This document shows, in pieces, positions 1 to 64,000 of a stretch of 64,000 nucleotides of DNA. The translations under genes and the position numbers were made by a program. The DNA is from Ylistrum balloti. Taxonomy: Eukaryota. The notes under the pieces are model-generated. The model had not been told where the DNA came from. It was given only the letters and a program-made list of their open reading frames with translations, and did not search any database. How positions within the stretch are numbered: position 1 is the stretch's first letter; each line of letters opens with the position of its first letter. The stretch spans positions 496,001-560,000 of the forward strand of contig NW_026782874.1 in the NCBI RefSeq assembly GCF_031769215.1, given 5' to 3'.

Positions 1-711
1 TAAAATTTGTTATATAAAATAATGTTCTGACTTCTTTTATATAACTAAGAATAAGCAATGATTTCATTGTGAGTACACTTATCAAGGTTCATAATATAAA
101 CTCTAGGAAAAAACATGCAAAGAAATCAAAGATTTTACAATTCCATTACTATAACAGGACATTTATAAACAACTGATTATAATGTTTAACTGGAATAAGG
201 ATGGGTAAAAAACATCACAGACAAAATTAAGAACACAACACAAAAATAATACTAACAGAAATATCTGTAACAGTATACAGATGTATTTTCTCTCATATGA
301 TTGAAATATTGCAGTGTATATGATACTTTTATGAAAATCATTACATCTTTTAAAGGAAAATATTTGGCAAAAGAATGGAAGAATCAATAGTATATTCCTT
401 GACATGATAAAGCAATGACTTTGACAATAGGACTGCACTATATTGAAATGGCCAGTGCAAGTAGCATCAATTCTGAACTGACATAAAATCAGCATTGTAT
501 ATAGCAAATAACCATTAATTCAACATTCTTTTTATCAGCCAATGGACAGAAAATCAACAATGTTTATGTATAGTGTAAAGAAAGCACCATGTATTTAGAT
601 TGGTTAATTCTTCAAACATTTTGTTCTAAAATAAGCTAAGAAACTGGACAAGGGGCCATTCGAAGCACTTACAAAAAAGCAACTAGAAACCAAGTTTATC
701 ACATGACCACA

Positions 712-1430
712 TGAGGCCAACACATTACTTCTTAATCAGAGTCAGGGGATTGGTTTACCAAACCAGAAGGCCAACACATTACTTGTTACTCAGAGTCTAA
801 GGTTGGGATAAACACAGGACACCAAGAAGCCAACACATTACTTAATACTCAGAGTCAAGGGGTGGGCTTACCACAGGACACCAAGAGGCCAACACATTAC
901 TTACTACTAAGAGACAAGGGGCCAACACATTACTTGTTACTCTGAGCCTTGGAGTGGGCTTACCATAGGACACCAAGAGGCCTACACATTAATTGTTACT
1001 CAGAGTCAAGGGGTAGGCTTTCCACAGGACACCAAGAGGCCTACACATTAATTGTTACTCAGAGTCAAGGGGTAGGCTTAGCACAGGACACCAAGAGGCC
1101 TACACATTGCTTGTTACTCAGAGTCAAGGGGTGGGCTTACCATAGGACACCATGAGGCCTACACATTACTTGTTACTCAGAGTCAAGGGGTGGGCTTACC
1201 ACAGGACACCAAGTGGCCAACACATTACTTCTTAATCAGAGTCAGGGGGTTGGTTTACCACAGGACACCAGAAGGCCAACACATTACTTACTACTCAGAG
1301 TGAGGGGGTGGGCTTACCACAGGACACCAACAGGCCTACACATTACTTACTACTCAAGAGTCAAGGGGTGGGCTTACCACAGGACACCAGGAGGCCAACA
1401 CTTTACTTGTTACTCGGAGTCTGGAAGTGA
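712..1430. repeat. 60-bp minisatellite, about 12 copies
   Basis: Unit ~GGCCAACACATTACTTGTTACTCAGAGTCAAGGGGTGGGCTTACCACAGGACACCAAGA repeats every 60 nt (e.g. GGACACC at 1027 and 1087). It accounts for ORFs 949..1155 and 1213..1455. Confidence 0.95.
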
Positions 1431-2116
1431 GCTTATAACAGAACACCATCTCTGATTTGCAGTCAGTCTTGGCTTATCATAGCACACTGAAATAGTACTA
1501 ACTTATTACCTGACATGGGAATGTTGTCAGATTAACAAGGTATGTTATCAATGAATACAAATCATTTAATTACGTAACCCGCCTGTTAATATTGCTTTTA
1601 TATGTCACTATTGTAATACACCTAGGAGTTTTTATCATTATCATAACTAAAAATGGAACAACAAAATGATCACTTTTGTTTATCTTCATCTTCCAAATTG
1701 AATTTAAACTAGTCAAAATGTAACTTTTCAGAGTTATGTGATAGAAAGTATCTAAAAATTTGATTTGATTTCATAAGAAATTTTAAAAATCAGCTCAAAG
1801 TTTAAATTCTTGCTAGCCAAGGCCCAAAGAAATAAAAAATTCCAAGACTTAATTCACAAAATCTCATGCAAAAATGGAAACTCATTCAAGATCCTATATA
1901 TTTTACCTTAGCAAAACATGTGATAAGATTCACATATTGTAAACATACTTAATTTGGTGCACCACACCACAGAGAAACTGCAATTATCTCAATCATATCT
2001 CAGCTTAATACTTCCTGAGCTAAAATAAGATCAAATTTTTACTGTATATATATCAAATATATAATTAAATCAGTATATAAATAAGTGTTCATTCATATCC
2101 TCACATGATCATCACC

Positions 2117-5100
2117 TCACACAATACCAAGCTCTAACACTGGTTCGGTTCGTTCAAATTTGAACAGATCCAAGTCAATAAACTTATACTCATCATAAAG
2201 GATAAGCTCCATCAAAGCATGCCCAATACACAGTGCATGCTGTACCCCATGTCCACTCATGCCATTGGCAAAGTAAAAGTTTCTGTGAATAGGATGAGGA
2301 CCTATCACCAAGTTCTGATCAAAGGTGTTATGGTCATAGTATCCAGCCCATGCACTCTTAACCTGAAAACAAAATCAAGCATTAAAAGATACCCATGTTT
2401 CTGTTAACATGCCAGTCAAAAACTGGGAGGTTATCAGGAAATATTTCTATTTTATAGTTTATACTAAAGTTATGCAGGAATCTTTGATTTCAGTTGTCTT
2501 TGAAATGGTAGGAATATCTATCTAAGTTACCTTCAACTTTTCAAAGGAAGGCACCCTGTGAGCCAAAGGTGGCCACACCTCCTCTTCAAAAAAGTTATAG
2601 TCCACTTCTAAATTACTCGCATCAGGTTCTTTATCCTTGAAACCAAAGGAAAAATGTAGGTAAATCATCAGTATTTCAGCTATGTTGTGTTGGTAATCTA
2701 CATATACTGAAAACGTACATATCTTAGCAATATTATTTCAGAGCTAGAGTTCTAGAGATACAGTGCTGTAATATGATCGAGATGACTGAAATTTCATAAG
2801 GTTGAGAATCAGATGGCAATTATTGTGAATGCAGAAATGCATCATTGCGTTACTTGTTCAAAATGTATATTCTGTTAAAATTACGCTGCTAAAGAGAAGA
2901 TCTCTCTAGCCAAGTGGTTTATTGAGTGTAGTATTTACCAGGGATACCTAAGTATGTTTTCAGTATGCTTATTTCAGCATGTACAGAGAAATTGCCACCC
3001 ATGACATGATTCTGACATACTGGCCATTGTTCTGCTTAGAACTCCCTGTGTTTTACTCTAGCATCAGCAAATTTTCTTAAAGGGATATTTTGATGTAAAA
3101 ATTTGACAAACCTCATATGGACTTCCTCCAAGAAGAAAATGGCCTCCTAGTCCTTCTGGACGAAAATACATTCCTGATGTATCTACTACCAAGGGGCATT
3201 CAAGTCCTGGACCTTCTGGACAATGAGTTACATACACAAACCTCTTCCTGTCGAAAAAAATTATCACTCAGTCCAAAATAATAATGGTTATTTAAGGACT
3301 TTGATTCATTACTAGACATTTAGTTTGATATGGTTATGTAGTACCTTCTCTCCACAGGATACAAGATTAGTACACAAGAGACATCTACATACATGAATCA
3401 TTACATATTTTCTACTGATTTAGCACCCCTCAAAAACTTTTCTAGTGAAAGACTTATGTGGTCAAAAGTATAACTTAAAAAGTGTATAGTGAGCTATTTT
3501 GTCACTAGAGATTAAATTTAATGTTGCCAATCTCTCCTCAAGATATATACAAGACATTAATCAACAAGACATATGTAGAGTTTCTACACACTGAAGTATC
3601 TCATTAACACCCTTTGTGGCAACTGACCGTGGCTCCACAGGTAGGCCAACGGATAAAGGTCCAGTCCCTGTTCCTATGCCTGCCAGTTTGGCAACTTCTC
3701 CAGCCCAGGCACCAGCACAATTGATACACATTGCAAATTCCATGCTATCTGATGTTCCATCTGACCGTTTTATCTGGAAAATACGGCTAGTTCTGAATAC
3801 TGGATTTAAAGTAATTCTGTACAAATCTAAGTGCCTTACTTTTTGAGGTAGAATTACCAGGTACCAACATGGTAAAATTTAAGGTGTCTGCCTAAAGTCC
3901 AGCAGTGTATGGCCATATTTCCCTTCAATTATTTAATTTCACTGAACTACAAGAGGTCTGTAAAGTAAAAGAAATTACAGTTTTGTCTGTCAGTCATTTA
4001 GTTGTTCTGATCAGTAAAAAAATCACATGTCTTAAGGGGAACTAACAGAAAGGAATGTATTTCTCAAGAAATGTCAATAACAGACTTTCATTGTCAAAAT
4101 CCAAGATAGCCATCTGTCAGTTATTCTGCTTTTTCGATCTGTCCCAAAAAACCAAAAAGGAGCCAGCACAAAGCAAGGGAAAGCTTCAATAAAAATCTGA
4201 GACAGATCTATCTGGTGCTTCTTAACTAGTAGCAATAACAAGAATTGTTTACAAACAGATGACAGATGCAGGGTAATTTTAATAGCCAATCATCATCAAA
4301 TGGTGGGCTGATGACGGGCAGAAAATCAATAATTTTTATACAGTATGACTATTTAGTCAGAACAATTGTTTAAATCTATAAAATTAGTTTATCCTGCAAT
4401 TAACCCAGGGACCAACACTTAACTTTTGGCTTAAAGTAAGGGAGCTGAGCATAATCAATGACAACGATTTGCTAATATTTCTACTGAAACTCACCACCAG
4501 TAATACAATAAAACAAGTTTTAGATAATGAAGTCATGATGCAAGCAAACACTACAGTGACTACATTTTGATTTATTTTTTTGTCTTGACATTTGTGATGC
4601 TGATATCATGCCAACAAAGAGAAATCAGAATTATTTTTCATGACTGATCTGATGATGGTTGTGGCAGTCATCTTTCATTTCTGACGAGCATGAAATCAGA
4701 AACATTTGTCCAGTGCCCTATATTGATTATTGACACATAGCTTTACCAAAATCATTCAAATAGTATCTTATTTAGTCACATATATAAATAGTTCAAAATA
4801 ACAGGTTCTGATCACACAAAGGAAATTTTCACAAATTGGCAGAGAAAAACTTATGGACGTCACATGACATATGGAACCCTATAACAATAGCTCGTATGTG
4901 CCTTTAGGCTCAGGTGAGCTGAAATACTTTAACTTCAACATTTACTTTTGTCAGTGATATTGAATATCACACTGTCACATGTTAGTGGAGGAAAGCATCA
5001 GTATCTACCTAATTATTTACAAAATGTTTTCGTTGCTAACTTCTCAATAACATTTTCAGCCAATATGATGATCTACAAATCACTCATTGACATGGCAGAT

Positions 5101-8100
5101 AATAGATAAATTCCCTGTTCTCCATTTAATAGCAATCAAACAGGGATAACATTGATTGCAAACCTAATTTTTGAGTGATTCATCATTTCACAAATATTGA
5201 TTCAGATACATAACTTTTAAAGATATGTTGTTTTGAAAACCTTTCAAAAAAAAAAAAAAATGCTTTTGATAAACTCCTTTGCAGTATCAGTTTTGTACAT
5301 AATGTGAGAGCAAATTTACCTGAAGGCCTGACAGTCTTCCCATATCAATGTCATTTTGCCTATCACTCAGGAAAAAACCTTCCACTTCAGCATTCACATA
5401 GTTCACACCTAAACTAATGTTCTTCTTTTTCAATGCAGAGAGAAGTAACCAAGGATCAAACCAACCCTCACCTTGAATACCTTGAACAGAAAACCAGTTA
5501 AATAACATTATTTACCCAGTGTCAGTATGTAGCCAATAATAATAATAAATTTATTCAGGATAAATAAGTACAGATTTGTATACAAAACATATGAACATAT
5601 GGCACATATAACATGTTATACATAATCAGGAATAAGTTGTTAGCTATATCTTTAATGTATCAGATAGTTATAATTATTAATAAAGACAAAAGTACATATA
5701 TACTAGGATTTCCCAAAAAAGTGTTAAAACGCTTATTTCCATTGGGGTCCTTTAATCCTTAATATGTTTATGCAGAATGACTCTTCCAACCAGGTTAGTT
5801 TAAAAGCTTAAACTTACAAAACTTTGGATAAAACAGAAGTTACCTGATGTTAGTATAAGATTTTGTCCATGAACAGTCACTCATATAGAAGGAGCTTCTC
5901 ACCCCAAAGGAAATCTCACATGCTACTTTGTACCAGAATTTTCTGTCTTATCCAATCTGTTTGATACCTTTACATGATATTTAGCACCTTATGACATCAT
6001 AGTTAAAGCGATGTTATATTCAATTGTCCTCCTTTGATATATAACTGAAAAGGGAGGTAATTTAATCAAAAGAAAGACTTTGGAAATTAAACTAGTCAGA
6101 TTTATGAAATTATGACAAAAAGATTCTGCTTTCCCATATATGTTCCAGATCTATTTATCTCAGTCTCAGGATAACATTATGTAACATCTCATTCTTGACT
6201 TTACTTTGAATGAGATTTTGTTACAGAATGTTAGCAGTCATCCAAGATAAATTGATAAAAATGATGTACAGGTAACAGATTCTATTAATCTATAGACTTC
6301 CTGGCTAGAATAGTACAAATATTTCAATACCTGACAAATTGATTACTTATGTAATGAAGTGGTATGTTGTAAAATAAAACTGGAAAATATAACTATCATT
6401 AATCAGCATCTTACCCTGTGATGCACATTCAATGCCATCCAAGTTCAGCCAAGGGTATTTTTGAGCAAGGCGACTTTTAGTGAGCAGTTCTATATTGGCC
6501 CCAAGTTCTCTGTAATATAATGTATAACAATCAGCTATCTTTCAGTTTTGAAAAATTAGTTGAAACATAGACAGTTAATGTCAGCTGGGTGTTTGGATAG
6601 AAAATAACCTAAATATAGGACCCATCTGTAACCAGCCTTAAGTACACTGCTTACAGCATGTGCAAGATAACCATGCCTAATTTAATATGAAATTACACTA
6701 TTATTATGTATAAGTATAAAAACTCCAGAGTTATTCCCCCCAAATGCTTGTCTTAATGTAAAAGTTGAATTTCACAAAATATAAGTCACATGGCCTCTCA
6801 AAGAGAGAAGTCACATTAAAGTTAAAGGAAAGCTACAATGTGCAAAATATAGATATCAAACAAACATATGTAACATGATATTTAGAGACTATTAATTGAC
6901 CATTTTGATATCACACTCCCCCAGCCAGAGAGTCGTGATATCAGCAAGAGGGCCTAATGCCCATGGGCTGATATCAGTACTCAAGGGCTGATTGAGGAAA
7001 TTTGAGATTTATCGCACATACAAAAACGGAGTAAACATATGATAAAATGCTATATGATTGCTAACCTCTGCATTGCGACACCCTTACTAAGGGTCTCAGC
7101 ACTCTGTTCTGAGGCCAGGAAGAGGTATCCTTGGTGATGGAATTGAACATCAGGAGATTCCTGACCTATAAATAGAAGAATTTACAACTCATCAATCATA
7201 GGGTATTAACAAGTTTGAAGTGAAGACCTATCTGTATTACTAGCCAGGTACATTTAGTGTGTATTGTAGAACAAAAATTAATAAAACTTAATCATTTACC
7301 ATTTTCATTGTTTCTGATGACCAATTCAATTACTTGAAGTGTAACATTTTATAAAATTTAACCAATTCTTGCCTTAAATTCAAGTGAAAATCATAGTACT
7401 TCAAAGTTAATTATTATAATCTTTGTATCTACAAGGAACATAATGGCCTTTTATCAAATGCTACAATCTTTTTTCTCTCTATTTTTGAGCCAAAGCCATA
7501 TATCATCATAAGGATGAGTTTTTGATAAGAAAGTACAAATAGTAATGCATTTTATGAGAAATTTTGGCAAGTTTGAAGGACCTACCACCAGGTACAAACT
7601 GCCTTTTCATCACCCATATATAAGCTCACAAGCTCTGCAGTAATATTACTATCAGAATCACTATTATATTGCATTCACTTCTTAGTAGATAAAACAAATA
7701 AGGTTAACATGTATTACAAATGTACAGCTGGGTTTTTACCTTTGACTTTCATATGTCATCATGAACTACAGTGTAAAAAATCACATAGAACATAGAATTG
7801 CTTGTCAAACCTTACTGATCCAAACATTTTACCAAAAATTTGAATGTTTATTTAGAATTAAGATAAAAAGTTTCCCAATTCTTACCAACTAATCTTGAAA
7901 ATCTAGGAAATATGTTGTTGAATGTGTGTCACATCAATTCAGACTTCAAATCTATTGATCAATTTCTATGATATATCTAAAATGAAACATCTACAATTCT
8001 ATCCACATACCTTGAAATTTTTTCACCAATTCTTGTACTACTCAAATTATGTATTTCATCAATTCATGTGTTCATTTCTCAGGTCAATTCTTGGGTACAT

Positions 8101-9611
8101 TTTATATGTTTCATCATTTTTGTATATACATGTATAGCACATATTTTACGAATTCTTGTGTATATTTCCCATTTCAATTATTTACACCAAAAACTGATCC
8201 AACATCTGGTTAAATCATTTCCAATTTTGTAGTAGTCCTCCACACATGGGTTCCTCAAGAATACAAAGTCCAGTTAAAAAAGAACTGGTTCTAAAGATGG
8301 CATATTTGTTGCTGAAACATGTCAGCTTTTGAAGCTTGCTGATATCTTCTAATGGATGTTGTCCACTCGTCTCTACCTTCATCTCATTTCAATTATTTAA
8401 CCAGTTTTTTGTACCTACCCTATAAGACAATACTAAATCCATTTTTGTGAAGTGTTGACTTACCTAGAATGCCTAGATGCTGGCTTATGTTCCTGATGAA
8501 ATCAGTAGTAAACATCGACATTAGGACATTCTCAGGAATGCTGAACTGGTGTCTCACACCACCAACCGACAGCATGCTTGAGGCTTGAGCATACTGCAAA
8601 TGATGCAACTGAATTGTAGTGGAATATCAGCATATCAAAGTCAACCAGAAGTACAAAATTAATACAAATGTTCTATTTAAATAGCAAAGGCCCAGTAGAG
8701 GGCCAACAGATTCCAGGCTCAAAACAAGTGGACAGGCATATTACATCAATAGAAAATATAGTTTATCAGCAGAAGGTATTTCAGGTCTAACTGCAATACA
8801 ATAGCATAAATACTGTAATACAGTTAAATTGGTCTGCTTATTACAAGATACTCTGGTTGTTGCTAATCTTCAAATCATCATAGCAGCGTCTAGTTTTGAC
8901 ATGATAAAGCATGACTAAATATCTCCTTAATGTTTATTTCATAATCTTGATACACATGTCTGTAAGTATGAGTATGTCATCAAATTAATTTGGAAGACCA
9001 TAATTTTGATGAACAAACCAAACAAAATGCCTTTTTCTGTAAGAACAGTTTTAGCCTTTTAATCTAGCAATAAATTATATATTCATACTGGCTATGTTCT
9101 TTATAATTTCCAATCCACACACCTATGAGATGGTCTCCTTTAAAGATATTGCTCAGTCATGTCATTAATTAACAGATTTGTATATTTAATAATGGTAACT
9201 TACACTAGAATCCCGTTCTATGACTGTCACGCTGAGACCTTTGCGGCTTTGTTTCCTGATCCAGAATGCTGCTGCTGAGCCGACCAGTCCCCCACCAATA
9301 ATAGCAATGTCTGATTGCTTTGGAACAAATGTGGAATCACTCTCATTACCTTTACCAATGATTATACCTTTTAAAGCATTTCCTGCACCTGTTCCATGTT
9401 CGGGATGAAGCTCAGACTCATGTGAATATTTGGGAGACTGACTTTTCCTAACGTTGCTGTCTTTTGAGGTAACTTTATTTGTTTTACTGTTGAAGACATC
9501 TTCTCCGTTGGTACACATATAACGTGATACACATGACCAGAACTGTGAGTGATATATCCTGTCCTTTCTCAGCACATTGTTGGTGACTTTCTTGAAAATT
9601 CTGGCTGACAT
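2117..9611 (-). CDS. FOXRED1: FAD-dependent oxidoreductase domain-containing protein 1 (mitochondrial complex I assembly factor), complete, 9 coding exons, 508 aa
   Basis: Exons 9611-9204, 8593-8464, 7165-7066, 6509-6415, 5480-5320, 3773-3628, 3247-3112, 2635-2531, 2362-2117. All are GT-AG, phases are consistent, total 1527 nt. Motifs: Rossmann [104 protein letters not shown]. The basic, hydroxylated N-terminus looks like a mitochondrial presequence. Confidence 0.95.
4830..4925 (-). mobile_element. 5' terminal fragment of a HINE-like (Helentron-associated) element in FOXRED1 intron 5
   Basis: Minus strand reads TTTCAGCTCACCTGAGCCTAAAGGCACATACGAGCTATTG, the same AGCTCACCTG terminal motif as the element at 39835-41555. 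Confidence 0.5.
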
Positions 9612-9779
9612 TATCTTCAATAAAAATAAAGCAAAACATTCCAAATCCAACACTTAAATGTCTTTCACTAGTTAGTCAACACTGAAATGTCTTTAAAAGT
9701 CAATCTTTCTTTTTTTTAAAAAAAAAAAAAAAAAACTAGATCTGCAAGGTAAACTGTATAAACCATTGCCTGCATACTG

Positions 9780-9882
9780 ACCCTTGCACAGGTCGCTAGT
9801 ATTTGGCGTTTTCATATACGAAGGAATTCTGACTATCGGTCCGCGACCAAGCCAAAATAAAATCGCGAATAGATAGTCAGAA
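9780..9882 (-). promoter_or_regulatory. Probable non-coding leader exon / promoter region of FOXRED1
   Basis: Donor-like GG|GTCAGTATG near 9780 and acceptor TTTTATTGAAG just upstream of the ATG at 9611. CpG becomes abundant from about 9780 upward, whereas the gene body is CpG-poor. Confidence 0.45.
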
Positions 9883-12689
9883 CCCTTTACAATAATGTCC
9901 CTCCTGTGTTTGAAAACTGACTTTAAAATGCAAACCGAAATGCAGCAACACTATATTAAATCCATTGAACACAATTTTTTATGTTCCAAAAGCAAAAGGT
10001 GAGCAGAAACTGTCACATTTTATACATACAAGAAGATGTTCAATCTTTGTTGGTAAAGAAAAGACCATTACGTGCAGATAAAATTTTTAAGCCACACTCC
10101 GTCTACTTTTTGTGTTTTGAACTAAACGAATCGGTATGTGTTATACCATTTTCATTCCATTGAACATTGTTCCTTTGCTTGGCTTGAAATTACAAGTAAA
10201 TGTCTGTAAACTATTCTGTCGGTAATTAAGGGAGTACAGTAACCTTGTAAATGGTTAAGTCTTTGCACGACAAGATCATGGTTCCTTCGTTCTTACATCT
10301 CCTTTAGGTGATATAATTCTCAAAGCAGTGACAGCACAATTATTTCACAGCTTTAGTATTTCTTCAACATTAATGAGTTGATTACCTCGGTTTTCCGTAA
10401 GACTTATCGCTAATGATGTTGACAGCTAAAACTCCCGTCCGATGCTTGTTATCGTGGAGGTGGCCATTACAAGAAGGGACGTAACTCTGTTTATGTGAAG
10501 TCAGTAAACACAGTGTGATCGAGACTCAGCACGAATAGAAATTTAATATTTTTTTCTAAGTTATCTTTTCTCAATAAGATGTTGTGTAAAAATGAAATAT
10601 AGAAATCAGTCATATTTAAATAATTATTTATATCCTAAATTTCACACTAGTTCCTGGCGCTCTTAAATTCGCAAAAGTTACCCGGTTATTGAAGAGCAGG
10701 AGAGATTTCAGACAAAAAGCTAACCTGTAAATGTTCGTAGTGTTGCGTCAAATAAAGTAGCCTACAACCAATAATAAAATTTTCGTGTCAGATTCATCCT
10801 AAACTTAAATCTTGCTTCAGGAAGTCCATACTCCATACTCCATTTGTTACGATCAATTTCGCTCTCGCATCACTGGAACAGTTTCCTAACAAAATTGAAG
10901 ACTCAAGTAATTTGATTGGTCCAATGTGTTTCCAAGGAAAGCATTTCACAGACTGATACGCTACATTCAAGATTACAAAAGACACCTAATTTCACAGCCA
11001 GTACTAAAACAACATACAAATGCGACCTCGAGATAAGTTTGATATACATCAAAGAGTCAAACTAGTCTTCTTGTGTTATCTACAAGGCGTCGCACACAGA
11101 ACCTGTATTTTTTCTCATGAAATGTTCTAGGCGTGCAGAGAACGATAGTAAGCGTAACATCTGGAGTATGGAGGGTGCAACACCTCATACTCCACTGCTT
11201 TTTTCTCCACGGGTTACCGACGGATCTAAATCCGTGGTAAGCACACAAAAATAAATGACCAAATAGAATAAATTAAATGACACAATAAATTCTACCATAT
11301 TTCATATGCAACAAATAAAAGATTATTGATGTCTAGACCTGCAACTGGTTCAAAATAACCCCAAATAAAATTATAGATTTAATCCTACCTGGAATGTGCT
11401 GTCTCTGAACTTGTCATACTGAATGTAGAAATCTTGTGAATATTTTATCGTTATGAACAAATACGGTACTACATCCAGAAATTCGAAGTTCACAATAAAA
11501 AGGCAAGGGTACCGACTATAAAACTATTCTGCTTTGTCTAATATTGAGTGTAAACTTGTAGAATTCCGAGGTATTTTTACTGATTTCTATAAGGAATAGA
11601 TATACACAGATTCTATTATCTAAACATTTACTGGATCTAATTCGACCATTTGTTTCCATCCGATTTGACCAAATATGACAAAAAGTGTCCTTGGGAGAGG
11701 GAGACTAATTTTGTACATTGTGGGACTTGTCCCCCAGGGGTCAAAATTGCTAAGTTTAATTGGTCAAAAACTAAGCAAATTCTTTATAATCTCCTTTCTT
11801 CCGAAGGAATTAAATTTAATTGATTAAATTCTTAGGTAAAGGGGGTTCAATCACATAAATTGCAAGTCTGACGCCACAGAGGAGGAGGAGCACGAAGCCC
11901 AATGTGGAAAGTATAGAGGAATAGTTTTAAAATCTGTCTTCAGTTGTGATGAAGGGATGTTGTGAAATTTTGGTCTAAAGCATCCTACGATAAATGAGAA
12001 CCGATTTTGTGTAATTGATGGATCTCGGCGCCCTGGGGTCTGCGGGATGGGGCGAAGCCAATAAGGCAAGGTACAGGAAAATCTGTTAAATTCGTTTTCC
12101 TTTGTTAGGGTCAAATAGGGAAAGGAAGAGATCCAGGTGTAAAATTTGTTTGCGGAAACCATTAGATATTCTTCTTTTTGAATTTTATGCTTTAAAGAAT
12201 AAACAAATGAAAAAAAGAAAACGAAAAAAAAAAAACAAAAAAACGGTAGTCAAAAAAAGCTCTTTGACGTCAGATAGTTTGACGTTACGTTTGACAAGTC
12301 GGAACACCTCGGCCGAGACCCATGTAGCCATCTGCAGTGATGATCATGGAATTGATCAATTCCTATATTTCACGGACTAAATGTAAAAAAAAAAAAAAAA
12401 AAAAAAATCAAATAATTTCCTACCCGTCCATAAGCTTAAAAACAAATGAATAGATTTTCAACCCGATTTAATAATAAAAATGTAGTTTGATATATAGTAG
12501 TCAATGAAGTTATAACGACAGTACGGACAAGTGAAATGTCAAATCGAGGCAATCTGCCCTTTATCAAGACACAAATATTACATAAATTACATCACATTGA
12601 GCGTATATGTGATCGCAACGATGTTCTGCTTGAACATTGATGTCATTTTATTTAGTTAAATAGGGGTAGGAAAAAAATTGTTAGCAAAC

Positions 12690-13678
12690 TGTGTGTGTGT
12701 ATTGATGATACCCTTACTTGGAACAAACAAGTCCAGGATGTCATCAAAAAGGTCAATTTCAAAATATATCAGTTATGCAGAATTAAAAAGTTCTTACCTG
12801 TTTCATCAAGAATCACCTATTTTAACTGTTTCATTCTACCTTACCTAGATAATTGTTCAAATATTTGGGGACATTGTTCTCAGACATATATTAAAAAAAA
12901 CAGAGAGATTGCAGAAAAGAGTTTTACGTATAATTATGGATGCTGACTACTCTGTATCAGGGGATGAACTATTCACCAAACTCAAATGGTTACCTTTTAG
13001 CAAAAGAGTGAACTACAATGAATGTATACTAATGTAGCTAACAAACTGTGTCCAAACTACTTGGACTGTAATGTGCTTGTGTCCAGTGTACACAGTAGAC
13101 AAACTAGGGCATCTACTGCTGGTAACTATATCATACCTAAACACAAAACTGAAAAGTTTATAAATTCCTTCCTATATACTGGACCAACTATGTGGAATCA
13201 GCTTCCAGAAAATATCAGACAATGTGGAACCTTACCAACTTTTGAATTTCATTGTAAAAAATCAATCTCCAATTTACTAACCTAGATCCACATTTTTATG
13301 CCAGTCTTATTTTTAGCCCTAAGATAATATGGTACCTTTATGAATATTGCCAATTAATTGTTTTAATTATCAGTCCTTTATTCCTTACAAAACCTCCCTA
13401 ATTTAGTCCCTTTATTATATCATTAGTCACTCTATAACCGTTTTATATATCTCTTCACTATGTGCCTTTATCATTACATTTGTTTTATTGATGTACATCT
13501 TAGTCCTTCATGATTATGCTAGTTTACTGTGATATTTGTGATTTTTATATCATATGTGATGCTGTAATCTTAATGTTGTATATATTGTACATTTTACTGT
13601 CGACCACTTGTTAGAAGAGTCTTGTACTCAAAGTGTTATCGACTCTTAAATAAAGTCATTTATTATTATTATTATTAA
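12690..13678 (+). mobile_element. 5'-truncated, decayed non-LTR retrotransposon (CR1/L2-group LINE): end of ORF2, 3' UTR and (TTA)n tail
   Basis: Frameshifted peptides IDDTLTWNKQVQDVIKKVNFKIYQLCRIKKFLP..YFNCFILPYLDNCSNIWG, KLKWLPFSKR, HSRQTRAS, SFLYTGPTMWNQLPENIRQ are typical of the post-RT region of CR1/L2-like ORF2. It ends in AATAAA followed by TTATTATTATTATTA at about 13660-13678. Confidence 0.85.
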
Positions 13679-15111
13679 CTGTACTACGCGGATTCATTCA
13701 AAAGTTTGCAAACAATTTTTTTTCATACCCTTATGAAACTTTAAAAAATGACATCAACGCTTATAATTAATTTTAAAGTACAGTTAGTTTGACACAAACC
13801 GGAAGTCGAAGGTGAAGATCAAAGGTTTCAGTGAGCCTTTGATGTTGCCGGGGAAAATAGTTCCGGCGAAGAGGGGGCGTGGCTTATTATTTTTTTTTCA
13901 TAGAGATATGAATTTTTTTAGACCAATCAGATTGCAGCATTTTGTATGGGAGGGGGGGGGAAAGAAAAAATAATTATAATGAATTTTCTTATTTTTAATC
14001 AAACAATTCCTCTTTTAGTATGTGACCTATATGTACCGGTAGATATCACTCCCTAGATTTTATTATATGCATGTAAAATTTTGCGATTGATTTACTTGAT
14101 TGACTTTAATTAAAAGTTGCAAAAATCAATTGTAAATTACATGTTGTACCATTTGAAATAATCACTGGCTATAGTTGATAGGGGCTTGTACTTTTGTCGA
14201 ATTCAAAATCAATTTAAAGAACGCATAGTTTTAATACGATGTACTCTCTCATCAGCTGGAAACTGTTCCAAACCATGTTCTGAGTCTCTCCCAACAACCA
14301 GCTAAGACGTGGATAGTCTTGTGTGAACGGAAACAATTTCACGGTAGAGCAGAAGGAACAATAGTACAACATCCTATGTTCTATTGTAATCGTGCTCTGT
14401 CTATCCACGTTATTATGACCCTATCAATGTCACTAAGCCGTGGGAAGTACACTTGGATACAGACAATATTAGAGTGCCCTTAATGATGTACACCGATGAC
14501 CTTCCGTGACCTGCCAACGTCCACTTATAGCTGTACATGGTATTGCAATGTTCTACTATGTTCTTGTGACTACTACCAAAGTTCTACCTATATTACTGTA
14601 CATACATCCATTCACGATCAACAATGCGTTCTTACTACGGCTACCTTACATGTCATCATGAGTCATATTGTTGCCCAAACCAACAGACATGTTCTAGAAA
14701 TTTATCACATTTTGTCACCTCAGCTTAAAGCAGTTGAAAGTGAACATGGTGGCCATACAACTTCCAAAGAGAGAGTGCCCAAGTTTTACCTGAACGTGTC
14801 AGGCCTTGTATAGGTACCAGAACGTGCATGTGTAGCTAAGTCATTCGTTGTACTTATCGTGGCTTTATGTTATACAATGTTGCTATTGATACGAGTTGTT
14901 ATAGTAAAACTTATATTTTTGCAAATTATGCCTTTTTTTATTTCACGACTAAGACCGTCGTTGAGCGACCTACTGAAAAAAAATTCTCGCCATGTTTATA
15001 TCATATAAATGTAAGATCTAAAATAAAACGAGGAACAGTGGTCACCAAGCATACACTATTTGTAATGGAAAGCAAAATATCAAGATATCAAAAAAACACG
15101 AAGTTGATTTT

Positions 15112-18100
15112 TCAGCCGCCGATCTGATTGTCGATAGCCAGACTACCATCGACACACGTGGAGGTGATGGGATCAAAAAAGTCCAGTCCACTGTTGGTAC
15201 ACGACTGCAGGTACATGTGTCCGGTCAGGTCGCATTGGATGTAGTGATGACGGTCACCAAGAACAGGGAAGTACAGCTTCATTTCGCGAATATGGTTCTC
15301 GTCACAGGGCGCTGTGAACACGGGACAGTTTCCACAGAAAGGATATGCTCCAGTCACTGATGGTGTGTAACCAATAGGAAATCCGGCAGTTGGTGACCCT
15401 GGCCCCTGGGCGGAAGGGTTAGTGACTGCAGCTGGCGCCCCGTCACATGCTCCAGGAGCAGCTGTAGGAGGTACAAACGTGTTTGGATTTACGCATGACT
15501 GTGATGATTGTTGAAAGTAGAAATTTGGCGGGTTACACTGACGTTGGAACGATTCATGCCAGAGGTCACACTGAATGTACATAGTTGGGTCACATGGGTA
15601 CGTGTACAGTAACGGATCGTCCGGGGCTCTCATACGACAAGGATTAGCAAAGTTTGAGGGGACGATACAGGTCAACTCATGTTGGTCCCATTCTTCTCCC
15701 TGAGGACACGGTCGGACCCACGCTTTGCCCCACACGTCGCAATGGATGTACTTGGTCACATCAGACGGATAAGTGAAGAAAAACTTATTCGCTAAGATTG
15801 CTTCCACTGAACAAGGATTTGCGAGTGTTGTGGACAGCGGCTTTCCATGAGTAACACAAGGCGTGTCACCTCCAACACATTGCTTACACGCGTCGTAATA
15901 GGATTCATTTTGTGGACACTGTACAACATACAGTTTGCCCTGGTTGTCGCACTCAAGGTACTTGGTAGGCTCATTAGGGTGTGGAAATTTAGTTATTCCG
16001 GCAAGTAGGGTTTCCTTCGTGCAGATGTTGCCATATCCCCAATGTTCTGTTGTATAGAAATAAAATGATACTTTCAGATTCATGAATTTAACTAGAATAT
16101 ATTGTAGCATATCTCATTTAGAATTCAACTTAACCTTATCAGTTACACAAACTGACAATATCATCTGAAAAAGGTTGTTTTCATTCATATTCTATGGTAC
16201 TTCATTCTATCAACGTGTGTCGCAATATTGTAGTAAATAAAGTACTTATAAACAAGTGATAATGACTGAGCATTGTTGAAGACACAGACATAGTTTATAT
16301 TTTCTATTACATCCGTGTTAATTACCTTTGCAGTCATCTGGACACTTGATTTGTACACCATTCTGGTAGCACTTTATCTCTGTAAAAGAAATCATCTTTT
16401 TATCCCTGGTGTCAAAAACACTCCCTCTTGAACAGAAAATATCTAGATTATTTTGTAACGTACTTGTCAGACAAAATAAGATACGTAAATTATTCGTATA
16501 TGGTTAGTGTATAAAACAATGAAATTTCCCGTCCGTTCGTTTATACACACAAATATAACTATATGATAAACGATTAAATACTATTTTGCGGCGTTACCAT
16601 GGTCACGATGGTCTCCAGTGTACGGCGTCACATTGATGCTACAACCTCTGGTCCCATTGGTCAGTTTGAGTGCATCCTCTAGACTCATGAAGAGTGTCTG
16701 GGTAGTGGTGGTATTTCGGAACTTGATTCCTAGTTCGGCAGCCTCGGTTTGAGAGATCGTTTCGTAGTAAGAATTTCCGGGGAATGGAGTTCCGAAGGCC
16801 GTGAATAATGTTATTTTACCGCAGGTCACGTTAGTCTGCATACACAGAACAGAAAATATGTACCGGTGTTGTTCAGTATGTATTAACATAACATAAACAG
16901 CAAGAAGTCAACCAACAGCAATCTTGTCTTCTTTTTTCATTTCAATAGAAAAAAATTGTATTATGTGATTGAAATTTAAATTAATGCGACTTTACCTCCA
17001 CTGTAACACCTCCTGGTGGCGTAATGACAGCAAGTGAAGGACACTCCTCCATCACACATGTGTAGGTGTGGTTCATTTTAATATATAAGGGAGCTGTTAA
17101 ATATAACCAAAATGATAATAACAGTATTACATTAAAAAGAAATACTGACATGTACACCAAATCAAACTCCAATCAAGAGCGTTATATAAAACAGGGAAAT
17201 GAGAATAAAACCAGAGAATCCGGAATTTTTTTCAACTTTTTATATTCCCCCGTATAGTCAAGTAAGGCATAGTCCAAAAGGTTAGCAAATGAAATCTGGT
17301 GTAAGACAATGCTACCATTCAGCATACATGTCAGCCATGGACACATTCATTTCAAGGTATTTCAATGAGAAAATGCTTTTGGTAAAAAAACTATTCTATT
17401 ATTTTTGTGTGAGATACATAAATTAAAGTTAACGATTGTAGTTACTGTCTATTTTCTGACATATACAGAACTGGCCATTCAACCAACAAATACTAATCGG
17501 CACAATCTAGATAGGCCTTACCTTTACAGGTCTTCTCTTGGATCTCTTGTTTCAGCGCCGTCAGGTCGGTGAAACCTGACACCGTCATCACGTGTGTACA
17601 GGATGGACTCGTGGCTATGGTGTTGAGCTCGGCGTGATTGATATGGCTGCCTACCCCAATTGTGAAAGTGACAATATTATTGGCGTGTATTGCCTCAGCA
17701 GAATGCATAGTGTTCAGCCGGTCATTGGATACACCGTCTGTAATCACGATAAGGACCTTCACCGCATCCGCCCGGCTTCCATGGGAATTCTGAAAAGCAC
17801 ATGTTTACCCATATAAGGCTTTTGTTAACGGTTGACTTTGGTACTTGTTCAAGTCTTCTAACCTCTCTAACCAACCGACGGTCAAGAGTGAACGGCCAAA
17901 ACCATGGCAGTGACTATTGCTGAATAACCAAGGTTAGGCAGATTTATTGAATATCATTTCAGTTTATATTGCATAGGCTCTGATTGTACGTTTTTCTAAA
18001 GATACTTAAAGTTACATATGTATAACACAAATTACAAAAATTCAAGAACAAAGCTTTCAAGTGCGTGCGTATACACATGCATAACATAATAACGGGATAG

Positions 18101-19709
18101 TACAGAAACTGTACTTTACCAACAATACCATTTGCTGAGGTAGAGGCGGTATTAAGTATTATGAATCAACATATATCGTGTACTGCTCTGAAGATTCAGG
18201 CACAGACATTATTGTGAGCATTAATCTCGCGAAATGTTCTAGTTATTGCAGTAAGAGATTACCAATGTATTTCGCATATGCATGTTGGTTTACATTGCAA
18301 GTGAAAATACGGTAAGGACAAACATTATTAATGTGAAATATAGAAACAATGGGAAAATGTATTTATAAACAAACTACCTACCTGGAAGACGTCCGTCAGT
18401 GCTTTGTTGAGTGCTTCGTCTGTGGCAGTAGTACCGCTATCGAAGGGTATATTGTCTATAGCTGTGGACACGTCACTTTTGCTGCCGTATGTGTTCAGAT
18501 AAAACCGCGTTACAGCATGTGTTGAGTACGTCACCATAGCGACCCTGGTTTTGTCTGGAGACACCGGAAAGTCATTGACGATGTCCTGAATGAACATTTT
18601 TGATCTTATGTTGTCGTCTAGTGATAAACTGTTTGACTGATCCATGACAAATACCAGGTCGATCTTCTTTGTGTTTGAACATCCTACGGCAGAAAAAAAT
18701 AATACCAAGTATTCTATGTGATAAACAGAATATTTTCAATTACAAATGACATTTGATTAAGCGCAACATCGGTTCGGAACATTATATGACGTGTTTCATT
18801 ACAGAGTCTGTAAAGCGACTGGTCTCAATATTTAACTTTATGGGGAACACACAAACGTACCCGCTATCCCTAACAGCAATCCCAAACAAACATTATTTTT
18901 CTAACAGAACAAACATAATTATCTCTATGGTGGACATGTGCTCGGTTTACCTTCGGCTAGGAGTTCGGCTAGATTAGTGAAGTTGTTTCCACCCATACTC
19001 AGAAAATAGTTGGAAAAAAACTGAGCCTGGTCCTCGACCCGCCAGCCCACTCCTCCGTGTATCTTTGTATAGAGAGCGGCAGCTATTCCAGAGTACAGTG
19101 GCTTCCTCAGATCCACCCAGTTTACCGCACCCCAGTCTATGTTGAACTTCTCGGCAAGCAGGTCATACTCCTTGAGCAGCTGATTACTGTATTTCGTTTC
19201 CAGGAATTTAGCAAGGCTTAACTAAAACAAAAATCAGGAACACTAAGTTCAAGTCTCGTCTGTCTAGGAAATAAATGAAGGTATTCCTTTAAAAAAAGAT
19301 ACAATACTTTCGATATTCTATTTGAAGGCTGTAATCTAGTAGGGTTTTCATGATAATCTTTGAGATTTACAATTTTGAAGATTGTCAAAACAGCTGTTAT
19401 TTCGTTTAATTTCGGAAAAGAAAAATGATAAATTGTATTATATCTTGTTTTCTTGCCAACCTGCCATATGCCACCATCAAAACCAGGACGGTACGTCTTT
19501 GGGTCCGTTCCGTCATATGATTGGACGTATGCAAGTCGTCTTAGGAAGCCTTTGTCGTCCGCATACAGGCAAGACTCCCGGATCCTGGAGACAACAGCCT
19601 CCACCACATGGGCGCCGTTACCCCCGGGCTGTGTCGTTTGGTCTAACCCGAAGGTACCAATTATCACCCCAACACAAACTACTGACACACATACTCCTAT
19701 AACATTCAT
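15112..19709 (-). CDS. Gene A: secreted lysozyme-like domain (Glu>Gln) + VWA + beta-rich domain + 4 chitin-binding-type repeats (Pif97/BMSP-like), 8 exons, 804 aa
   Basis: Exons 19709-19461, 19221-18951, 18683-18382, 17789-17522, 17093-16996, 16835-16598, 16379-16326, 16046-15112. All are GT-AG and in phase, total 2415 nt. Hydrophobic leader MNVIGVCVSVVCVGVIIGTFG. VWA has DLVFVMDQSNS, TAT and VITDG. Four repeats of the form C..(F/Y)P(H/Y)P..Y(I/L)xCD..G......CP..(W/F/Y)......C. AATAAA at 14942-14937. Confidence 0.9.
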
Positions 19710-22545
19710 CGCGGCAAATGAATTAAGAAACAATGTGAAGTAAACGTATGTTATTTCTTATCAAAAACTTCCTGGTAAAGTGCGTCTGTGGATTGCCATA
19801 TTCACTGCATAGGCGACAAAGGAAACAATAGGTTTGGCACGAGTCGGTTTATCTTATGTATGACTGAGTCGCGTGCATGCATTATAGTGATCGTATTTGT
19901 TTATGAGCTTTATTTCAATATATCAGTAAATCACGCTACAGATGAACTGTACTTATATGAGTCATGCATGTTATGTCATTTTTGAAAAAAAAAATTAAAT
20001 AGATTATTTATATATACCTTTTTCTGCTATAAGTTTTAAGTTTTAACCATCTTATATCACTACATGTATCATAGACAGCTGAAAGTAATGAAACAGTTTT
20101 TTTTTAATTCTAGCCAAGCCAATTTTCAATTTATTCAAAGAGAAACATTGAACGTTTATTTCATAAAATTGTATATCAAATCCCTTTTATGCAATATATT
20201 ATAGAACATATTCATTATGTATCTTATGTAGTAAATCTCCTTATAATGTATAAGATAGTCATTTGCTTTACAGGAACATTAGATATATTATGAATTTCAT
20301 GTTTTTAATACACATTATCGTGTGAAATATACTTTACACTACTTTATATTTCCCTCGGTCCCCACCCCAACCTTAGGTCTCAGTGTTGTAGGCCAATCCC
20401 ATCCTTAAAGAGTCTTAGAAGGGCAAAACAAATGCACACAGCTGTTTAATTATTTGGCTGTAGTGTATCCAATTTGATATTTGTATTGAAAGGAGCTATC
20501 AATCTCTGCATCTTTTGTATAATCTTCGAACAATTTTAATATGACGTTCGACTTATTCGACGATCTATCAACTTGTAAATTTGTTGTTGTTGTTCCGATT
20601 CTTAACTCAATTTTATAATGTGACAAGGCTACTAAACAAAGTATCATTGCTGATGTCGTCGAAGAAGTAAGGAGAAACGTATCCTCCCTTAACACGTGAG
20701 TTTTCTTTCTTTTTCTCTGTATGTGATCTCCGTATAGTCACAATACCTTTGTTCATGCCTTACTCTCTTGTTAGGAATTTTAGTTTATTGCTACGGTTTT
20801 GTCAATATGTTAGTTATTTTGTGTTGTGAATTTTTTTCATGATAATCTGGCGGTATCATTTTATGATAAGAAAATATAATGATAAAAGCAATTTCCGATG
20901 TGTATTTGTAAATCTACATTTAGCATTAAAGATAAGATAACGGATTCTACATGTGAAGCCATTGGCTGTATTTGTAAGCAGAGAAACCATTCTCGATGAA
21001 TAAATGAGAACATGATGCTAACTTCCATGGATTACTAGTAATTGTCGATCAGTAAAACATATTCTTTCACAGAAGGTTTACAGACCTTCGATTTTAAACT
21101 AACGGTTATACTTTGTGAAATTTCTATAATTATTTTACATATATGTGTAACTACTTTCGGGAACTAATATTCCTCACTATCAAACATCTTGCAAAATGGC
21201 AGACTTTTTCTACTACAGAAATGACCTTTCGAAGGACGATTATACTGATAGTAACCTGTTCGTTCCAAGGTAATACGTTTTGCGCGTGATGACGTGTGTA
21301 GTTTTAATACTATGTAAGGCTTTATCTTGATAGACTAGCCCGCCTATAATAAGGTATTGTACTTACTGTTAGTCACGTAATAGTGACACTGATTATGTAC
21401 AGACTTAAAACAGATCAGCGTGAAATGTTTACTTTTTATGTATCATTTAGTCTTATTCTTAAATAAACAAATACTGGTGAATTCATCTAGAAAAGTACCA
21501 GGGATCAGCGCAGGAAAAGCTGTGCACTTTCATAGTTGCATGTTTGGCAGACTTATTTCGTTTATGCAATGAGAGTTGCACATTGTGATAAAACAAAGGC
21601 CGTCTTACGTTTCGCACAGACTCACGTAAATGATATAACGATTTTGTGGGGAAGACTATCATACATTTCCCGTTAAGTTTTAAAGTTTTATAACTCATAT
21701 GCTATGAAATAAGCACGACTTCGATAAGCACATAATTTACAACCTTCGAAGGAAATCAGATGAAAATAAAAAGAATAGTTTACTTTATAGGTTTCGTTAA
21801 TTAATACCAAACAGTTATGACTTTTACTACAGTTTTTCTTATACGTAGCAGGATTACGAAATATAATTGAAAGTATAGTACGAACTATCTAAATAGTTTT
21901 GTGATATGGCAATGATATTAGGGAAAAAACGAACAATCATTCATAGATTATTTATATTGAGTGTATAATCTGTTTCGTTTATTTTCAATTTTAATCAAGA
22001 TGTTTTAACTGTTGTTGTTTTCCTGTAATTTTCAAAGGGAATTTGAAAGAAAATTGAGCGATTATCATATTTCATTCAGAGTATAGTTCAAAGGTCGATT
22101 GAGCTTTAATTACAGGAAGTTGATGGAAAATATGCTCATGTTTTTTTATCTTCTTAACTTCAGTTCGATTTTGCCTTATCTTGTGTTACATGGAGTTCAA
22201 TATCTTTAAATATAGAAGCATAGATATCTTCAACGTTCAAGCCATAAGTGAAACACGCATTATGTTGTAAAAAAGGTTTATTACTTACAATTAATTTACT
22301 TAATAATTCAATATCTATCTAATACTGAAATACGTTTTTCTATGCCACATCTTTGATATTTCTTTGTTGTTGTTATCAGATGTAAAAGTTAAATACATTT
22401 GTCACAAAGATGCCTCTGAGTCTTCAGATACGTAACAACAGTGTGTTGTGTTCCAGATCTCGATTGGTGTCTACAAAACCAGATCTCTTAGAGACAAGTA
22501 AATAACATTTTCGCCAATAGTCTATGACTCAAAGATATCAAATTC

Positions 22546-24962
22546 TTATTTTTTGCCTACTACTGGGACGGGAACAGTGCTCATGACGAAAAGGCCCCTT
22601 GGCACGCAGTTGAGGATGTCTTGGCGCCAAATGAAGTATGGTTTGCAAATTTTCTCGAAAGCATCTCCGTACTGGTCACAGTGAATATACTTCTGGGGAT
22701 CGCTGGGGTGAGGATAGAAGAAAAGGTCAGGAACGGTTCCACAAGGCTTACTGTTAGATCCAAATGCGCCCTTTGTTGGGTCAACAACTACCTCTCTGTA
22801 GAGGCAGGTTAGAGTGGCCTGGTCCCAGAAGTGATGAGGTTCGCAGAACTTCACCACAGCTACGTATGGAAGGTTATAACATTCAATATAGGCCTGATCA
22901 TCGTTAGGATAGGGAAAGAAAAAGAGTCCATTGAGAATATTTTCTGGTGTACACGGATTGCCAGTCTGAACTACAGCGTTCGTAGGTCTTGGTGTAACTG
23001 ATGGCAGAGGGGTCATAGTGGTTCTGGGAAGGGTGAAGGTCATCGGCATACCCGGTATGCACGTCTGTGCCTGTAGGTCAAATATTTCCATAAATGGACA
23101 TAAAACTTCAAACACATTACCATTGCCATCACAGTAAAGGAATCGGTCGTTTCTCAATGGATGAGGAAAGATCTGGATGCCGCTGCTTGAACAGGGGTTG
23201 GGGGCTGTAAATAAAAATACATGACATGGATTATGTAGGCCAATTTGTTAGACATTCAAGTATCTGTCTTGTCTATACATGATTGTACGCCCATTTCATC
23301 AATATTGTCGGTTACGCGAGAACTTAGACGTTCACGTTATTCAGAAATGGAGCATACATTTTGTATTTCTATATATCCTCGATGAAAATGTACCATCAAG
23401 CGCGATATTCGTCTGCATTATAAGTTAATTGAAAGGGTTAGTTAATTTTGATAGAAATGCATTATTTGATAAAGAAAATATTAAAATTATTAGATTCTCT
23501 ACGTCTTTTCGCTTCTTTCGAACCATACGCTGCTTTCTTTCAGTTATTGATATATGTACATTTCGAAAATTATTTAAAGGTATGTCTTCATCTATCAATT
23601 CATTATAGTATAGGGTATATACCAGGTGGTACTTACAGTATGGAGTAGGCACAACCATGTACTGACTACCGAAAAGAGTTTGAGCCGAGCAGTTGACAAT
23701 GATCCTTCCAGCTTCTATACACAGCAGGTTATTATCTACAAATTTAAAGTTTGTTTTGTTTTATTTGAACAATGTCTATTAGTTCATCTTGACTTTATCA
23801 CACACATATAACAACTGTCAAATATGACGCCAGTAGATGTCTAACATTATCACAAACAACGTAGTGCTCATTATTCGATTCTGGCTAAATCGCATAAAAC
23901 GCTTCTTTTACTTGTGGTACTATGATACATATAAAGCTGTCTTTAACTTCTAGATATGTAACTATGACACATATAAAGCTGTATCTAACTTCTAGATATG
24001 TAACTATGACACATATAAAGCTGTATCTAACTTCTAGATATGTAACTATGACACATATAAAGCTGTGTCTAACTTCTAGATATGTAACTATGACACATAT
24101 AAAGCTGTCTTTAACTTCTAGATATGTGACTATGACACATATAAAGCTGTATCTAACTTCTAGATATGTAACTATGACACATATAAAGCTGTATCTAACT
24201 TCTAGATATGTAACTATGACACATATAAAGCTGTCTTTAACTTCTAGATATGTAACTATGACACATATAAAGATGTCTTTAAATTCTAGATATGTAACTA
24301 TGACACATATAAAGCTGTATTTAACTTCTAGATATGTAACTTCATATAGATATGTAACTATGACACATATAAAGCTGTATCTAACTATGACACATATAAA
24401 GCTGTCTTTAACTTCTAGATATGTAACTATGACACATATAAAGCTGTCTTTAACTTCTAGATATGTAACTATGACACATATAAAGCTGTCTTTAACTTCT
24501 AGATATGTAACTATGACACATATAAAACTGTCTTTAACTTCTAGATATGTGACTATGACACATATAAAGCTGTATCTAACTTCTAGATATGTAACTATGA
24601 CACATATAAAGCTGTATCTAACTTCTAGATATGTAACTATGACACATATAAAGCTGTATCTAACTTCTAGATATGTAACTATGACACATATAAAGCTGTA
24701 TTTAACTTCTAGATATGTAACTATGACACATAAAAAGCTGTCTTCAACTTCTAGATATCTATGTCACATACAAAGATGTCTTTTACCTAGTTGTTAATAT
24801 CTAACTTTATTACATAAAAAGCTGTGTTCTTGTTGTGAATCCAAACTACATATCTGTCAGAACAAGAGTGTGTACTCTGGGCTCTGGTCTCGACAATATC
24901 ACTTTATGCGCTTTATGGAGGGACAATATCACTAACAATGATTCAATGATGTAATATGAATA

Positions 24963-24999
<37 letters not shown>

Positions 25000-27900
25000 C
25001 TATTAATATATATAAGGAATGTATTGAAGTGGTGACTGCTTTTAACAGAGACACCTTTTACGATGTGCATTGAAAAGTAAATCTTCAAGGTTTTCGTTGA
25101 TGACACATATTATCTGCCATACGTCATTGGTAACTAGCATTCCATCCAGCAAACTATATCGTTGTCCATGTTATTCCGCTTATTCCTTTCTTAATTACAT
25201 TTCAATGAAGGAAATTAGGATTTAATTCAGCCTCACTCTTATATTGAATACTGATAGCCTCACCGCCAGTCATACACTTACATGGTCTGATGTTGTTTCC
25301 TTCCTCTACAGTGATGTTAAAGTTCCCGGCACAAGTCTTTGTGGGATAAGTGGACATAACTGCCAAAGCCACTGACCGGTTACCACGGACATAAAACGAC
25401 TGTCCAGCGTTGATGTCGGCAATTTTGTAGAACTCATTCAATACGGGACTTGGATTTGCTGACGTCAGAGATCCAAACACGGACACAGTACCATCAGTAG
25501 GGGTGACCTAAGATAAAATTATTTCCAAGATTATGAAAATTCACCATTTGCATGACATTTTAATATTTAGCTATTGTCTTCGTTATTCATCTCGACATTT
25601 ATTTTATTGCGCTATGATATGCAATGTATTTAGAATGTAAATATTGTAACGTAGTAATTGTATCAGTAGAATTTACCTGGGACAGTGTTGTAATGATCTG
25701 AATAATCAAAGACAATTACAGACATAACAGTTGATCATGCTGTAATGTTTGGTCCTATTAGGACGATGACAGGTATCATAACGTTAAACGTTGTTCCTGT
25801 TGTTACTTTTGCCTCTAAATGAACAATGATCAATTTCCTATCGTTACAGTTGATGTCATTATGCTTGGTTCTATACGGACAATAACTGGTATCCTGCAGT
25901 TACAGTTGTTCCTCATGCTATGTTTAGTACTATAAAGACAATATCTGTCTATTTACTGTGAACCAACAGGACAACAACCGGTGGCCTATCGCGACGTTAA
26001 TCCTTCTGTATTGTTTTGTGCCATTAGTACAATAACCCGTGATTTACCGCGACAGTGATTCCTGGTGTATTGTTTTGTGCCATTAGTACAATAACCGGTG
26101 GCCTATCGCGACAGTGATTCCTGGTGTATTGTTTTGTGCCATTAGTACAATAACCGGTGGCCTATCGCGACAGTGATTCCTGGTGTATTGTTTTGTGCCA
26201 TTAGCACAATAACCCGTGATTTACCGTGACAGTGATTCCTGGTGTATTGTTTTGTGTGGTTAGGACAATAACTGGTGGCCTATCGCGACAGTGATTCCTG
26301 ATGTATTGTTTTGTGCCATTAGGACAATAACCCGTGACCTACCGTGACAGTGGTCCCTGCTGTAACGTTGGGTAGGATCTGTACGTTGATGTCACTGCCA
26401 CAGTTATACTGGTAGTTGTTTGGAGTCAAAATAGCAGCAGCTTTAACATTAGAACATTTAAAGTGAAAGTATCAATCATTATTTGGAATAATTTGAAATT
26501 TCGGGTTTAAGAATGTATTCATTTGTCAATCACTTTGCACAAATTATTTTCATTTTTGCGCTTCCGTTTTTTATTATGATAATCTTACTATCAATATCCG
26601 TCATGTCGTGGCCTTTTCATTTTGTCATGTTACGTAAAGTAATGCCTTGTTCTAGTCGTGTCATAGCGATAACGATTTCAGTTCCGAGAGGATTTGATCT
26701 AACGTTTTAGACAGGTACAGAGTGTCCAAACCAGTACATATTTCATTATTTTAAGGTCAAACTCATTATAACACTCCATGTTAAATTAGCAGCAACTTTT
26801 ATTTCAATCATCACAAGTTTCTTTGTCATTTATATCACATTATTTCTCTATGGATTTGATACAACATAAATAGGTTATCGTACTTTACGAGTTGGTCCGT
26901 ATTATATAATTAAAGCCAAGTCCATGGTAACCGTTACTTCCTATAGAGAGTTAAAGAAAAAAACGTATTGGAATGGAAGACTATCCCAAATTACCGACGT
27001 ATTCATTCATTCCTCTTCCTATCGATTAACTCAATGCACTAAGATATAGAATTCCAATCCACTCTACTTGTTATCTGTTTTGCCATATAATGTTAAATGC
27101 ATTTCAATTTTTTTCGAACTTTTCTACCACAGACATAACATTTCACAAATATTAATTCTAAACATATCACACTCATCATAAAAATTTTTCACATCATGCT
27201 GTCTTAGGGTGTTTAGTTAGAAAACCTGTTCATCTGATATTCAAGATATATTCCTATTTTCAGTAATCGTCATATAGTTCATTTTCACCGAGTTAATGTT
27301 TTTCTTACCTTTGCATGAAACACTCTGGATCTGAGTTTTTAGACTGTCTAGATCAGCGTAGCTGTTTAAGATCTGCGAGTGAGTACAGCTTGGACTACTT
27401 GCAATCCCGTCTAATTCGATCTGTAAGCAAGTGCGTTATGTATTAAAGAATAGTTCCAACTAAAACTACCGACGATGCTTTCTTCTTCCATATAATTAAT
27501 AATTTATTTAGTTAATTAGAACCATTGTCGATGCAGTACTATATACTGGGATAATTTCACCCCAGGTTATTTTCGCCAAAGTACCACACAGTCTCGCCTC
27601 GTGTTTATTTCGTCCCCGAGGATTATATAAAAAAAATTATACAAATGGAATATATTTTAAAGTCGCCTTTCTTGTTCCTTAGCGAAAAGGGCACAATTCA
27701 AATGGGGGCAAAATGCCCATGTAGAGTATATCATTTTTTATATACATACAACATACACTAAATTGAAATTCACACGTGCATATGATATATCGGAGAAAGA
27801 GATTTACTCTTATTATTCTTTTTTCACTTAATGTACTTTTTTCAAATACTACAACATGAAGTAAATAAAACCTTTCTATTCCATATAAACATGTTACCAA

Positions 27901-30900
27901 AGAGGTTAAAACATGTTACCAAAGATGTTAAGAATCGTCTACCTTGTTGACATACTGTGTGACTCCCAGCGTAAATATGGTAATACCACTCAGCCTGGCG
28001 TTGTTAGCAGCATTCAGTGTGTTTACCGTATTTTCTGATCGACCATCAGTGATCAAAATCATAACCTGTATAAGAATATCAGTATACAATATTCAGAGAA
28101 ACCTATATTTTCCTGATTTGTTTTATCACAGACATTGATTATATGTTATTTTTCAATTCTTTCTAAAAACCAACACTTCATTTTCTCTTCGTCTTTTGAC
28201 ATCTCTTCTTACTATAGTTGTACCGTTATAGTGAAATATGTCTTACAGCGATGATAGTCAATGTATTAGAAACATACTGCAGGACAATGTATTCCTTGCA
28301 TTATGTTTGATTTAAGCTAAGACACTTCTTCATATATATATATAATTAATATCGCCAAGTATATGCTTTCATTCCGCTGACAGGGTTGGCAGTGATGTGA
28401 GAAAACATATTACAAATGCTGTATTGCTTCTGAACGTGATATGATAAGGGAAAGAATTATATGGAGGGAAAATCGGGGGTTTTTTCTCTTTTTTTTTTTT
28501 TTTTTGTAAAACATGTCCTCTATCAGTTAAGTCTACTTGTAAGCTTTTTGGTTGTTGGAGTTGAATTAAATTTCCTATAAAACATCAAGAAAATACCAAT
28601 ATGTCAACATAATCATGATGTAAAATCAGTTCCATTATAACTAAGACAGAACAATAAAAAAGAGGATTTCTTTTTTTTCCCTTTCTTCGAGATTATTAAA
28701 AGTCGTCAGAAGGATCAGATTGTAATATTCTGGTATGAGATACTACCTTGGCCGCACCATTCCGTGCACCGTTGACTGTTGCGAAGACTTCATTAACGGT
28801 TTTATCAATGGCGGCAGCAGTGTTGGTACCGCCTGGGCTGTATATAATACCATCTACCGCCTTCTTCACTGCATCTTTTGTGTCGAATTGGTTCAGCAGG
28901 AACGAGGCCGAAACAGCTGTACTAAATTCCACCACGGCCACACGAGCAGTCTGTGGTCCGATATCAAACTGGTCGACTACATCCTTTACAAATTGCTTTG
29001 TGATATCAAAATCGGATGGAGAAAGACTTGCTGAGCTGTCCACAACAAAAACCAAGTCAATAGCATTGGTGCTGCGGCATCCTAGAAATAAGATAAAACA
29101 TGTCATTACTTTTGTTTAGGAAAACGAAGATTTGATAAATATTTGAAACTTATTACATACAAAAATGCCTATATATAAACTAATTTCATTATGATGTCAT
29201 TTGCTTACGTAACGGACTGTCTACGGTCTCTTGGTTAAAAGATATGCCTGTTACGCTGGTTTACTTGGTGACTCTTTTGTTGTTAATCGTGTCGTTGTTT
29301 GGGAACGTGATATTATTTACTAGGATTTAACAAGATTTACTTAACGATGACGTTGATTACGGAAATGAAGCTAACTCATATTCTCATCCATTTTTCAAAA
29401 TCATTGTAAATCTTCTTTTGGCAATATTTTGTCTCCATTTCATCGATTTCGATTTTGAATTATGATCATGTTGGCATTTCTGCATTTATCAACTGATATC
29501 AAACAAGATAATAAAAATGGTTGTAATGGTATGCAGAGGTAGTATGGCACAGCTATGCCTCGGAAAAATAAATTACACATATGTATCGAATCTTGTTTGT
29601 TTTTTTTGTTAAAAAAGAGTGACTGATAGCTTACCTCCTTGTAACTCATTGACTGCTTTGTAGTATTTGTTGGCGTCGAAAATAGTGTGTTTTGTGGTGT
29701 TAATCCAGAAAGAACTCTGTTTTTCTACGGAACTGGGGAGGACACCCGATCCAGACTTGAGAAGCGTATAGAGAGCGGCGGCCACACCAGAATACAGAGG
29801 TTTTCTTAAGTCTTCCCATTTAGCTGATGACCAATCGATTGTCAATGTGTTCCTAAGGAGAGCTCTGGCTGTGGCCAACATTACAGCTGACTGTGTCTGT
29901 TTAAACTGGTCCTCATCAATCTGTTAAAATATATATAAACATGAAAAAGAAAGAAAGCAAACAATGAAGGACTTAAAGATAGAAATAGAAAAATTGATAA
30001 GAAAAGGAAAGAACGAAATCTGAAAGACATTTGTCCGTTTTGCTAATGTTTCTATTGAATCGCTGTAAAAGAAAGAAATGAGGTAAAACTATTTAAATTT
30101 TAGTGTCTTGTTCGAATCTGAGAGTTATCCATTCTTTGAGGAGAATGAGTAAACTGAAAGAAAATGCACCGGCTGATAGTTACTTTCATTCTCAATGAAT
30201 GTATAGCAACATCAATACTTTTATTTCGTTTTGAGTAATATGTCGTTAAAAAATTCCAAACGGAAATGGACTTTCACGTGCTACCGTGTTACTGTCTAAG
30301 GTCTGCGGTAAATGGACTTCCACGTGTTACTGTCTAAGGTCTGCGGTAAATGGACTTCCACGTGTTACTGTCTAAAGTCTACGGTAAATGGACTTCCACG
30401 TGTTACTGTCTAAAGTCTACGATAAATGGACTTCCACGTGTTACTGTCTAAAGTCTACGGTAAATGGACTTCCACATGTCACTGTCTGAGGTCTACGGTA
30501 AATGGACTTCCATGTGTTACTGTCTGAGGTCTACGGTGAATGGGCTTCCACGTGTTACTGTCTAAGGTCTACGATAAATGGACTTCCACGTGTTACTGTC
30601 TAAAGTCTACGGTAAATGGACTTCCACATGTCACTGTCTAAGGTCTACGGTAAATGGACTTCCATGTGTCACTGTCTGAGGTCTACGGTAAATGGACTTC
30701 CACGTGTCACTGTCTGAGGTCTACGGTAAATGGACTTCCACGTGTTACTGTCTGAGGTCTACGGTAAATGGACTTCCACGTGTTACTGTCTAAAGTCTAC
30801 GGTAAATGGACTTCCACGTGTCACTGTCTGAGGTCTACGGTAAATGGACTTCCACGTGTCACTGTCTGAGGTCTACGGTAAATGGACTTCCACGTGTCAC

Positions 30901-32727
30901 TGTCTGAGGTCTACGGTAAATGGACTTCCACGTGTTACTGTCTAAAGTCTACGGTAAATGGACTTCCACGTGTCACTGTCTGAGGTCTACGGTAAATGGA
31001 CTTCCACGTGTCACTGTCTGAGGTCTACGGTAAATGGACTTCCACGTGTCACTGTCTGAGGTCTACGGTAAATGGACTTCCACGTGTTACTGTCTAAAGT
31101 CTACGGTAAATGGACTTCCACGTGTCACTGTCTGAGGTCTACGGTAAATGGACTTCCACGTGTCACTGTCTGAGGTCTACGGTAAATGGACTTCCACGTG
31201 TTATTGTATAAAGTCTACAGTAAATGGACTTCCACGTGTTACTGTCTAAAGTCTACGGTAAATGGACTTCCACGTGTTACTGTCTAAGGTCTACGGTAAA
31301 TGGACTTCCACGTGTTACTGTCTAAGGTCTACGATAAATGGACTTCCACGTGTTACTGTCTAAGGTCTACGGTAAATGGACTTCCACGTGTTACTGTCTA
31401 AGGTCTACGGTAAATGGACTTCCACGTGTCACTCTCTAAGGTCTACGGTAAATGGACTTCCACGTGTTACTGTCTGAGGTCTACGGTAAATGGACTTCCA
31501 CGTGTTACTGTCTAAGGTCTAAGCATGGCACTGAACATTTTGAGACGAGTTGTGTGGCACTCTTGGTCATTGTATAGATTACACAACGTAACGTAAGGAT
31601 TGCTTGCCTGAAACTCGTAGCCGAACGAGAAAATACCTATATGTGAGCATAATCTCATAAACCAAACTCAAATTCAATAAAACTAGGGCAATATATGAAC
31701 AAAGAAAATAATATCACGGAGACTGCAGAAAGAGTGCAATTAGAATAAGACCTGCATCTCTTGAAACCCCGTGTCAGTCAGCTGATGACATCTTTCATGA
31801 AATGCTGGCACCATTCCGCATGGTAGAAGTATGAAATTGGGCTTTACAGCTATTGCACGTCCATAAGTACAATTCTAGTTAGTGTTAAATCAAAAGGTTA
31901 TTGATCAGCGATACTCCACTGTAACTGCCTTGTTGAAATAATTGTTTAAACAGTTACATTTGCTATCATTGGTATCAGATAGGATGGTACAAAATGGAAC
32001 ACATCTTAATGTCTTTCTAGGGTTAGGTATATGTACGCTGGTAAGATATGGTAATATAGCGCAAGAACGTCTCTTAAGCTCGATCGATTGAGCATCAGAC
32101 GTGTAAGCAAGGGGTCTCGGGTTCGAATCCTAGCGTAGGCATTGAAATAAATATTGAGGCAAATAATTATTTAAACTATATGATACAGTTGTTTTGTCCT
32201 TCTAGAACTCGTTAGTGATGCTTAGGGTGTACATTTTGAAGCCAATCAGGCGATTGAGAAAAATCCAAAGTGATCGAAAGAAAAGTCAACATCTAGACGG
32301 TGAGGTATACTAGCCCAACAATTCATAATTCAATAAGTTTCGTTTTTACATGTTTTATAAATAGTATTTTTCTATTGATGAAACATGCTAGATTTGAACT
32401 TTACATTTCCAAAACGCAGCAAAGGGATATATATCTGTAATATATACAGTAAATGTCATTTCCATCCTGTGACGGCTAACTCACCTGCCATATTCCACCA
32501 TTGTAGCCTACTCTGTAGGTATCGTTTGCTGTGCCGTCCTGGGACTCGACGTAAGCCAACCTGCGAAGATACAGTCTGTCGTTGGGGAATATGCAAGATT
32601 CATGGATGAGGTTGATGACAGCCTCTACCACGGCAGAACCGCTTGCTCCAGGGACTCGTGTTTGATCCTGCATCTGGCCACTACACAGATACGCCAGTCC
32701 CAAAATCAAAAATGTTCTTGAAATCAT
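22546..32727 (-). CDS. Gene B: secreted lysozyme-like domain (catalytic-type Glu retained) + VWA + beta-rich domain + 3 chitin-binding-type repeats, paralog of gene A, 9 exons, 726 aa
   Basis: Exons 32727-32485, 29920-29635, 29081-28747, 28065-27943, 27420-27309, 26440-26343, 25507-25282, 23735-23637, 23204-22546. All are GT-AG and in phase, total 2181 nt. Signal peptide MISRTFLILGLAYLCSG. VWA has DLVFVVDSSAS, GGTNT and LITDG. It shares LRRLAYV(E/Q)S.DG, GGIWQ, DLRKPLYSG.AAALY and SP.SCTH with gene A. AATAAA at 22282-22277. Confidence 0.9.
23920..24790. repeat. 42-bp minisatellite, about 20 copies, in gene B intron 7
   Basis: Unit TATGACACATATAAAGCTGTATCTAACTTCTAGATATGTAAC. It produces the repetitive 291-aa ORF (YVTMTHIKLYLTSR)n. 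Confidence 0.97.
24964..24994. repeat. (TA)n microsatellite
   Basis: Direct TA run. Confidence 0.9.
25968..26360. repeat. 59-bp minisatellite (about 6.5 copies) overlapping the 3' end and splice donor of gene B exon 6
   Basis: Successive 60-nt lines repeat with a 1-nt shift (period 59). The last unit overlaps exon bases 26343-26360. Confidence 0.93.
30261..31521. repeat. 38-bp minisatellite, about 33 copies, in gene B intron 1
   Basis: Unit CGGTAAATGGACTTCCACGTGTTACTGTCTAAGGTCTA (CGGTAAA at 30306 and 30344). Confidence 0.97.
32069..32141 (+). pseudogene. Degenerate tRNA-like sequence (tRNA pseudogene or SINE head, Thr-UGU-like)
   Basis: A-box-like AGCTCGATCGATTGAGC, B-box GGTTCGAATCC at 32120-32130 and TGT at the anticodon position. 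The anticodon and acceptor stems do not pair properly. Confidence 0.55.
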
Positions 32728-32872
32728 TATGAATTGTCTTTTCCAATTAAGATATGTTAAAAAAATAACTAATGAGAAAAAAAAACTCCTGCAATTTGGG
32801 AGAGGTGTTTGTAGGTATCGCCTCCCTCAGGTTCCTACGTGAGAGACGGAGGGTAGGGGCTGGATTTTCGTG

Positions 32873-32879
32873 TTATATA
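32873..32879 (-). promoter_or_regulatory. Candidate TATA box of gene B
   Basis: TATATAA on the minus strand about 150 nt upstream of the ATG. Supported by position only. Confidence 0.3.
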
Positions 32880-33363
32880 CCCGACATTCGGACAAGTCAA
32901 GACATTAACTTTCTACACATTAAATCCATTGTAATGTATCTTAAGTGTATTCTGTCAATCAGAAAAGATTTTTATCTCGTTACGCCTCTATCATAAACAA
33001 ACATTCCCCACCTATAACACTGGATAATATCCCATGATAACCTATGCAAATCAGATGGAGTCGTCAACTACACCGCAGTGCGGGAAATATTTCGATAGCC
33101 TAACTTATGGTGATTATTTGTTCTTTGATAGACCATAAGCCGGTATCTACGAAGACTGAGCACGTATTGCTGAACGCCCGTCACACTGTGGCGTCACTCC
33201 CAGTCATGTCGTGTTGTTAGTGCTGACTTTGGTGTGGTCTGGTCACATTAACCCTTCAGGCTAAACGGTGCCATCTCGTTATCTTAATGGACATTCAAAC
33301 TTTAAAATCTTATAATTAAAATAAGTAACTATTTGCCGTTGAATTTGTTCTCTAGAAGAATAA

Positions 33364-33366
33364 ATC

Positions 33367-33414
<48 letters not shown>
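33364..33414. repeat. (CAT)n microsatellite
   Basis: Direct trinucleotide run with one interruption. Confidence 0.95.
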
Positions 33415-36400
33415 TTTGAATTTGTATTTTTATCATTAAATTGTGTATGCTATTATTGGCAGACATATAAGTAAAACCTGGATATTAATTACATTTTCTT
33501 GGTTGTTTTTTTACCTAAGCATTGGAACTTAATCATGATTCTTTGGTAACAGATATTGATACCCACGTTAAATGAAATCACATTAAGCTGAAGAGATGAC
33601 AATTTTTCTTCATAAACATTCAAGACATTTTGTTGTGTTGTATCGACAGTAAAAATAAGTAAGTAAGCATTTCTAAGAATATTGATGTGTGAATCAAAGG
33701 GTTGAATGAAACAAACAAGTGAAATGTACATTTTGTAAAACATCCAAATTAGAAACAGTTACAAATCAAGAATTAATCAATCACGATCCTTCATACAGCT
33801 GTTTCCTCCTCCTGGATCCCGTCAGTGATGGTGAATGCCAAAAACTGAAACTTTAGAAACGGCAGAGGATTTTCTTATCATTTAAAAAGAATGATATTCA
33901 CGAATGGTGCGAATTTTTTTTTAAGTGTAAGTCATTTCACGTATAACTTATTTTTAATTGGATCTTCCGTCTCGAGGCTTTAATATCAGGGTTGCTATGG
34001 CTACTTTTGTGACACTGTATTTCATATTTCTAATAAGCAGTACGTAGAGATTCCATATAAATTAGTGTCGTTCAAACAAGGTGGTGAAAGCACCAGACAT
34101 TTTGCTACTCACACTTGCTGTTGACCGTTATGTGGACCGTTTTACATTCTTGGTGTTGTTTAAAGAGGCGTTTCATAATAACCTTACTGACTATATTTAA
34201 TTCCTGCTAGTGGACCTGTGGCACAGACAACTTACCACATCGTTATATCAATCCGAATATAACCCATATATCGTAGTTAGGTTTTCATTTTCTGTTATTG
34301 CCATTGCGTTAGGTTACTTGAAATATTTTGAATCAATAGAAGAAAATATTGACATCAATGAAAGTGCATCAATTCAATTTCTAGTTGAACTTGTCAGACC
34401 TTACTTTACATCTTCTCGTCAACAAACAGCTTTGATGATTTCGAAACACAACGCCATCCGGTATACGTCACCCAGGACAAACAAACTGAAAAATATCCGG
34501 CTTCTTAATCAACAGGGTAACTTTTCTAGTTAGCATTTGATAATGCAATGTAAACATTGGTTTTGAGGAGTCATAGGCTTATATCATTACCAAGGAAATA
34601 AAAGATTATTTCTTAACAACCTAATCTGTTGTAAACAATATACATCTTATGTAGATTAATCTCACCGCCACTGGCTACTTTTTTTCGATTTTGATTTTTT
34701 ATCACAATTAAATTGTTTTATTAATTCATCACGTGAGCAGGATTTTCTGTCGACGAGATGTAATTCAGGAATGCCGACACTCGCACAGGGACAACATTAC
34801 CCATCAGCCGTATTCCATTTGACTTTTGTAGCTCACAGAATAGTTCTACTGACAAGGTAATATAAACACGGTATACTATACAAGGTTTGATTTTGACGAC
34901 TTTGAAATGTTGATGTTTTCTTCTGGAAAGGAAAGTAGACTTTCAATAACAATCGCCCGGACCTTTCCGACACATGGAATGAAAAATTTTGTCATCTACA
35001 AAAAGTGAGTTCGTGTGACAGATTTTTTGTTAAAACTGCATGGGATTTTTTTCTAAATTCGGTCTATTTACATTGTCGGTTTATTTTCTAGATATTTGAA
35101 ATGAAGGTTTTCAATGTTCAATTACTTTCGATCCAAATCAAACATTTTTATACTCCTATTAGTGATGTTTAACAAGGAAGACCACTACACGTCCCAGTCA
35201 TTGAAACTAGGTAAGGAAAAGGCAATTAAAACACGTTCCCACGCACAAGAGCGTTACTATAGAAAAATGATAAAGTTATTGAGTCTGTGTAGTAGTTGCG
35301 ATCGTTATAAGTAATGTATACATTGTATACAACTAAAATTGATAAGCAGGAGAGCTGGTACAATAACAAATATCATGACATAGGCAAAACACGCGAACCT
35401 TGGTATGAAAGTTGACTCCCACAAATATTAGGATTAAAGACCATTTATTTCAGTATATGGCGTGTTTGTGTGGTAGATACTAAACACGCCCCAATCAAGT
35501 ATGGTTAAAGTAGGCAAACATAGTAGGGGTAATACTCAGCTCGGCCAATAATATATCGGTGCCAATCAAACGGATTAAACGTCTGGTATTGCTGTAGTTA
35601 TGTACGTTTAGAATATTGTCTTCAAGATAGCTCTATTACACTAATTAAAGATTCTCAGTCAGTAGAACACTAGGAAATGACATCGATCTGTAAAAAATAA
35701 TGAAAAATAGATAATGAATTATGACGTCGTGATTAATGATAATGTATACTAGCTAGGCAATATCACCTAGATGATAAATACTGTAAACCTACTAGGGTAA
35801 ATTAATATATCAATTATCTATTCGTATGTCAACTCTATGAAAGCCTTGGTGTTCCGTATATAACAATGATATACACTAATATAAACAAATATTTTTTAAA
35901 ATGTATACTGTACAACTATCAGTGTATAGAAAAAGGTATAGAATGATATACAGAAATATCAATAGATATTGAAAAAACAAATGTATACTAATATCAATAA
36001 TTTTAAGAAATATTTGTTTGGCCTCCATTTAGTCCTACTCATTTGTTACTGGAACCTCAAAATGTGTAACTTGTGTCACCCACGCAGGTTTTCATGTGAT
36101 ACACAATTCGTTACAACAGTCCACGGTCACGCTAAAACATTTTTCAAATGGACACAGAAAGCTTATGATATATATGTTCCTATGTGGGGGATGGGCGGGG
36201 GTTTCTTTCGGGGGAGGGGGTATTTTCAACGTGTATAATATGTATAACCGCCGCCTGTATGTAGGTTACTTATCAGGTATAAGTCGTGGAATACCTCCCT
36301 GGTAGAGCTGTTGTCTCGTGTTTTACTCGCACGATCTCTCAAATTAATCCAGATAAAGGTTTGAGCACACTTAAGGATGGTTATACCTTGAAACGAGCTT

Positions 36401-36659
36401 ATTATCTTCAATTCATAAGATAAAGGGCAATGGCCTTTTCAAGTTCCAATATTATTGTGTCAGCGAAATATGTACCCTATGTTAGTGTATTGTGTCAGCG
36501 AAATATGTACCCTATGTTAGTGTTAACTAAATGTAAATAAACAAATATTCATAATCTAATTTTGCCTTGGATGTTTCAGCCGTAAAAATCTATCTTCATC
36601 AACTTTTGTGATTATCTAAGACTAATTCTGGCGAAAAGTTCAAATTCATTACTACCTTA

Positions 36660-49600: not shown

Positions 49601-52600
49601 AAATCAAATTTTAGAATTTAAGAAAATGGCTACCCACTATCAATGATGTTTCAGACCAAATTTTATCGTAATTCCATTCAAGCATTTAAAAAAGAGTAGT
49701 GTTTTGAAGCAAAATACTCTCTTCAATTCCCTTTTGGGGCCCAGCCCCAAAGTCACTAGGGGTGGAATCGAAATTCTGAACTTAAGAAATGATTATTCTC
49801 ACCAAATGATGCATCAGACCACATTTGGTTGAAATTGATCCAAGTATGAAAGAGAAGGGCTTTAAAGATATAGTTTACATACGATGGATGGCACACAACA
49901 ACAGATGAAACATGATCGCTATAAGTCATCTTGAACCTTTGGAGCGACCCAACACTCATTCATATAATTATCATTGGGAAAGTATAAACAAAGGCTTTGA
50001 ACATGTGCAATGCAGGAAATTTAGAAATCATAGCAAAGTGGCGGGTTAAAACAAGGTCACATGATGAACTCGGCATTCTCCAATCAAAATAGATAATGGC
50101 AGTTGAGACAACAGCAAATGTCGACCAGAGTTTGTTTCAAGCTGATCGTCTTTTAATATCACATATATTATTAATTATACCTATAATTTTGTGAATATCC
50201 TAATTTTAAGTATTACAACACTTGCCCAAAATAAAAAATATGAAGAAAAAATAACAAAACCAAACCATTAGTCCCTTTTAATAAGAAATGATAATACAAG
50301 ACTAGGTGAAGCCTTTGACAAAAGTTTGAATTTAATCCACCAATGGTATCAAGATTGATAGGTATTTTCTGTATAGGGCATAGCAACAAAAAGTTAAGCG
50401 TTTGGCACATCTAACCATAGTGATGTGACTACCAGAAATTTGTGCCTATAGTGTGCACTTTTTTAGGCAAAAATGTGTTGTGTCAAAAAGGGGGCACATA
50501 CCATATGCAAGGACATTCCATTCTAGGGGTTATCATTCTAGAGTTCTCTGTCCAACATATTGGATTACCTCCCTTCACATACTTGTATTTAGAGTTGTCG
50601 GTTATTTATGATAGATTCAAGATAAAACAACAAAGAATAAATTTCAAATATTTAATTGCAATTCATTATTTTTCTTTATATATAAGAAAAACTTGCAACT
50701 GATAATTCTGTAGAGCACTAAGTAGGTAGCACTTCATAGCAGTGAAGTTACTTTTCACTAAACACGGTCACCAATCACTTTCATTAATATGCACAGTCAC
50801 TAAAATTCTTCGAATTCCTCCTCATTGTTTAAAAAGGATGCCAGATTGAAGTCTGCTTCTGTATGACCTCTTTGGATCTGCATTGCCCGCAGGCGCAGTT
50901 CTGTTGTACTGACAGCAATGCCCGCATCTCGGCGATCGCATAGGAAGTGATACAGCTCTCTCCATCTCCAGTTTCTCCATGTCAAGGTGGATGTAAACAA
51001 TTTATCATTAAGTACCTTCGGATACCCAATGGGTACAGATACCATGAAAGATCATACCAATACTGAATATATCATCTGCCTTTATGAGGACAAGGTAAGA
51101 TTGAACATTTTAAGACTGTTAAAACAATCACCGTTTTCTGACAAAAAGTCTGTTAATAATTGTTAATTATCTGATTAGCCCAGCTTTCCATGCTTGTTGA
51201 GTCAGGCACCTGAGTGAATTTGCTTACACAAGGTAATTAGATATGTGAGGGTCACGCTAATTGTGGTTTCCTAATTATCAATAGATCAAAACATAAATCA
51301 TAGCACCGTGGTAACCAATAATCAATATTGTATATATATTATGTATATATAATATATATTTTTCAAATTTCTTTTTTTAAATCTGACCTCGAAAACGTAC
51401 TTGCACACTATACCCGAGTGTGCACTATACCCAAAAATTTATGATGGAATATTGGGATAGAATATCACAAAGCTACAGCAAACAGTTTCTAAGAAATTAT
51501 GTTGATGCTGATGGACAGGCTGATAAAAGGATGTTGTGCTTCCTGTACAGGGTACATGTATAATTATTAATAAATGGATGTACTGGATGTATTTGTGAAC
51601 TAGAATACTGAGAGAGGTCAATAAGGGCCCTGCTATCTTCATAACTGTATACCCTGGAAAATTGCACAATTTTTCTATCTTTGTTGTGCAATATATTTGT
51701 ACTTCAGCAACTGAAATGTCATGAGAATGACATCAGACAGAACGACACAGGTCATTACAGGGAAATTTACATGTTTAAGTCAATAACTGAGAATGACATT
51801 TTGTAATCCATTTAACCTTCATTGTAGCATTGACTTTATCTATGGTCAAATTACACAAAATTTCTGTGAAAATTTTACCTAAAATATCACCAGGGCAATT
51901 TCTTTTGAAAATTAAGCTAGGCAAAGACATTATTTTACTCGATGAACAGTTTAACATATATTCAACAGTTAACAGTTGATCAAACAATTATCAATTAGAC
52001 AATTATCTAATCATTTTCTGTTCACTTAAAGTCTTATTACCCAAACTTACCTCCAGTGTTTGAAGTAGTTTTTTCCTGGCTTTGTCAGACTTAAATGCAA
52101 TAGACTCATCCATCATATGACTGTTCTTCTTATACCGTAGAGGCACAGGGGAATTACTGCAACAGAGCAATAACAATATACCAGCACCTTTAACCAACTA
52201 TAAAATCATACATTCTTCTTATTAACACCATCTTTAATTACACCATTGACATATCATTTACCTCTGAAGATGTACTTTTAAATTTCTTATTTCATATTTT
52301 AAGTCATTTTATACATTGAAGTACTAAATTATGCTTTAAAAAATATTCAATGTTCTGACATTTTGGAATATTCAATTAAAGTTATTAAAATCTTAACGCT
52401 GAAAAAAACAATTCATAACAAAAAAGCTTATTCTAATACTGAAAACAAAATTACATGTTGCATTAAAATATATTCTATTTTGCAAACAAGGGGTAAGGGG
52501 TTCAATATCTAAGATGTCTAATGTTGAAGTACAAAAAATTACATAATAAATAGTATAATTTGAAATCATCAAATTACATATCTGGCTACAAGTGGTAATT

Positions 52601-55600
52601 TGGGTTATCATATATACATTAGAGCAAGAGATGAAAGCCTACCGATGTTCCTTCCTGGGTTGACCCATGTTGGGATTGATATTTTCAATAGATTAAGTAA
52701 CAGTATAGATTTTCTACAATTGTAAATCCCACTTATTCTGATAATGTCCAATGTAAGTAATGAAACTTTTGTCCAACTCAACATTGGAAAAATGACATTG
52801 TACTCGAACACTAATTACAAACGGAGTTGTTTTTACAACACTCATCACCTGTGACAGGTGTCAAGAAGTAATAAGGCTGTCCAACGCAATGATAGGCTTT
52901 CACACCTGTCCATCCAGGTAAGACAAAACCTTCATTATCATTACATTCTAAATATATCCCAATTAGTAACATCAAAAGATGATCCCAAACAAATACCTAT
53001 CATTAATGGTAGAAATGTGTTTATGCAATGTTGTGGGTTTTTAAGTCCAGAGTTGGAAACAAAAACATAACTAATAATTTTCTTTTGTGTTCAATATCAA
53101 AATTAAACATTAAACTATACTTTATTTAAGTATTTCTCCATAAAATAGAATGATTAGTTCTCATGTGTTATAATTATAGTATTGCTAATGATATGTGTAT
53201 AATATATTAATCGGTCATATAGTTGAATGATAGATCTATTCCAACCTTTGTTAAGTAGATGCAAAGTCATATCTATTTATAATGATGCATATTTGCCATT
53301 TGAAATGGAGAAGATTAATATAAGCTATGGCTGTTAACTAATCCGATGTATGTAATGAAAGTAATATATTCTATATCAAAACACATACTACATTTCAACT
53401 CCAGAATACCTACAGGTTTGTAAAGCTTAACGATTACGTTAGTGTGCATAAGAAGTCCCCCTCAGATCTTTTACTTATCAATTAGTGATTTCATCGAAGA
53501 TATTGTTCATGAATTATAAAAGATTAGTGACTTACTTTATCTATCTTAACAGGTTTTATGTCCATTATTACGACCTTTCAGTCTTTCAGCGGACGAGTGG
53601 TGACTTACATATTGTATTTATATCTATATAACATGATTATCGTTTCCTCTGGACCAATGAAAAGAGATCCCAGAGGTATCTTTGCGGCTATCATCATATG
53701 ACCTATTACATTATTAATTTAACTTGGATTTTTTCCACGTTTTTTTTTCGTATTTGTTCTTAACTATTGGTTGTATTGTTGTAATGACATGCAAATTAAT
53801 CATGAAGTAGCTCCAATAAAAACCACTAAAGGAAAATTCATCCAACTCTAAAACATCAGAATGGTCACAAAATTAACCTAACATATGATAGCTGAGGATT
53901 TTGTATTTTATGGAAAATGAAAATAATGATAACATATACAAAGAATTTTCTAAATCAATCTTACAACTAAATTCAGGCAAGAAGGCACAAATGAGAAATC
54001 AAAATACTAAATTTGAGAAAGTCACCTTTAACATTTTCAAAGAAATAGCAAAATTAAACTGAATGTGTCAAAATCCAAGATGGTCTACCTTGACCATTTT
54101 GAGACTGACTGATCCAGTACTCCCGAGGAATATTGATAACATTAACTTTTCTATTCCATGATGGCTGACTGTCAGCTTAAGCACAGATAGGGACCAAAAA
54201 GAACTTGTAAATATTTGGGAAAGATCAATCTGGTGCAATCTCAAATCTCAAGTTCTCAGACAAGTAACCATGCACAACAAGCATATAAGCACATAATCAC
54301 CAACAAAACTGCCATAAAAGGACATTCACATAATTCCCCTCCTTCCAAATTGGTCAAGAATGACAAATGACAACAAAATCTGGTGTAGAACTTGAACTAT
54401 TCTGAGATCCAAAAGGAATCTTGGCACCCACAATTTAATGATCTTTTTTGGTTCTATGCCAGGCCCATCTTTTCTCTATTTTTCAAGCTTTTCCTCTTCA
54501 TCAATTTATTTCTAAAGAGAGCAAAGCTATTGCAATACATTGATAAGTTGACCTATCATTACACTACTACCTCAAAGGTCTCCTAATTCTAAGTACGCCT
54601 GATCCCGACCTGCAACCATTCAATATCTTGTCTGAAGTTTGATGCTTAATCAGTGTTACTGCTTTAAAAAAAATACTTTGCACGGTCTTAACAAAAGGAA
54701 TACCCAGGAATGTTTTTAACAAAATAATTTCTAATTTGTCAGGATTGCTTTAATCTGTGTCAGACAATTCCACAATCGATTCAATTAAAAAGAAAAGGAA
54801 ACGCTGTATGTGAAGCTCAGGTTAGGGATTACATACAGACCCCTTAACCGCAACTAACTTCCCATTGGTGTCTTCAGAGGACTGTAAGCTTTGTAAACAG
54901 AGGGTCAACAAATTTGGTATGCATGGTGTTAGTTGGTTTGCACAGACAATCATGGCAGCGATTATTTGCTTCAGAGGCAAGTAGTGATTGACACATTTCT
55001 GATTTGTCAAGTTCTTCAAATTGTGGAATCAAAACAATATCCCATTTCAGATTAAGGTTGTCTATTGTTTATAGACGAGCTAGAATTACAAGCAATGTTG
55101 TAACATATTTGTGGCACAGTTAAGAAGAACAGACATCGTAAATCTGTAATGTAACACTGTCATGACCAACAAGCAATGTTGTATCAGATTTGTGGCACGG
55201 TTGAGAAGATAAACAGCAAAAACTTGTAATGTAATATTGTCACAACCAGATTATTATTGAATTAGAAGCTGATTATCATAGTCAGGCTTTGCAAGTTACA
55301 CATTATGCATACCAAATATGTTGGGACTTCATTTTAAATCAATCCCAAGCAAGCATTTTCAGTATCTAGGAAGCACTGTATGACCTTTTGAGCTTGATAA
55401 CCTTAAGAAAACTACTAATGTATCAAAATCAAGTTTATATTAACAGCATCAGTAACCTAAACCTTTGACATTAAATGAAACCAAATTTTAATAACCAACT
55501 TTGACTTTAAGACCTAAAAGACACAATCCTGGACAAACACTTTCATTAATGAAACACTATGAGTTCTGGGTTCGAAAGCCTGAGTTAAAGAGAATTAAAA

Positions 55601-58600
55601 GTTTATACCGAGCCTATTGTTCAATAGATCAACTTCAGAAGACTTTAAGCAAACTTTATGGCATTCTTGAATACCTGTCAATAAAACCAACATGAAATGT
55701 TATAGTTGGAAATATCTCCACCTACCCCTGAATTAGGCTTCATCTTGAAATATGTAAGGAAACGTTTCAACAACAAACCAAATTCTGACCATGTTTGCGC
55801 GGGCTTTACATAATACAAAGCAAGTTATTTGAAAACAATATTCAAAACAAGAATTCTTTAAGAATCTACATCTGTTGTTTTCAATGTAGCTCATTTGAAT
55901 TGAAGCCTAGCGCCAACAGAGTCTGTAAAGTGTGAGTTTAAACATTTAACAAGGTTAGAATAGTTGGTACCTTGGTAGCACTAGAGCCGTCTTCTGGCTT
56001 AGCGAACTACAAATAAACCACACACAGGTTATTAACCAAAAGTTACACAAAGTTTCAGTTTTTCACAAATAGAAAAACATAATAGATCTGTTAATGTCAC
56101 ATTTTGCTTAATATCACATTTTCTTCTGACTAATGGCAAGTGATATTCAGCAATTTCCACTGTAAAGCAAATTAAAGAATTTGTTACTAAACATTAAACT
56201 AGACTTTCAGTTATTCCTTACAAAATCATTCAATCTGTCTGGAGACATAATAAGTATCCTGTATCAAAAGCATCATGTAAGAAATTCAATACTCAAGTAC
56301 ACATATTTAACACAAGTTGCTGTTACAAGGATACTAACCACTGAATTGGAATAAAGCATTTGGTTTTGTGACCTTTGGCCTGCAGGGAGTTCATAACCTC
56401 TTCGTTGATTTGTCCATCCACTGGGAGTATAATTGTGGGACCAGGGGGTGGAGCCCTCATCTTTAGGCCCCAGACTGTGTGTTTCTTCCTCACTTCCCGG
56501 TTGGATGTGAACCTAAAATTTTCCATTATTGACAAAAAAAAAGGGCAGTTTTGACTAATCTACCGGTAGTTAACATCTACCTGACTACCTTACACAAAGC
56601 CATTCATATCATAAACAAGCATGCCAGTAATTCTAGAATTTGACCTATAGCCCAACAAACCATCCATCCCAGGATGCAAAAGGCTATTGTAAAAATCTGC
56701 TATGGCTTTGAAGTAATAGCAAAAGTTCAGAAGATATTATTGATTCATTTTAAAAAGAAGCAAAAAAGAACTACTTCGGCTTGAATTACCTGAGGCTCAG
56801 TCCTACTTCACATACAGAAATTTGTACAATGTCTCGTAAAGGAGTGTAAAAAAGTTTTGTTTCAACATGAATACCACTTATGGGCTTATCATGTACAATT
56901 TCTTTATGTAATAATAATAGTCTCTATTTGGAACAGTCAATTACAGGGAGGAAGAAATACAAACTTATACTAAGAATATATCACCAACATCAGGGCTAGA
57001 AAAAACCATTTTCAGCTATTCGTCTGTCGGGCAAGTGAAACTTGAAATTCACTTGCCCGAATCCAATATTCACTCACCCAAAGAAAAAAGGCAACAAAAC
57101 ATAATTTAAGGAACACAAATTTAATTATCAATTTCTATATCAAATGTTTGACCCTAACACTTGCTTTTATTGTTTTACTCATATTTAATTCACTGTTAAC
57201 GTGAGCGAGAACATCGACTTTTTGACAGTAACTATGTACACAAAACAACCTTGTTTGCAACATTTGTGGTGACGTAATAGGTTTTCGCGTAGTCTGGATC
57301 AGCCTGAGTCTTAACAAGTGGTGTAAACAAGGATACTACATCCATGTATCTGATCGACTATCGGTGGATTTAAATTCGTTGTAAGAGTGTTTAAGTTGAT
57401 AAACGTAATTTATTATTGAAAATTCAATAGTTAGAACTACGAATTTCACTCCCCCGCCGGACAAGTAGCTGAAACAATCACTCGTCCGCAAGTAGCTTTG
57501 ACTCGTCTAGATGAGCGGACGAGTGGATTTTTCTAACCCTGAACATGCAAGAGATTTCCAGTTAAACACAGTAGATACCATTCTTTATATTACCATCTTA
57601 TACAAACCTTGTTTTATGACCTTTCAATACATCATACAGTTTTTTCCGCCTTTCTTCTTCAGGTGTTTCAGCCATCTGTAAGATTAATAAACATTTAACA
57701 ACGTAGTGCTGCTTTTTGTCTTTGTTGCATTAATACACAATTTGTTCATGTAAGGATAATTTTGAAAATTCCCACAGCATTATGAATTTACCCATCAATA
57801 TAATGAGTGTCTATCTTTGCTGGTGTAACTATTCAGTAAATGAAATTATCATGAATCATACATTTGAAGACCTTGCATATTTTATATGTCTTGTTTCCTT
57901 GCTTTGTCTTATAAATTTGACTAAGCATTGAACGTCTACAGCTTCAAAATATGAATAAACAGAAACAGATCACTGTAGGTATGCACAAAACAAGTGAAAA
58001 AAAAGATCTATGTAGGATCTTGGCATCCACCATTGTACTATCTCTATTGGTATTCATATGTAAGTCATATTTTTTCCCTTCTTTCATCTTTGTTGTGAAC
58101 TATTTGGTGTATGGACATGTATTAATAAAACTGAGATTCAAAATTTGAGAATGATCTCTCAAGTACTGTCTGAGAAATAACGATAACAAATTTGAATTGT
58201 CAAAGAAGAAAATACTGACATGTCAACAAAAAGACAAATCACCCACCAACACCCAAAAACAAAATTTAACTGTTAAAGTCAAAGCCCTTGAAAGCTGAAT
58301 CATTTGTGACATGTAAGCACCTCTGTCAGAGAAGCATAGTTTTGACTATTAAGAAACATTAGTTCATAAAAGCGAAATCAAAAACATCACATTTATTATA
58401 CAGTTAAGGGGATTCGTCATCAAGTCAGACTCTACGTCTCTTTGTAAACACTTCATGAAATATTTCACTGTGTCGCCTAAAGTATAATTTGTCAAAATAT
58501 AGTCATTGCTATCAATAATTTCAACATTTTATTCTACCTAAATCTTACGAGAGTCTGTGCCTGCAGAAAATATATAATATTTATATTTTCTTTAAAACTG

Positions 58601-61600
58601 GTAAGATATTTCTAATTTTTCTTTATTTATGGAAAAGATAACTTTTTAACTACAAGACATAGTCCTCTCACTTATTCTATGAAGTCTTCCTGAACTGTTA
58701 TTATAGTCGATTAACTACTGGGTTGAGTTTTGATTAGGTGCTTTAATGTTGGTAACTTGAAAATCTGTACCTTGCTGCTGAGCTGTAGTTTGTTCCAGTT
58801 GGTATTGGTGAAGGCCATGACTGCATCAAAGTCGTAGAATTTTTTTATGCCACTGAGCGTGAGGTTAAATAGAACCAAGTGTGCAATGTCAACCCTGAAA
58901 CCCCAAGAGTCAACATGAAAACATAATTCAGAAAATAATATCAGTCAATTAAGTGGCATTACATACAACAGGAATTCTGTAATAAACGACACAGAACAGA
59001 TTTATAGATGTTTGAGAGTATCAATTCATATAACGAAGATTTCATCAGCATCTAATCCAAAGTAACCAAAACATTACTTCTTACTCAAATTCATAGCATG
59101 GTGTAACATTACTGACTTGTAACATAACTTATATAGGTGGACTTTCATCAGTTATCAGCTAATTGTTGAATAAATGCTGTAATATTTTCTATGTATTCCA
59201 ATTAAGAACTTTTTTGGTACTCAACAACATTTATAATTTCTTAAAGCTTCAGTCTTTTGCCTGCTGTACTTACCATTTGAGATCAAGTCGCTTCATGTAC
59301 TCTGGCCCAGAGTTACAGTGTGAGCAGACAAACAGATAAAACCGATCCCCATTCAACAACGGATGTTCTAGACACTGAATACAGGCTAGAGAAAATATAA
59401 ATATTGTATCCTTCACACCAATGTACCGTGCATACAGAAACAAAAATCTGATATTTACTCATGTCATGTTCAGTGGTGCAGCTATTCACATATTCATTTA
59501 ACTCATGTTTCTCACATTTTCATGTTATACATCCGAATCATATATTGCTGCATGTTTTATAAAATCAATACATATCGTTTGTATACCAAACATTCATGCA
59601 GCCATGCACTGGTTCATATTTTTTTAACTGAAAAATAGGGCAACAACTTCCATATAATTTCAGTGACAGGCAATGTCATCACTATGTAAAAAGATCAATT
59701 GCTGTACAACTTTAAACAGGCTGAAAACGATGAAACCTACCTTCATGGAACCACTGCTTACATCTACAGCACTGTAGCATCTTTAAGTACCAGCTGAAAT
59801 TGGGCAATTTTTTCACATTAATAAAATTGTGTACAATTGATTAGAAAAATATTACTGATTTAGAGATAAATTGCAAGGTGTAGATTTTGGGAGAAACTAT
59901 TTGAATATCCTTATTACAAGACTCTACATGTTTCACAATAGACCCATGGTTGGTAGCAGTCATATGCATATTTCAAAATGATTTTCAAGACTGCAGCCAT
60001 ATCAAATTTCGAACAAACCCAAACAATATTTGGTCAAATATGGTCAGGACCATCTCTTGATCATTTCAGGCAAGTTTCAGCTGAATATCACTTAAAAAAT
60101 ATGTGTTGTTCAGGAAAACTGTAATTACATGATTATGTTTTGAAATGGTTGCCTTGGTTGCGATTTGAACTTTTGATGAGGTCGAAAAATAACAACATTT
60201 TGTTCACTTTATTTTTTTTAAATCTCCACAAATTTCCAACTCAATGGCAAAAGTGAGACTAGAGTAGTACAAACCAAGTTTTTCAAAATGGTAGGTATAC
60301 TGAATTTTAGAATGACCCAAAAATCACAACACTTGGTCAGTACCATCTTGAGATCATTTCTGACAAATTTCAGCTGAATCCCGCTGGTGAAACTCGAGTA
60401 GAATTTCTGACAAATTTCAGCTGAATCCCGCTGGTGAAACTCGAGTAGAATTTCTGACAAATTTCAGCTGAATCCCGCTGGTGAAACTCGAGTAGAATTT
60501 CTGACAAATTTCAGCTGAATCCCACTGGTGAAACTTGAATAGAAATTCTGAAAAGTTTCAGCTGAATCCCACTGGTGAAACTCGAGTAGAATTTCTGACA
60601 AGTTTCAGCTGAATCCCACTGATGAAACTTGAGTAGAATTTCTGAAAAGTTTCAGCTGAATCCCACTGGTTAAACTTGAGTAGAATTTTAAAATGTTAAA
60701 AAAAAAAAATGCAAGGCAGTTGACGAACAATGAAACACAATGACCTAAAAGCTATATCAAAGTAGTTATCTATAACACAGACTGAAAACAATGTCTTTCA
60801 TTTTTGGATATATCTGTATTACAAAATGATTCAAAGTGATACAGGTTCTGAAGAAGGCAATACTTACTCTCCTGGACCACCACAGTAACAGTAACACTGC
60901 TCCACGTTGGTTTTTCTTTGGGCATCCCAGGTCAATTTGTTCAGCTATGAATAATGAACCTCTCGTGCAATTACATGTTATTTTCAAAATGGAAGATTTT
61001 TATGAAACAACATATATATGCATTCATGAGAAAAAATACATCATAGTATGAGAACTATTTAACTCTGATGACTTAATGCCTATCAAATTTCTTTAGCAAA
61101 TTAAGTTTTACAAAATAAGTTTTATGTCAACTCTAAATGTAATTTCTACATTCATAACACAATAAGTCAATCAAAAACAGATGAAGACTGAGAGTTTTAT
61201 TTATACAATCACTCTTTTTCAAGTAACAGATTACAATTATAAATAAAATCTCATCAGACAATGGCAATTACCGCCGCCAGAAAATTGATTTTCTTTTTGG
61301 ATCATTATTGTAATCTTATCCATACTTACATCATAAGGAAACGCCCGTTTCATTTTCTGCAAGGCAGTTGCTGCAAAACATAAAAAAGCAGAATACAGTA
61401 AGGGTGATTCCAGAATTAAATGAGTGGGGGCATTTTGTGGGTGGTTGGGACAAAACTAAAATGTATTTTATGTGTTATTGGTGCCATTAGAAATTGAATC
61501 ATATGGGCAAGTGCTCAAACTGGAACCCCCAAAAAAGGGAGATAACTTGTATTGGTTCTGAAAATCTTGTGACAGGCAATTTTAGTTTTAGTCAAGCAGA

Positions 61601-63983
61601 CTTGTTGTATGTTGTAATACAAAATCACATCAATATGTTGTAAAGGACTAGCCGCAAGCAAATTTTGTTTTTGCCTGGATTTGATCACACGAGAAAATAA
61701 TGACAGTTTAAATAAATGAAGTAAAAATGGCATATAACTAGTACTTCTGTCCATTGCATTCCTTGAAAACTTGCAGTATACCTATGGTAGCTAACAGATT
61801 AAAAACTGACAACTTTCCAAGTTTGAAATGTGTGGTGACATACTGGTTTTTCTTTCTGTTTTGAAATGTTGATATTTACCGGTAGTGTTTTAATGAAAGC
61901 AGAGATAGGAAATATTCAGCGATTTTTTTCATACAGTTTGGGAAAATTGTTATATCAAATTTTTAGGAAAACTGACAAAATGTATTTGGCTGTGAAAAAA
62001 GAGCAACAAAATGAAATTTTGTGGGTGTGGTGTTAACATGAAAAATAAAATTCTTTGGGGATTGCTTGAAATAACAAATATAATTAGAAAGGTTATTGGA
62101 TTTGGCAAAAACTTATTTGTATACATCAGGGTTTTCCTTAAGAGCCGGTCGCTGGCCAATTTGACCAGCTACTTTGATCATTTGGCCGTCTAAACCAATC
62201 CAGTTCCGTAATAATGCTCCGTACACGACTACACATACATGGCAGGCCACCCCCACCTTGCCGCGTTGCGGCTCGGGTCAGCTTGCTTTGCCAGCCTTCT
62301 ACTTTCACTACACAGCCTACTACTAACACAATAATGGAAAACCCTGATACATGCTTGGATATTGAATAAATTTTATTGTATGGATGGTTGGGGTAAAAAA
62401 TAAGTGCCTCCTGAACACCCTCCCCATTTCAATTCTGGAACAGCCTTAAGTCAAAACAAGATACCTGCAACAGACAAGCCAGACTGTAATTTCACAGGCA
62501 AAGTCAAGTCAATGTTGATTCATTAGAAATAAAAACAAGCTGAGCAGGAGCTCAAATAGACATACCCTTGACCCTATCACATTTTTCTTCTGATCTAAAT
62601 CTATAGAGAGGTCAATCTATATAGGAGTTCATTAAATATATTATACAAAAGCTTTTTATTTCAAAAATGGTCAACAATGACCTTTGACCTTTTATCCTCC
62701 ACAAATAATTTGTGCATAAATTTTCAAGTTGACAGATGACAACCGAAATCCAGTCAGGTGGTATGATGATCATTGATGTTATGAAGTGAAAATGAAACCA
62801 AATCTGTCCATAGGTTACAAGGTATCAAAATTTAAACCATCACAAATTCCGTAAAGCAATTCTGTAACAAGCCAGGTGAAAAAATTCTTCAAAAACAAAA
62901 AATAAGCATGTAAACATTGTAGTTAACCTTGTTAGTGTTTAGGATACCTCACAGTAAACATCACTCTCTTGAAATAAATAAATTAAGCAAAAAAGATAAG
63001 AATCTACTCATGCAGGCACATTGTATATCCTTATTTTGTCTACAGAAGGATACGCTAAAAGAAACTTGGCTTCAGAAGTCACTTCTTTCCTTTACCATTC
63101 TACCTCTGGTAAATGGACACTTACCATCAGCTCCAATCTTTAAGGCACCCCCTTTCTGAAAGTCAAATACAAACTTTCATTAATTATACACTTCCTTCAT
63201 CTATCAGTCACTTTTCATCAATAATGTCTGCCTCTATTACAACTTTCTTGTGATATGTTATGTTTTCAGTCATACAGCTCAGAAAATATGCATAAACATA
63301 CATTCTAGGCTGGTTTAAGTCCTACACTGGTATTATGGAGAGGACAATCAGAGAATAATGTCTGTGAAATATATACACAATTCAAAAAACACAACTGGAT
63401 CTCAACTATTCCTGTTATGATAAACATATGTACTAACATATATTCATAGTTAATTTCTAAAAGAGAAACAGTAAATTCCTTTACACTAGATCCTATAATG
63501 TAATCTCCTGATTCATGTTTAAATTCTGACAATAAATGCACAATGACTAAACACAACTTTTTAACTACTCCATGTTACATTCAGTCTGGTCTTAAACATG
63601 TTAATATTCAGCGTAGAAACAACAACTGGTTATATCTTGTATTTATCTAAAACTGGTACACAAGGCAATCAATGGAAATTCATGTCCACTGACTGTAAGC
63701 TTGTATCAAAATCAATTGATCCAAATTGTACAGAGTTTTCCCAGACATTATTCTTGAAAAAATAATCTGATTATACTTTAATTAAAATACCAAAATGAAT
63801 ACCATTCAGAGACTTTGTAAAAACATTAATAACATATTGCAGATGCAAATTTACAGTTATCTCCCTTAAAGTATAATACCTTGACTGCAGCAGCAAATAT
63901 ACAGAGGCGACAGCACCACTCCACCTCCTCCTCGATCACATATTCATCATCAATGGTAGGATTATGACATTCCTGGTGGTATC
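46671..63983 (-). CDS. Pcl: Polycomb-like protein (ortholog of vertebrate MTF2/PHF1/PHF19), 5'-partial: end of PHD1, PHD2, winged-helix EH domain, C-terminal chromo-like domain
   Basis: Exons 63983-63880, 63155-63125, 61370-61330, 60944-60868, 59793-59741, 59385-59274, 58894-58771, 57675-57608, 56512-56339, 52156-52051, 47408-46671. All are GT-AG and in phase. Translation includes [91 protein letters not shown] and [40 protein letters not shown]. The Tudor domain and the start of PHD1 lie beyond the window end. Confidence 0.95.
47598..48774. repeat. 51-bp minisatellite, about 23 copies, in the last Pcl intron
   Basis: Unit ACAAGAAACCCATGGGCCTTAACGGTCATCAGACTATAAAGTCCTATATAT. It produces the ([17 protein letters not shown])n ORFs. 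Confidence 0.97.
48775..49945 (-). mobile_element. Degenerate HINE-like element with 160-185-bp internal repeats
   Basis: AAATTTGGTTGAAATCCA-type repeats near 49156, 49342, 49501, 49659 and 49823. The minus-strand 3' end TTGAGCGATAC..AGGC-TTCTTTT-GCCT-GTTT resembles the 3' end of the 39835-41555 element, and a 5'-end-like stretch lies at 49900-49945. Confidence 0.6.
50430..51446 (-). mobile_element. Decayed pogo-family element with a CENP-B/Tc5-type HTH fragment, in the last Pcl intron
   Basis: Peptide [28 protein letters not shown] resembles the HTH_Tnp_Tc5 consensus. Degenerate inverted ends: TACCAGAAATTTGTGCCTATAGTG at 50430 versus the reverse complement CATCATAAATTTTTGGGTATAGTG of 51423-51446. 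Confidence 0.6.
56991..57541. mobile_element. MITE with CAGGG termini (hAT-like), 551 bp, 5-bp TSD AACAT
   Basis: TIRs CAGGGCTAGAAAAAACCA / CAGGGTTAGAAAAATCCA (16/18). AACAT lies immediately on both sides. A perfect 13-bp internal hairpin spans 57027-57060. Confidence 0.85.
59940..60752 (-). mobile_element. Degenerate HINE-like repeat containing a 47-bp minisatellite, in a Pcl intron
   Basis: A diverged internal duplication (ACCATCT..GATCATTTC.G.CAA.TTTCAGCTGAAT at about 60050 and about 60340) and a HINE-5'-like end near 60752. Confidence 0.45.
60356..60688. repeat. 47-bp minisatellite, about 7 copies
   Basis: Unit TTCTGACAAATTTCAGCTGAATCCCGCTGGTGAAACTCGAGTAGAAT (TGACAAA at 60361 and 60408). 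Confidence 0.95.
62127..62346. mobile_element. 220-bp MITE with CAGGG termini (hAT-like), 6-bp TSD ATACAT
   Basis: Perfect 11-bp TIR CAGGGTTTTCC / GGAAAACCCTG, flanked on both sides by ATACAT. The interior is GC- and CpG-rich inside a CpG-poor intron. Confidence 0.88.
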
Positions 63984-64000
63984 CTGACAAAGAACAATAC

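Follow-up and report, generated by a model that had tools for sequence, protein, structure and literature searches.

A lysozyme-like N-terminal domain in two tandem VWA and chitin-binding genes of the scallop Ylistrum balloti, with Glu at the predicted catalytic position in one copy and Gln in the other

Introduction

What does a matrix protein of a mollusc do when its VWA and chitin-binding modules are preceded by a domain that looks like an enzyme? VWA-CB matrix proteins are held central to chitin-based shell building, and in Pif97 the VWA domain directly follows the signal peptide. In the window studied here (the whole stretch of 64,000 nucleotides of Ylistrum balloti DNA that was analysed), an earlier note had described two adjacent genes, here called A and B, whose products carry an additional N-terminal domain, and had read them as a candidate new system made up of an enzyme and a pseudo-enzyme. 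We therefore asked what this N-terminal domain is, how the two copies differ at the presumed active site, and whether they are best understood as a pair.

Gene structure and domain architecture

Genes A and B are real and complete, lie head-to-tail on the minus strand, and contain only GT-AG introns, which in B keep the reading frame (Table 1). The stop codon of A and the start codon of B coincide exactly with the limits given earlier for the locus, and the description of two head-to-tail paralogs with a common architecture was borne out by the gene models, by Pfam and by the RefSeq identity of B: the model of gene B is 100% identical (726/726) to LOC132563474 of Ylistrum balloti, and that of gene A shares 82% identity, with one gap, with XP_069121966.1 of Argopecten irradians. 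The models include one small exon in each gene that is not visible in the list of open reading frames, and the end of exon 7 of gene B was set at 25282. No third copy of the paralogs was found within the window. When compared exon by exon, A and B are 60% and 44% identical in N-domain exons 1 and 2, respectively, 39% in the VWA domain and 31% in the chitin-binding region. Since the two genes are not sisters, their duplication must be old.

Both products start with a hydrophobic signal peptide, followed by an N domain of about 155 residues, a VWA domain, a beta-sandwich and CBM14 repeats. Pfam recognised VWA (E 4e-22 to 4e-29) and three to four CBM_14 repeats in each gene, so that VWA and peritrophin-A/CBM14 occur together in one secreted protein, and it returned no match in the first ~175 residues of either product. 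With regard to the VWA domains, the MIDAS motif is intact in B (DSSAS...T...D) and reads DQSNS in A, DxSxS being present in both. The N domain of B is interrupted by an intron of 2564 bp directly past the sequence GGIWQ, and the intron position is identical in A. That the N domain is joined to the VWA domain in one product, as had been proposed, is supported by orthologous RefSeq models and by intronless, transcript-sized contigs of relatives. The beta-sandwich region of the ortholog was modelled by AF2 as all-beta (pLDDT 89) and resembles the jelly-roll binding domains of ColG (collagen-binding/PPC), the SID1 ectodomain and GOLD (Z 7–8.5); as modelled, this fold is a generic one. The last exons also encode linkers, which are Thr/Pro-rich beside the repeats of B and Pro/Ala/Gly-rich before the final repeat of A.

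Table 1. Positions of genes A and B and their features in the window (position 1 is its first letter)
Feature	Position	Strand	Remarks
Gene B	32727-22546	minus	ATG 32727, stop 22546; 9 exons, 726 aa
Gene B exons 1-5	32727-32485, 29920-29635, 29081-28747, 28065-27943, 27420-27309	minus	
Gene B exons 6-9	26440-26343, 25507-25282, 23735-23637, 23204-22546	minus	small exon 23735-23637
Gene B N domain (lysozyme-like by model), aa 19-177	29635..32673	minus	exon 1 (past signal peptide) and exon 2
Gene B codon 61, GAG = Glu61	32547-32545	minus	'YVE-S' motif, C-terminal end of helix 2
Gene B VWA	27309..29081	minus	exons 3-5; Pfam VWA E 3.8e-29
Gene B beta-sandwich and short Cys-containing linker	23637..26440	minus	exons 6-8
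Gene B last exon, 3 CBM14 (peritrophin-A) repeats	22546..23204	minus	Pfam CBM_14 E 1.1e-11, 3 stretches
Gene A	19709-15112	minus	ATG 19709, stop 15112; 8 exons, 804 aa
Gene A exons 1-4	19709-19461, 19221-18951, 18683-18382, 17789-17522	minus	
Gene A exons 5-8	17093-16996, 16835-16598, 16379-16326, 16046-15112	minus	small exon 16379-16326
Gene A N domain (lysozyme-like by model), aa 22-174	18951..19646	minus	exons 1 and 2
Gene A codon 63, CAA = Gln63	19523-19521	minus	replaces motif Glu
Gene A codon 85, AGC = Ser	19218-19216	minus	replaces Asp next after GGIWQ
Gene A VWA	17522..18683	minus	exons 3-4; Pfam VWA E 4.2e-22 and 1.6e-12
Gene A beta-sandwich equivalent	17093-16326	minus	
Gene A last exon, 4 Pfam-detected CBM14 repeats	15112..16046	minus	CBM_14 E 1.7e-12, 4 stretches

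The backbone of VWA and chitin-binding domains is that of the molluscan 'VWA-CB dcp' family (PMC6231486), a mollusc-expanded family also present in other lophotrochozoans, with which A and B share the signal peptide, the VWA domain, the peritrophin-A/CBM14 repeats and Thr/Pro-rich linkers. In contrast to the scallop proteins, which add the enzyme-like domain and the jelly-roll domain, the family as described in that paper has no N-terminal lysozyme-like domain. Of the family members in Pinctada fucata, half show no expression in the tissue that forms the shell (PMC6231486), and a role in the shell is therefore not a given. In the sources searched, the proteins of the present subfamily are called 'uncharacterized', 'matrilin-like' or 'collagen-like' and never Pif or BMSP; our literature search found no members in shell proteomes and no paper mentioning the accession numbers of the orthologs, and a search for RNA runs of Ylistrum balloti returned none.

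The N domain resembles GH23/SLT enzymes in fold

To assign the N domain we used the AF2 model of the Argopecten ortholog of B (pLDDT 93.8), whose domain is 85% identical to that of B. When this model was compared with 48,161 PDB representatives, the top ~50 matches were essentially all lysozyme-superfamily enzymes. MltE (Z 9.2), MltC (8.7) and phiKZ gp144 (8.7) matched best, followed by MltF (8.6), the Ralstonia GH23 chitinase (8.5) and Slt70 (8.4), although the search tool itself notes that, where a model is all-helical, a Z near 9 is no more than middling. Foldseek placed the same families at the top, though weakly, with the Ralstonia chitinase at rank 1. In the ESM Atlas the model was closest to phage proteins (TM 0.78–0.83) and then to SLT clusters, and the language-model neighbours of the domain were SLT, Lysozyme_like and Phage_lysozyme2. 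By these matches the model has the all-alpha fold of the lysozyme-like superfamily, in which the substrate groove runs between two lobes. Together, the AF2 model and the structure search uphold the earlier suggestion of a lysozyme-like domain and place it closest to GH23/SLT; as judged by the model, the N domain is an unnamed family of ~155 residues within the lysozyme superfamily.

The likeness to GH23 lytic transglycosylases and goose-type lysozymes comprises the all-helical fold (Z 8.4–9.2 over 117–137 residues), an E-S/T pair at a helix end followed ~19 residues on by G-x-hydrophobic-Q (GGIWQ here, GLMQ in SLT), and one predicted acid residue. In other respects the animal domain differs: its Glu is preceded by an animal-specific LRRxA motif and followed by a D-G, it lacks a recognisable AYNxG motif, it occurs fused to VWA and CBM14, and it has no significant sequence or profile match to SLT or to solved chains. 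An hmmsearch of the N-domain family against the PDB gave no matches at E ≤ 10, hhalign against the single MltE and Slt70 sequences gave nothing significant, and only one of 68 animal domains matched Pfam SLT (PF01464), at a non-significant E of 0.012. The link to Pfam SLT profiles is only indirect, through phage relatives that match Phage_lysozyme2 (6.8e-5) and SLT (0.018).

The N domain is homologous to a phage protein family

These phage relatives belong to phrog_3108, an unannotated family of 'unknown function', which was matched by 43 of the 68 animal domains (best E 5.5e-19). Profile comparison with hhalign (99.05% probability, E 2.1e-18, 124 columns) covers nearly the whole domain and brings two residues into register, the animal motif Glu with a Glu and the last residue of GGIWQ with a Gln, both of which are invariant in the phage family; as judged by these alignments, the two families are homologous. 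The ortholog of gene B matched phrog_3108 at an E of only 0.01 and that of gene A did not match, and the membership therefore holds at the level of the family. In divergent phage members the sequence '..AAQES.FG....GP.LG.FQM' has the form of a typical SLT motif, and some of these members are the ones matching Phage_lysozyme2 and SLT; AYNxG, the third motif of GH23, shows no conservation among the phage relatives.

The phage proteins, among them the gp54-like protein of Klebsiella phage 48ST307/phiKO2, are of similar size (~160 residues), with an identity to the animal domain of only ~20–35%. They stand alone, are cytoplasmic or holin-dependent and lie within lysis cassettes, whereas their animal counterparts carry a signal peptide, are encoded by genes with introns and, in molluscs, form fusions with matrix domains. 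In phage 48ST307 the gene is flanked by genes for a holin-like membrane protein and i-/o-spanin-like proteins, with the terminase downstream, and in Pseudomonas phage PSA28 the gene (165 aa) adjoins Phage_holin_3_3. This gene order suggests that phrog_3108 occupies the place of the endolysin.

The phage connection bears on a reading in which the N domain of B cleaves chitin or chitosan and remodels the animal's own chitin matrix rather than acting on bacteria. The Ralstonia chitinase is indeed among the best structural matches, and fusion to CBM14 puts the domain on chitin. However, a Z of 8.5 versus 9.2 does not separate a chitinase from lytic transglycosylases, the closest of the true homologs come from phage lysis cassettes, where peptidoglycan is the expected substrate, and the commonest form of the family is a secreted protein of ~200 residues that stands alone and has no chitin-binding module. 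We consider this reading unlikely.

Glu61 in B and Gln63 in A

In gene B the pair E61-S62 closes helix 2, GGIWQ follows 19 residues downstream, and Asp83 is kept as well. When compared through the aligned ranges of the structural matches, with residue names taken from PDB titles, Glu61 lies at an offset that fits those of E64 in MltE, E503 in Pseudomonas Slt and E141 in the Ralstonia chitinase. Motif, helix position, structural-alignment ranges and the phage profile alignment all point to Glu61 as the predicted catalytic acid, putatively equivalent to that of GH23. Gene A, in contrast, has Gln63 in the motif and thus lacks the E-S pair that precedes the GLMQ-type motif in B, and it has Ser in place of the Asp. 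The Glu/Gln contrast between the copies is thus real, and a second residue differs as well.

The Gln codon and the rest of exons 1 and 2 of gene A read the same in DNA contigs of four sequencing runs from two studies, although the assembly may itself have been built from some of these runs. The Argopecten ortholog of A has the same Gln and Ser. The N domains of A and B are about equally conserved between Ylistrum and Argopecten (82% and 85% identity, respectively), and are 44% identical to each other. Relatives of B in Mytilus, Mercenaria and Owenia retain both E-S and the downstream Asp. According to their PDB titles, MltE E64Q and Slt E503Q are inactive mutants, and MltE-E64Q is listed with bound chitopentaose.

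Loss of the Glu is recurrent in VWA fusions

The domain is carried by ~700 sequence clusters from molluscs, an annelid and a starfish. Glu occupies the motif position in 192 of 217 family domains, and Ser/Thr comes next in 216 of the 217. The Glu is kept in 137 of 140 stand-alone domains but in only 27 of 46 VWA fusions; the 19 fused domains without it (41%) represent at least nine separate events, in which GGIW, LRR and DG stayed conserved. Because the loss is so frequent among the fusions, the fused domain may mainly bind even where the Glu persists.

Taken further, the N domain would be non-catalytic in both A and B, a lectin with a lysozyme fold in which the Glu of B has a structural or binding role, and the proteins would be structural or adhesive. 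The dispensability of the Glu in VWA fusions and the description of VWA-CB proteins as a scaffold family (PMC6231486) speak for this reading, whereas the near-constant Glu of the stand-alone members, its presence in all phage relatives, and the E-S and Asp retained by B and its relatives fit an enzyme. On this evidence we regard a lectin in both copies as somewhat unlikely. Chitin scaffolds of shell, periostracum, gut or mucus are candidate settings for such a protein.

The same counts weigh on the proposal of an obligate pair, in which A and B would be co-expressed and would associate by way of their VWA domains, so that A could target or regulate B. The B-then-A order is kept in Ylistrum and Argopecten, as is the Gln of A, and MIDAS motifs are present in both VWA domains. 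Yet the genes are not sisters and their duplication is old, and since the A-type relative of Mercenaria still has Glu, only scallops show the Glu/Gln contrast. In other pairs that lie in tandem or on one contig, both copies have Glu (Haliotis asinina, P0004/P0008) or both lack it (Aplysia, P0077/P0078). An obligate pair thus appears very improbable, and to speak of a candidate new system, or of an enzyme/pseudo-enzyme pair, was an overreach.

Proposed function

We favour the reading that A and B are old tandem paralogs of the VWA-CB matrix type, with an N domain that is probably glycan-cleaving in B and probably binding-only in A. The CBM14 repeats would anchor the protein on chitin, the VWA domain with its MIDAS motif would bind partner matrix proteins or other ligands, and the beta-sandwich could serve as a spacer or an additional binding module. 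The N domain would offer a groove for a polymer of beta-1,4-linked GlcNAc/MurNAc. Because the groove of B keeps the acid Glu61 and Asp83, B is predicted most likely still to cleave glycan; bacterial peptidoglycan is the favoured substrate, which would make B a lysozyme that is fixed to a chitinous matrix and acts against bacteria, with chitin remodelling as the alternative. A is most likely a non-catalytic glycan-binding module, since Glu is changed to Gln and Asp to Ser while the remaining domain is conserved as in B; it may be likened to lytic transglycosylases with an engineered E-to-Q change, in which a chito-oligosaccharide is still bound.

A precedent is given by the GH24 phage-type lysozymes, a family of cell-wall hydrolases related to those of phages that bivalves have co-opted into their genomes, with introns, duplications and fusions to other domains, and with demonstrated antibacterial activity (Ren et al. 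2017, PMC5303276). These belong to another glycoside hydrolase family (GH24, T4-type) and occur only in Heterodonta and Palaeoheterodonta, being absent from the pteriomorph oyster genome (PMC5303276), whereas the present family is GH23-like and is found in scallops, mussels, clams, gastropods, an annelid and a starfish.

Implications

What is new here is the domain family and the architecture, both within known kinds, namely the lysozyme superfamily and the VWA-CB proteins. More tentatively, and at somewhat less than an even chance, the domain may constitute one more kind of animal lysozyme, next to the c-, g-, i- and GH24 phage types: GH23-like, sharing ancestry with phage endolysins, widespread among marine invertebrates (molluscs, annelids and echinoderms) as small secreted enzymes, and fused in lophotrochozoans to chitin-anchored VWA proteins, where at least nine catalytic losses would repeatedly have left a dead binding module. 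If so, scallop A and B would be a natural wild-type/E-to-Q contrast at one locus.

Should the stand-alone and B-type domains prove active, they would form an additional animal lysozyme family that no current annotation pipeline names, and the link to the animal family suggests a predicted function for phrog_3108 in lysis cassettes. For mollusc biology, an enzyme-like head has been added to one VWA-CB subfamily, which points either to a defence of chitinous matrices against bacteria or to their enzymatic remodelling, and the repeated loss of the Glu in a retained domain offers a natural series for the change from enzyme to binding protein.

Results

Gene models and architecture

The window has a eukaryotic composition (about 35% GC, no N runs), and between 15.1 and 32.7 kb its minus strand carries two co-linear series of stop-free segments that match each other by tblastn. 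Complete models of the two head-to-tail genes, A and B, were built from GT-AG sites, reading-frame phases and alignment to orthologs (see table); two short exons and the donor end of B exon 7 were evident only through the orthologs. The final model of B matches RefSeq 'uncharacterized protein LOC132563474 [Ylistrum balloti]' at all 726 of 726 residues and is 91% identical to XP_069121965.1 of Argopecten irradians, while A aligns to XP_069121966.1 of the same species at 82% identity with a single gap. Gene order and orientation are the same at the Argopecten locus (L007), where the gap between the genes is 2.6 kb. By tblastn, identity between A and B is 60% and 44% for exons 1 and 2 of the N-terminal (N) domain, 39% for the VWA and 31% for the CBM region, and no third copy of the pair was found in the 64-kb window.

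Coordinates of the two genes and of other features in the window
Feature	Position	Strand	Description
Gene B	32727-22546	minus	9 exons, 726 aa
Gene A	19709-15112	minus	8 exons, 804 aa
A, short exon	16379-16326	minus	
B, short exon	23735-23637	minus	
B, end of exon 7	25282	minus	donor
B, exon 6	26440-26343	minus	
B, exon 6/intron 6 minisatellite	25971-26364		59 nt, 6.7 copies; begins within exon 6
B, intron 7 minisatellite	23919-24783		42 nt x 20.6 copies
B, intron 1 minisatellite	30285-31521		38 nt x 32.6 copies
Oxidoreductase-like exon	9186-9653	minus	GGGLVGS FAD/NAD-binding motif; apparently unrelated to A/B
267-aa ORF	46671-47474	minus	chromodomain-like stretch at its end; apparently unrelated to A/B

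The B locus is longer than that of A mainly because of three minisatellites in its introns, those in introns 1 and 7 making up much of the difference. On the plus strand, the intron 7 array also produces a spurious ORF of 291 aa. The 59-nt repeat includes the last 22 nt of exon 6 and the GT donor, so that intron 6 contains a row of donor-like copies; its period is not a multiple of 3. The VWA is split by an intron whose position differs by 11 codons, being earlier in A (after ...DVFQ) and later in B (after ...NGAAK), and the second half of the B VWA has an extra intron that is absent from A.

Each protein has a hydrophobic signal peptide at its start and a VWA domain (Pfam, E 4e-22 to 4e-29) in which the DxSxS MIDAS motif is retained, followed further on by CBM_14 repeats, of which Pfam detects four for A and three for B. 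Between VWA and CBM14 lies a stretch of roughly 140 residues that was modelled as an all-beta jelly-roll (pLDDT 89), and the best structural matches were to the ColG collagen-binding/PPC domain, the SID1 ectodomain and GOLD (Z 7-8.5), among the binding domains of many unrelated proteins. We read this region of the model as a generic sandwich that may act as a spacer or binding module. A relationship to PliG, the g-type lysozyme inhibitor (Z 6.2), was set aside as generic jelly-roll similarity because the collagen-binding, GOLD and SID1 domains score higher.

With regard to the joining of the N-domain exons to the VWA exons, no RNA runs of Ylistrum balloti were found, only DNA contigs, and the joins were checked against RefSeq models and against intronless contigs from related species. 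The RefSeq model of B is identical to ours, and co-linear RefSeq models are present in many species. A 2754-nt contig (L004), barely longer than its coding sequence, has an 879-aa intronless ORF spanning both domains, and Logan contigs of 2.5-2.8 kb encode fused proteins of 734-770 aa without introns, one cluster of which includes an Aplysia RefSeq protein. Such contigs are most simply taken as spliced transcripts. The two paralogs and the shared architecture described in the earlier note are borne out, and the joining of the N-domain and VWA exons is supported indirectly, by the RefSeq models and the transcript-sized contigs of relatives.

The N-domain family

No Pfam family was found for the first ~155 mature residues of A, B and 68 family members, the sole match being to SLT at E 0.012. 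A profile built on exon 1 of the two genes retrieved 711 clusters (50% identity) at E<=1e-3 from 1.84 billion representatives. The domain occurs in three forms: at the head of VWA-CBM14 proteins that are about 650-950 aa long, as very numerous stand-alone secreted proteins of about 190-240 aa, and as two or three tandem copies within one protein. Its sources include bivalves (scallops, Mytilus, Mercenaria, Mya, Saccostrea, Tegillarca, Potamilus), other molluscs (Haliotis, Littorina, Patella, Aplysia, Pomacea, Babylonia, Batillaria, Gigantopelta), the starfish Acanthaster planci and the annelid Owenia fusiformis, the last with a complete N-domain, VWA and CBM14 protein. Without exception, the proteins are named 'uncharacterized', 'matrilin-like', 'cartilage matrix protein' or 'collagen-like' in their sources.

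Tandem-copy proteins without a VWA were seen in ENA assemblies (P0005/P0154, P0010, P0013, P0022), in Acanthaster planci (P0134) and in Owenia fusiformis (P0122); on the tree they are placed in a clade of their own, and the motif Glu is retained in most copies. A further Argopecten irradians protein (P0410, 527 aa, on the chromosome of P0003) shares 96% identity with the B ortholog in its N domain and carries a VWA and a C-type lectin domain (PF00059) in place of CBM14. It has no counterpart in the window, and represents a recent paralog or else a gene model that is alternative or chimeric.

Phage relatives of the N domain

The PHROG phage family phrog_3108 was matched by 43 of 68 animal domains (best E 5.5e-19). 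Of the 117 homologs gathered from bacteria and phages, every one of them 'hypothetical', 33 were aligned; comparison of the animal and phage profiles by hhalign gave 99.05% probability and E 2.1e-18 over 124 columns. On these profiles, the animal N domain is a homolog of the phage family. Members of phrog_3108 carry an SLT-like E-T/S ... G-x-x-Q motif, divergent ones have canonical SLT-like motifs (AAQES.FG ... GP.LG.FQM), and a few of the latter match Pfam Phage_lysozyme2 (6.8e-5) and SLT (0.018).

In Klebsiella phage 48ST307, of the phiKO2 type, the member (gp54; L005 5522-7059) directly follows a 103-aa membrane protein with holin-like hydrophobic segments. Downstream lie a gene whose product has a single membrane segment at its N-terminus and one for a small lipoprotein matching 'Rz-like spanin', the cassette being located wholly upstream of the terminase; phiKO2 is listed as having a two-component spanin (PMC6139136). 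In Pseudomonas phage PSA28 (L008 3001-4451), Phage_holin_3_3 is the next gene after the family member and the terminase lies just beyond. Given this gene order and the SLT-like motifs, we take phrog_3108 as a putative endolysin of the SLT/GH23 kind.

Fold of the N domain

Modelling used the domain from the Argopecten ortholog of B (85% identity to that of gene B) with an input alignment of 68 family domains. The model is all-helical (pLDDT 93.8, pTM 0.90), and an exhaustive structural search of 48,161 PDB representatives returned lysozyme-superfamily enzymes for nearly all of the top ~50 matches. GH23 enzymes came first (MltE, Z 9.2; MltC, 8.7; phiKZ gp144, 8.7; MltF, 8.6; Ralstonia GH23 chitinase, 8.5; Slt70, 8.4), with GH73, GH19, destabilase and the g-type, c-type and lambda lysozymes lower in the list. 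The case for a lysozyme fold rests on the uniformity of this list, since a Z of about 9 for the model is not high for a helical protein. Foldseek ranked the same families first, but at E>1. In the ESM Atlas the nearest non-self clusters were phage 'hypothetical proteins' (TM 0.78-0.83), followed by SLT-containing clusters, and the language-model neighbours of the domain agree with this direction. At the sequence level, a profile search of PDB sequences with the family gave no match at E<=10, and hhalign of the family profile against the single MltE and Slt70 sequences was not significant.

The catalytic position and its loss

The motif L-R-R-L-A-Y-V-E-S forms the end of helix 2 in the model, and an invariant G-G-I-W-Q follows 19 residues on. 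The hhalign alignment matches the motif Glu to the single Glu that is invariant in the phage family, and the GGIWQ Gln to that family's invariant Gln. PDB titles list inactive mutants at MltE E64, Pseudomonas Slt E503 and Ralstonia chitinase E141, and from the start points and ranges of the structural alignments we infer that the motif Glu would lie no more than 1-2 residues away from each of these sites. Among 217 near-complete domains, Glu occupies this position in 192 and Ser or Thr comes next in 216. The first 'ES' of B (IHESC) was rejected as catalytic motif, as it is QS in the Argopecten ortholog and unconserved in the family.

Gene B has Glu61 (GAG), and Asp83 after GGIWQI, whereas gene A has Gln63 (CAA, two base changes from GAG) and Ser85; the Argopecten ortholog of A likewise has Gln and Ser. 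Exons 1-2 of A were unchanged in DNA contigs from four runs of two studies, some of which are possibly the assembly's own source. Both the lysozyme-like fold predicted in the earlier note and the E/Q contrast hold. An A-type relative from Mercenaria, 46% identical across the full length, retains Y-V-E-S, which places the Glu change on the scallop branch. Between the two scallops the N domain of A is 82% conserved, that of B 85% and the VWA of A itself 86%; judged by sequence, the A domain is maintained, not decaying.

Across the family, Glu is absent from 19 of 46 VWA-fused domains, compared to 3 of 140 stand-alone proteins. Its replacements in the fusions are Q, A, V, S, N, I, M, K or L, and the other conserved positions (LRR, A, S/T, DG, TYR, GGIW) persist. 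On a tree built on the N-domain and VWA region, the change corresponds to at least nine events. A and B are not sisters on this tree: B groups with Mytilus proteins and A forms a long branch of its own within the same well-supported clade. Linked pairs in other species differ from A and B: both genes of an adjacent Haliotis asinina pair have Glu, and it is absent from both of two Aplysia genes on one contig.

Discussion

In the arrangement we propose, the CBM14 repeats would tether the protein to chitin, the VWA with its MIDAS motif could link it to other matrix components, and the N domain would provide a groove that accommodates a GlcNAc/MurNAc polymer. Cleavage of such a polymer is probably retained in B. 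Peptidoglycan is the favoured candidate substrate, in view of the domain's true homologs, which are phage lysis proteins, and of its commonest form in animals, small and secreted with Glu intact; chitin is a possible substrate as well, given the precedent of a GH23 chitinase and the chitin anchor of the protein itself. A, by analogy, probably binds glycan without cleaving it: its natural E-to-Q change is the very substitution that, according to PDB titles, inactivates MltE and Slt with ligand still bound.

The earlier note presented the pair as a new system, which is too strong. The backbone of A and B is that of the VWA-CB dcp family, molluscan VWA and chitin-binding proteins described without mention of an N-terminal domain (Zhao et al. 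2018, PMC6231486); half of the Pinctada fucata members lack expression in shell-forming tissue (PMC6231486). Co-option of a phage lysozyme in bivalves is also known already (PMC5303276), but that lysozyme is GH24 and belongs to other bivalve subclasses. Literature searches on the orthologs' accessions, on lysozyme-like, VWA and chitin-binding combinations in shell matrix and on horizontal transfer of lytic transglycosylases to bivalves returned no description of the domain or of the orthologs.

Holding the endolysin place in two different lysis cassettes, phrog_3108, now of 'unknown function', could be annotated as putative endolysin. What is new here is an unnamed domain family of the lysozyme superfamily with phage relatives; it stands at the head of a subfamily of chitin-binding matrix proteins of molluscan and annelid origin, where the predicted catalytic residue is repeatedly lost.

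What the first reader, a model, noticed from the sequence alone, without database searches (positions are those of the whole stretch)
18951..19709. Gene A has a natural Glu-to-Gln substitution at the predicted catalytic residue
Seen: gene A reads LRRLAYVQSYDG (Q63, codon CAA at 19523-19521) where gene B reads VESQDG. The flanking motifs GGIWQ and DLRKPLYSG.AAALY are conserved and the ORF is intact. Established: E-to-Q is the standard inactivating, substrate-trapping mutation in lytic transglycosylases. Inference: gene A is a catalytically dead glycan binder retained by selection (lectin, scaffold or competitive regulator).
Basis: partly seen in the sequence, partly recalled or inferred. Interest (0 to 1): 0.7.

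Follow-up and report, generated by a model that had tools for sequence, protein, structure and literature searches.

The report
Ancient Glu-to-Gln lysozyme-like pseudoenzyme domain
A secreted scallop matrix protein starts with a lysozyme-like domain whose key acidic residue has been glutamine in scallops, oysters and mussels since their common ancestor; the rest of the domain is tightly conserved, so it most likely works as a non-cutting sugar-binding module rather than as a decaying enzyme.

Summary
Codon 63 of gene A is CAA (Gln, window 19521-19523), and the tandem paralog gene B has GAG (Glu, 32545-32547).

- **Gene.** The window is Ylistrum balloti. Gene A is the first two exons of an 8-exon, 804-aa secreted protein (XP_060084208.1). 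Its order is signal peptide, an N-domain with no Pfam match, VWA, then CBM14 chitin-binding repeats.
- **Not an error.** Four other DNA runs from two studies, carrying at least two further haplotypes, all keep the codon. Their only two coding differences are synonymous.
- **Ancient.** All 16 retrieved pteriomorph ortholog sequences carry Gln: four scallops, two Saccostrea, three Mytilus and one mytilid-like transcript. The heteroconch orthologs keep Glu. The Gln clade is monophyletic (99/93), so this is one old substitution.
- **Under constraint.** N-domain dN/dS among scallops is 0.03-0.11, like the VWA domain. Position 63 is the only fixed difference from the Glu sister clade.
- **Fold.** AlphaFold models match only lysozyme-like enzymes (MltE, Z 9.0-9.3). 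A weak profile alignment (P 0.008) puts position 63 on the catalytic Glu of E. coli lytic transglycosylases.

"Retained by selection" is well supported. "Catalytically dead" is a strong inference. "Glycan binder" is untested, and no family member has a measured activity. An earlier scan note covered gene B's domain.

The parts
19521..19523 (-). Gln63 codon (CAA) of gene A, at the position of the family's conserved Glu
   Evidence: Unchanged in 4 other DNA runs. CAA in Ylistrum and Pecten, CAG in Argopecten and Mizuhopecten.
19461..19709 (-). Gene A exon 1: signal peptide and the first half of the lysozyme-like N-domain (..AYVQS..GGIWQ), ending in phase 0 before a GT donor
18951..19221 (-). Gene A exon 2: second half of the N-domain (IDW..DLRKPLYSGIAAALY..), with donor G|GTAAAC in phase 1. 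The in-frame stop 26 nt further on lies in the intron.
18382..18683 (-). Gene A exon 3: VWA domain, part 1
   Evidence: PF00092, residues 182-354, E 4.9e-42
17522..17789 (-). Gene A exon 4: VWA domain, part 2
16996..17093 (-). Gene A exon 5 (Cys-containing linker)
16598..16835 (-). Gene A exon 6
16326..16379 (-). Gene A exon 7
15112..16046 (-). Gene A exon 8: CBM14 (peritrophin-A) chitin-binding repeats and the stop codon
   Evidence: PF01607, 45.7 bits against a cutoff of 22.1
22546..32727 (-). Gene B (XP_060084215.1, 726 aa, 9 exons): tandem paralog with the same architecture that keeps Glu61 (GAG, 32545-32547). Its N-domain exons are 32485-32727 and 29635-29920.

Best explanation
Gene A encodes a secreted matrix-type protein with this order: signal peptide, lysozyme-like N-domain, VWA domain, CBM14 chitin-binding repeats. 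The N-domain belongs to a large family with no Pfam match. That family has the lysozyme / lytic-transglycosylase fold and normally carries Glu-Ser at the end of the helix that holds the catalytic acid in GH23 enzymes. On the stem of Pteriomorphia (mussels, oysters, scallops) that Glu became Gln by one G-to-C change. It has been kept ever since, while the rest of the domain stayed under strong purifying selection. The domain is therefore most likely a pseudoenzyme: it can no longer protonate the glycosidic bond, but it keeps the cleft and works as a non-hydrolytic binding module for a GlcNAc-type polymer (chitin and/or peptidoglycan) inside a multivalent extracellular protein.

Shown: Gln is real, fixed, ancient and under constraint; the fold is lysozyme-like; the architecture is as stated. 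Inferred: loss of catalysis, from homology and from E-to-Q mutants of known enzymes. Inferred with less support: glycan binding.
For: - **Real and fixed.**
- **Gene model.** It threads exactly as an 8-exon, 804-aa protein with VWA and CBM14 domains.
- **Family.** 1623 representative proteins at E<=1e-3, and no Pfam hit. Position 63 is Glu in 158 of 185 domains; neighbouring G32, D52, R57, R58, G67, GGIW, P124 and S127 are near-invariant.
- **Fold.** The gene A model has pLDDT 89.6. An exhaustive search of 48,161 chains gave 50 of 50 top rows from lysozyme-like enzymes, best MltE-E64Q at Z 9.0 with 124 residues aligned. The same picture came from the P0001 model (Z 9.3).
- **Residue correspondence.** hhalign against five E. 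coli GH23 enzymes scores 23.0 (P 0.008). That beats the reversed control (8.6) and 30 column shuffles (maximum 21.2). It aligns AYV[E/Q]S with the catalytic ES (MltE E64) and GGIWQ with GLMQ.
- **Orthologs.** Gln is present in all 16 retrieved pteriomorph sequences: Ylistrum, Pecten, Mizuhopecten, Argopecten, Saccostrea cucullata (x2), S. echinata, Mytilus coruscus, M. edulis, M. galloprovincialis and two Logan contigs, P0177 and P0240. Mya, Mercenaria, Dreissena, Mactra, Potamilus and Sinanodonta have Glu.
- **Tree.** The Gln clade has support 99/93 and the bivalve orthogroup 100/99.
- **Selection.** N-domain dN/dS is 0.03-0.11 where dS could be estimated, like the VWA domain (0.04-0.07). Its dN equals that of gene B's Glu-bearing domain for the same species pair, 0.100 against 0.092. 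The Gln codon itself varies synonymously, CAA or CAG. Position 63 is the only fixed difference between the Gln and Glu clades. Of 20 SNPs, 18 are non-coding and 2 are synonymous (P 3e-4).
- **Expression of orthologs.** A0A210QBL3 was detected in Yesso scallop mantle proteomics (PMC9641012). P0177 is an intron-free 2447-nt transcript contig.
Against: - No member of this family has a demonstrated enzymatic activity, so 'catalytic residue' rests on remote homology. Each Z score of 9 is middling, the hhalign signal barely exceeds the best shuffle, and the Pfam SLT model does not match.
- Glycan binding was not tested, and I could not inspect cleft residues in coordinates.
- No RNA run for Ylistrum was found, so expression in this species is unverified.
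- dS is near or beyond saturation for several pairs, so the omega values are approximate.
- No Crassostrea, Pinctada or ark-shell ortholog was retrieved, so 'all Pteriomorphia' rests on three orders.
- Family-conserved W152 also changed, to F or Y, in the Gln clade. The change may therefore not be purely a catalytic knock-out.
Confidence: 0.6

Rival explanations
1. The whole family is non-enzymatic. The conserved Glu serves binding or structure, for example coordination of a cation or a ligand hydroxyl. Glu-to-Gln then tunes affinity or charge in the pteriomorph orthologs rather than switching off an enzyme.
For: No activity is known for any member. No Pfam or PDB sequence match was found. About 15% of domains lack Glu, with very varied replacements: A, V, S, L, M, K, N. 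Most members sit in VWA/CBM14 matrix-type proteins.
Against: Glu-Ser at the end of this helix, followed by a GLMQ-like strand, is the GH23 catalytic signature, and the alignment places it there. Short stand-alone secreted members keep Glu in 58 of 61 cases, against 87 of 110 in long fusions. That pattern is expected if the stand-alone proteins are enzymes and fused copies sometimes become binding modules.
Confidence: 0.2
2. The Gln form is still catalytically active, using another acid (for example the conserved Asp66 of the E/Q-S-x-D-G motif) or substrate assistance.
For: Asp66 is about 85-90% conserved in the family and is kept in scallops and oysters. The domain is as constrained as an active one would be.
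Against: The Mytilus orthologs in the same Gln clade also have Asp66-to-Asn (VQSHNG) and are still conserved and transcribed. In characterised GH23 enzymes a single Glu is essential, and E-to-Q forms are deposited as inactive mutants (titles of 6ghy and 6fc4).
Confidence: 0.07
3. Gln63 is an assembly or sequencing error, a private allele, or gene A is a decaying pseudogene.
For: None found. The only gap is that no RNA run of this species could be located.
Against: The codon is identical in four other runs from two studies that carry other haplotypes. Gln is shared by 9 named species. The 8-exon ORF is intact, dN/dS is about 0.03-0.1, and the only coding SNPs are synonymous.
Confidence: 0.01

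Closest known systems
GH23 lytic transglycosylases and goose-type lysozymes (E. coli MltE, Slt70, MltC, MltD; Pfam SLT PF01464)
   Same: The fold is lysozyme-like, with best structural matches at Z 9.0-9.3 over about 125-130 residues. The family consensus has Glu-Ser at the C-terminal end of the matching helix, followed 16-20 residues later by G-[IL]-[WM]-Q. MltD itself reads VES..GIWQ.
   Different: There is no significant sequence match to PF01464. Gene A lacks the Glu. The AYNxG motif has no clear counterpart. The protein is eukaryotic, secreted, and fused to VWA and CBM14 domains. No activity is known.
Engineered E-to-Q substrate-trapping mutants (MltE E64Q with chitopentaose 4hjy, Slt E503Q 6fc4, Ralstonia GH23 chitinase E141Q/E162Q 3w6d/3w6e)
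   Same: The same substitution sits at the structurally equivalent position. Those mutants keep the fold and bind oligosaccharide without cleaving it.
   Different: Here the substitution is natural, fixed in a clade of orthologs and maintained by selection. Binding has not been shown.
Glycosidase-derived pseudoenzymes and lectins (GH18 chitinase-like lectins such as YKL-40 and Ym1; mammalian lysozyme-like SLLP1/LYZL; alpha-lactalbumin) - from my own knowledge, not tested here
   Same: The concept is the same: a carbohydrate-active fold loses its catalytic acid and persists under selection as a binding or regulatory protein.
   Different: The fold family is different and not in Pfam. The domain is embedded in a VWA-CBM14 matrix protein. 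A Glu-bearing tandem paralog and Glu-bearing orthologs in sister lineages provide natural controls.
Pif/BMSP family of molluscan shell-matrix proteins (VWA + CBM14; Shimizu et al. 2024, PMC11291548)
   Same: The protein is secreted with a VWA domain followed by CBM14 chitin-binding domains. That paper describes a bivalve subfamily (PifS1) with a long unexplained insertion between signal peptide and VWA.
   Different: Membership of the Pif/BMSP VWA clade was not tested. The PifS1 insertion is described as low-complexity and may be unrelated. There is no laminin-G domain here. Presence in shell has not been shown, only in a mantle proteome for the Yesso scallop ortholog.

Membership tests
GH23 / SLT lytic transglycosylase-goose lysozyme family | Lysozyme-like alpha-helical fold | tested here: met
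   The AF2 model of gene A residues 1-179 has pLDDT 89.6. VIA-align against 48,161 chains gave top-50 rows that are all lysozyme-like enzymes, best MltE at Z 9.0, rmsd 3.5, 124 aligned. One search gave Z 9.3.
GH23 / SLT lytic transglycosylase-goose lysozyme family | Sequence match to the family profile (Pfam PF01464 at gathering score) | tested here: not met
   Gene A has 0 Pfam families even at E<=10. Only 1 of 107 family members touches SLT (E 0.014) and 1 touches SLT_3 (E 0.025). The profile search against PDB sequences gave 0 hits.
GH23 / SLT lytic transglycosylase-goose lysozyme family | Catalytic Glu (E-S motif) at the end of the catalytic helix | tested here: not met
   Gene A has Gln63-Ser64. 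The family consensus and gene B have Glu-Ser, aligned to MltE E64 by hhalign.
GH23 / SLT lytic transglycosylase-goose lysozyme family | G-L-M-Q type motif II downstream of the Glu | tested here: met
   GGIWQ (residues 79-83) aligns to GLMQ. E. coli MltD has GIWQ.
GH23 / SLT lytic transglycosylase-goose lysozyme family | A-Y-N-x-G motif III | tested here: inconclusive
   PLYSG (124-128) resembles it, but hhalign aligned that segment elsewhere with low confidence.
GH23 / SLT lytic transglycosylase-goose lysozyme family | Cleavage of peptidoglycan or chitin | not testable with these tools
   This needs biochemical assays. No paper in the library links 'transglycosylase' with 'shell matrix proteins'.
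Pseudoenzyme (inactive homolog kept by selection) | Loss of an essential catalytic residue relative to active-type relatives | tested here: met
   Gln replaces the Glu present in 158 of 185 domains and in the orthologous heteroconch clade.
Pseudoenzyme (inactive homolog kept by selection) | Purifying selection on the inactive domain | tested here: met
   dN/dS is 0.03-0.11 among four scallops. Gln is conserved in three bivalve orders. There are no nonsynonymous SNPs.
Pseudoenzyme (inactive homolog kept by selection) | Expressed as RNA and protein | tested here: inconclusive
   Ortholog A0A210QBL3 is in the Yesso scallop mantle proteome, and a mytilid-like ortholog is an intron-free transcript contig. 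No RNA run was found for Ylistrum.
Pseudoenzyme (inactive homolog kept by selection) | Measured lack of activity while active relatives are active | not testable with these tools
   No assay data were found.
Pif/BMSP shell-matrix proteins | Secreted protein with VWA followed by CBM14 chitin-binding domains | tested here: met
   PF00092 at residues 182-354 (E 4.9e-42) and PF01607 at 45.7 bits. There is a hydrophobic N-terminal signal-like segment.
Pif/BMSP shell-matrix proteins | VWA domain inside the Pif/BMSP clade, and protein found in shell matrix | not tested
   No reference Pif or BMSP sequences were fetched. Only mantle proteome evidence exists, for an ortholog.

The most novel reading that the evidence does not exclude
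Gene A and gene B are a conserved tandem pair of enzyme and natural substrate trap. The Gln form uses an intact lysozyme-like cleft to hold chitin or bacterial peptidoglycan without cutting it. It would act as a matrix anchor or as a pattern-recognition or regulatory partner of the Glu form in the mantle or extrapallial space. The Yesso scallop ortholog rises 1.4-fold in mantle during shell-boring Polydora infestation. That would reveal an overlooked lysozyme-like enzyme/lectin system across marine invertebrates.
Probability: 0.15. Interest if true: 0.7.

Novelty: new member of a known kind. Interest (0 to 1): 0.5.

Why it matters
Nature has made the textbook E-to-Q "substrate-trap" mutation here and kept it for what I estimate, from my own knowledge of bivalve divergence times, to be more than 400 million years.

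Built-in controls are available. A Glu-bearing paralog sits next door, and Glu-bearing orthologs exist in clams and freshwater mussels. Only one site is a fixed difference between the two ortholog groups. This makes the function of a large lysozyme-like domain family with no Pfam match directly testable, with four constructs: A, A-Q63E, B and B-E61Q.

The domain sits at the start of many VWA-chitin-binding proteins of molluscs, a protein class that is central to shell-matrix research. In that literature the N-terminal region appears to have gone unrecognised. If the Gln form binds chitin or peptidoglycan, it adds a new lectin type to invertebrate matrix biology or immunity.

Tried and rejected
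- **Pfam on the N-domain** and **PDB sequence and profile searches**: nothing usable.
- **Foldseek alone** gave only E of about 0.4. VIA-align was needed.
Rejected: the exon ends at a GT donor at 18951, and the annotated 804-aa protein threads exactly.
- **Phage relatives.** One weak hit: an uncultured 636-kb phage, 31% identity over 84 aa, E 2e-3.
- **More pteriomorph lineages.** A search with the oyster ortholog found no Crassostrea, Pinctada or ark-shell ortholog. This is not evidence of absence, because of the word index and the length window.
- **PifS1 subfamily** (PMC11291548) as a possible identity. It stays a lead only, because the paper describes its insertion as low-complexity.
- **RNA editing.** A-to-I editing of CAA cannot give a Glu codon (my own reasoning).

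Full report
**1. What is in the sequence**

On the minus strand, 19709-19461 reads an ATG, a hydrophobic signal-like segment, then ..VVEAVVSRIRESCLYADDKGFLRRLAYVQSYDGTDPKTYRPGFDGGIWQ, followed directly by a GT donor. Gln63 is CAA at 19523-19521. After an AG acceptor, 19221-18951 continues in phase 0 with ..FNIDWGAVNWVDLRKPLYSGIAAALYTK.. and ends at a G|GTAAAC donor.

A tblastn of this protein against the window finds one paralog, gene B. Its exon 1 is at 32727-32485 (..LRRLAYVESQDG..GGIWQ|GTGAGT, Glu61 = GAG at 32547-32545). Its exon 2 is at 29920-29635.

**2. The real gene**

The interval in the finding covers only the first two exons.

- A profile search gave a full-length Argopecten protein (P0036). 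A second word search then returned P0175 (XP_060084208.1, uncharacterized protein LOC132563468 of Ylistrum balloti, 804 aa), which is 100% identical to gene A's N-domain.
- A spliced-threading script placed P0175 exactly on the window as 8 exons: 19709-19461, 19221-18951, 18683-18382, 17789-17522, 17093-16996, 16835-16598, 16379-16326 and 16046-15112.
- The same script placed P0204 (XP_060084215.1, 726 aa) exactly as the 9 exons of gene B.
- Pfam finds VWA (residues 182-354) and CBM14 chitin-binding domains in both proteins, and nothing in the first ~180 residues.
- The gene order B - A - DAO-domain gene is the same in Argopecten irradians, Pecten maximus and Mizuhopecten yessoensis.

**3. Is Gln63 an error or a private allele?**

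No. Logan contigs of four other DNA runs (two studies) each span 15000-19993 in one piece, with 12-14 differences from the window. They form at least two further haplotype groups. None has a difference in exon 1.

Of the 20 variable sites, 18 are intronic or flanking. The two in coding sequence are synonymous (I802, P606). Coding sequence makes up 48% of the interval, so this shortfall has binomial P = 3e-4.

**4. What the N-domain is**

- *A large unannotated family.* A profile of the first hits found 1623 cluster representatives at E<=1e-3, and 340 at E<=1e-30. The family has no Pfam model and no relative detectable by sequence in the PDB.
- *Conservation.* In 185 aligned domains, position 63 is Glu in 158, Gln in 9, and A/V/S/D/other in the rest. 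S/T64, D66, G67, GGIW(79-82), W113, P124 and S127 are near-invariant.
- *Fold.* AlphaFold2 models are confident: P0001 has pLDDT 82.9 and gene A residues 1-179 have pLDDT 89.6. Foldseek alone is weak (E about 0.4), but its top rows are all MltE, GH23 chitinase, phiKZ gp144 and Slt70. VIA-align gives Z 9.3 to MltE (130 aligned, rmsd 3.7). For the gene A model, an exhaustive comparison with 48,161 representative chains returns 50 of 50 top rows from lysozyme-like enzymes (GH23, GH73, GH19, GH22, GH24, GH124, Rpf). The best is MltE-E64Q at Z 9.0. Each Z is middling by the tool's own note. The exclusive composition of the list is what convinces.
- *Residue-level correspondence.* I fetched five E. 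coli GH23 enzymes (slt, emtA, mltD, mltC, mltF) and ran hhalign against the 107-sequence family alignment. The local score is 23.0 (P 0.008). The reversed control scores 8.6, and 30 column shuffles score at most 21.2, with mean 13.6. The confident core aligns AYV[E/Q]S with the catalytic xIES (MltE E64, Slt70 E505 of the precursor) and GGIWQ with GLMQ. MltD itself reads VES..GIWQ. In both models the residue lies at the C-terminal end of a helix (H55-64 in gene A), as the catalytic Glu does in lysozyme-like enzymes (my own knowledge).

The link is remote but consistent. I rate "position 63 = catalytic-acid position" at about 0.8.

**5. Is Gln kept in relatives?**

Yes, and the pattern is clean.

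- *Gln:* Pecten maximus, Mizuhopecten yessoensis, Argopecten irradians, Saccostrea cucullata (two copies), S. echinata, Mytilus coruscus, M. edulis, M. galloprovincialis and two Logan contigs, one of which (P0177) I checked and found to be an intron-free transcript.
- *Glu:* the closest proteins of Mya, Mercenaria, Dreissena, Mactra, Potamilus and Sinanodonta.
- *Tree:* a maximum-likelihood tree of 60 N-domains recovers a bivalve orthogroup (100/99). Inside it, the pteriomorph Gln sequences form one clade (99/93), next to heterodont and unionid Glu clades. This mirrors bivalve phylogeny and implies one Glu-to-Gln change on the pteriomorph stem.
- *Codon use:* the codon is CAA in Ylistrum and Pecten and CAG in Argopecten and Mizuhopecten, so the amino acid is maintained through synonymous turnover.
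- *Fixed differences:* across the whole domain, position 63 is the only site fixed differently between the 7 Gln and 8 Glu orthologs. Family-conserved W152 is F or Y in the Gln clade. Mytilus additionally has D66N and R57V.

**6. Selection**

I built codon alignments from the threaded CDSs of four scallops. By the Nei-Gojobori method, N-domain dN is 0.06-0.10 and dN/dS is 0.03-0.11 for the five pairs where dS could be estimated. The least saturated pair, Pecten-Mizuhopecten, has dS 0.61 and omega 0.11.

The VWA domain of the same protein gives 0.04-0.07 and the remainder 0.05-0.11. For Ylistrum against Argopecten, dN of the Gln-bearing domain (0.100) equals dN of gene B's Glu-bearing domain (0.092). 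dS is saturated for several pairs, so omega is approximate. The low dN is robust.

**7. Expression**

The run search found no RNA run for this species.

- The Yesso scallop ortholog A0A210QBL3 is listed among mantle proteins that rise 1.40-fold during Polydora infestation (PMC9641012).
- P0177 is encoded without introns on a 2447-nt Logan contig, so it is a transcript.

**8. Context in the family**

Loss of the Glu is recurrent. The 60-domain tree needs 10 state changes. It includes an oyster EGF-containing clade with Ala and a heterobranch clade with A/V/S/L/M/K/N.

Loss is also commoner in long multidomain proteins (23 of 110 domains) than in short stand-alone ones (3 of 61). Fisher P is 0.007, not corrected for relatedness. 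This fits a picture in which stand-alone members are enzymes and fused copies are sometimes converted to binding modules. It is suggestive only.

**9. Interpretation**

Gene A's N-domain is best read as a lysozyme-like pseudoenzyme, maintained for a non-catalytic role in a secreted VWA/CBM14 protein.

- Purifying selection, antiquity and fold are shown.
- Loss of catalysis is inferred from homology and from the behaviour of E-to-Q mutants of MltE, Slt and a GH23 chitinase. Their deposited structures turned up in my own searches.
- Glycan binding, and any interplay with gene B, are hypotheses.

The main rival is that the family is not enzymatic at all. The literature library holds no paper linking transglycosylase with shell matrix proteins. 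A 2024 survey of Pif/BMSP proteins does not mention lysozyme and notes only a "long insertion" before the VWA domain in one subfamily.

**10. Limits and housekeeping**

- The window has no N stretches.
- Read laying was given 5001 letters.
- Earlier scan notes had already named the scallop origin and a lysozyme-like reading of gene B's domain. I re-derived both independently here. I did not verify the claim of bacterial and phage members beyond one weak phage hit.

Noticed in passing
window 23919-24783, 25971-26364, 30285-31521: Three minisatellites lie inside gene B introns: 42 bp x20.6, 59 bp x6.7 and 38 bp x32.6. The last 22 nt of the 59-bp array overlap gene B exon 6 (26343-26440).
   Followed up: partly
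gene A residue 152 (exon 2, window 18951-19221); orthologs P0178, P0234, P0236, P0245: Besides E63Q, the Gln clade changed the family-conserved Trp152 to Phe or Tyr. Mytilus orthologs additionally carry D66N (VQSHNG) and R57V, a further loss of charged residues around the former active site.
   Followed up: partly
window ~9189-9653 (-); loci L001-L003: A DAO-domain (FAD oxidoreductase) gene lies downstream of gene A. The order B - A - DAO is conserved in Argopecten, Pecten and Mizuhopecten.
   Followed up: partly
proteins P0023-P0172: The N-domain family is large (1623 representatives at E<=1e-3) and has no Pfam model. Some members carry two or three tandem copies. Stand-alone ~200-aa members nearly always keep the Glu (58 of 61), against 87 of 110 in long fusions.
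   Followed up: partly
tree (Aplysia, Plakobranchus, JGI contigs; Saccostrea P0108/P0213): Other clades lost the Glu independently. A heterobranch clade has A/V/S/L/M/K/N at the position, and an oyster EGF-domain-containing clade has Ala.
   Followed up: no
LR756504.1 441864-442127 (uncultured 636-kb phage): This is the only phage-collection match to gene B's N-domain: 31% identity over 84 aa, E 2e-3. It is too weak to confirm the phage members claimed in an earlier scan note.
   Followed up: no
window 33282-33449 (-): An ATG/CAT trinucleotide run gives a poly-Met ORF upstream of gene B. It is probably a microsatellite.
   Followed up: no

Follow-up and report, generated by a model that had tools for sequence, protein, structure and literature searches.

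A very divergent lysozyme-like domain joined to VWA and chitin-binding modules in a scallop protein, with relatives in bacteria and tailed phages

The N-terminal domain of a protein encoded in the genome of the scallop Ylistrum balloti is, judged from its structural model, very distantly related to the GH23 lytic-transglycosylase/goose-lysozyme group and has the same predicted fold. It belongs to a distinct family, not covered by Pfam, that spans molluscs, annelids, echinoderms, one bacterial lineage and tailed phages. Sequence comparison and modelling together suggest that marine invertebrates probably have a second, overlooked type of cell-wall-cutting enzyme. The gene, named here gene B, lies in the window analysed, a stretch of 64,000 nucleotides (contig NW_026782874.1, positions 496,001–560,000), and its spliced model comprises nine exons on the minus strand that encode 726 amino acids. 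The secreted product begins with a signal peptide and a 160-residue lysozyme-like domain, followed by VWA, a linker region and chitin-binding repeats of the CBM14 type (Table 1).

The N terminus of gene B is hydrophobic in its orthologs too. Exon 1 carries motif I (AYVES) and the GGIWQ hairpin and its translation ends in LRRLAYVESQDGTANDTYRVGYNGGIWQ, while the translation of exon 2 starts with IDEDQF and includes WEDLRKPLYSGVAAALY; motif II (YNGGIWQ/IDED) therefore straddles the splice junction. Intron 1 has a canonical GT donor (32484–32483) and an AG immediately precedes exon 2; the position of this intron after GGIWQ is common to gene B, its tandem paralog gene A and a third paralog. The reading of motif II across the splice, proposed earlier from the nucleotide sequence, holds: the annotated Argopecten irradians ortholog (XP_069121965.1, hereafter P0007) reads GGIWQIDRDQF at the junction and is identical to the nine-exon model at 659 of 726 residues, which supports the splice of exon 1 to exon 2. 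The VWA domain is recognized by Pfam on exon 3 (E 2.7e-29) and on residues 185–356 of P0007 (6e-45), and CBM_14 on exon 9 (1.1e-11), with three matching stretches in P0007; a Pfam search of linker exons 6–8 found no family.

Table 1. Positions of gene B features and of its tandem paralog in the window
Feature	Positions	Strand	Basis
Start codon and predicted signal peptide (about residues 1–17), MISRTFLILGLAYLCSG	32677..32727	-	Translation; cleavage site inferred
Exon 1 (81 codons, phase 0): signal peptide and first half of lysozyme-like domain	32485..32727	-	Translation, spliced model
Glu61 codon (GAG), equivalent of the GH23/SLT catalytic glutamate	32545..32547	-	Sequence, hhalign register, structural-alignment offsets
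Intron 1 (GT...AG), with a 38-bp minisatellite	29921..32484	-	Sequence
Exon 2 (95 codons + 1 nt): second half of domain, KPLYSGVAAALY, QSSFW region	29635..29920	-	Sequence, hhalign, spliced model
VWA domain, exons 3–5 (29081–28747, 28065–27943, 27420–27309)	27309..29081	-	Pfam; borders from spliced model
Linker, exons 6–8 (26440–26343, 25507–25282, 23735–23637)	23637..26440	-	Spliced model
Exon 9: CBM14 (peritrophin-A) chitin-binding repeats and stop codon	22546..23204	-	Pfam, spliced model
Gene A: tandem paralog of the same architecture, Gln at catalytic position (AYVQS)	15112..19733	-	Sequence, Pfam

Searches of Pfam, NCBIfam and PDB sequences returned nothing for the lysozyme-like domain of gene B, and the names given in databases to related proteins ('uncharacterized', 'cartilage matrix protein', 'collagen alpha-6(VI)-like') refer to the VWA part alone; the domain is unannotated, as the sequence-only reading had surmised. 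The Pfam SLT profile (PF01464), against which that reading had proposed a search, matched neither the separate exons nor residues 18–178 of the ortholog, so that the domain is not a detectable member of PF01464. None of 40 family domains matched the same profile even at E≤10, and a six-frame SLT search of the scallop's own genome gave five other loci, genes A, B and C not being among them. On the evidence of exon 2, all protein-language-model neighbours that have a Pfam family belong to one of lysozyme type (SLT, SLT_3, SLT_4, Phage_lysozyme2, Destabilase or Muramidase). A search of the literature for the ortholog accessions found no mention of them.

The three motifs of gene B follow one another in the order AYVES (with E61), GGIWQ and KPLYSGVAAALY. 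A profile–profile comparison (hhalign) with an alignment of 30 SLT sequences gave a weak match (P 0.003/0.005 versus 0.44/0.88 for the reversed controls; hhalign probability 7–10%) whose register places E61 on the SLT 'ES' glutamate and GGIWQ on GlmQ, and pairs DLRKPLYSGVAAALY with the SLT pattern e..dP..n...a..yL. The KPLYSGxAAxLY helix of gene B occupies the place of dP..n...a..yL, and the residues of motif II and of the P....yL helix are invariant or almost so across the family. The original assignment of three GH23/SLT motifs with a glutamate at the catalytic position is thus confirmed. In the predicted structure, E61 (model residue 44) stands at the C-terminal end of helix 36–45 and is the sole acidic residue among model residues 42–45, the range into which simple structural-alignment offsets bring MltE E64, Pseudomonas aeruginosa Slt E503 and Ralstonia Ra-ChiC E141. 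Consistent with the proposal that E61 occupies the position of the catalytic acid, these offsets fall within one to two residues of it. At a fourth position, in a stretch that hhalign aligns with low confidence, the family consensus has a Tyr (YN in the phage-like subgroup) opposite the Tyr of the SLT AAYNAG motif, where gene B and P0007 have a Thr (FWINTTK). One groove residue of gene B may, from this alignment, be missing.

The AlphaFold (AF2) model was computed for residues 18–178 of P0007, which is 91% identical to gene B over its full length (pLDDT 94, pTM 0.90). Of the entries shown from an exhaustive structural search, the best 47 (Z 8.9–4.7) all belong to the lysozyme-like superfamily, and the first unrelated entry follows at Z 4.4. 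A second search gave 44 chains at Z≥5; among the entries shown, all of those at Z≥5.3 are lysozyme-like, with a subsequent drop to Z 3.1. The best whole-domain matches are family-1 lytic transglycosylases of GH23 (Z 8.2–8.9, with 120–135 of the 161 model residues aligned): phiKZ gp144 (Z 8.9 over 131 residues, 3.4 Å), MltE (8.8), MltC (8.8) and Slt70 (8.4) of Escherichia coli and MltF (8.4) of P. aeruginosa, together with P. aeruginosa Slt. By the search tool's own description, Z values of 8–9 are middling. Foldseek likewise places these lysozyme-like families in its top rows, weakly (E-values above 0.6).

The resemblance of the motifs to SLT exceeds chance, since they stand in register where the reversed controls fail and the predicted fold is lysozyme-like. 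A coincidental likeness in an unrelated helical domain is accordingly very improbable: it would agree with the empty Pfam, NCBIfam and PDB sequence searches and with the poor Foldseek E-values, but not with whole-domain structural matches that are essentially all lysozyme-like and fall off sharply to unrelated folds, nor with the weak direct match to Pfam SLT (E 0.0026, below the cut-off) that the Owenia protein P0121 gives in its second copy of the domain. The structural comparison instead supports a divergent GH23/SLT-like animal domain, as first suggested, that is nearest to the GH23 lytic transglycosylases. The latter similarly have the 'ES' glutamate at a helix end and then, in matching order and register, a hairpin of the G-x-x-Q type and the P....yL helix. 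However, identity with them is 8–13%, their hairpin reads GLMQ rather than GGIWQ, and the scallop domain differs in an additional conserved TYRxGY loop and a DG after ES, as well as in its occurrence in animals joined to VWA and CBM14.

The sequence-only reading had likened the domain to goose-type lysozymes and lytic transglycosylases alike; both comparisons stand, the first more weakly, as goose-type lysozymes (Z 6.0–6.3) are outscored by the lytic transglycosylases, the GH23 chitinase and a GH73 enzyme. Goose-type lysozymes share with the scallop domain the superfamily, the fold and, by offset, the position of the catalytic Glu, and both are secreted animal proteins; in 153L this residue, which we take to be E73, falls in the same model range. 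No sequence similarity to any goose-type lysozyme in the PDB was detected. These lysozymes are themselves regarded as acquisitions from bacteria, and in a 2026 study 129 of the 131 GH23 sequences from metazoans fell into one g-type clade (PMC12855814). The present family is separate, lying outside that single metazoan clade (PMC12855814), and its multidomain architecture is different.

A search of cluster representatives with an exon-1 profile collected at least 720 members of the family from molluscs, annelids and echinoderms, usually as part of a protein that also carries VWA and CBM14. Of 136 domain copies, 110 (~81%) carry the glutamate at the E61 position, and the bacterial and phage homologs retain it too; the other 26 copies (~19%) have Q, A, L, V, N, S or other residues instead. 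Loss of the Glu in about a fifth of the copies indicates that the fold is of use without catalysis too. In the scallop genome, two of three paralogs, gene A and a copy on another contig (C569), carry a Gln, which is kept in orthologs, including that of gene A (P0003). We infer from these substitutions that the Gln paralogs are catalytically dead glycan binders. It is unlikely that the gene B domain is itself a non-catalytic glycan-binding module, a lectin-like sensor or anchor whose Glu serves binding or stability. The replaced Glu residues, the conserved Gln of two scallop paralogs, the adhesive character of VWA and CBM14 modules and the possible lack in gene B of a Tyr in the fourth GH23 motif would all fit such a module; against it, the Glu persists in most copies, whether from the three animal phyla, from bacteria or from phages, and the remaining groove motifs are almost invariant, a pattern expected where an enzyme family has now and then given rise to pseudo-enzymes.

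Relatives outside animals were found through phrog_3108, a phage profile of unassigned function. Thirty-one of the 40 animal domains match it, the best at E 6.1e-17 over profile positions 10–155 of 160, and P0007 weakly (E 0.01, positions 10–134). Phage and bacterial homologs match the profile at 1e-10 to 1e-16, the animal domains are 36–50% identical to phage and bacterial proteins, and ESM Atlas phage clusters reach TM values of 0.78–0.84. Judged by sequence, the family is clearly homologous to phrog_3108 and to secreted bacterial proteins, all of which come from one lineage; a possible derivation from bacteria or phages, as first suggested, is in keeping with clear homologs in both. In phages and bacteria the domain stands by itself or at the C terminus of a large protein, without the VWA and CBM14 modules of the scallop protein.

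On one viral contig (L013), the domain forms the C terminus of a 1256-residue protein, whose gene is flanked by a tail gene on one side and, on the other, by the gene for an 'internal virion protein with endolysin domain' that resembles T7 gp16. This gp16-like protein (phrog_342) matches its profile at positions 250–1209 only, and a Pfam SLT search of it gave no match; the phrog_3108 domain may therefore provide the wall-cutting function in this phage instead. In T7 gp16-type internal virion proteins the lytic transglycosylase lies at the N terminus of gp16, whereas the L013 domain, of a different sequence family, ends the preceding protein in the same gene block. Its location directly before the gp16-like protein suggests, by analogy, that it shares the role of its T7 counterpart, breaching the cell wall as the genome is ejected.

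The closest match in Foldseek is the GH23 chitinase Ra-ChiC of Ralstonia sp. A-471 (PDB 3W6B–3W6F; Z 8.1–8.7 across structural searches). In both proteins the domain is ~150–160 residues long and associated with carbohydrate-binding modules, yet identity is 8–10%, with no sequence similarity. Among the complexes that match the model well, MltE-E64Q holds chitopentaose, the phi6 lysin chitotetraose and Cj0843c chitotriose. The chitin oligomers bound in GH23 structures, and the CBM14 fusion that molluscs share with the annelid Owenia, are compatible with chitin as well as peptidoglycan as the substrate. The domain could be a GH23-type chitinase, or a remodeller, that trims or rearranges the chitin scaffold of the shell, periostracum, radula or gut matrix, brought there by CBM14. 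This would accord with the combination of VWA and CBM14, which is the architecture of the shell-matrix proteins Pif/BMSP (PMC11291548). We regard a chitin-active domain as rather unlikely all the same, given that the nearest non-animal relatives are phage virion-associated or secreted bacterial proteins, for which peptidoglycan is expected, and that CBM14 is absent from many members of the family, among them single-domain secreted forms, triple-domain forms and a brittle-star VWA-EGF-MAM-LDLa protein. Pif/BMSP proteins share with gene B the signal peptide as well, but a lysozyme-like N-terminal domain is absent from their descriptions, and no laminin-G-like or Pif80-like part was seen in gene B. 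The PifS1 subfamily has a 'long insertion' before VWA, described as rich in low-complexity sequence; no link between it and the gene B family was found.

The reading that we favour, at slightly less than an even chance, is that the gene B domain is a peptidoglycan-cleaving enzyme held on a chitinous matrix by CBM14 and VWA, its Gln paralogs being dead. Glu61 would act as the general acid in cleavage of the β-1,4 bonds of a GlcNAc/MurNAc glycan, most likely bacterial peptidoglycan, cut in the manner of either a muramidase or a lytic transglycosylase. The CBM14 repeats and VWA domain would anchor the enzyme to a chitinous extracellular matrix such as the shell, periostracum or gut lining, and the anchored enzyme could give the matrix surface antibacterial protection. 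A broader proposal, more tentative still, is that bilaterian marine invertebrates possess a second, hitherto unrecognised family of lysozymes that is independent of the animal enzymes of g-, c-, i- and phage-type (GH24). This family would have been exchanged horizontally with tailed phages or bacteria, joined to matrix and chitin-binding modules, and repeatedly turned by Glu-to-Gln change into pseudo-enzymes, maybe sensors of peptidoglycan or chitin.

The usual count of animal lysozymes comprises the c-, g- and i-types and a phage-type (GH24) that some bivalves have acquired. Neither Pfam nor database annotation reveals the present family, despite its hundreds of mollusc, annelid and echinoderm members with the conserved Glu. 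The 36–50% identity between its animal, bacterial and phage members makes it a clear case for the study of gene transfer between domains of life, and the tandem Glu/Gln pair of genes B and A offers a natural comparison of enzyme and pseudo-enzyme. If active, the domain would define a new CAZy-level family, give phrog_3108 a function as a virion-associated wall-cutting domain and account for the N-terminal region that has gone unannotated in many VWA/CBM14 proteins; it would represent a new class of antibacterial or chitin-processing enzyme for invertebrate immunity or biomineralisation.

Gene B lies on the minus strand of AT-rich animal DNA whose genes carry introns, and its model comprises nine exons encoding 726 residues and ending at position 22546. 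The model, guided by the annotated Argopecten irradians ortholog (P0007, XP_069121965.1) with splicing inferred from orthologs, yields a protein identical to that ortholog at 659 of 726 positions. Exon 1 encodes a hydrophobic, signal-like N terminus and ends in ...LRRLAYVESQDGTANDTYRVGYNGGIWQ; exon 2 opens with IDEDQF and includes WEDLRKPLYSGVAAALY. The codon of Glu61 (E61) is GAG at 32547-32545, exactly where the sequence-only reading had placed it. Later exons add a VWA domain and chitin-binding repeats of the CBM14 (peritrophin-A) type, and the product is a secreted multidomain protein.

Coordinates of gene B features, its paralogs and the relevant phage and bacterial loci
Feature	Sequence	Position	Strand	Description
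Gene B exon 1	window	32727-32485	minus	ATG, 81 codons, then GT donor
tRNA-like stretch, gene B intron 1	window	~32060-32140	minus	resembles 3′ half of a tRNA (ggattcgaacccgagacc...)
Minisatellite, gene B intron 1	window	30285-31521		38-bp unit, 32.6 copies, 94% match, about half of the intron
Gene B exon 2	window	29920-29635	minus	preceded by AG; 95 codons plus one base
Gene B exon 6	window	26440-26343	minus
Tandem array	window	25968-26364		59-bp unit (177-bp higher-order), overlapping 3′ end of gene B exon 6
Minisatellite, intron between gene B exons 7 and 8	window	23919-24783		42-bp unit, 20.6 copies
Gene A	window	15112-19733		tandem paralog of gene B
Third paralog, locus L003	contig C569	1441-1713	minus
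Phage gene block	IMG/VR contig L013	1467-9142		tail protein, 174-aa protein, 1256-aa protein (phrog_3108 domain at its end), 1302-aa gp16-like internal virion protein
Gene directly after bacterial homolog	L018	2524-3000		overlaps the homolog gene
Gene directly after bacterial homolog	L020	1796-2281

Read on the plus strand, the minisatellite of intron 1 gives dozens of overlapping 33-residue pseudo-ORFs, and the one between exons 7 and 8 a spurious ORF of 291 residues. The 59-bp array looks like a tandem duplication, into the adjoining intron, of the end of exon 6 and that intron's start. The tRNA-like stretch of intron 1 suggests a fragment of a tRNA-derived SINE; ARAGORN finds no tRNA at that location.

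Database searches bear out the claim that the N-terminal domain of gene B is divergent and unannotated. Pfam returns no match for the separate exons of gene B or for the domain in the ortholog (P0007, residues 18-178), nor does it recognise a single one of 40 family domains with the cut-off relaxed to E ≤ 10; NCBIfam holds nothing relevant to the domain, and sequence and profile searches of the PDB give no match for it. The proposed check against Pfam SLT (PF01464, the lytic transglycosylase domain of GH23) is thus negative for the exons and for the ortholog domain, and a six-frame search of the Ylistrum balloti genome with the same profile recovers five other loci, with gene B, its tandem paralog gene A and the third paralog, gene C, not among them. 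Canonical SLT domains lie in uninterrupted frames of 697, 518 and 147 residues on contigs C1333, C740 and C679 (loci L007-L009), which appear bacterial and could derive from a contaminant or a symbiont. Names given to orthologs in databases ('uncharacterized', 'cartilage matrix protein', 'collagen alpha-6(VI)-like', 'matrilin-2-like') describe the VWA part only.

Fold and family tests were run on P0007, which is 91% identical to the spliced window protein and stands in for it. An AlphaFold2 model of residues 18-178, computed with the 40-sequence family alignment as input, has a pLDDT of 94 and a pTM of 0.90. E61, numbered 44 in the model, sits where helix 36-45 reaches its C terminus; a short hairpin comes next. 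Foldseek scores against the PDB are weak (E 0.65-4, TM 0.43-0.47), the list being headed by the Ralstonia A-471 GH23 chitinase (Ra-ChiC), then MltE, Slt, phi6 lysin and g-type lysozymes; structural re-scoring of these candidates reveals a gap from Z 5.3 to Z 3.1 between lysozyme-like and unrelated chains. An exhaustive search with VIA-align, covering 48,161 chains, finds 45 at Z ≥ 5, and its best 47 entries are all lysozyme-like; they include phiKZ gp144 (Z 8.9; 131 residues aligned, 3.4 Å), MltE and MltC (both 8.8), Thermotoga GH73 (8.6), Slt70 and MltF (both 8.4), P. aeruginosa Slt (8.2), Ra-ChiC and phi6 lysin (both 8.1) and g-type lysozyme (6.0), unrelated folds beginning at Z 4.4. Values of Z 8-9 are middling by the tool's own scale, and what gives the result weight is that the list is uniform and the whole domain is covered. 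As modelled, the N-terminal domain of gene B folds like a lysozyme, with GH23 lytic transglycosylases as its nearest matches. Of the expected match to the lysozyme-like clan, the structural part stands, whereas the Pfam SLT profile does not detect the domain.

Alignment of the family by hhalign with 30 aligned SLT domains (PF01464 matches) from bacterial genomes gives P values of 0.003 and 0.005 (probability 7-10%), modest scores that are deemed specific because reversed-sequence controls give P values of 0.44 and 0.88. This reference replaced a poor five-sequence SLT alignment from the animal's own contigs, against which no match was found. In the resulting register, LRRLAYVES pairs with la.qES, GGIWQ with GlmQ, DLRKPLYSgLAAxLyL with e..dP..n...a..yL, and a conserved Tyr of the family with the Tyr of AAYNAG, a position of low alignment confidence at which gene B and P0007 carry Thr. 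Simple structural-alignment offsets, using residue numbers taken from PDB titles, carry MltE E64, P. aeruginosa Slt E503 and Ra-ChiC E141 to model residues 42-45, and do likewise for the catalytic residues E73 of goose-type lysozyme and E478 of Slt70; within this interval E44 (that is, E61) is the sole acidic residue. The earlier assignment of three GH23/SLT motifs with a catalytic-position Glu is upheld, the motifs by their register and E61 by both register and structural offsets. The residue at the domain's catalytic position, a Glu, is conserved, and a chance resemblance of motifs is essentially excluded.

A profile of exon 1 built from three sequences retrieves 720 cluster representatives at E ≤ 1e-3 (376 at E ≤ 1e-10). 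Named molluscan members come from scallops, abalones, Littorina, Aplysia, Elysia, oysters and an ark clam, and named members outside the molluscs from the annelid Owenia and the brittle star Amphiura. The animal genes are not contamination, since they contain introns and their scaffolds are of chromosome scale. Their architectures comprise domain-VWA-CBM14, domain-VWA-EGF-MAM-LDLa (Amphiura), two domains plus CBM14 (Owenia), three tandem domains and single secreted domains. Four proteins from ENA metagenome contigs of up to 1 Mb (P0001, P0002, P0009, P0016) consist of a signal peptide and three tandem copies, each keeping the Glu, with VWA and CBM14 absent. The Owenia fusiformis protein (P0121, CAH1783424.1) carries two copies and, at the C terminus, CBM14; the second copy shows a sub-threshold Pfam SLT match (E 0.0026, SLT positions 15-56), the only direct one seen.

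Across a 40-sequence alignment, G, A, G, GGIW, P and Q are invariant at motif positions, and the E61 position is Glu in 110 of 136 domain copies taken from the top 150 representatives, the others having Gln (6), Ala (5) or scattered residues. The scallop genome itself yields three copies only in an own-genome search. Gene A shares the architecture of gene B and has Gln at the catalytic position (AYVQS), as does the third paralog on contig C569 (loci L003 and L006; AIVQS), which retains an intron position after GGIWQ as in the other copies; an Argopecten relative of the latter (P0024) reads AIAQS. The Gln paralogs are probably binding-only. A purely glycan-binding role, in gene B too, is one rival to an enzymatic one.

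Relatives of the domain also occur in phages and bacteria. The PHROG phage family phrog_3108 is matched by 31 of the 40 animal domains (best E 6e-17, over nearly the whole profile). A tblastn search of GenBank phages gives one weak match only, a 203-residue homolog with the motifs IAMTETKLG...GVWQIDE in a 636-kb uncultured phage. In IMG/VR contig L013 (UViG_3300020461_000555) the domain forms the C terminus of the 1256-residue protein (FLRRIAFVESDYG...GIWQI; 36% identity, E 1e-21). The neighbouring 1302-residue protein matches phrog_342, 'internal virion protein with endolysin domain', at profile positions 250-1209 only, and contains no Pfam SLT match. The endolysin domain of that family may be located in the first ~250 positions, missing from the L013 protein; the wall-cutting domain looks to have been displaced to the neighbouring gene, and gene context suggests that the phrog_3108 domain supplies the wall-cutting function of the ejection apparatus. 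Three phage clusters of the ESM Atlas (TM 0.78-0.84 to the model) and a 1021-residue Caudovirales protein of BFVD (E 6e-6, TM 0.81) add structural matches. When single phage proteins were used for pattern scans of viral contigs, the matches were mostly the query sequences themselves, and a word-based protein search with the phage domain returned four proteins, at least three of them eukaryotic-looking (signal peptides).

Homologs with one domain and ~200-300 residues occur in four related bacterial MAGs; they share 42-50% identity with their animal counterparts, and a signal-like N terminus is present in at least three. The three flanks examined contain ordinary bacterial genes. Directly downstream of the homolog in L018 and L020 lies a conserved gene for a protein of 158-161 residues with a signal-like N terminus (44% identity between the two, no Pfam family), which could be an inhibitor, immunity protein or partner protein. 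In a quick ML tree, which includes six prokaryotic or viral sequences and whose arbitrary root gives no direction of transfer, the bacterial clade and two phage sequences group with (SH-aLRT 98), and nest within, an annelid/echinoderm-type animal subgroup, separate from the molluscan VWA-fused group of genes A and B.

The domain is thus a member of a cross-kingdom family absent from Pfam. It resembles GH23 enzymes in modelled fold and predicted mode of action, yet fails the Pfam SLT sequence-profile test; a new family of the lysozyme-like superfamily describes it best. In a recent survey, the GH23 lysozymes of metazoans fall into what is essentially a single g-type clade (PMC12855814). A Pif/BMSP survey reports a 'long insertion' before the VWA domain in one subfamily, PifS1 (PMC11291548); identity with these proteins, compared by description, is not confirmed, the insertion being described as low-complexity. 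In the literature, no mention was found of the GGIWQ motif, of the ortholog accessions or of a transglycosylase-like domain in VWA shell-matrix proteins.

In the mechanism proposed for gene B, Glu61 would act as general acid in cutting a β-1,4 GlcNAc/MurNAc glycan. Its phage and bacterial relatives make peptidoglycan the likelier substrate of the predicted enzyme; a chitin-directed enzyme is the rival, favoured by the precedent of Ra-ChiC, by the presence of chitin-oligomer complexes in the top structural matches and by the CBM14 fusion. The CBM14 and VWA domains would tether the predicted enzyme to a chitinous matrix.
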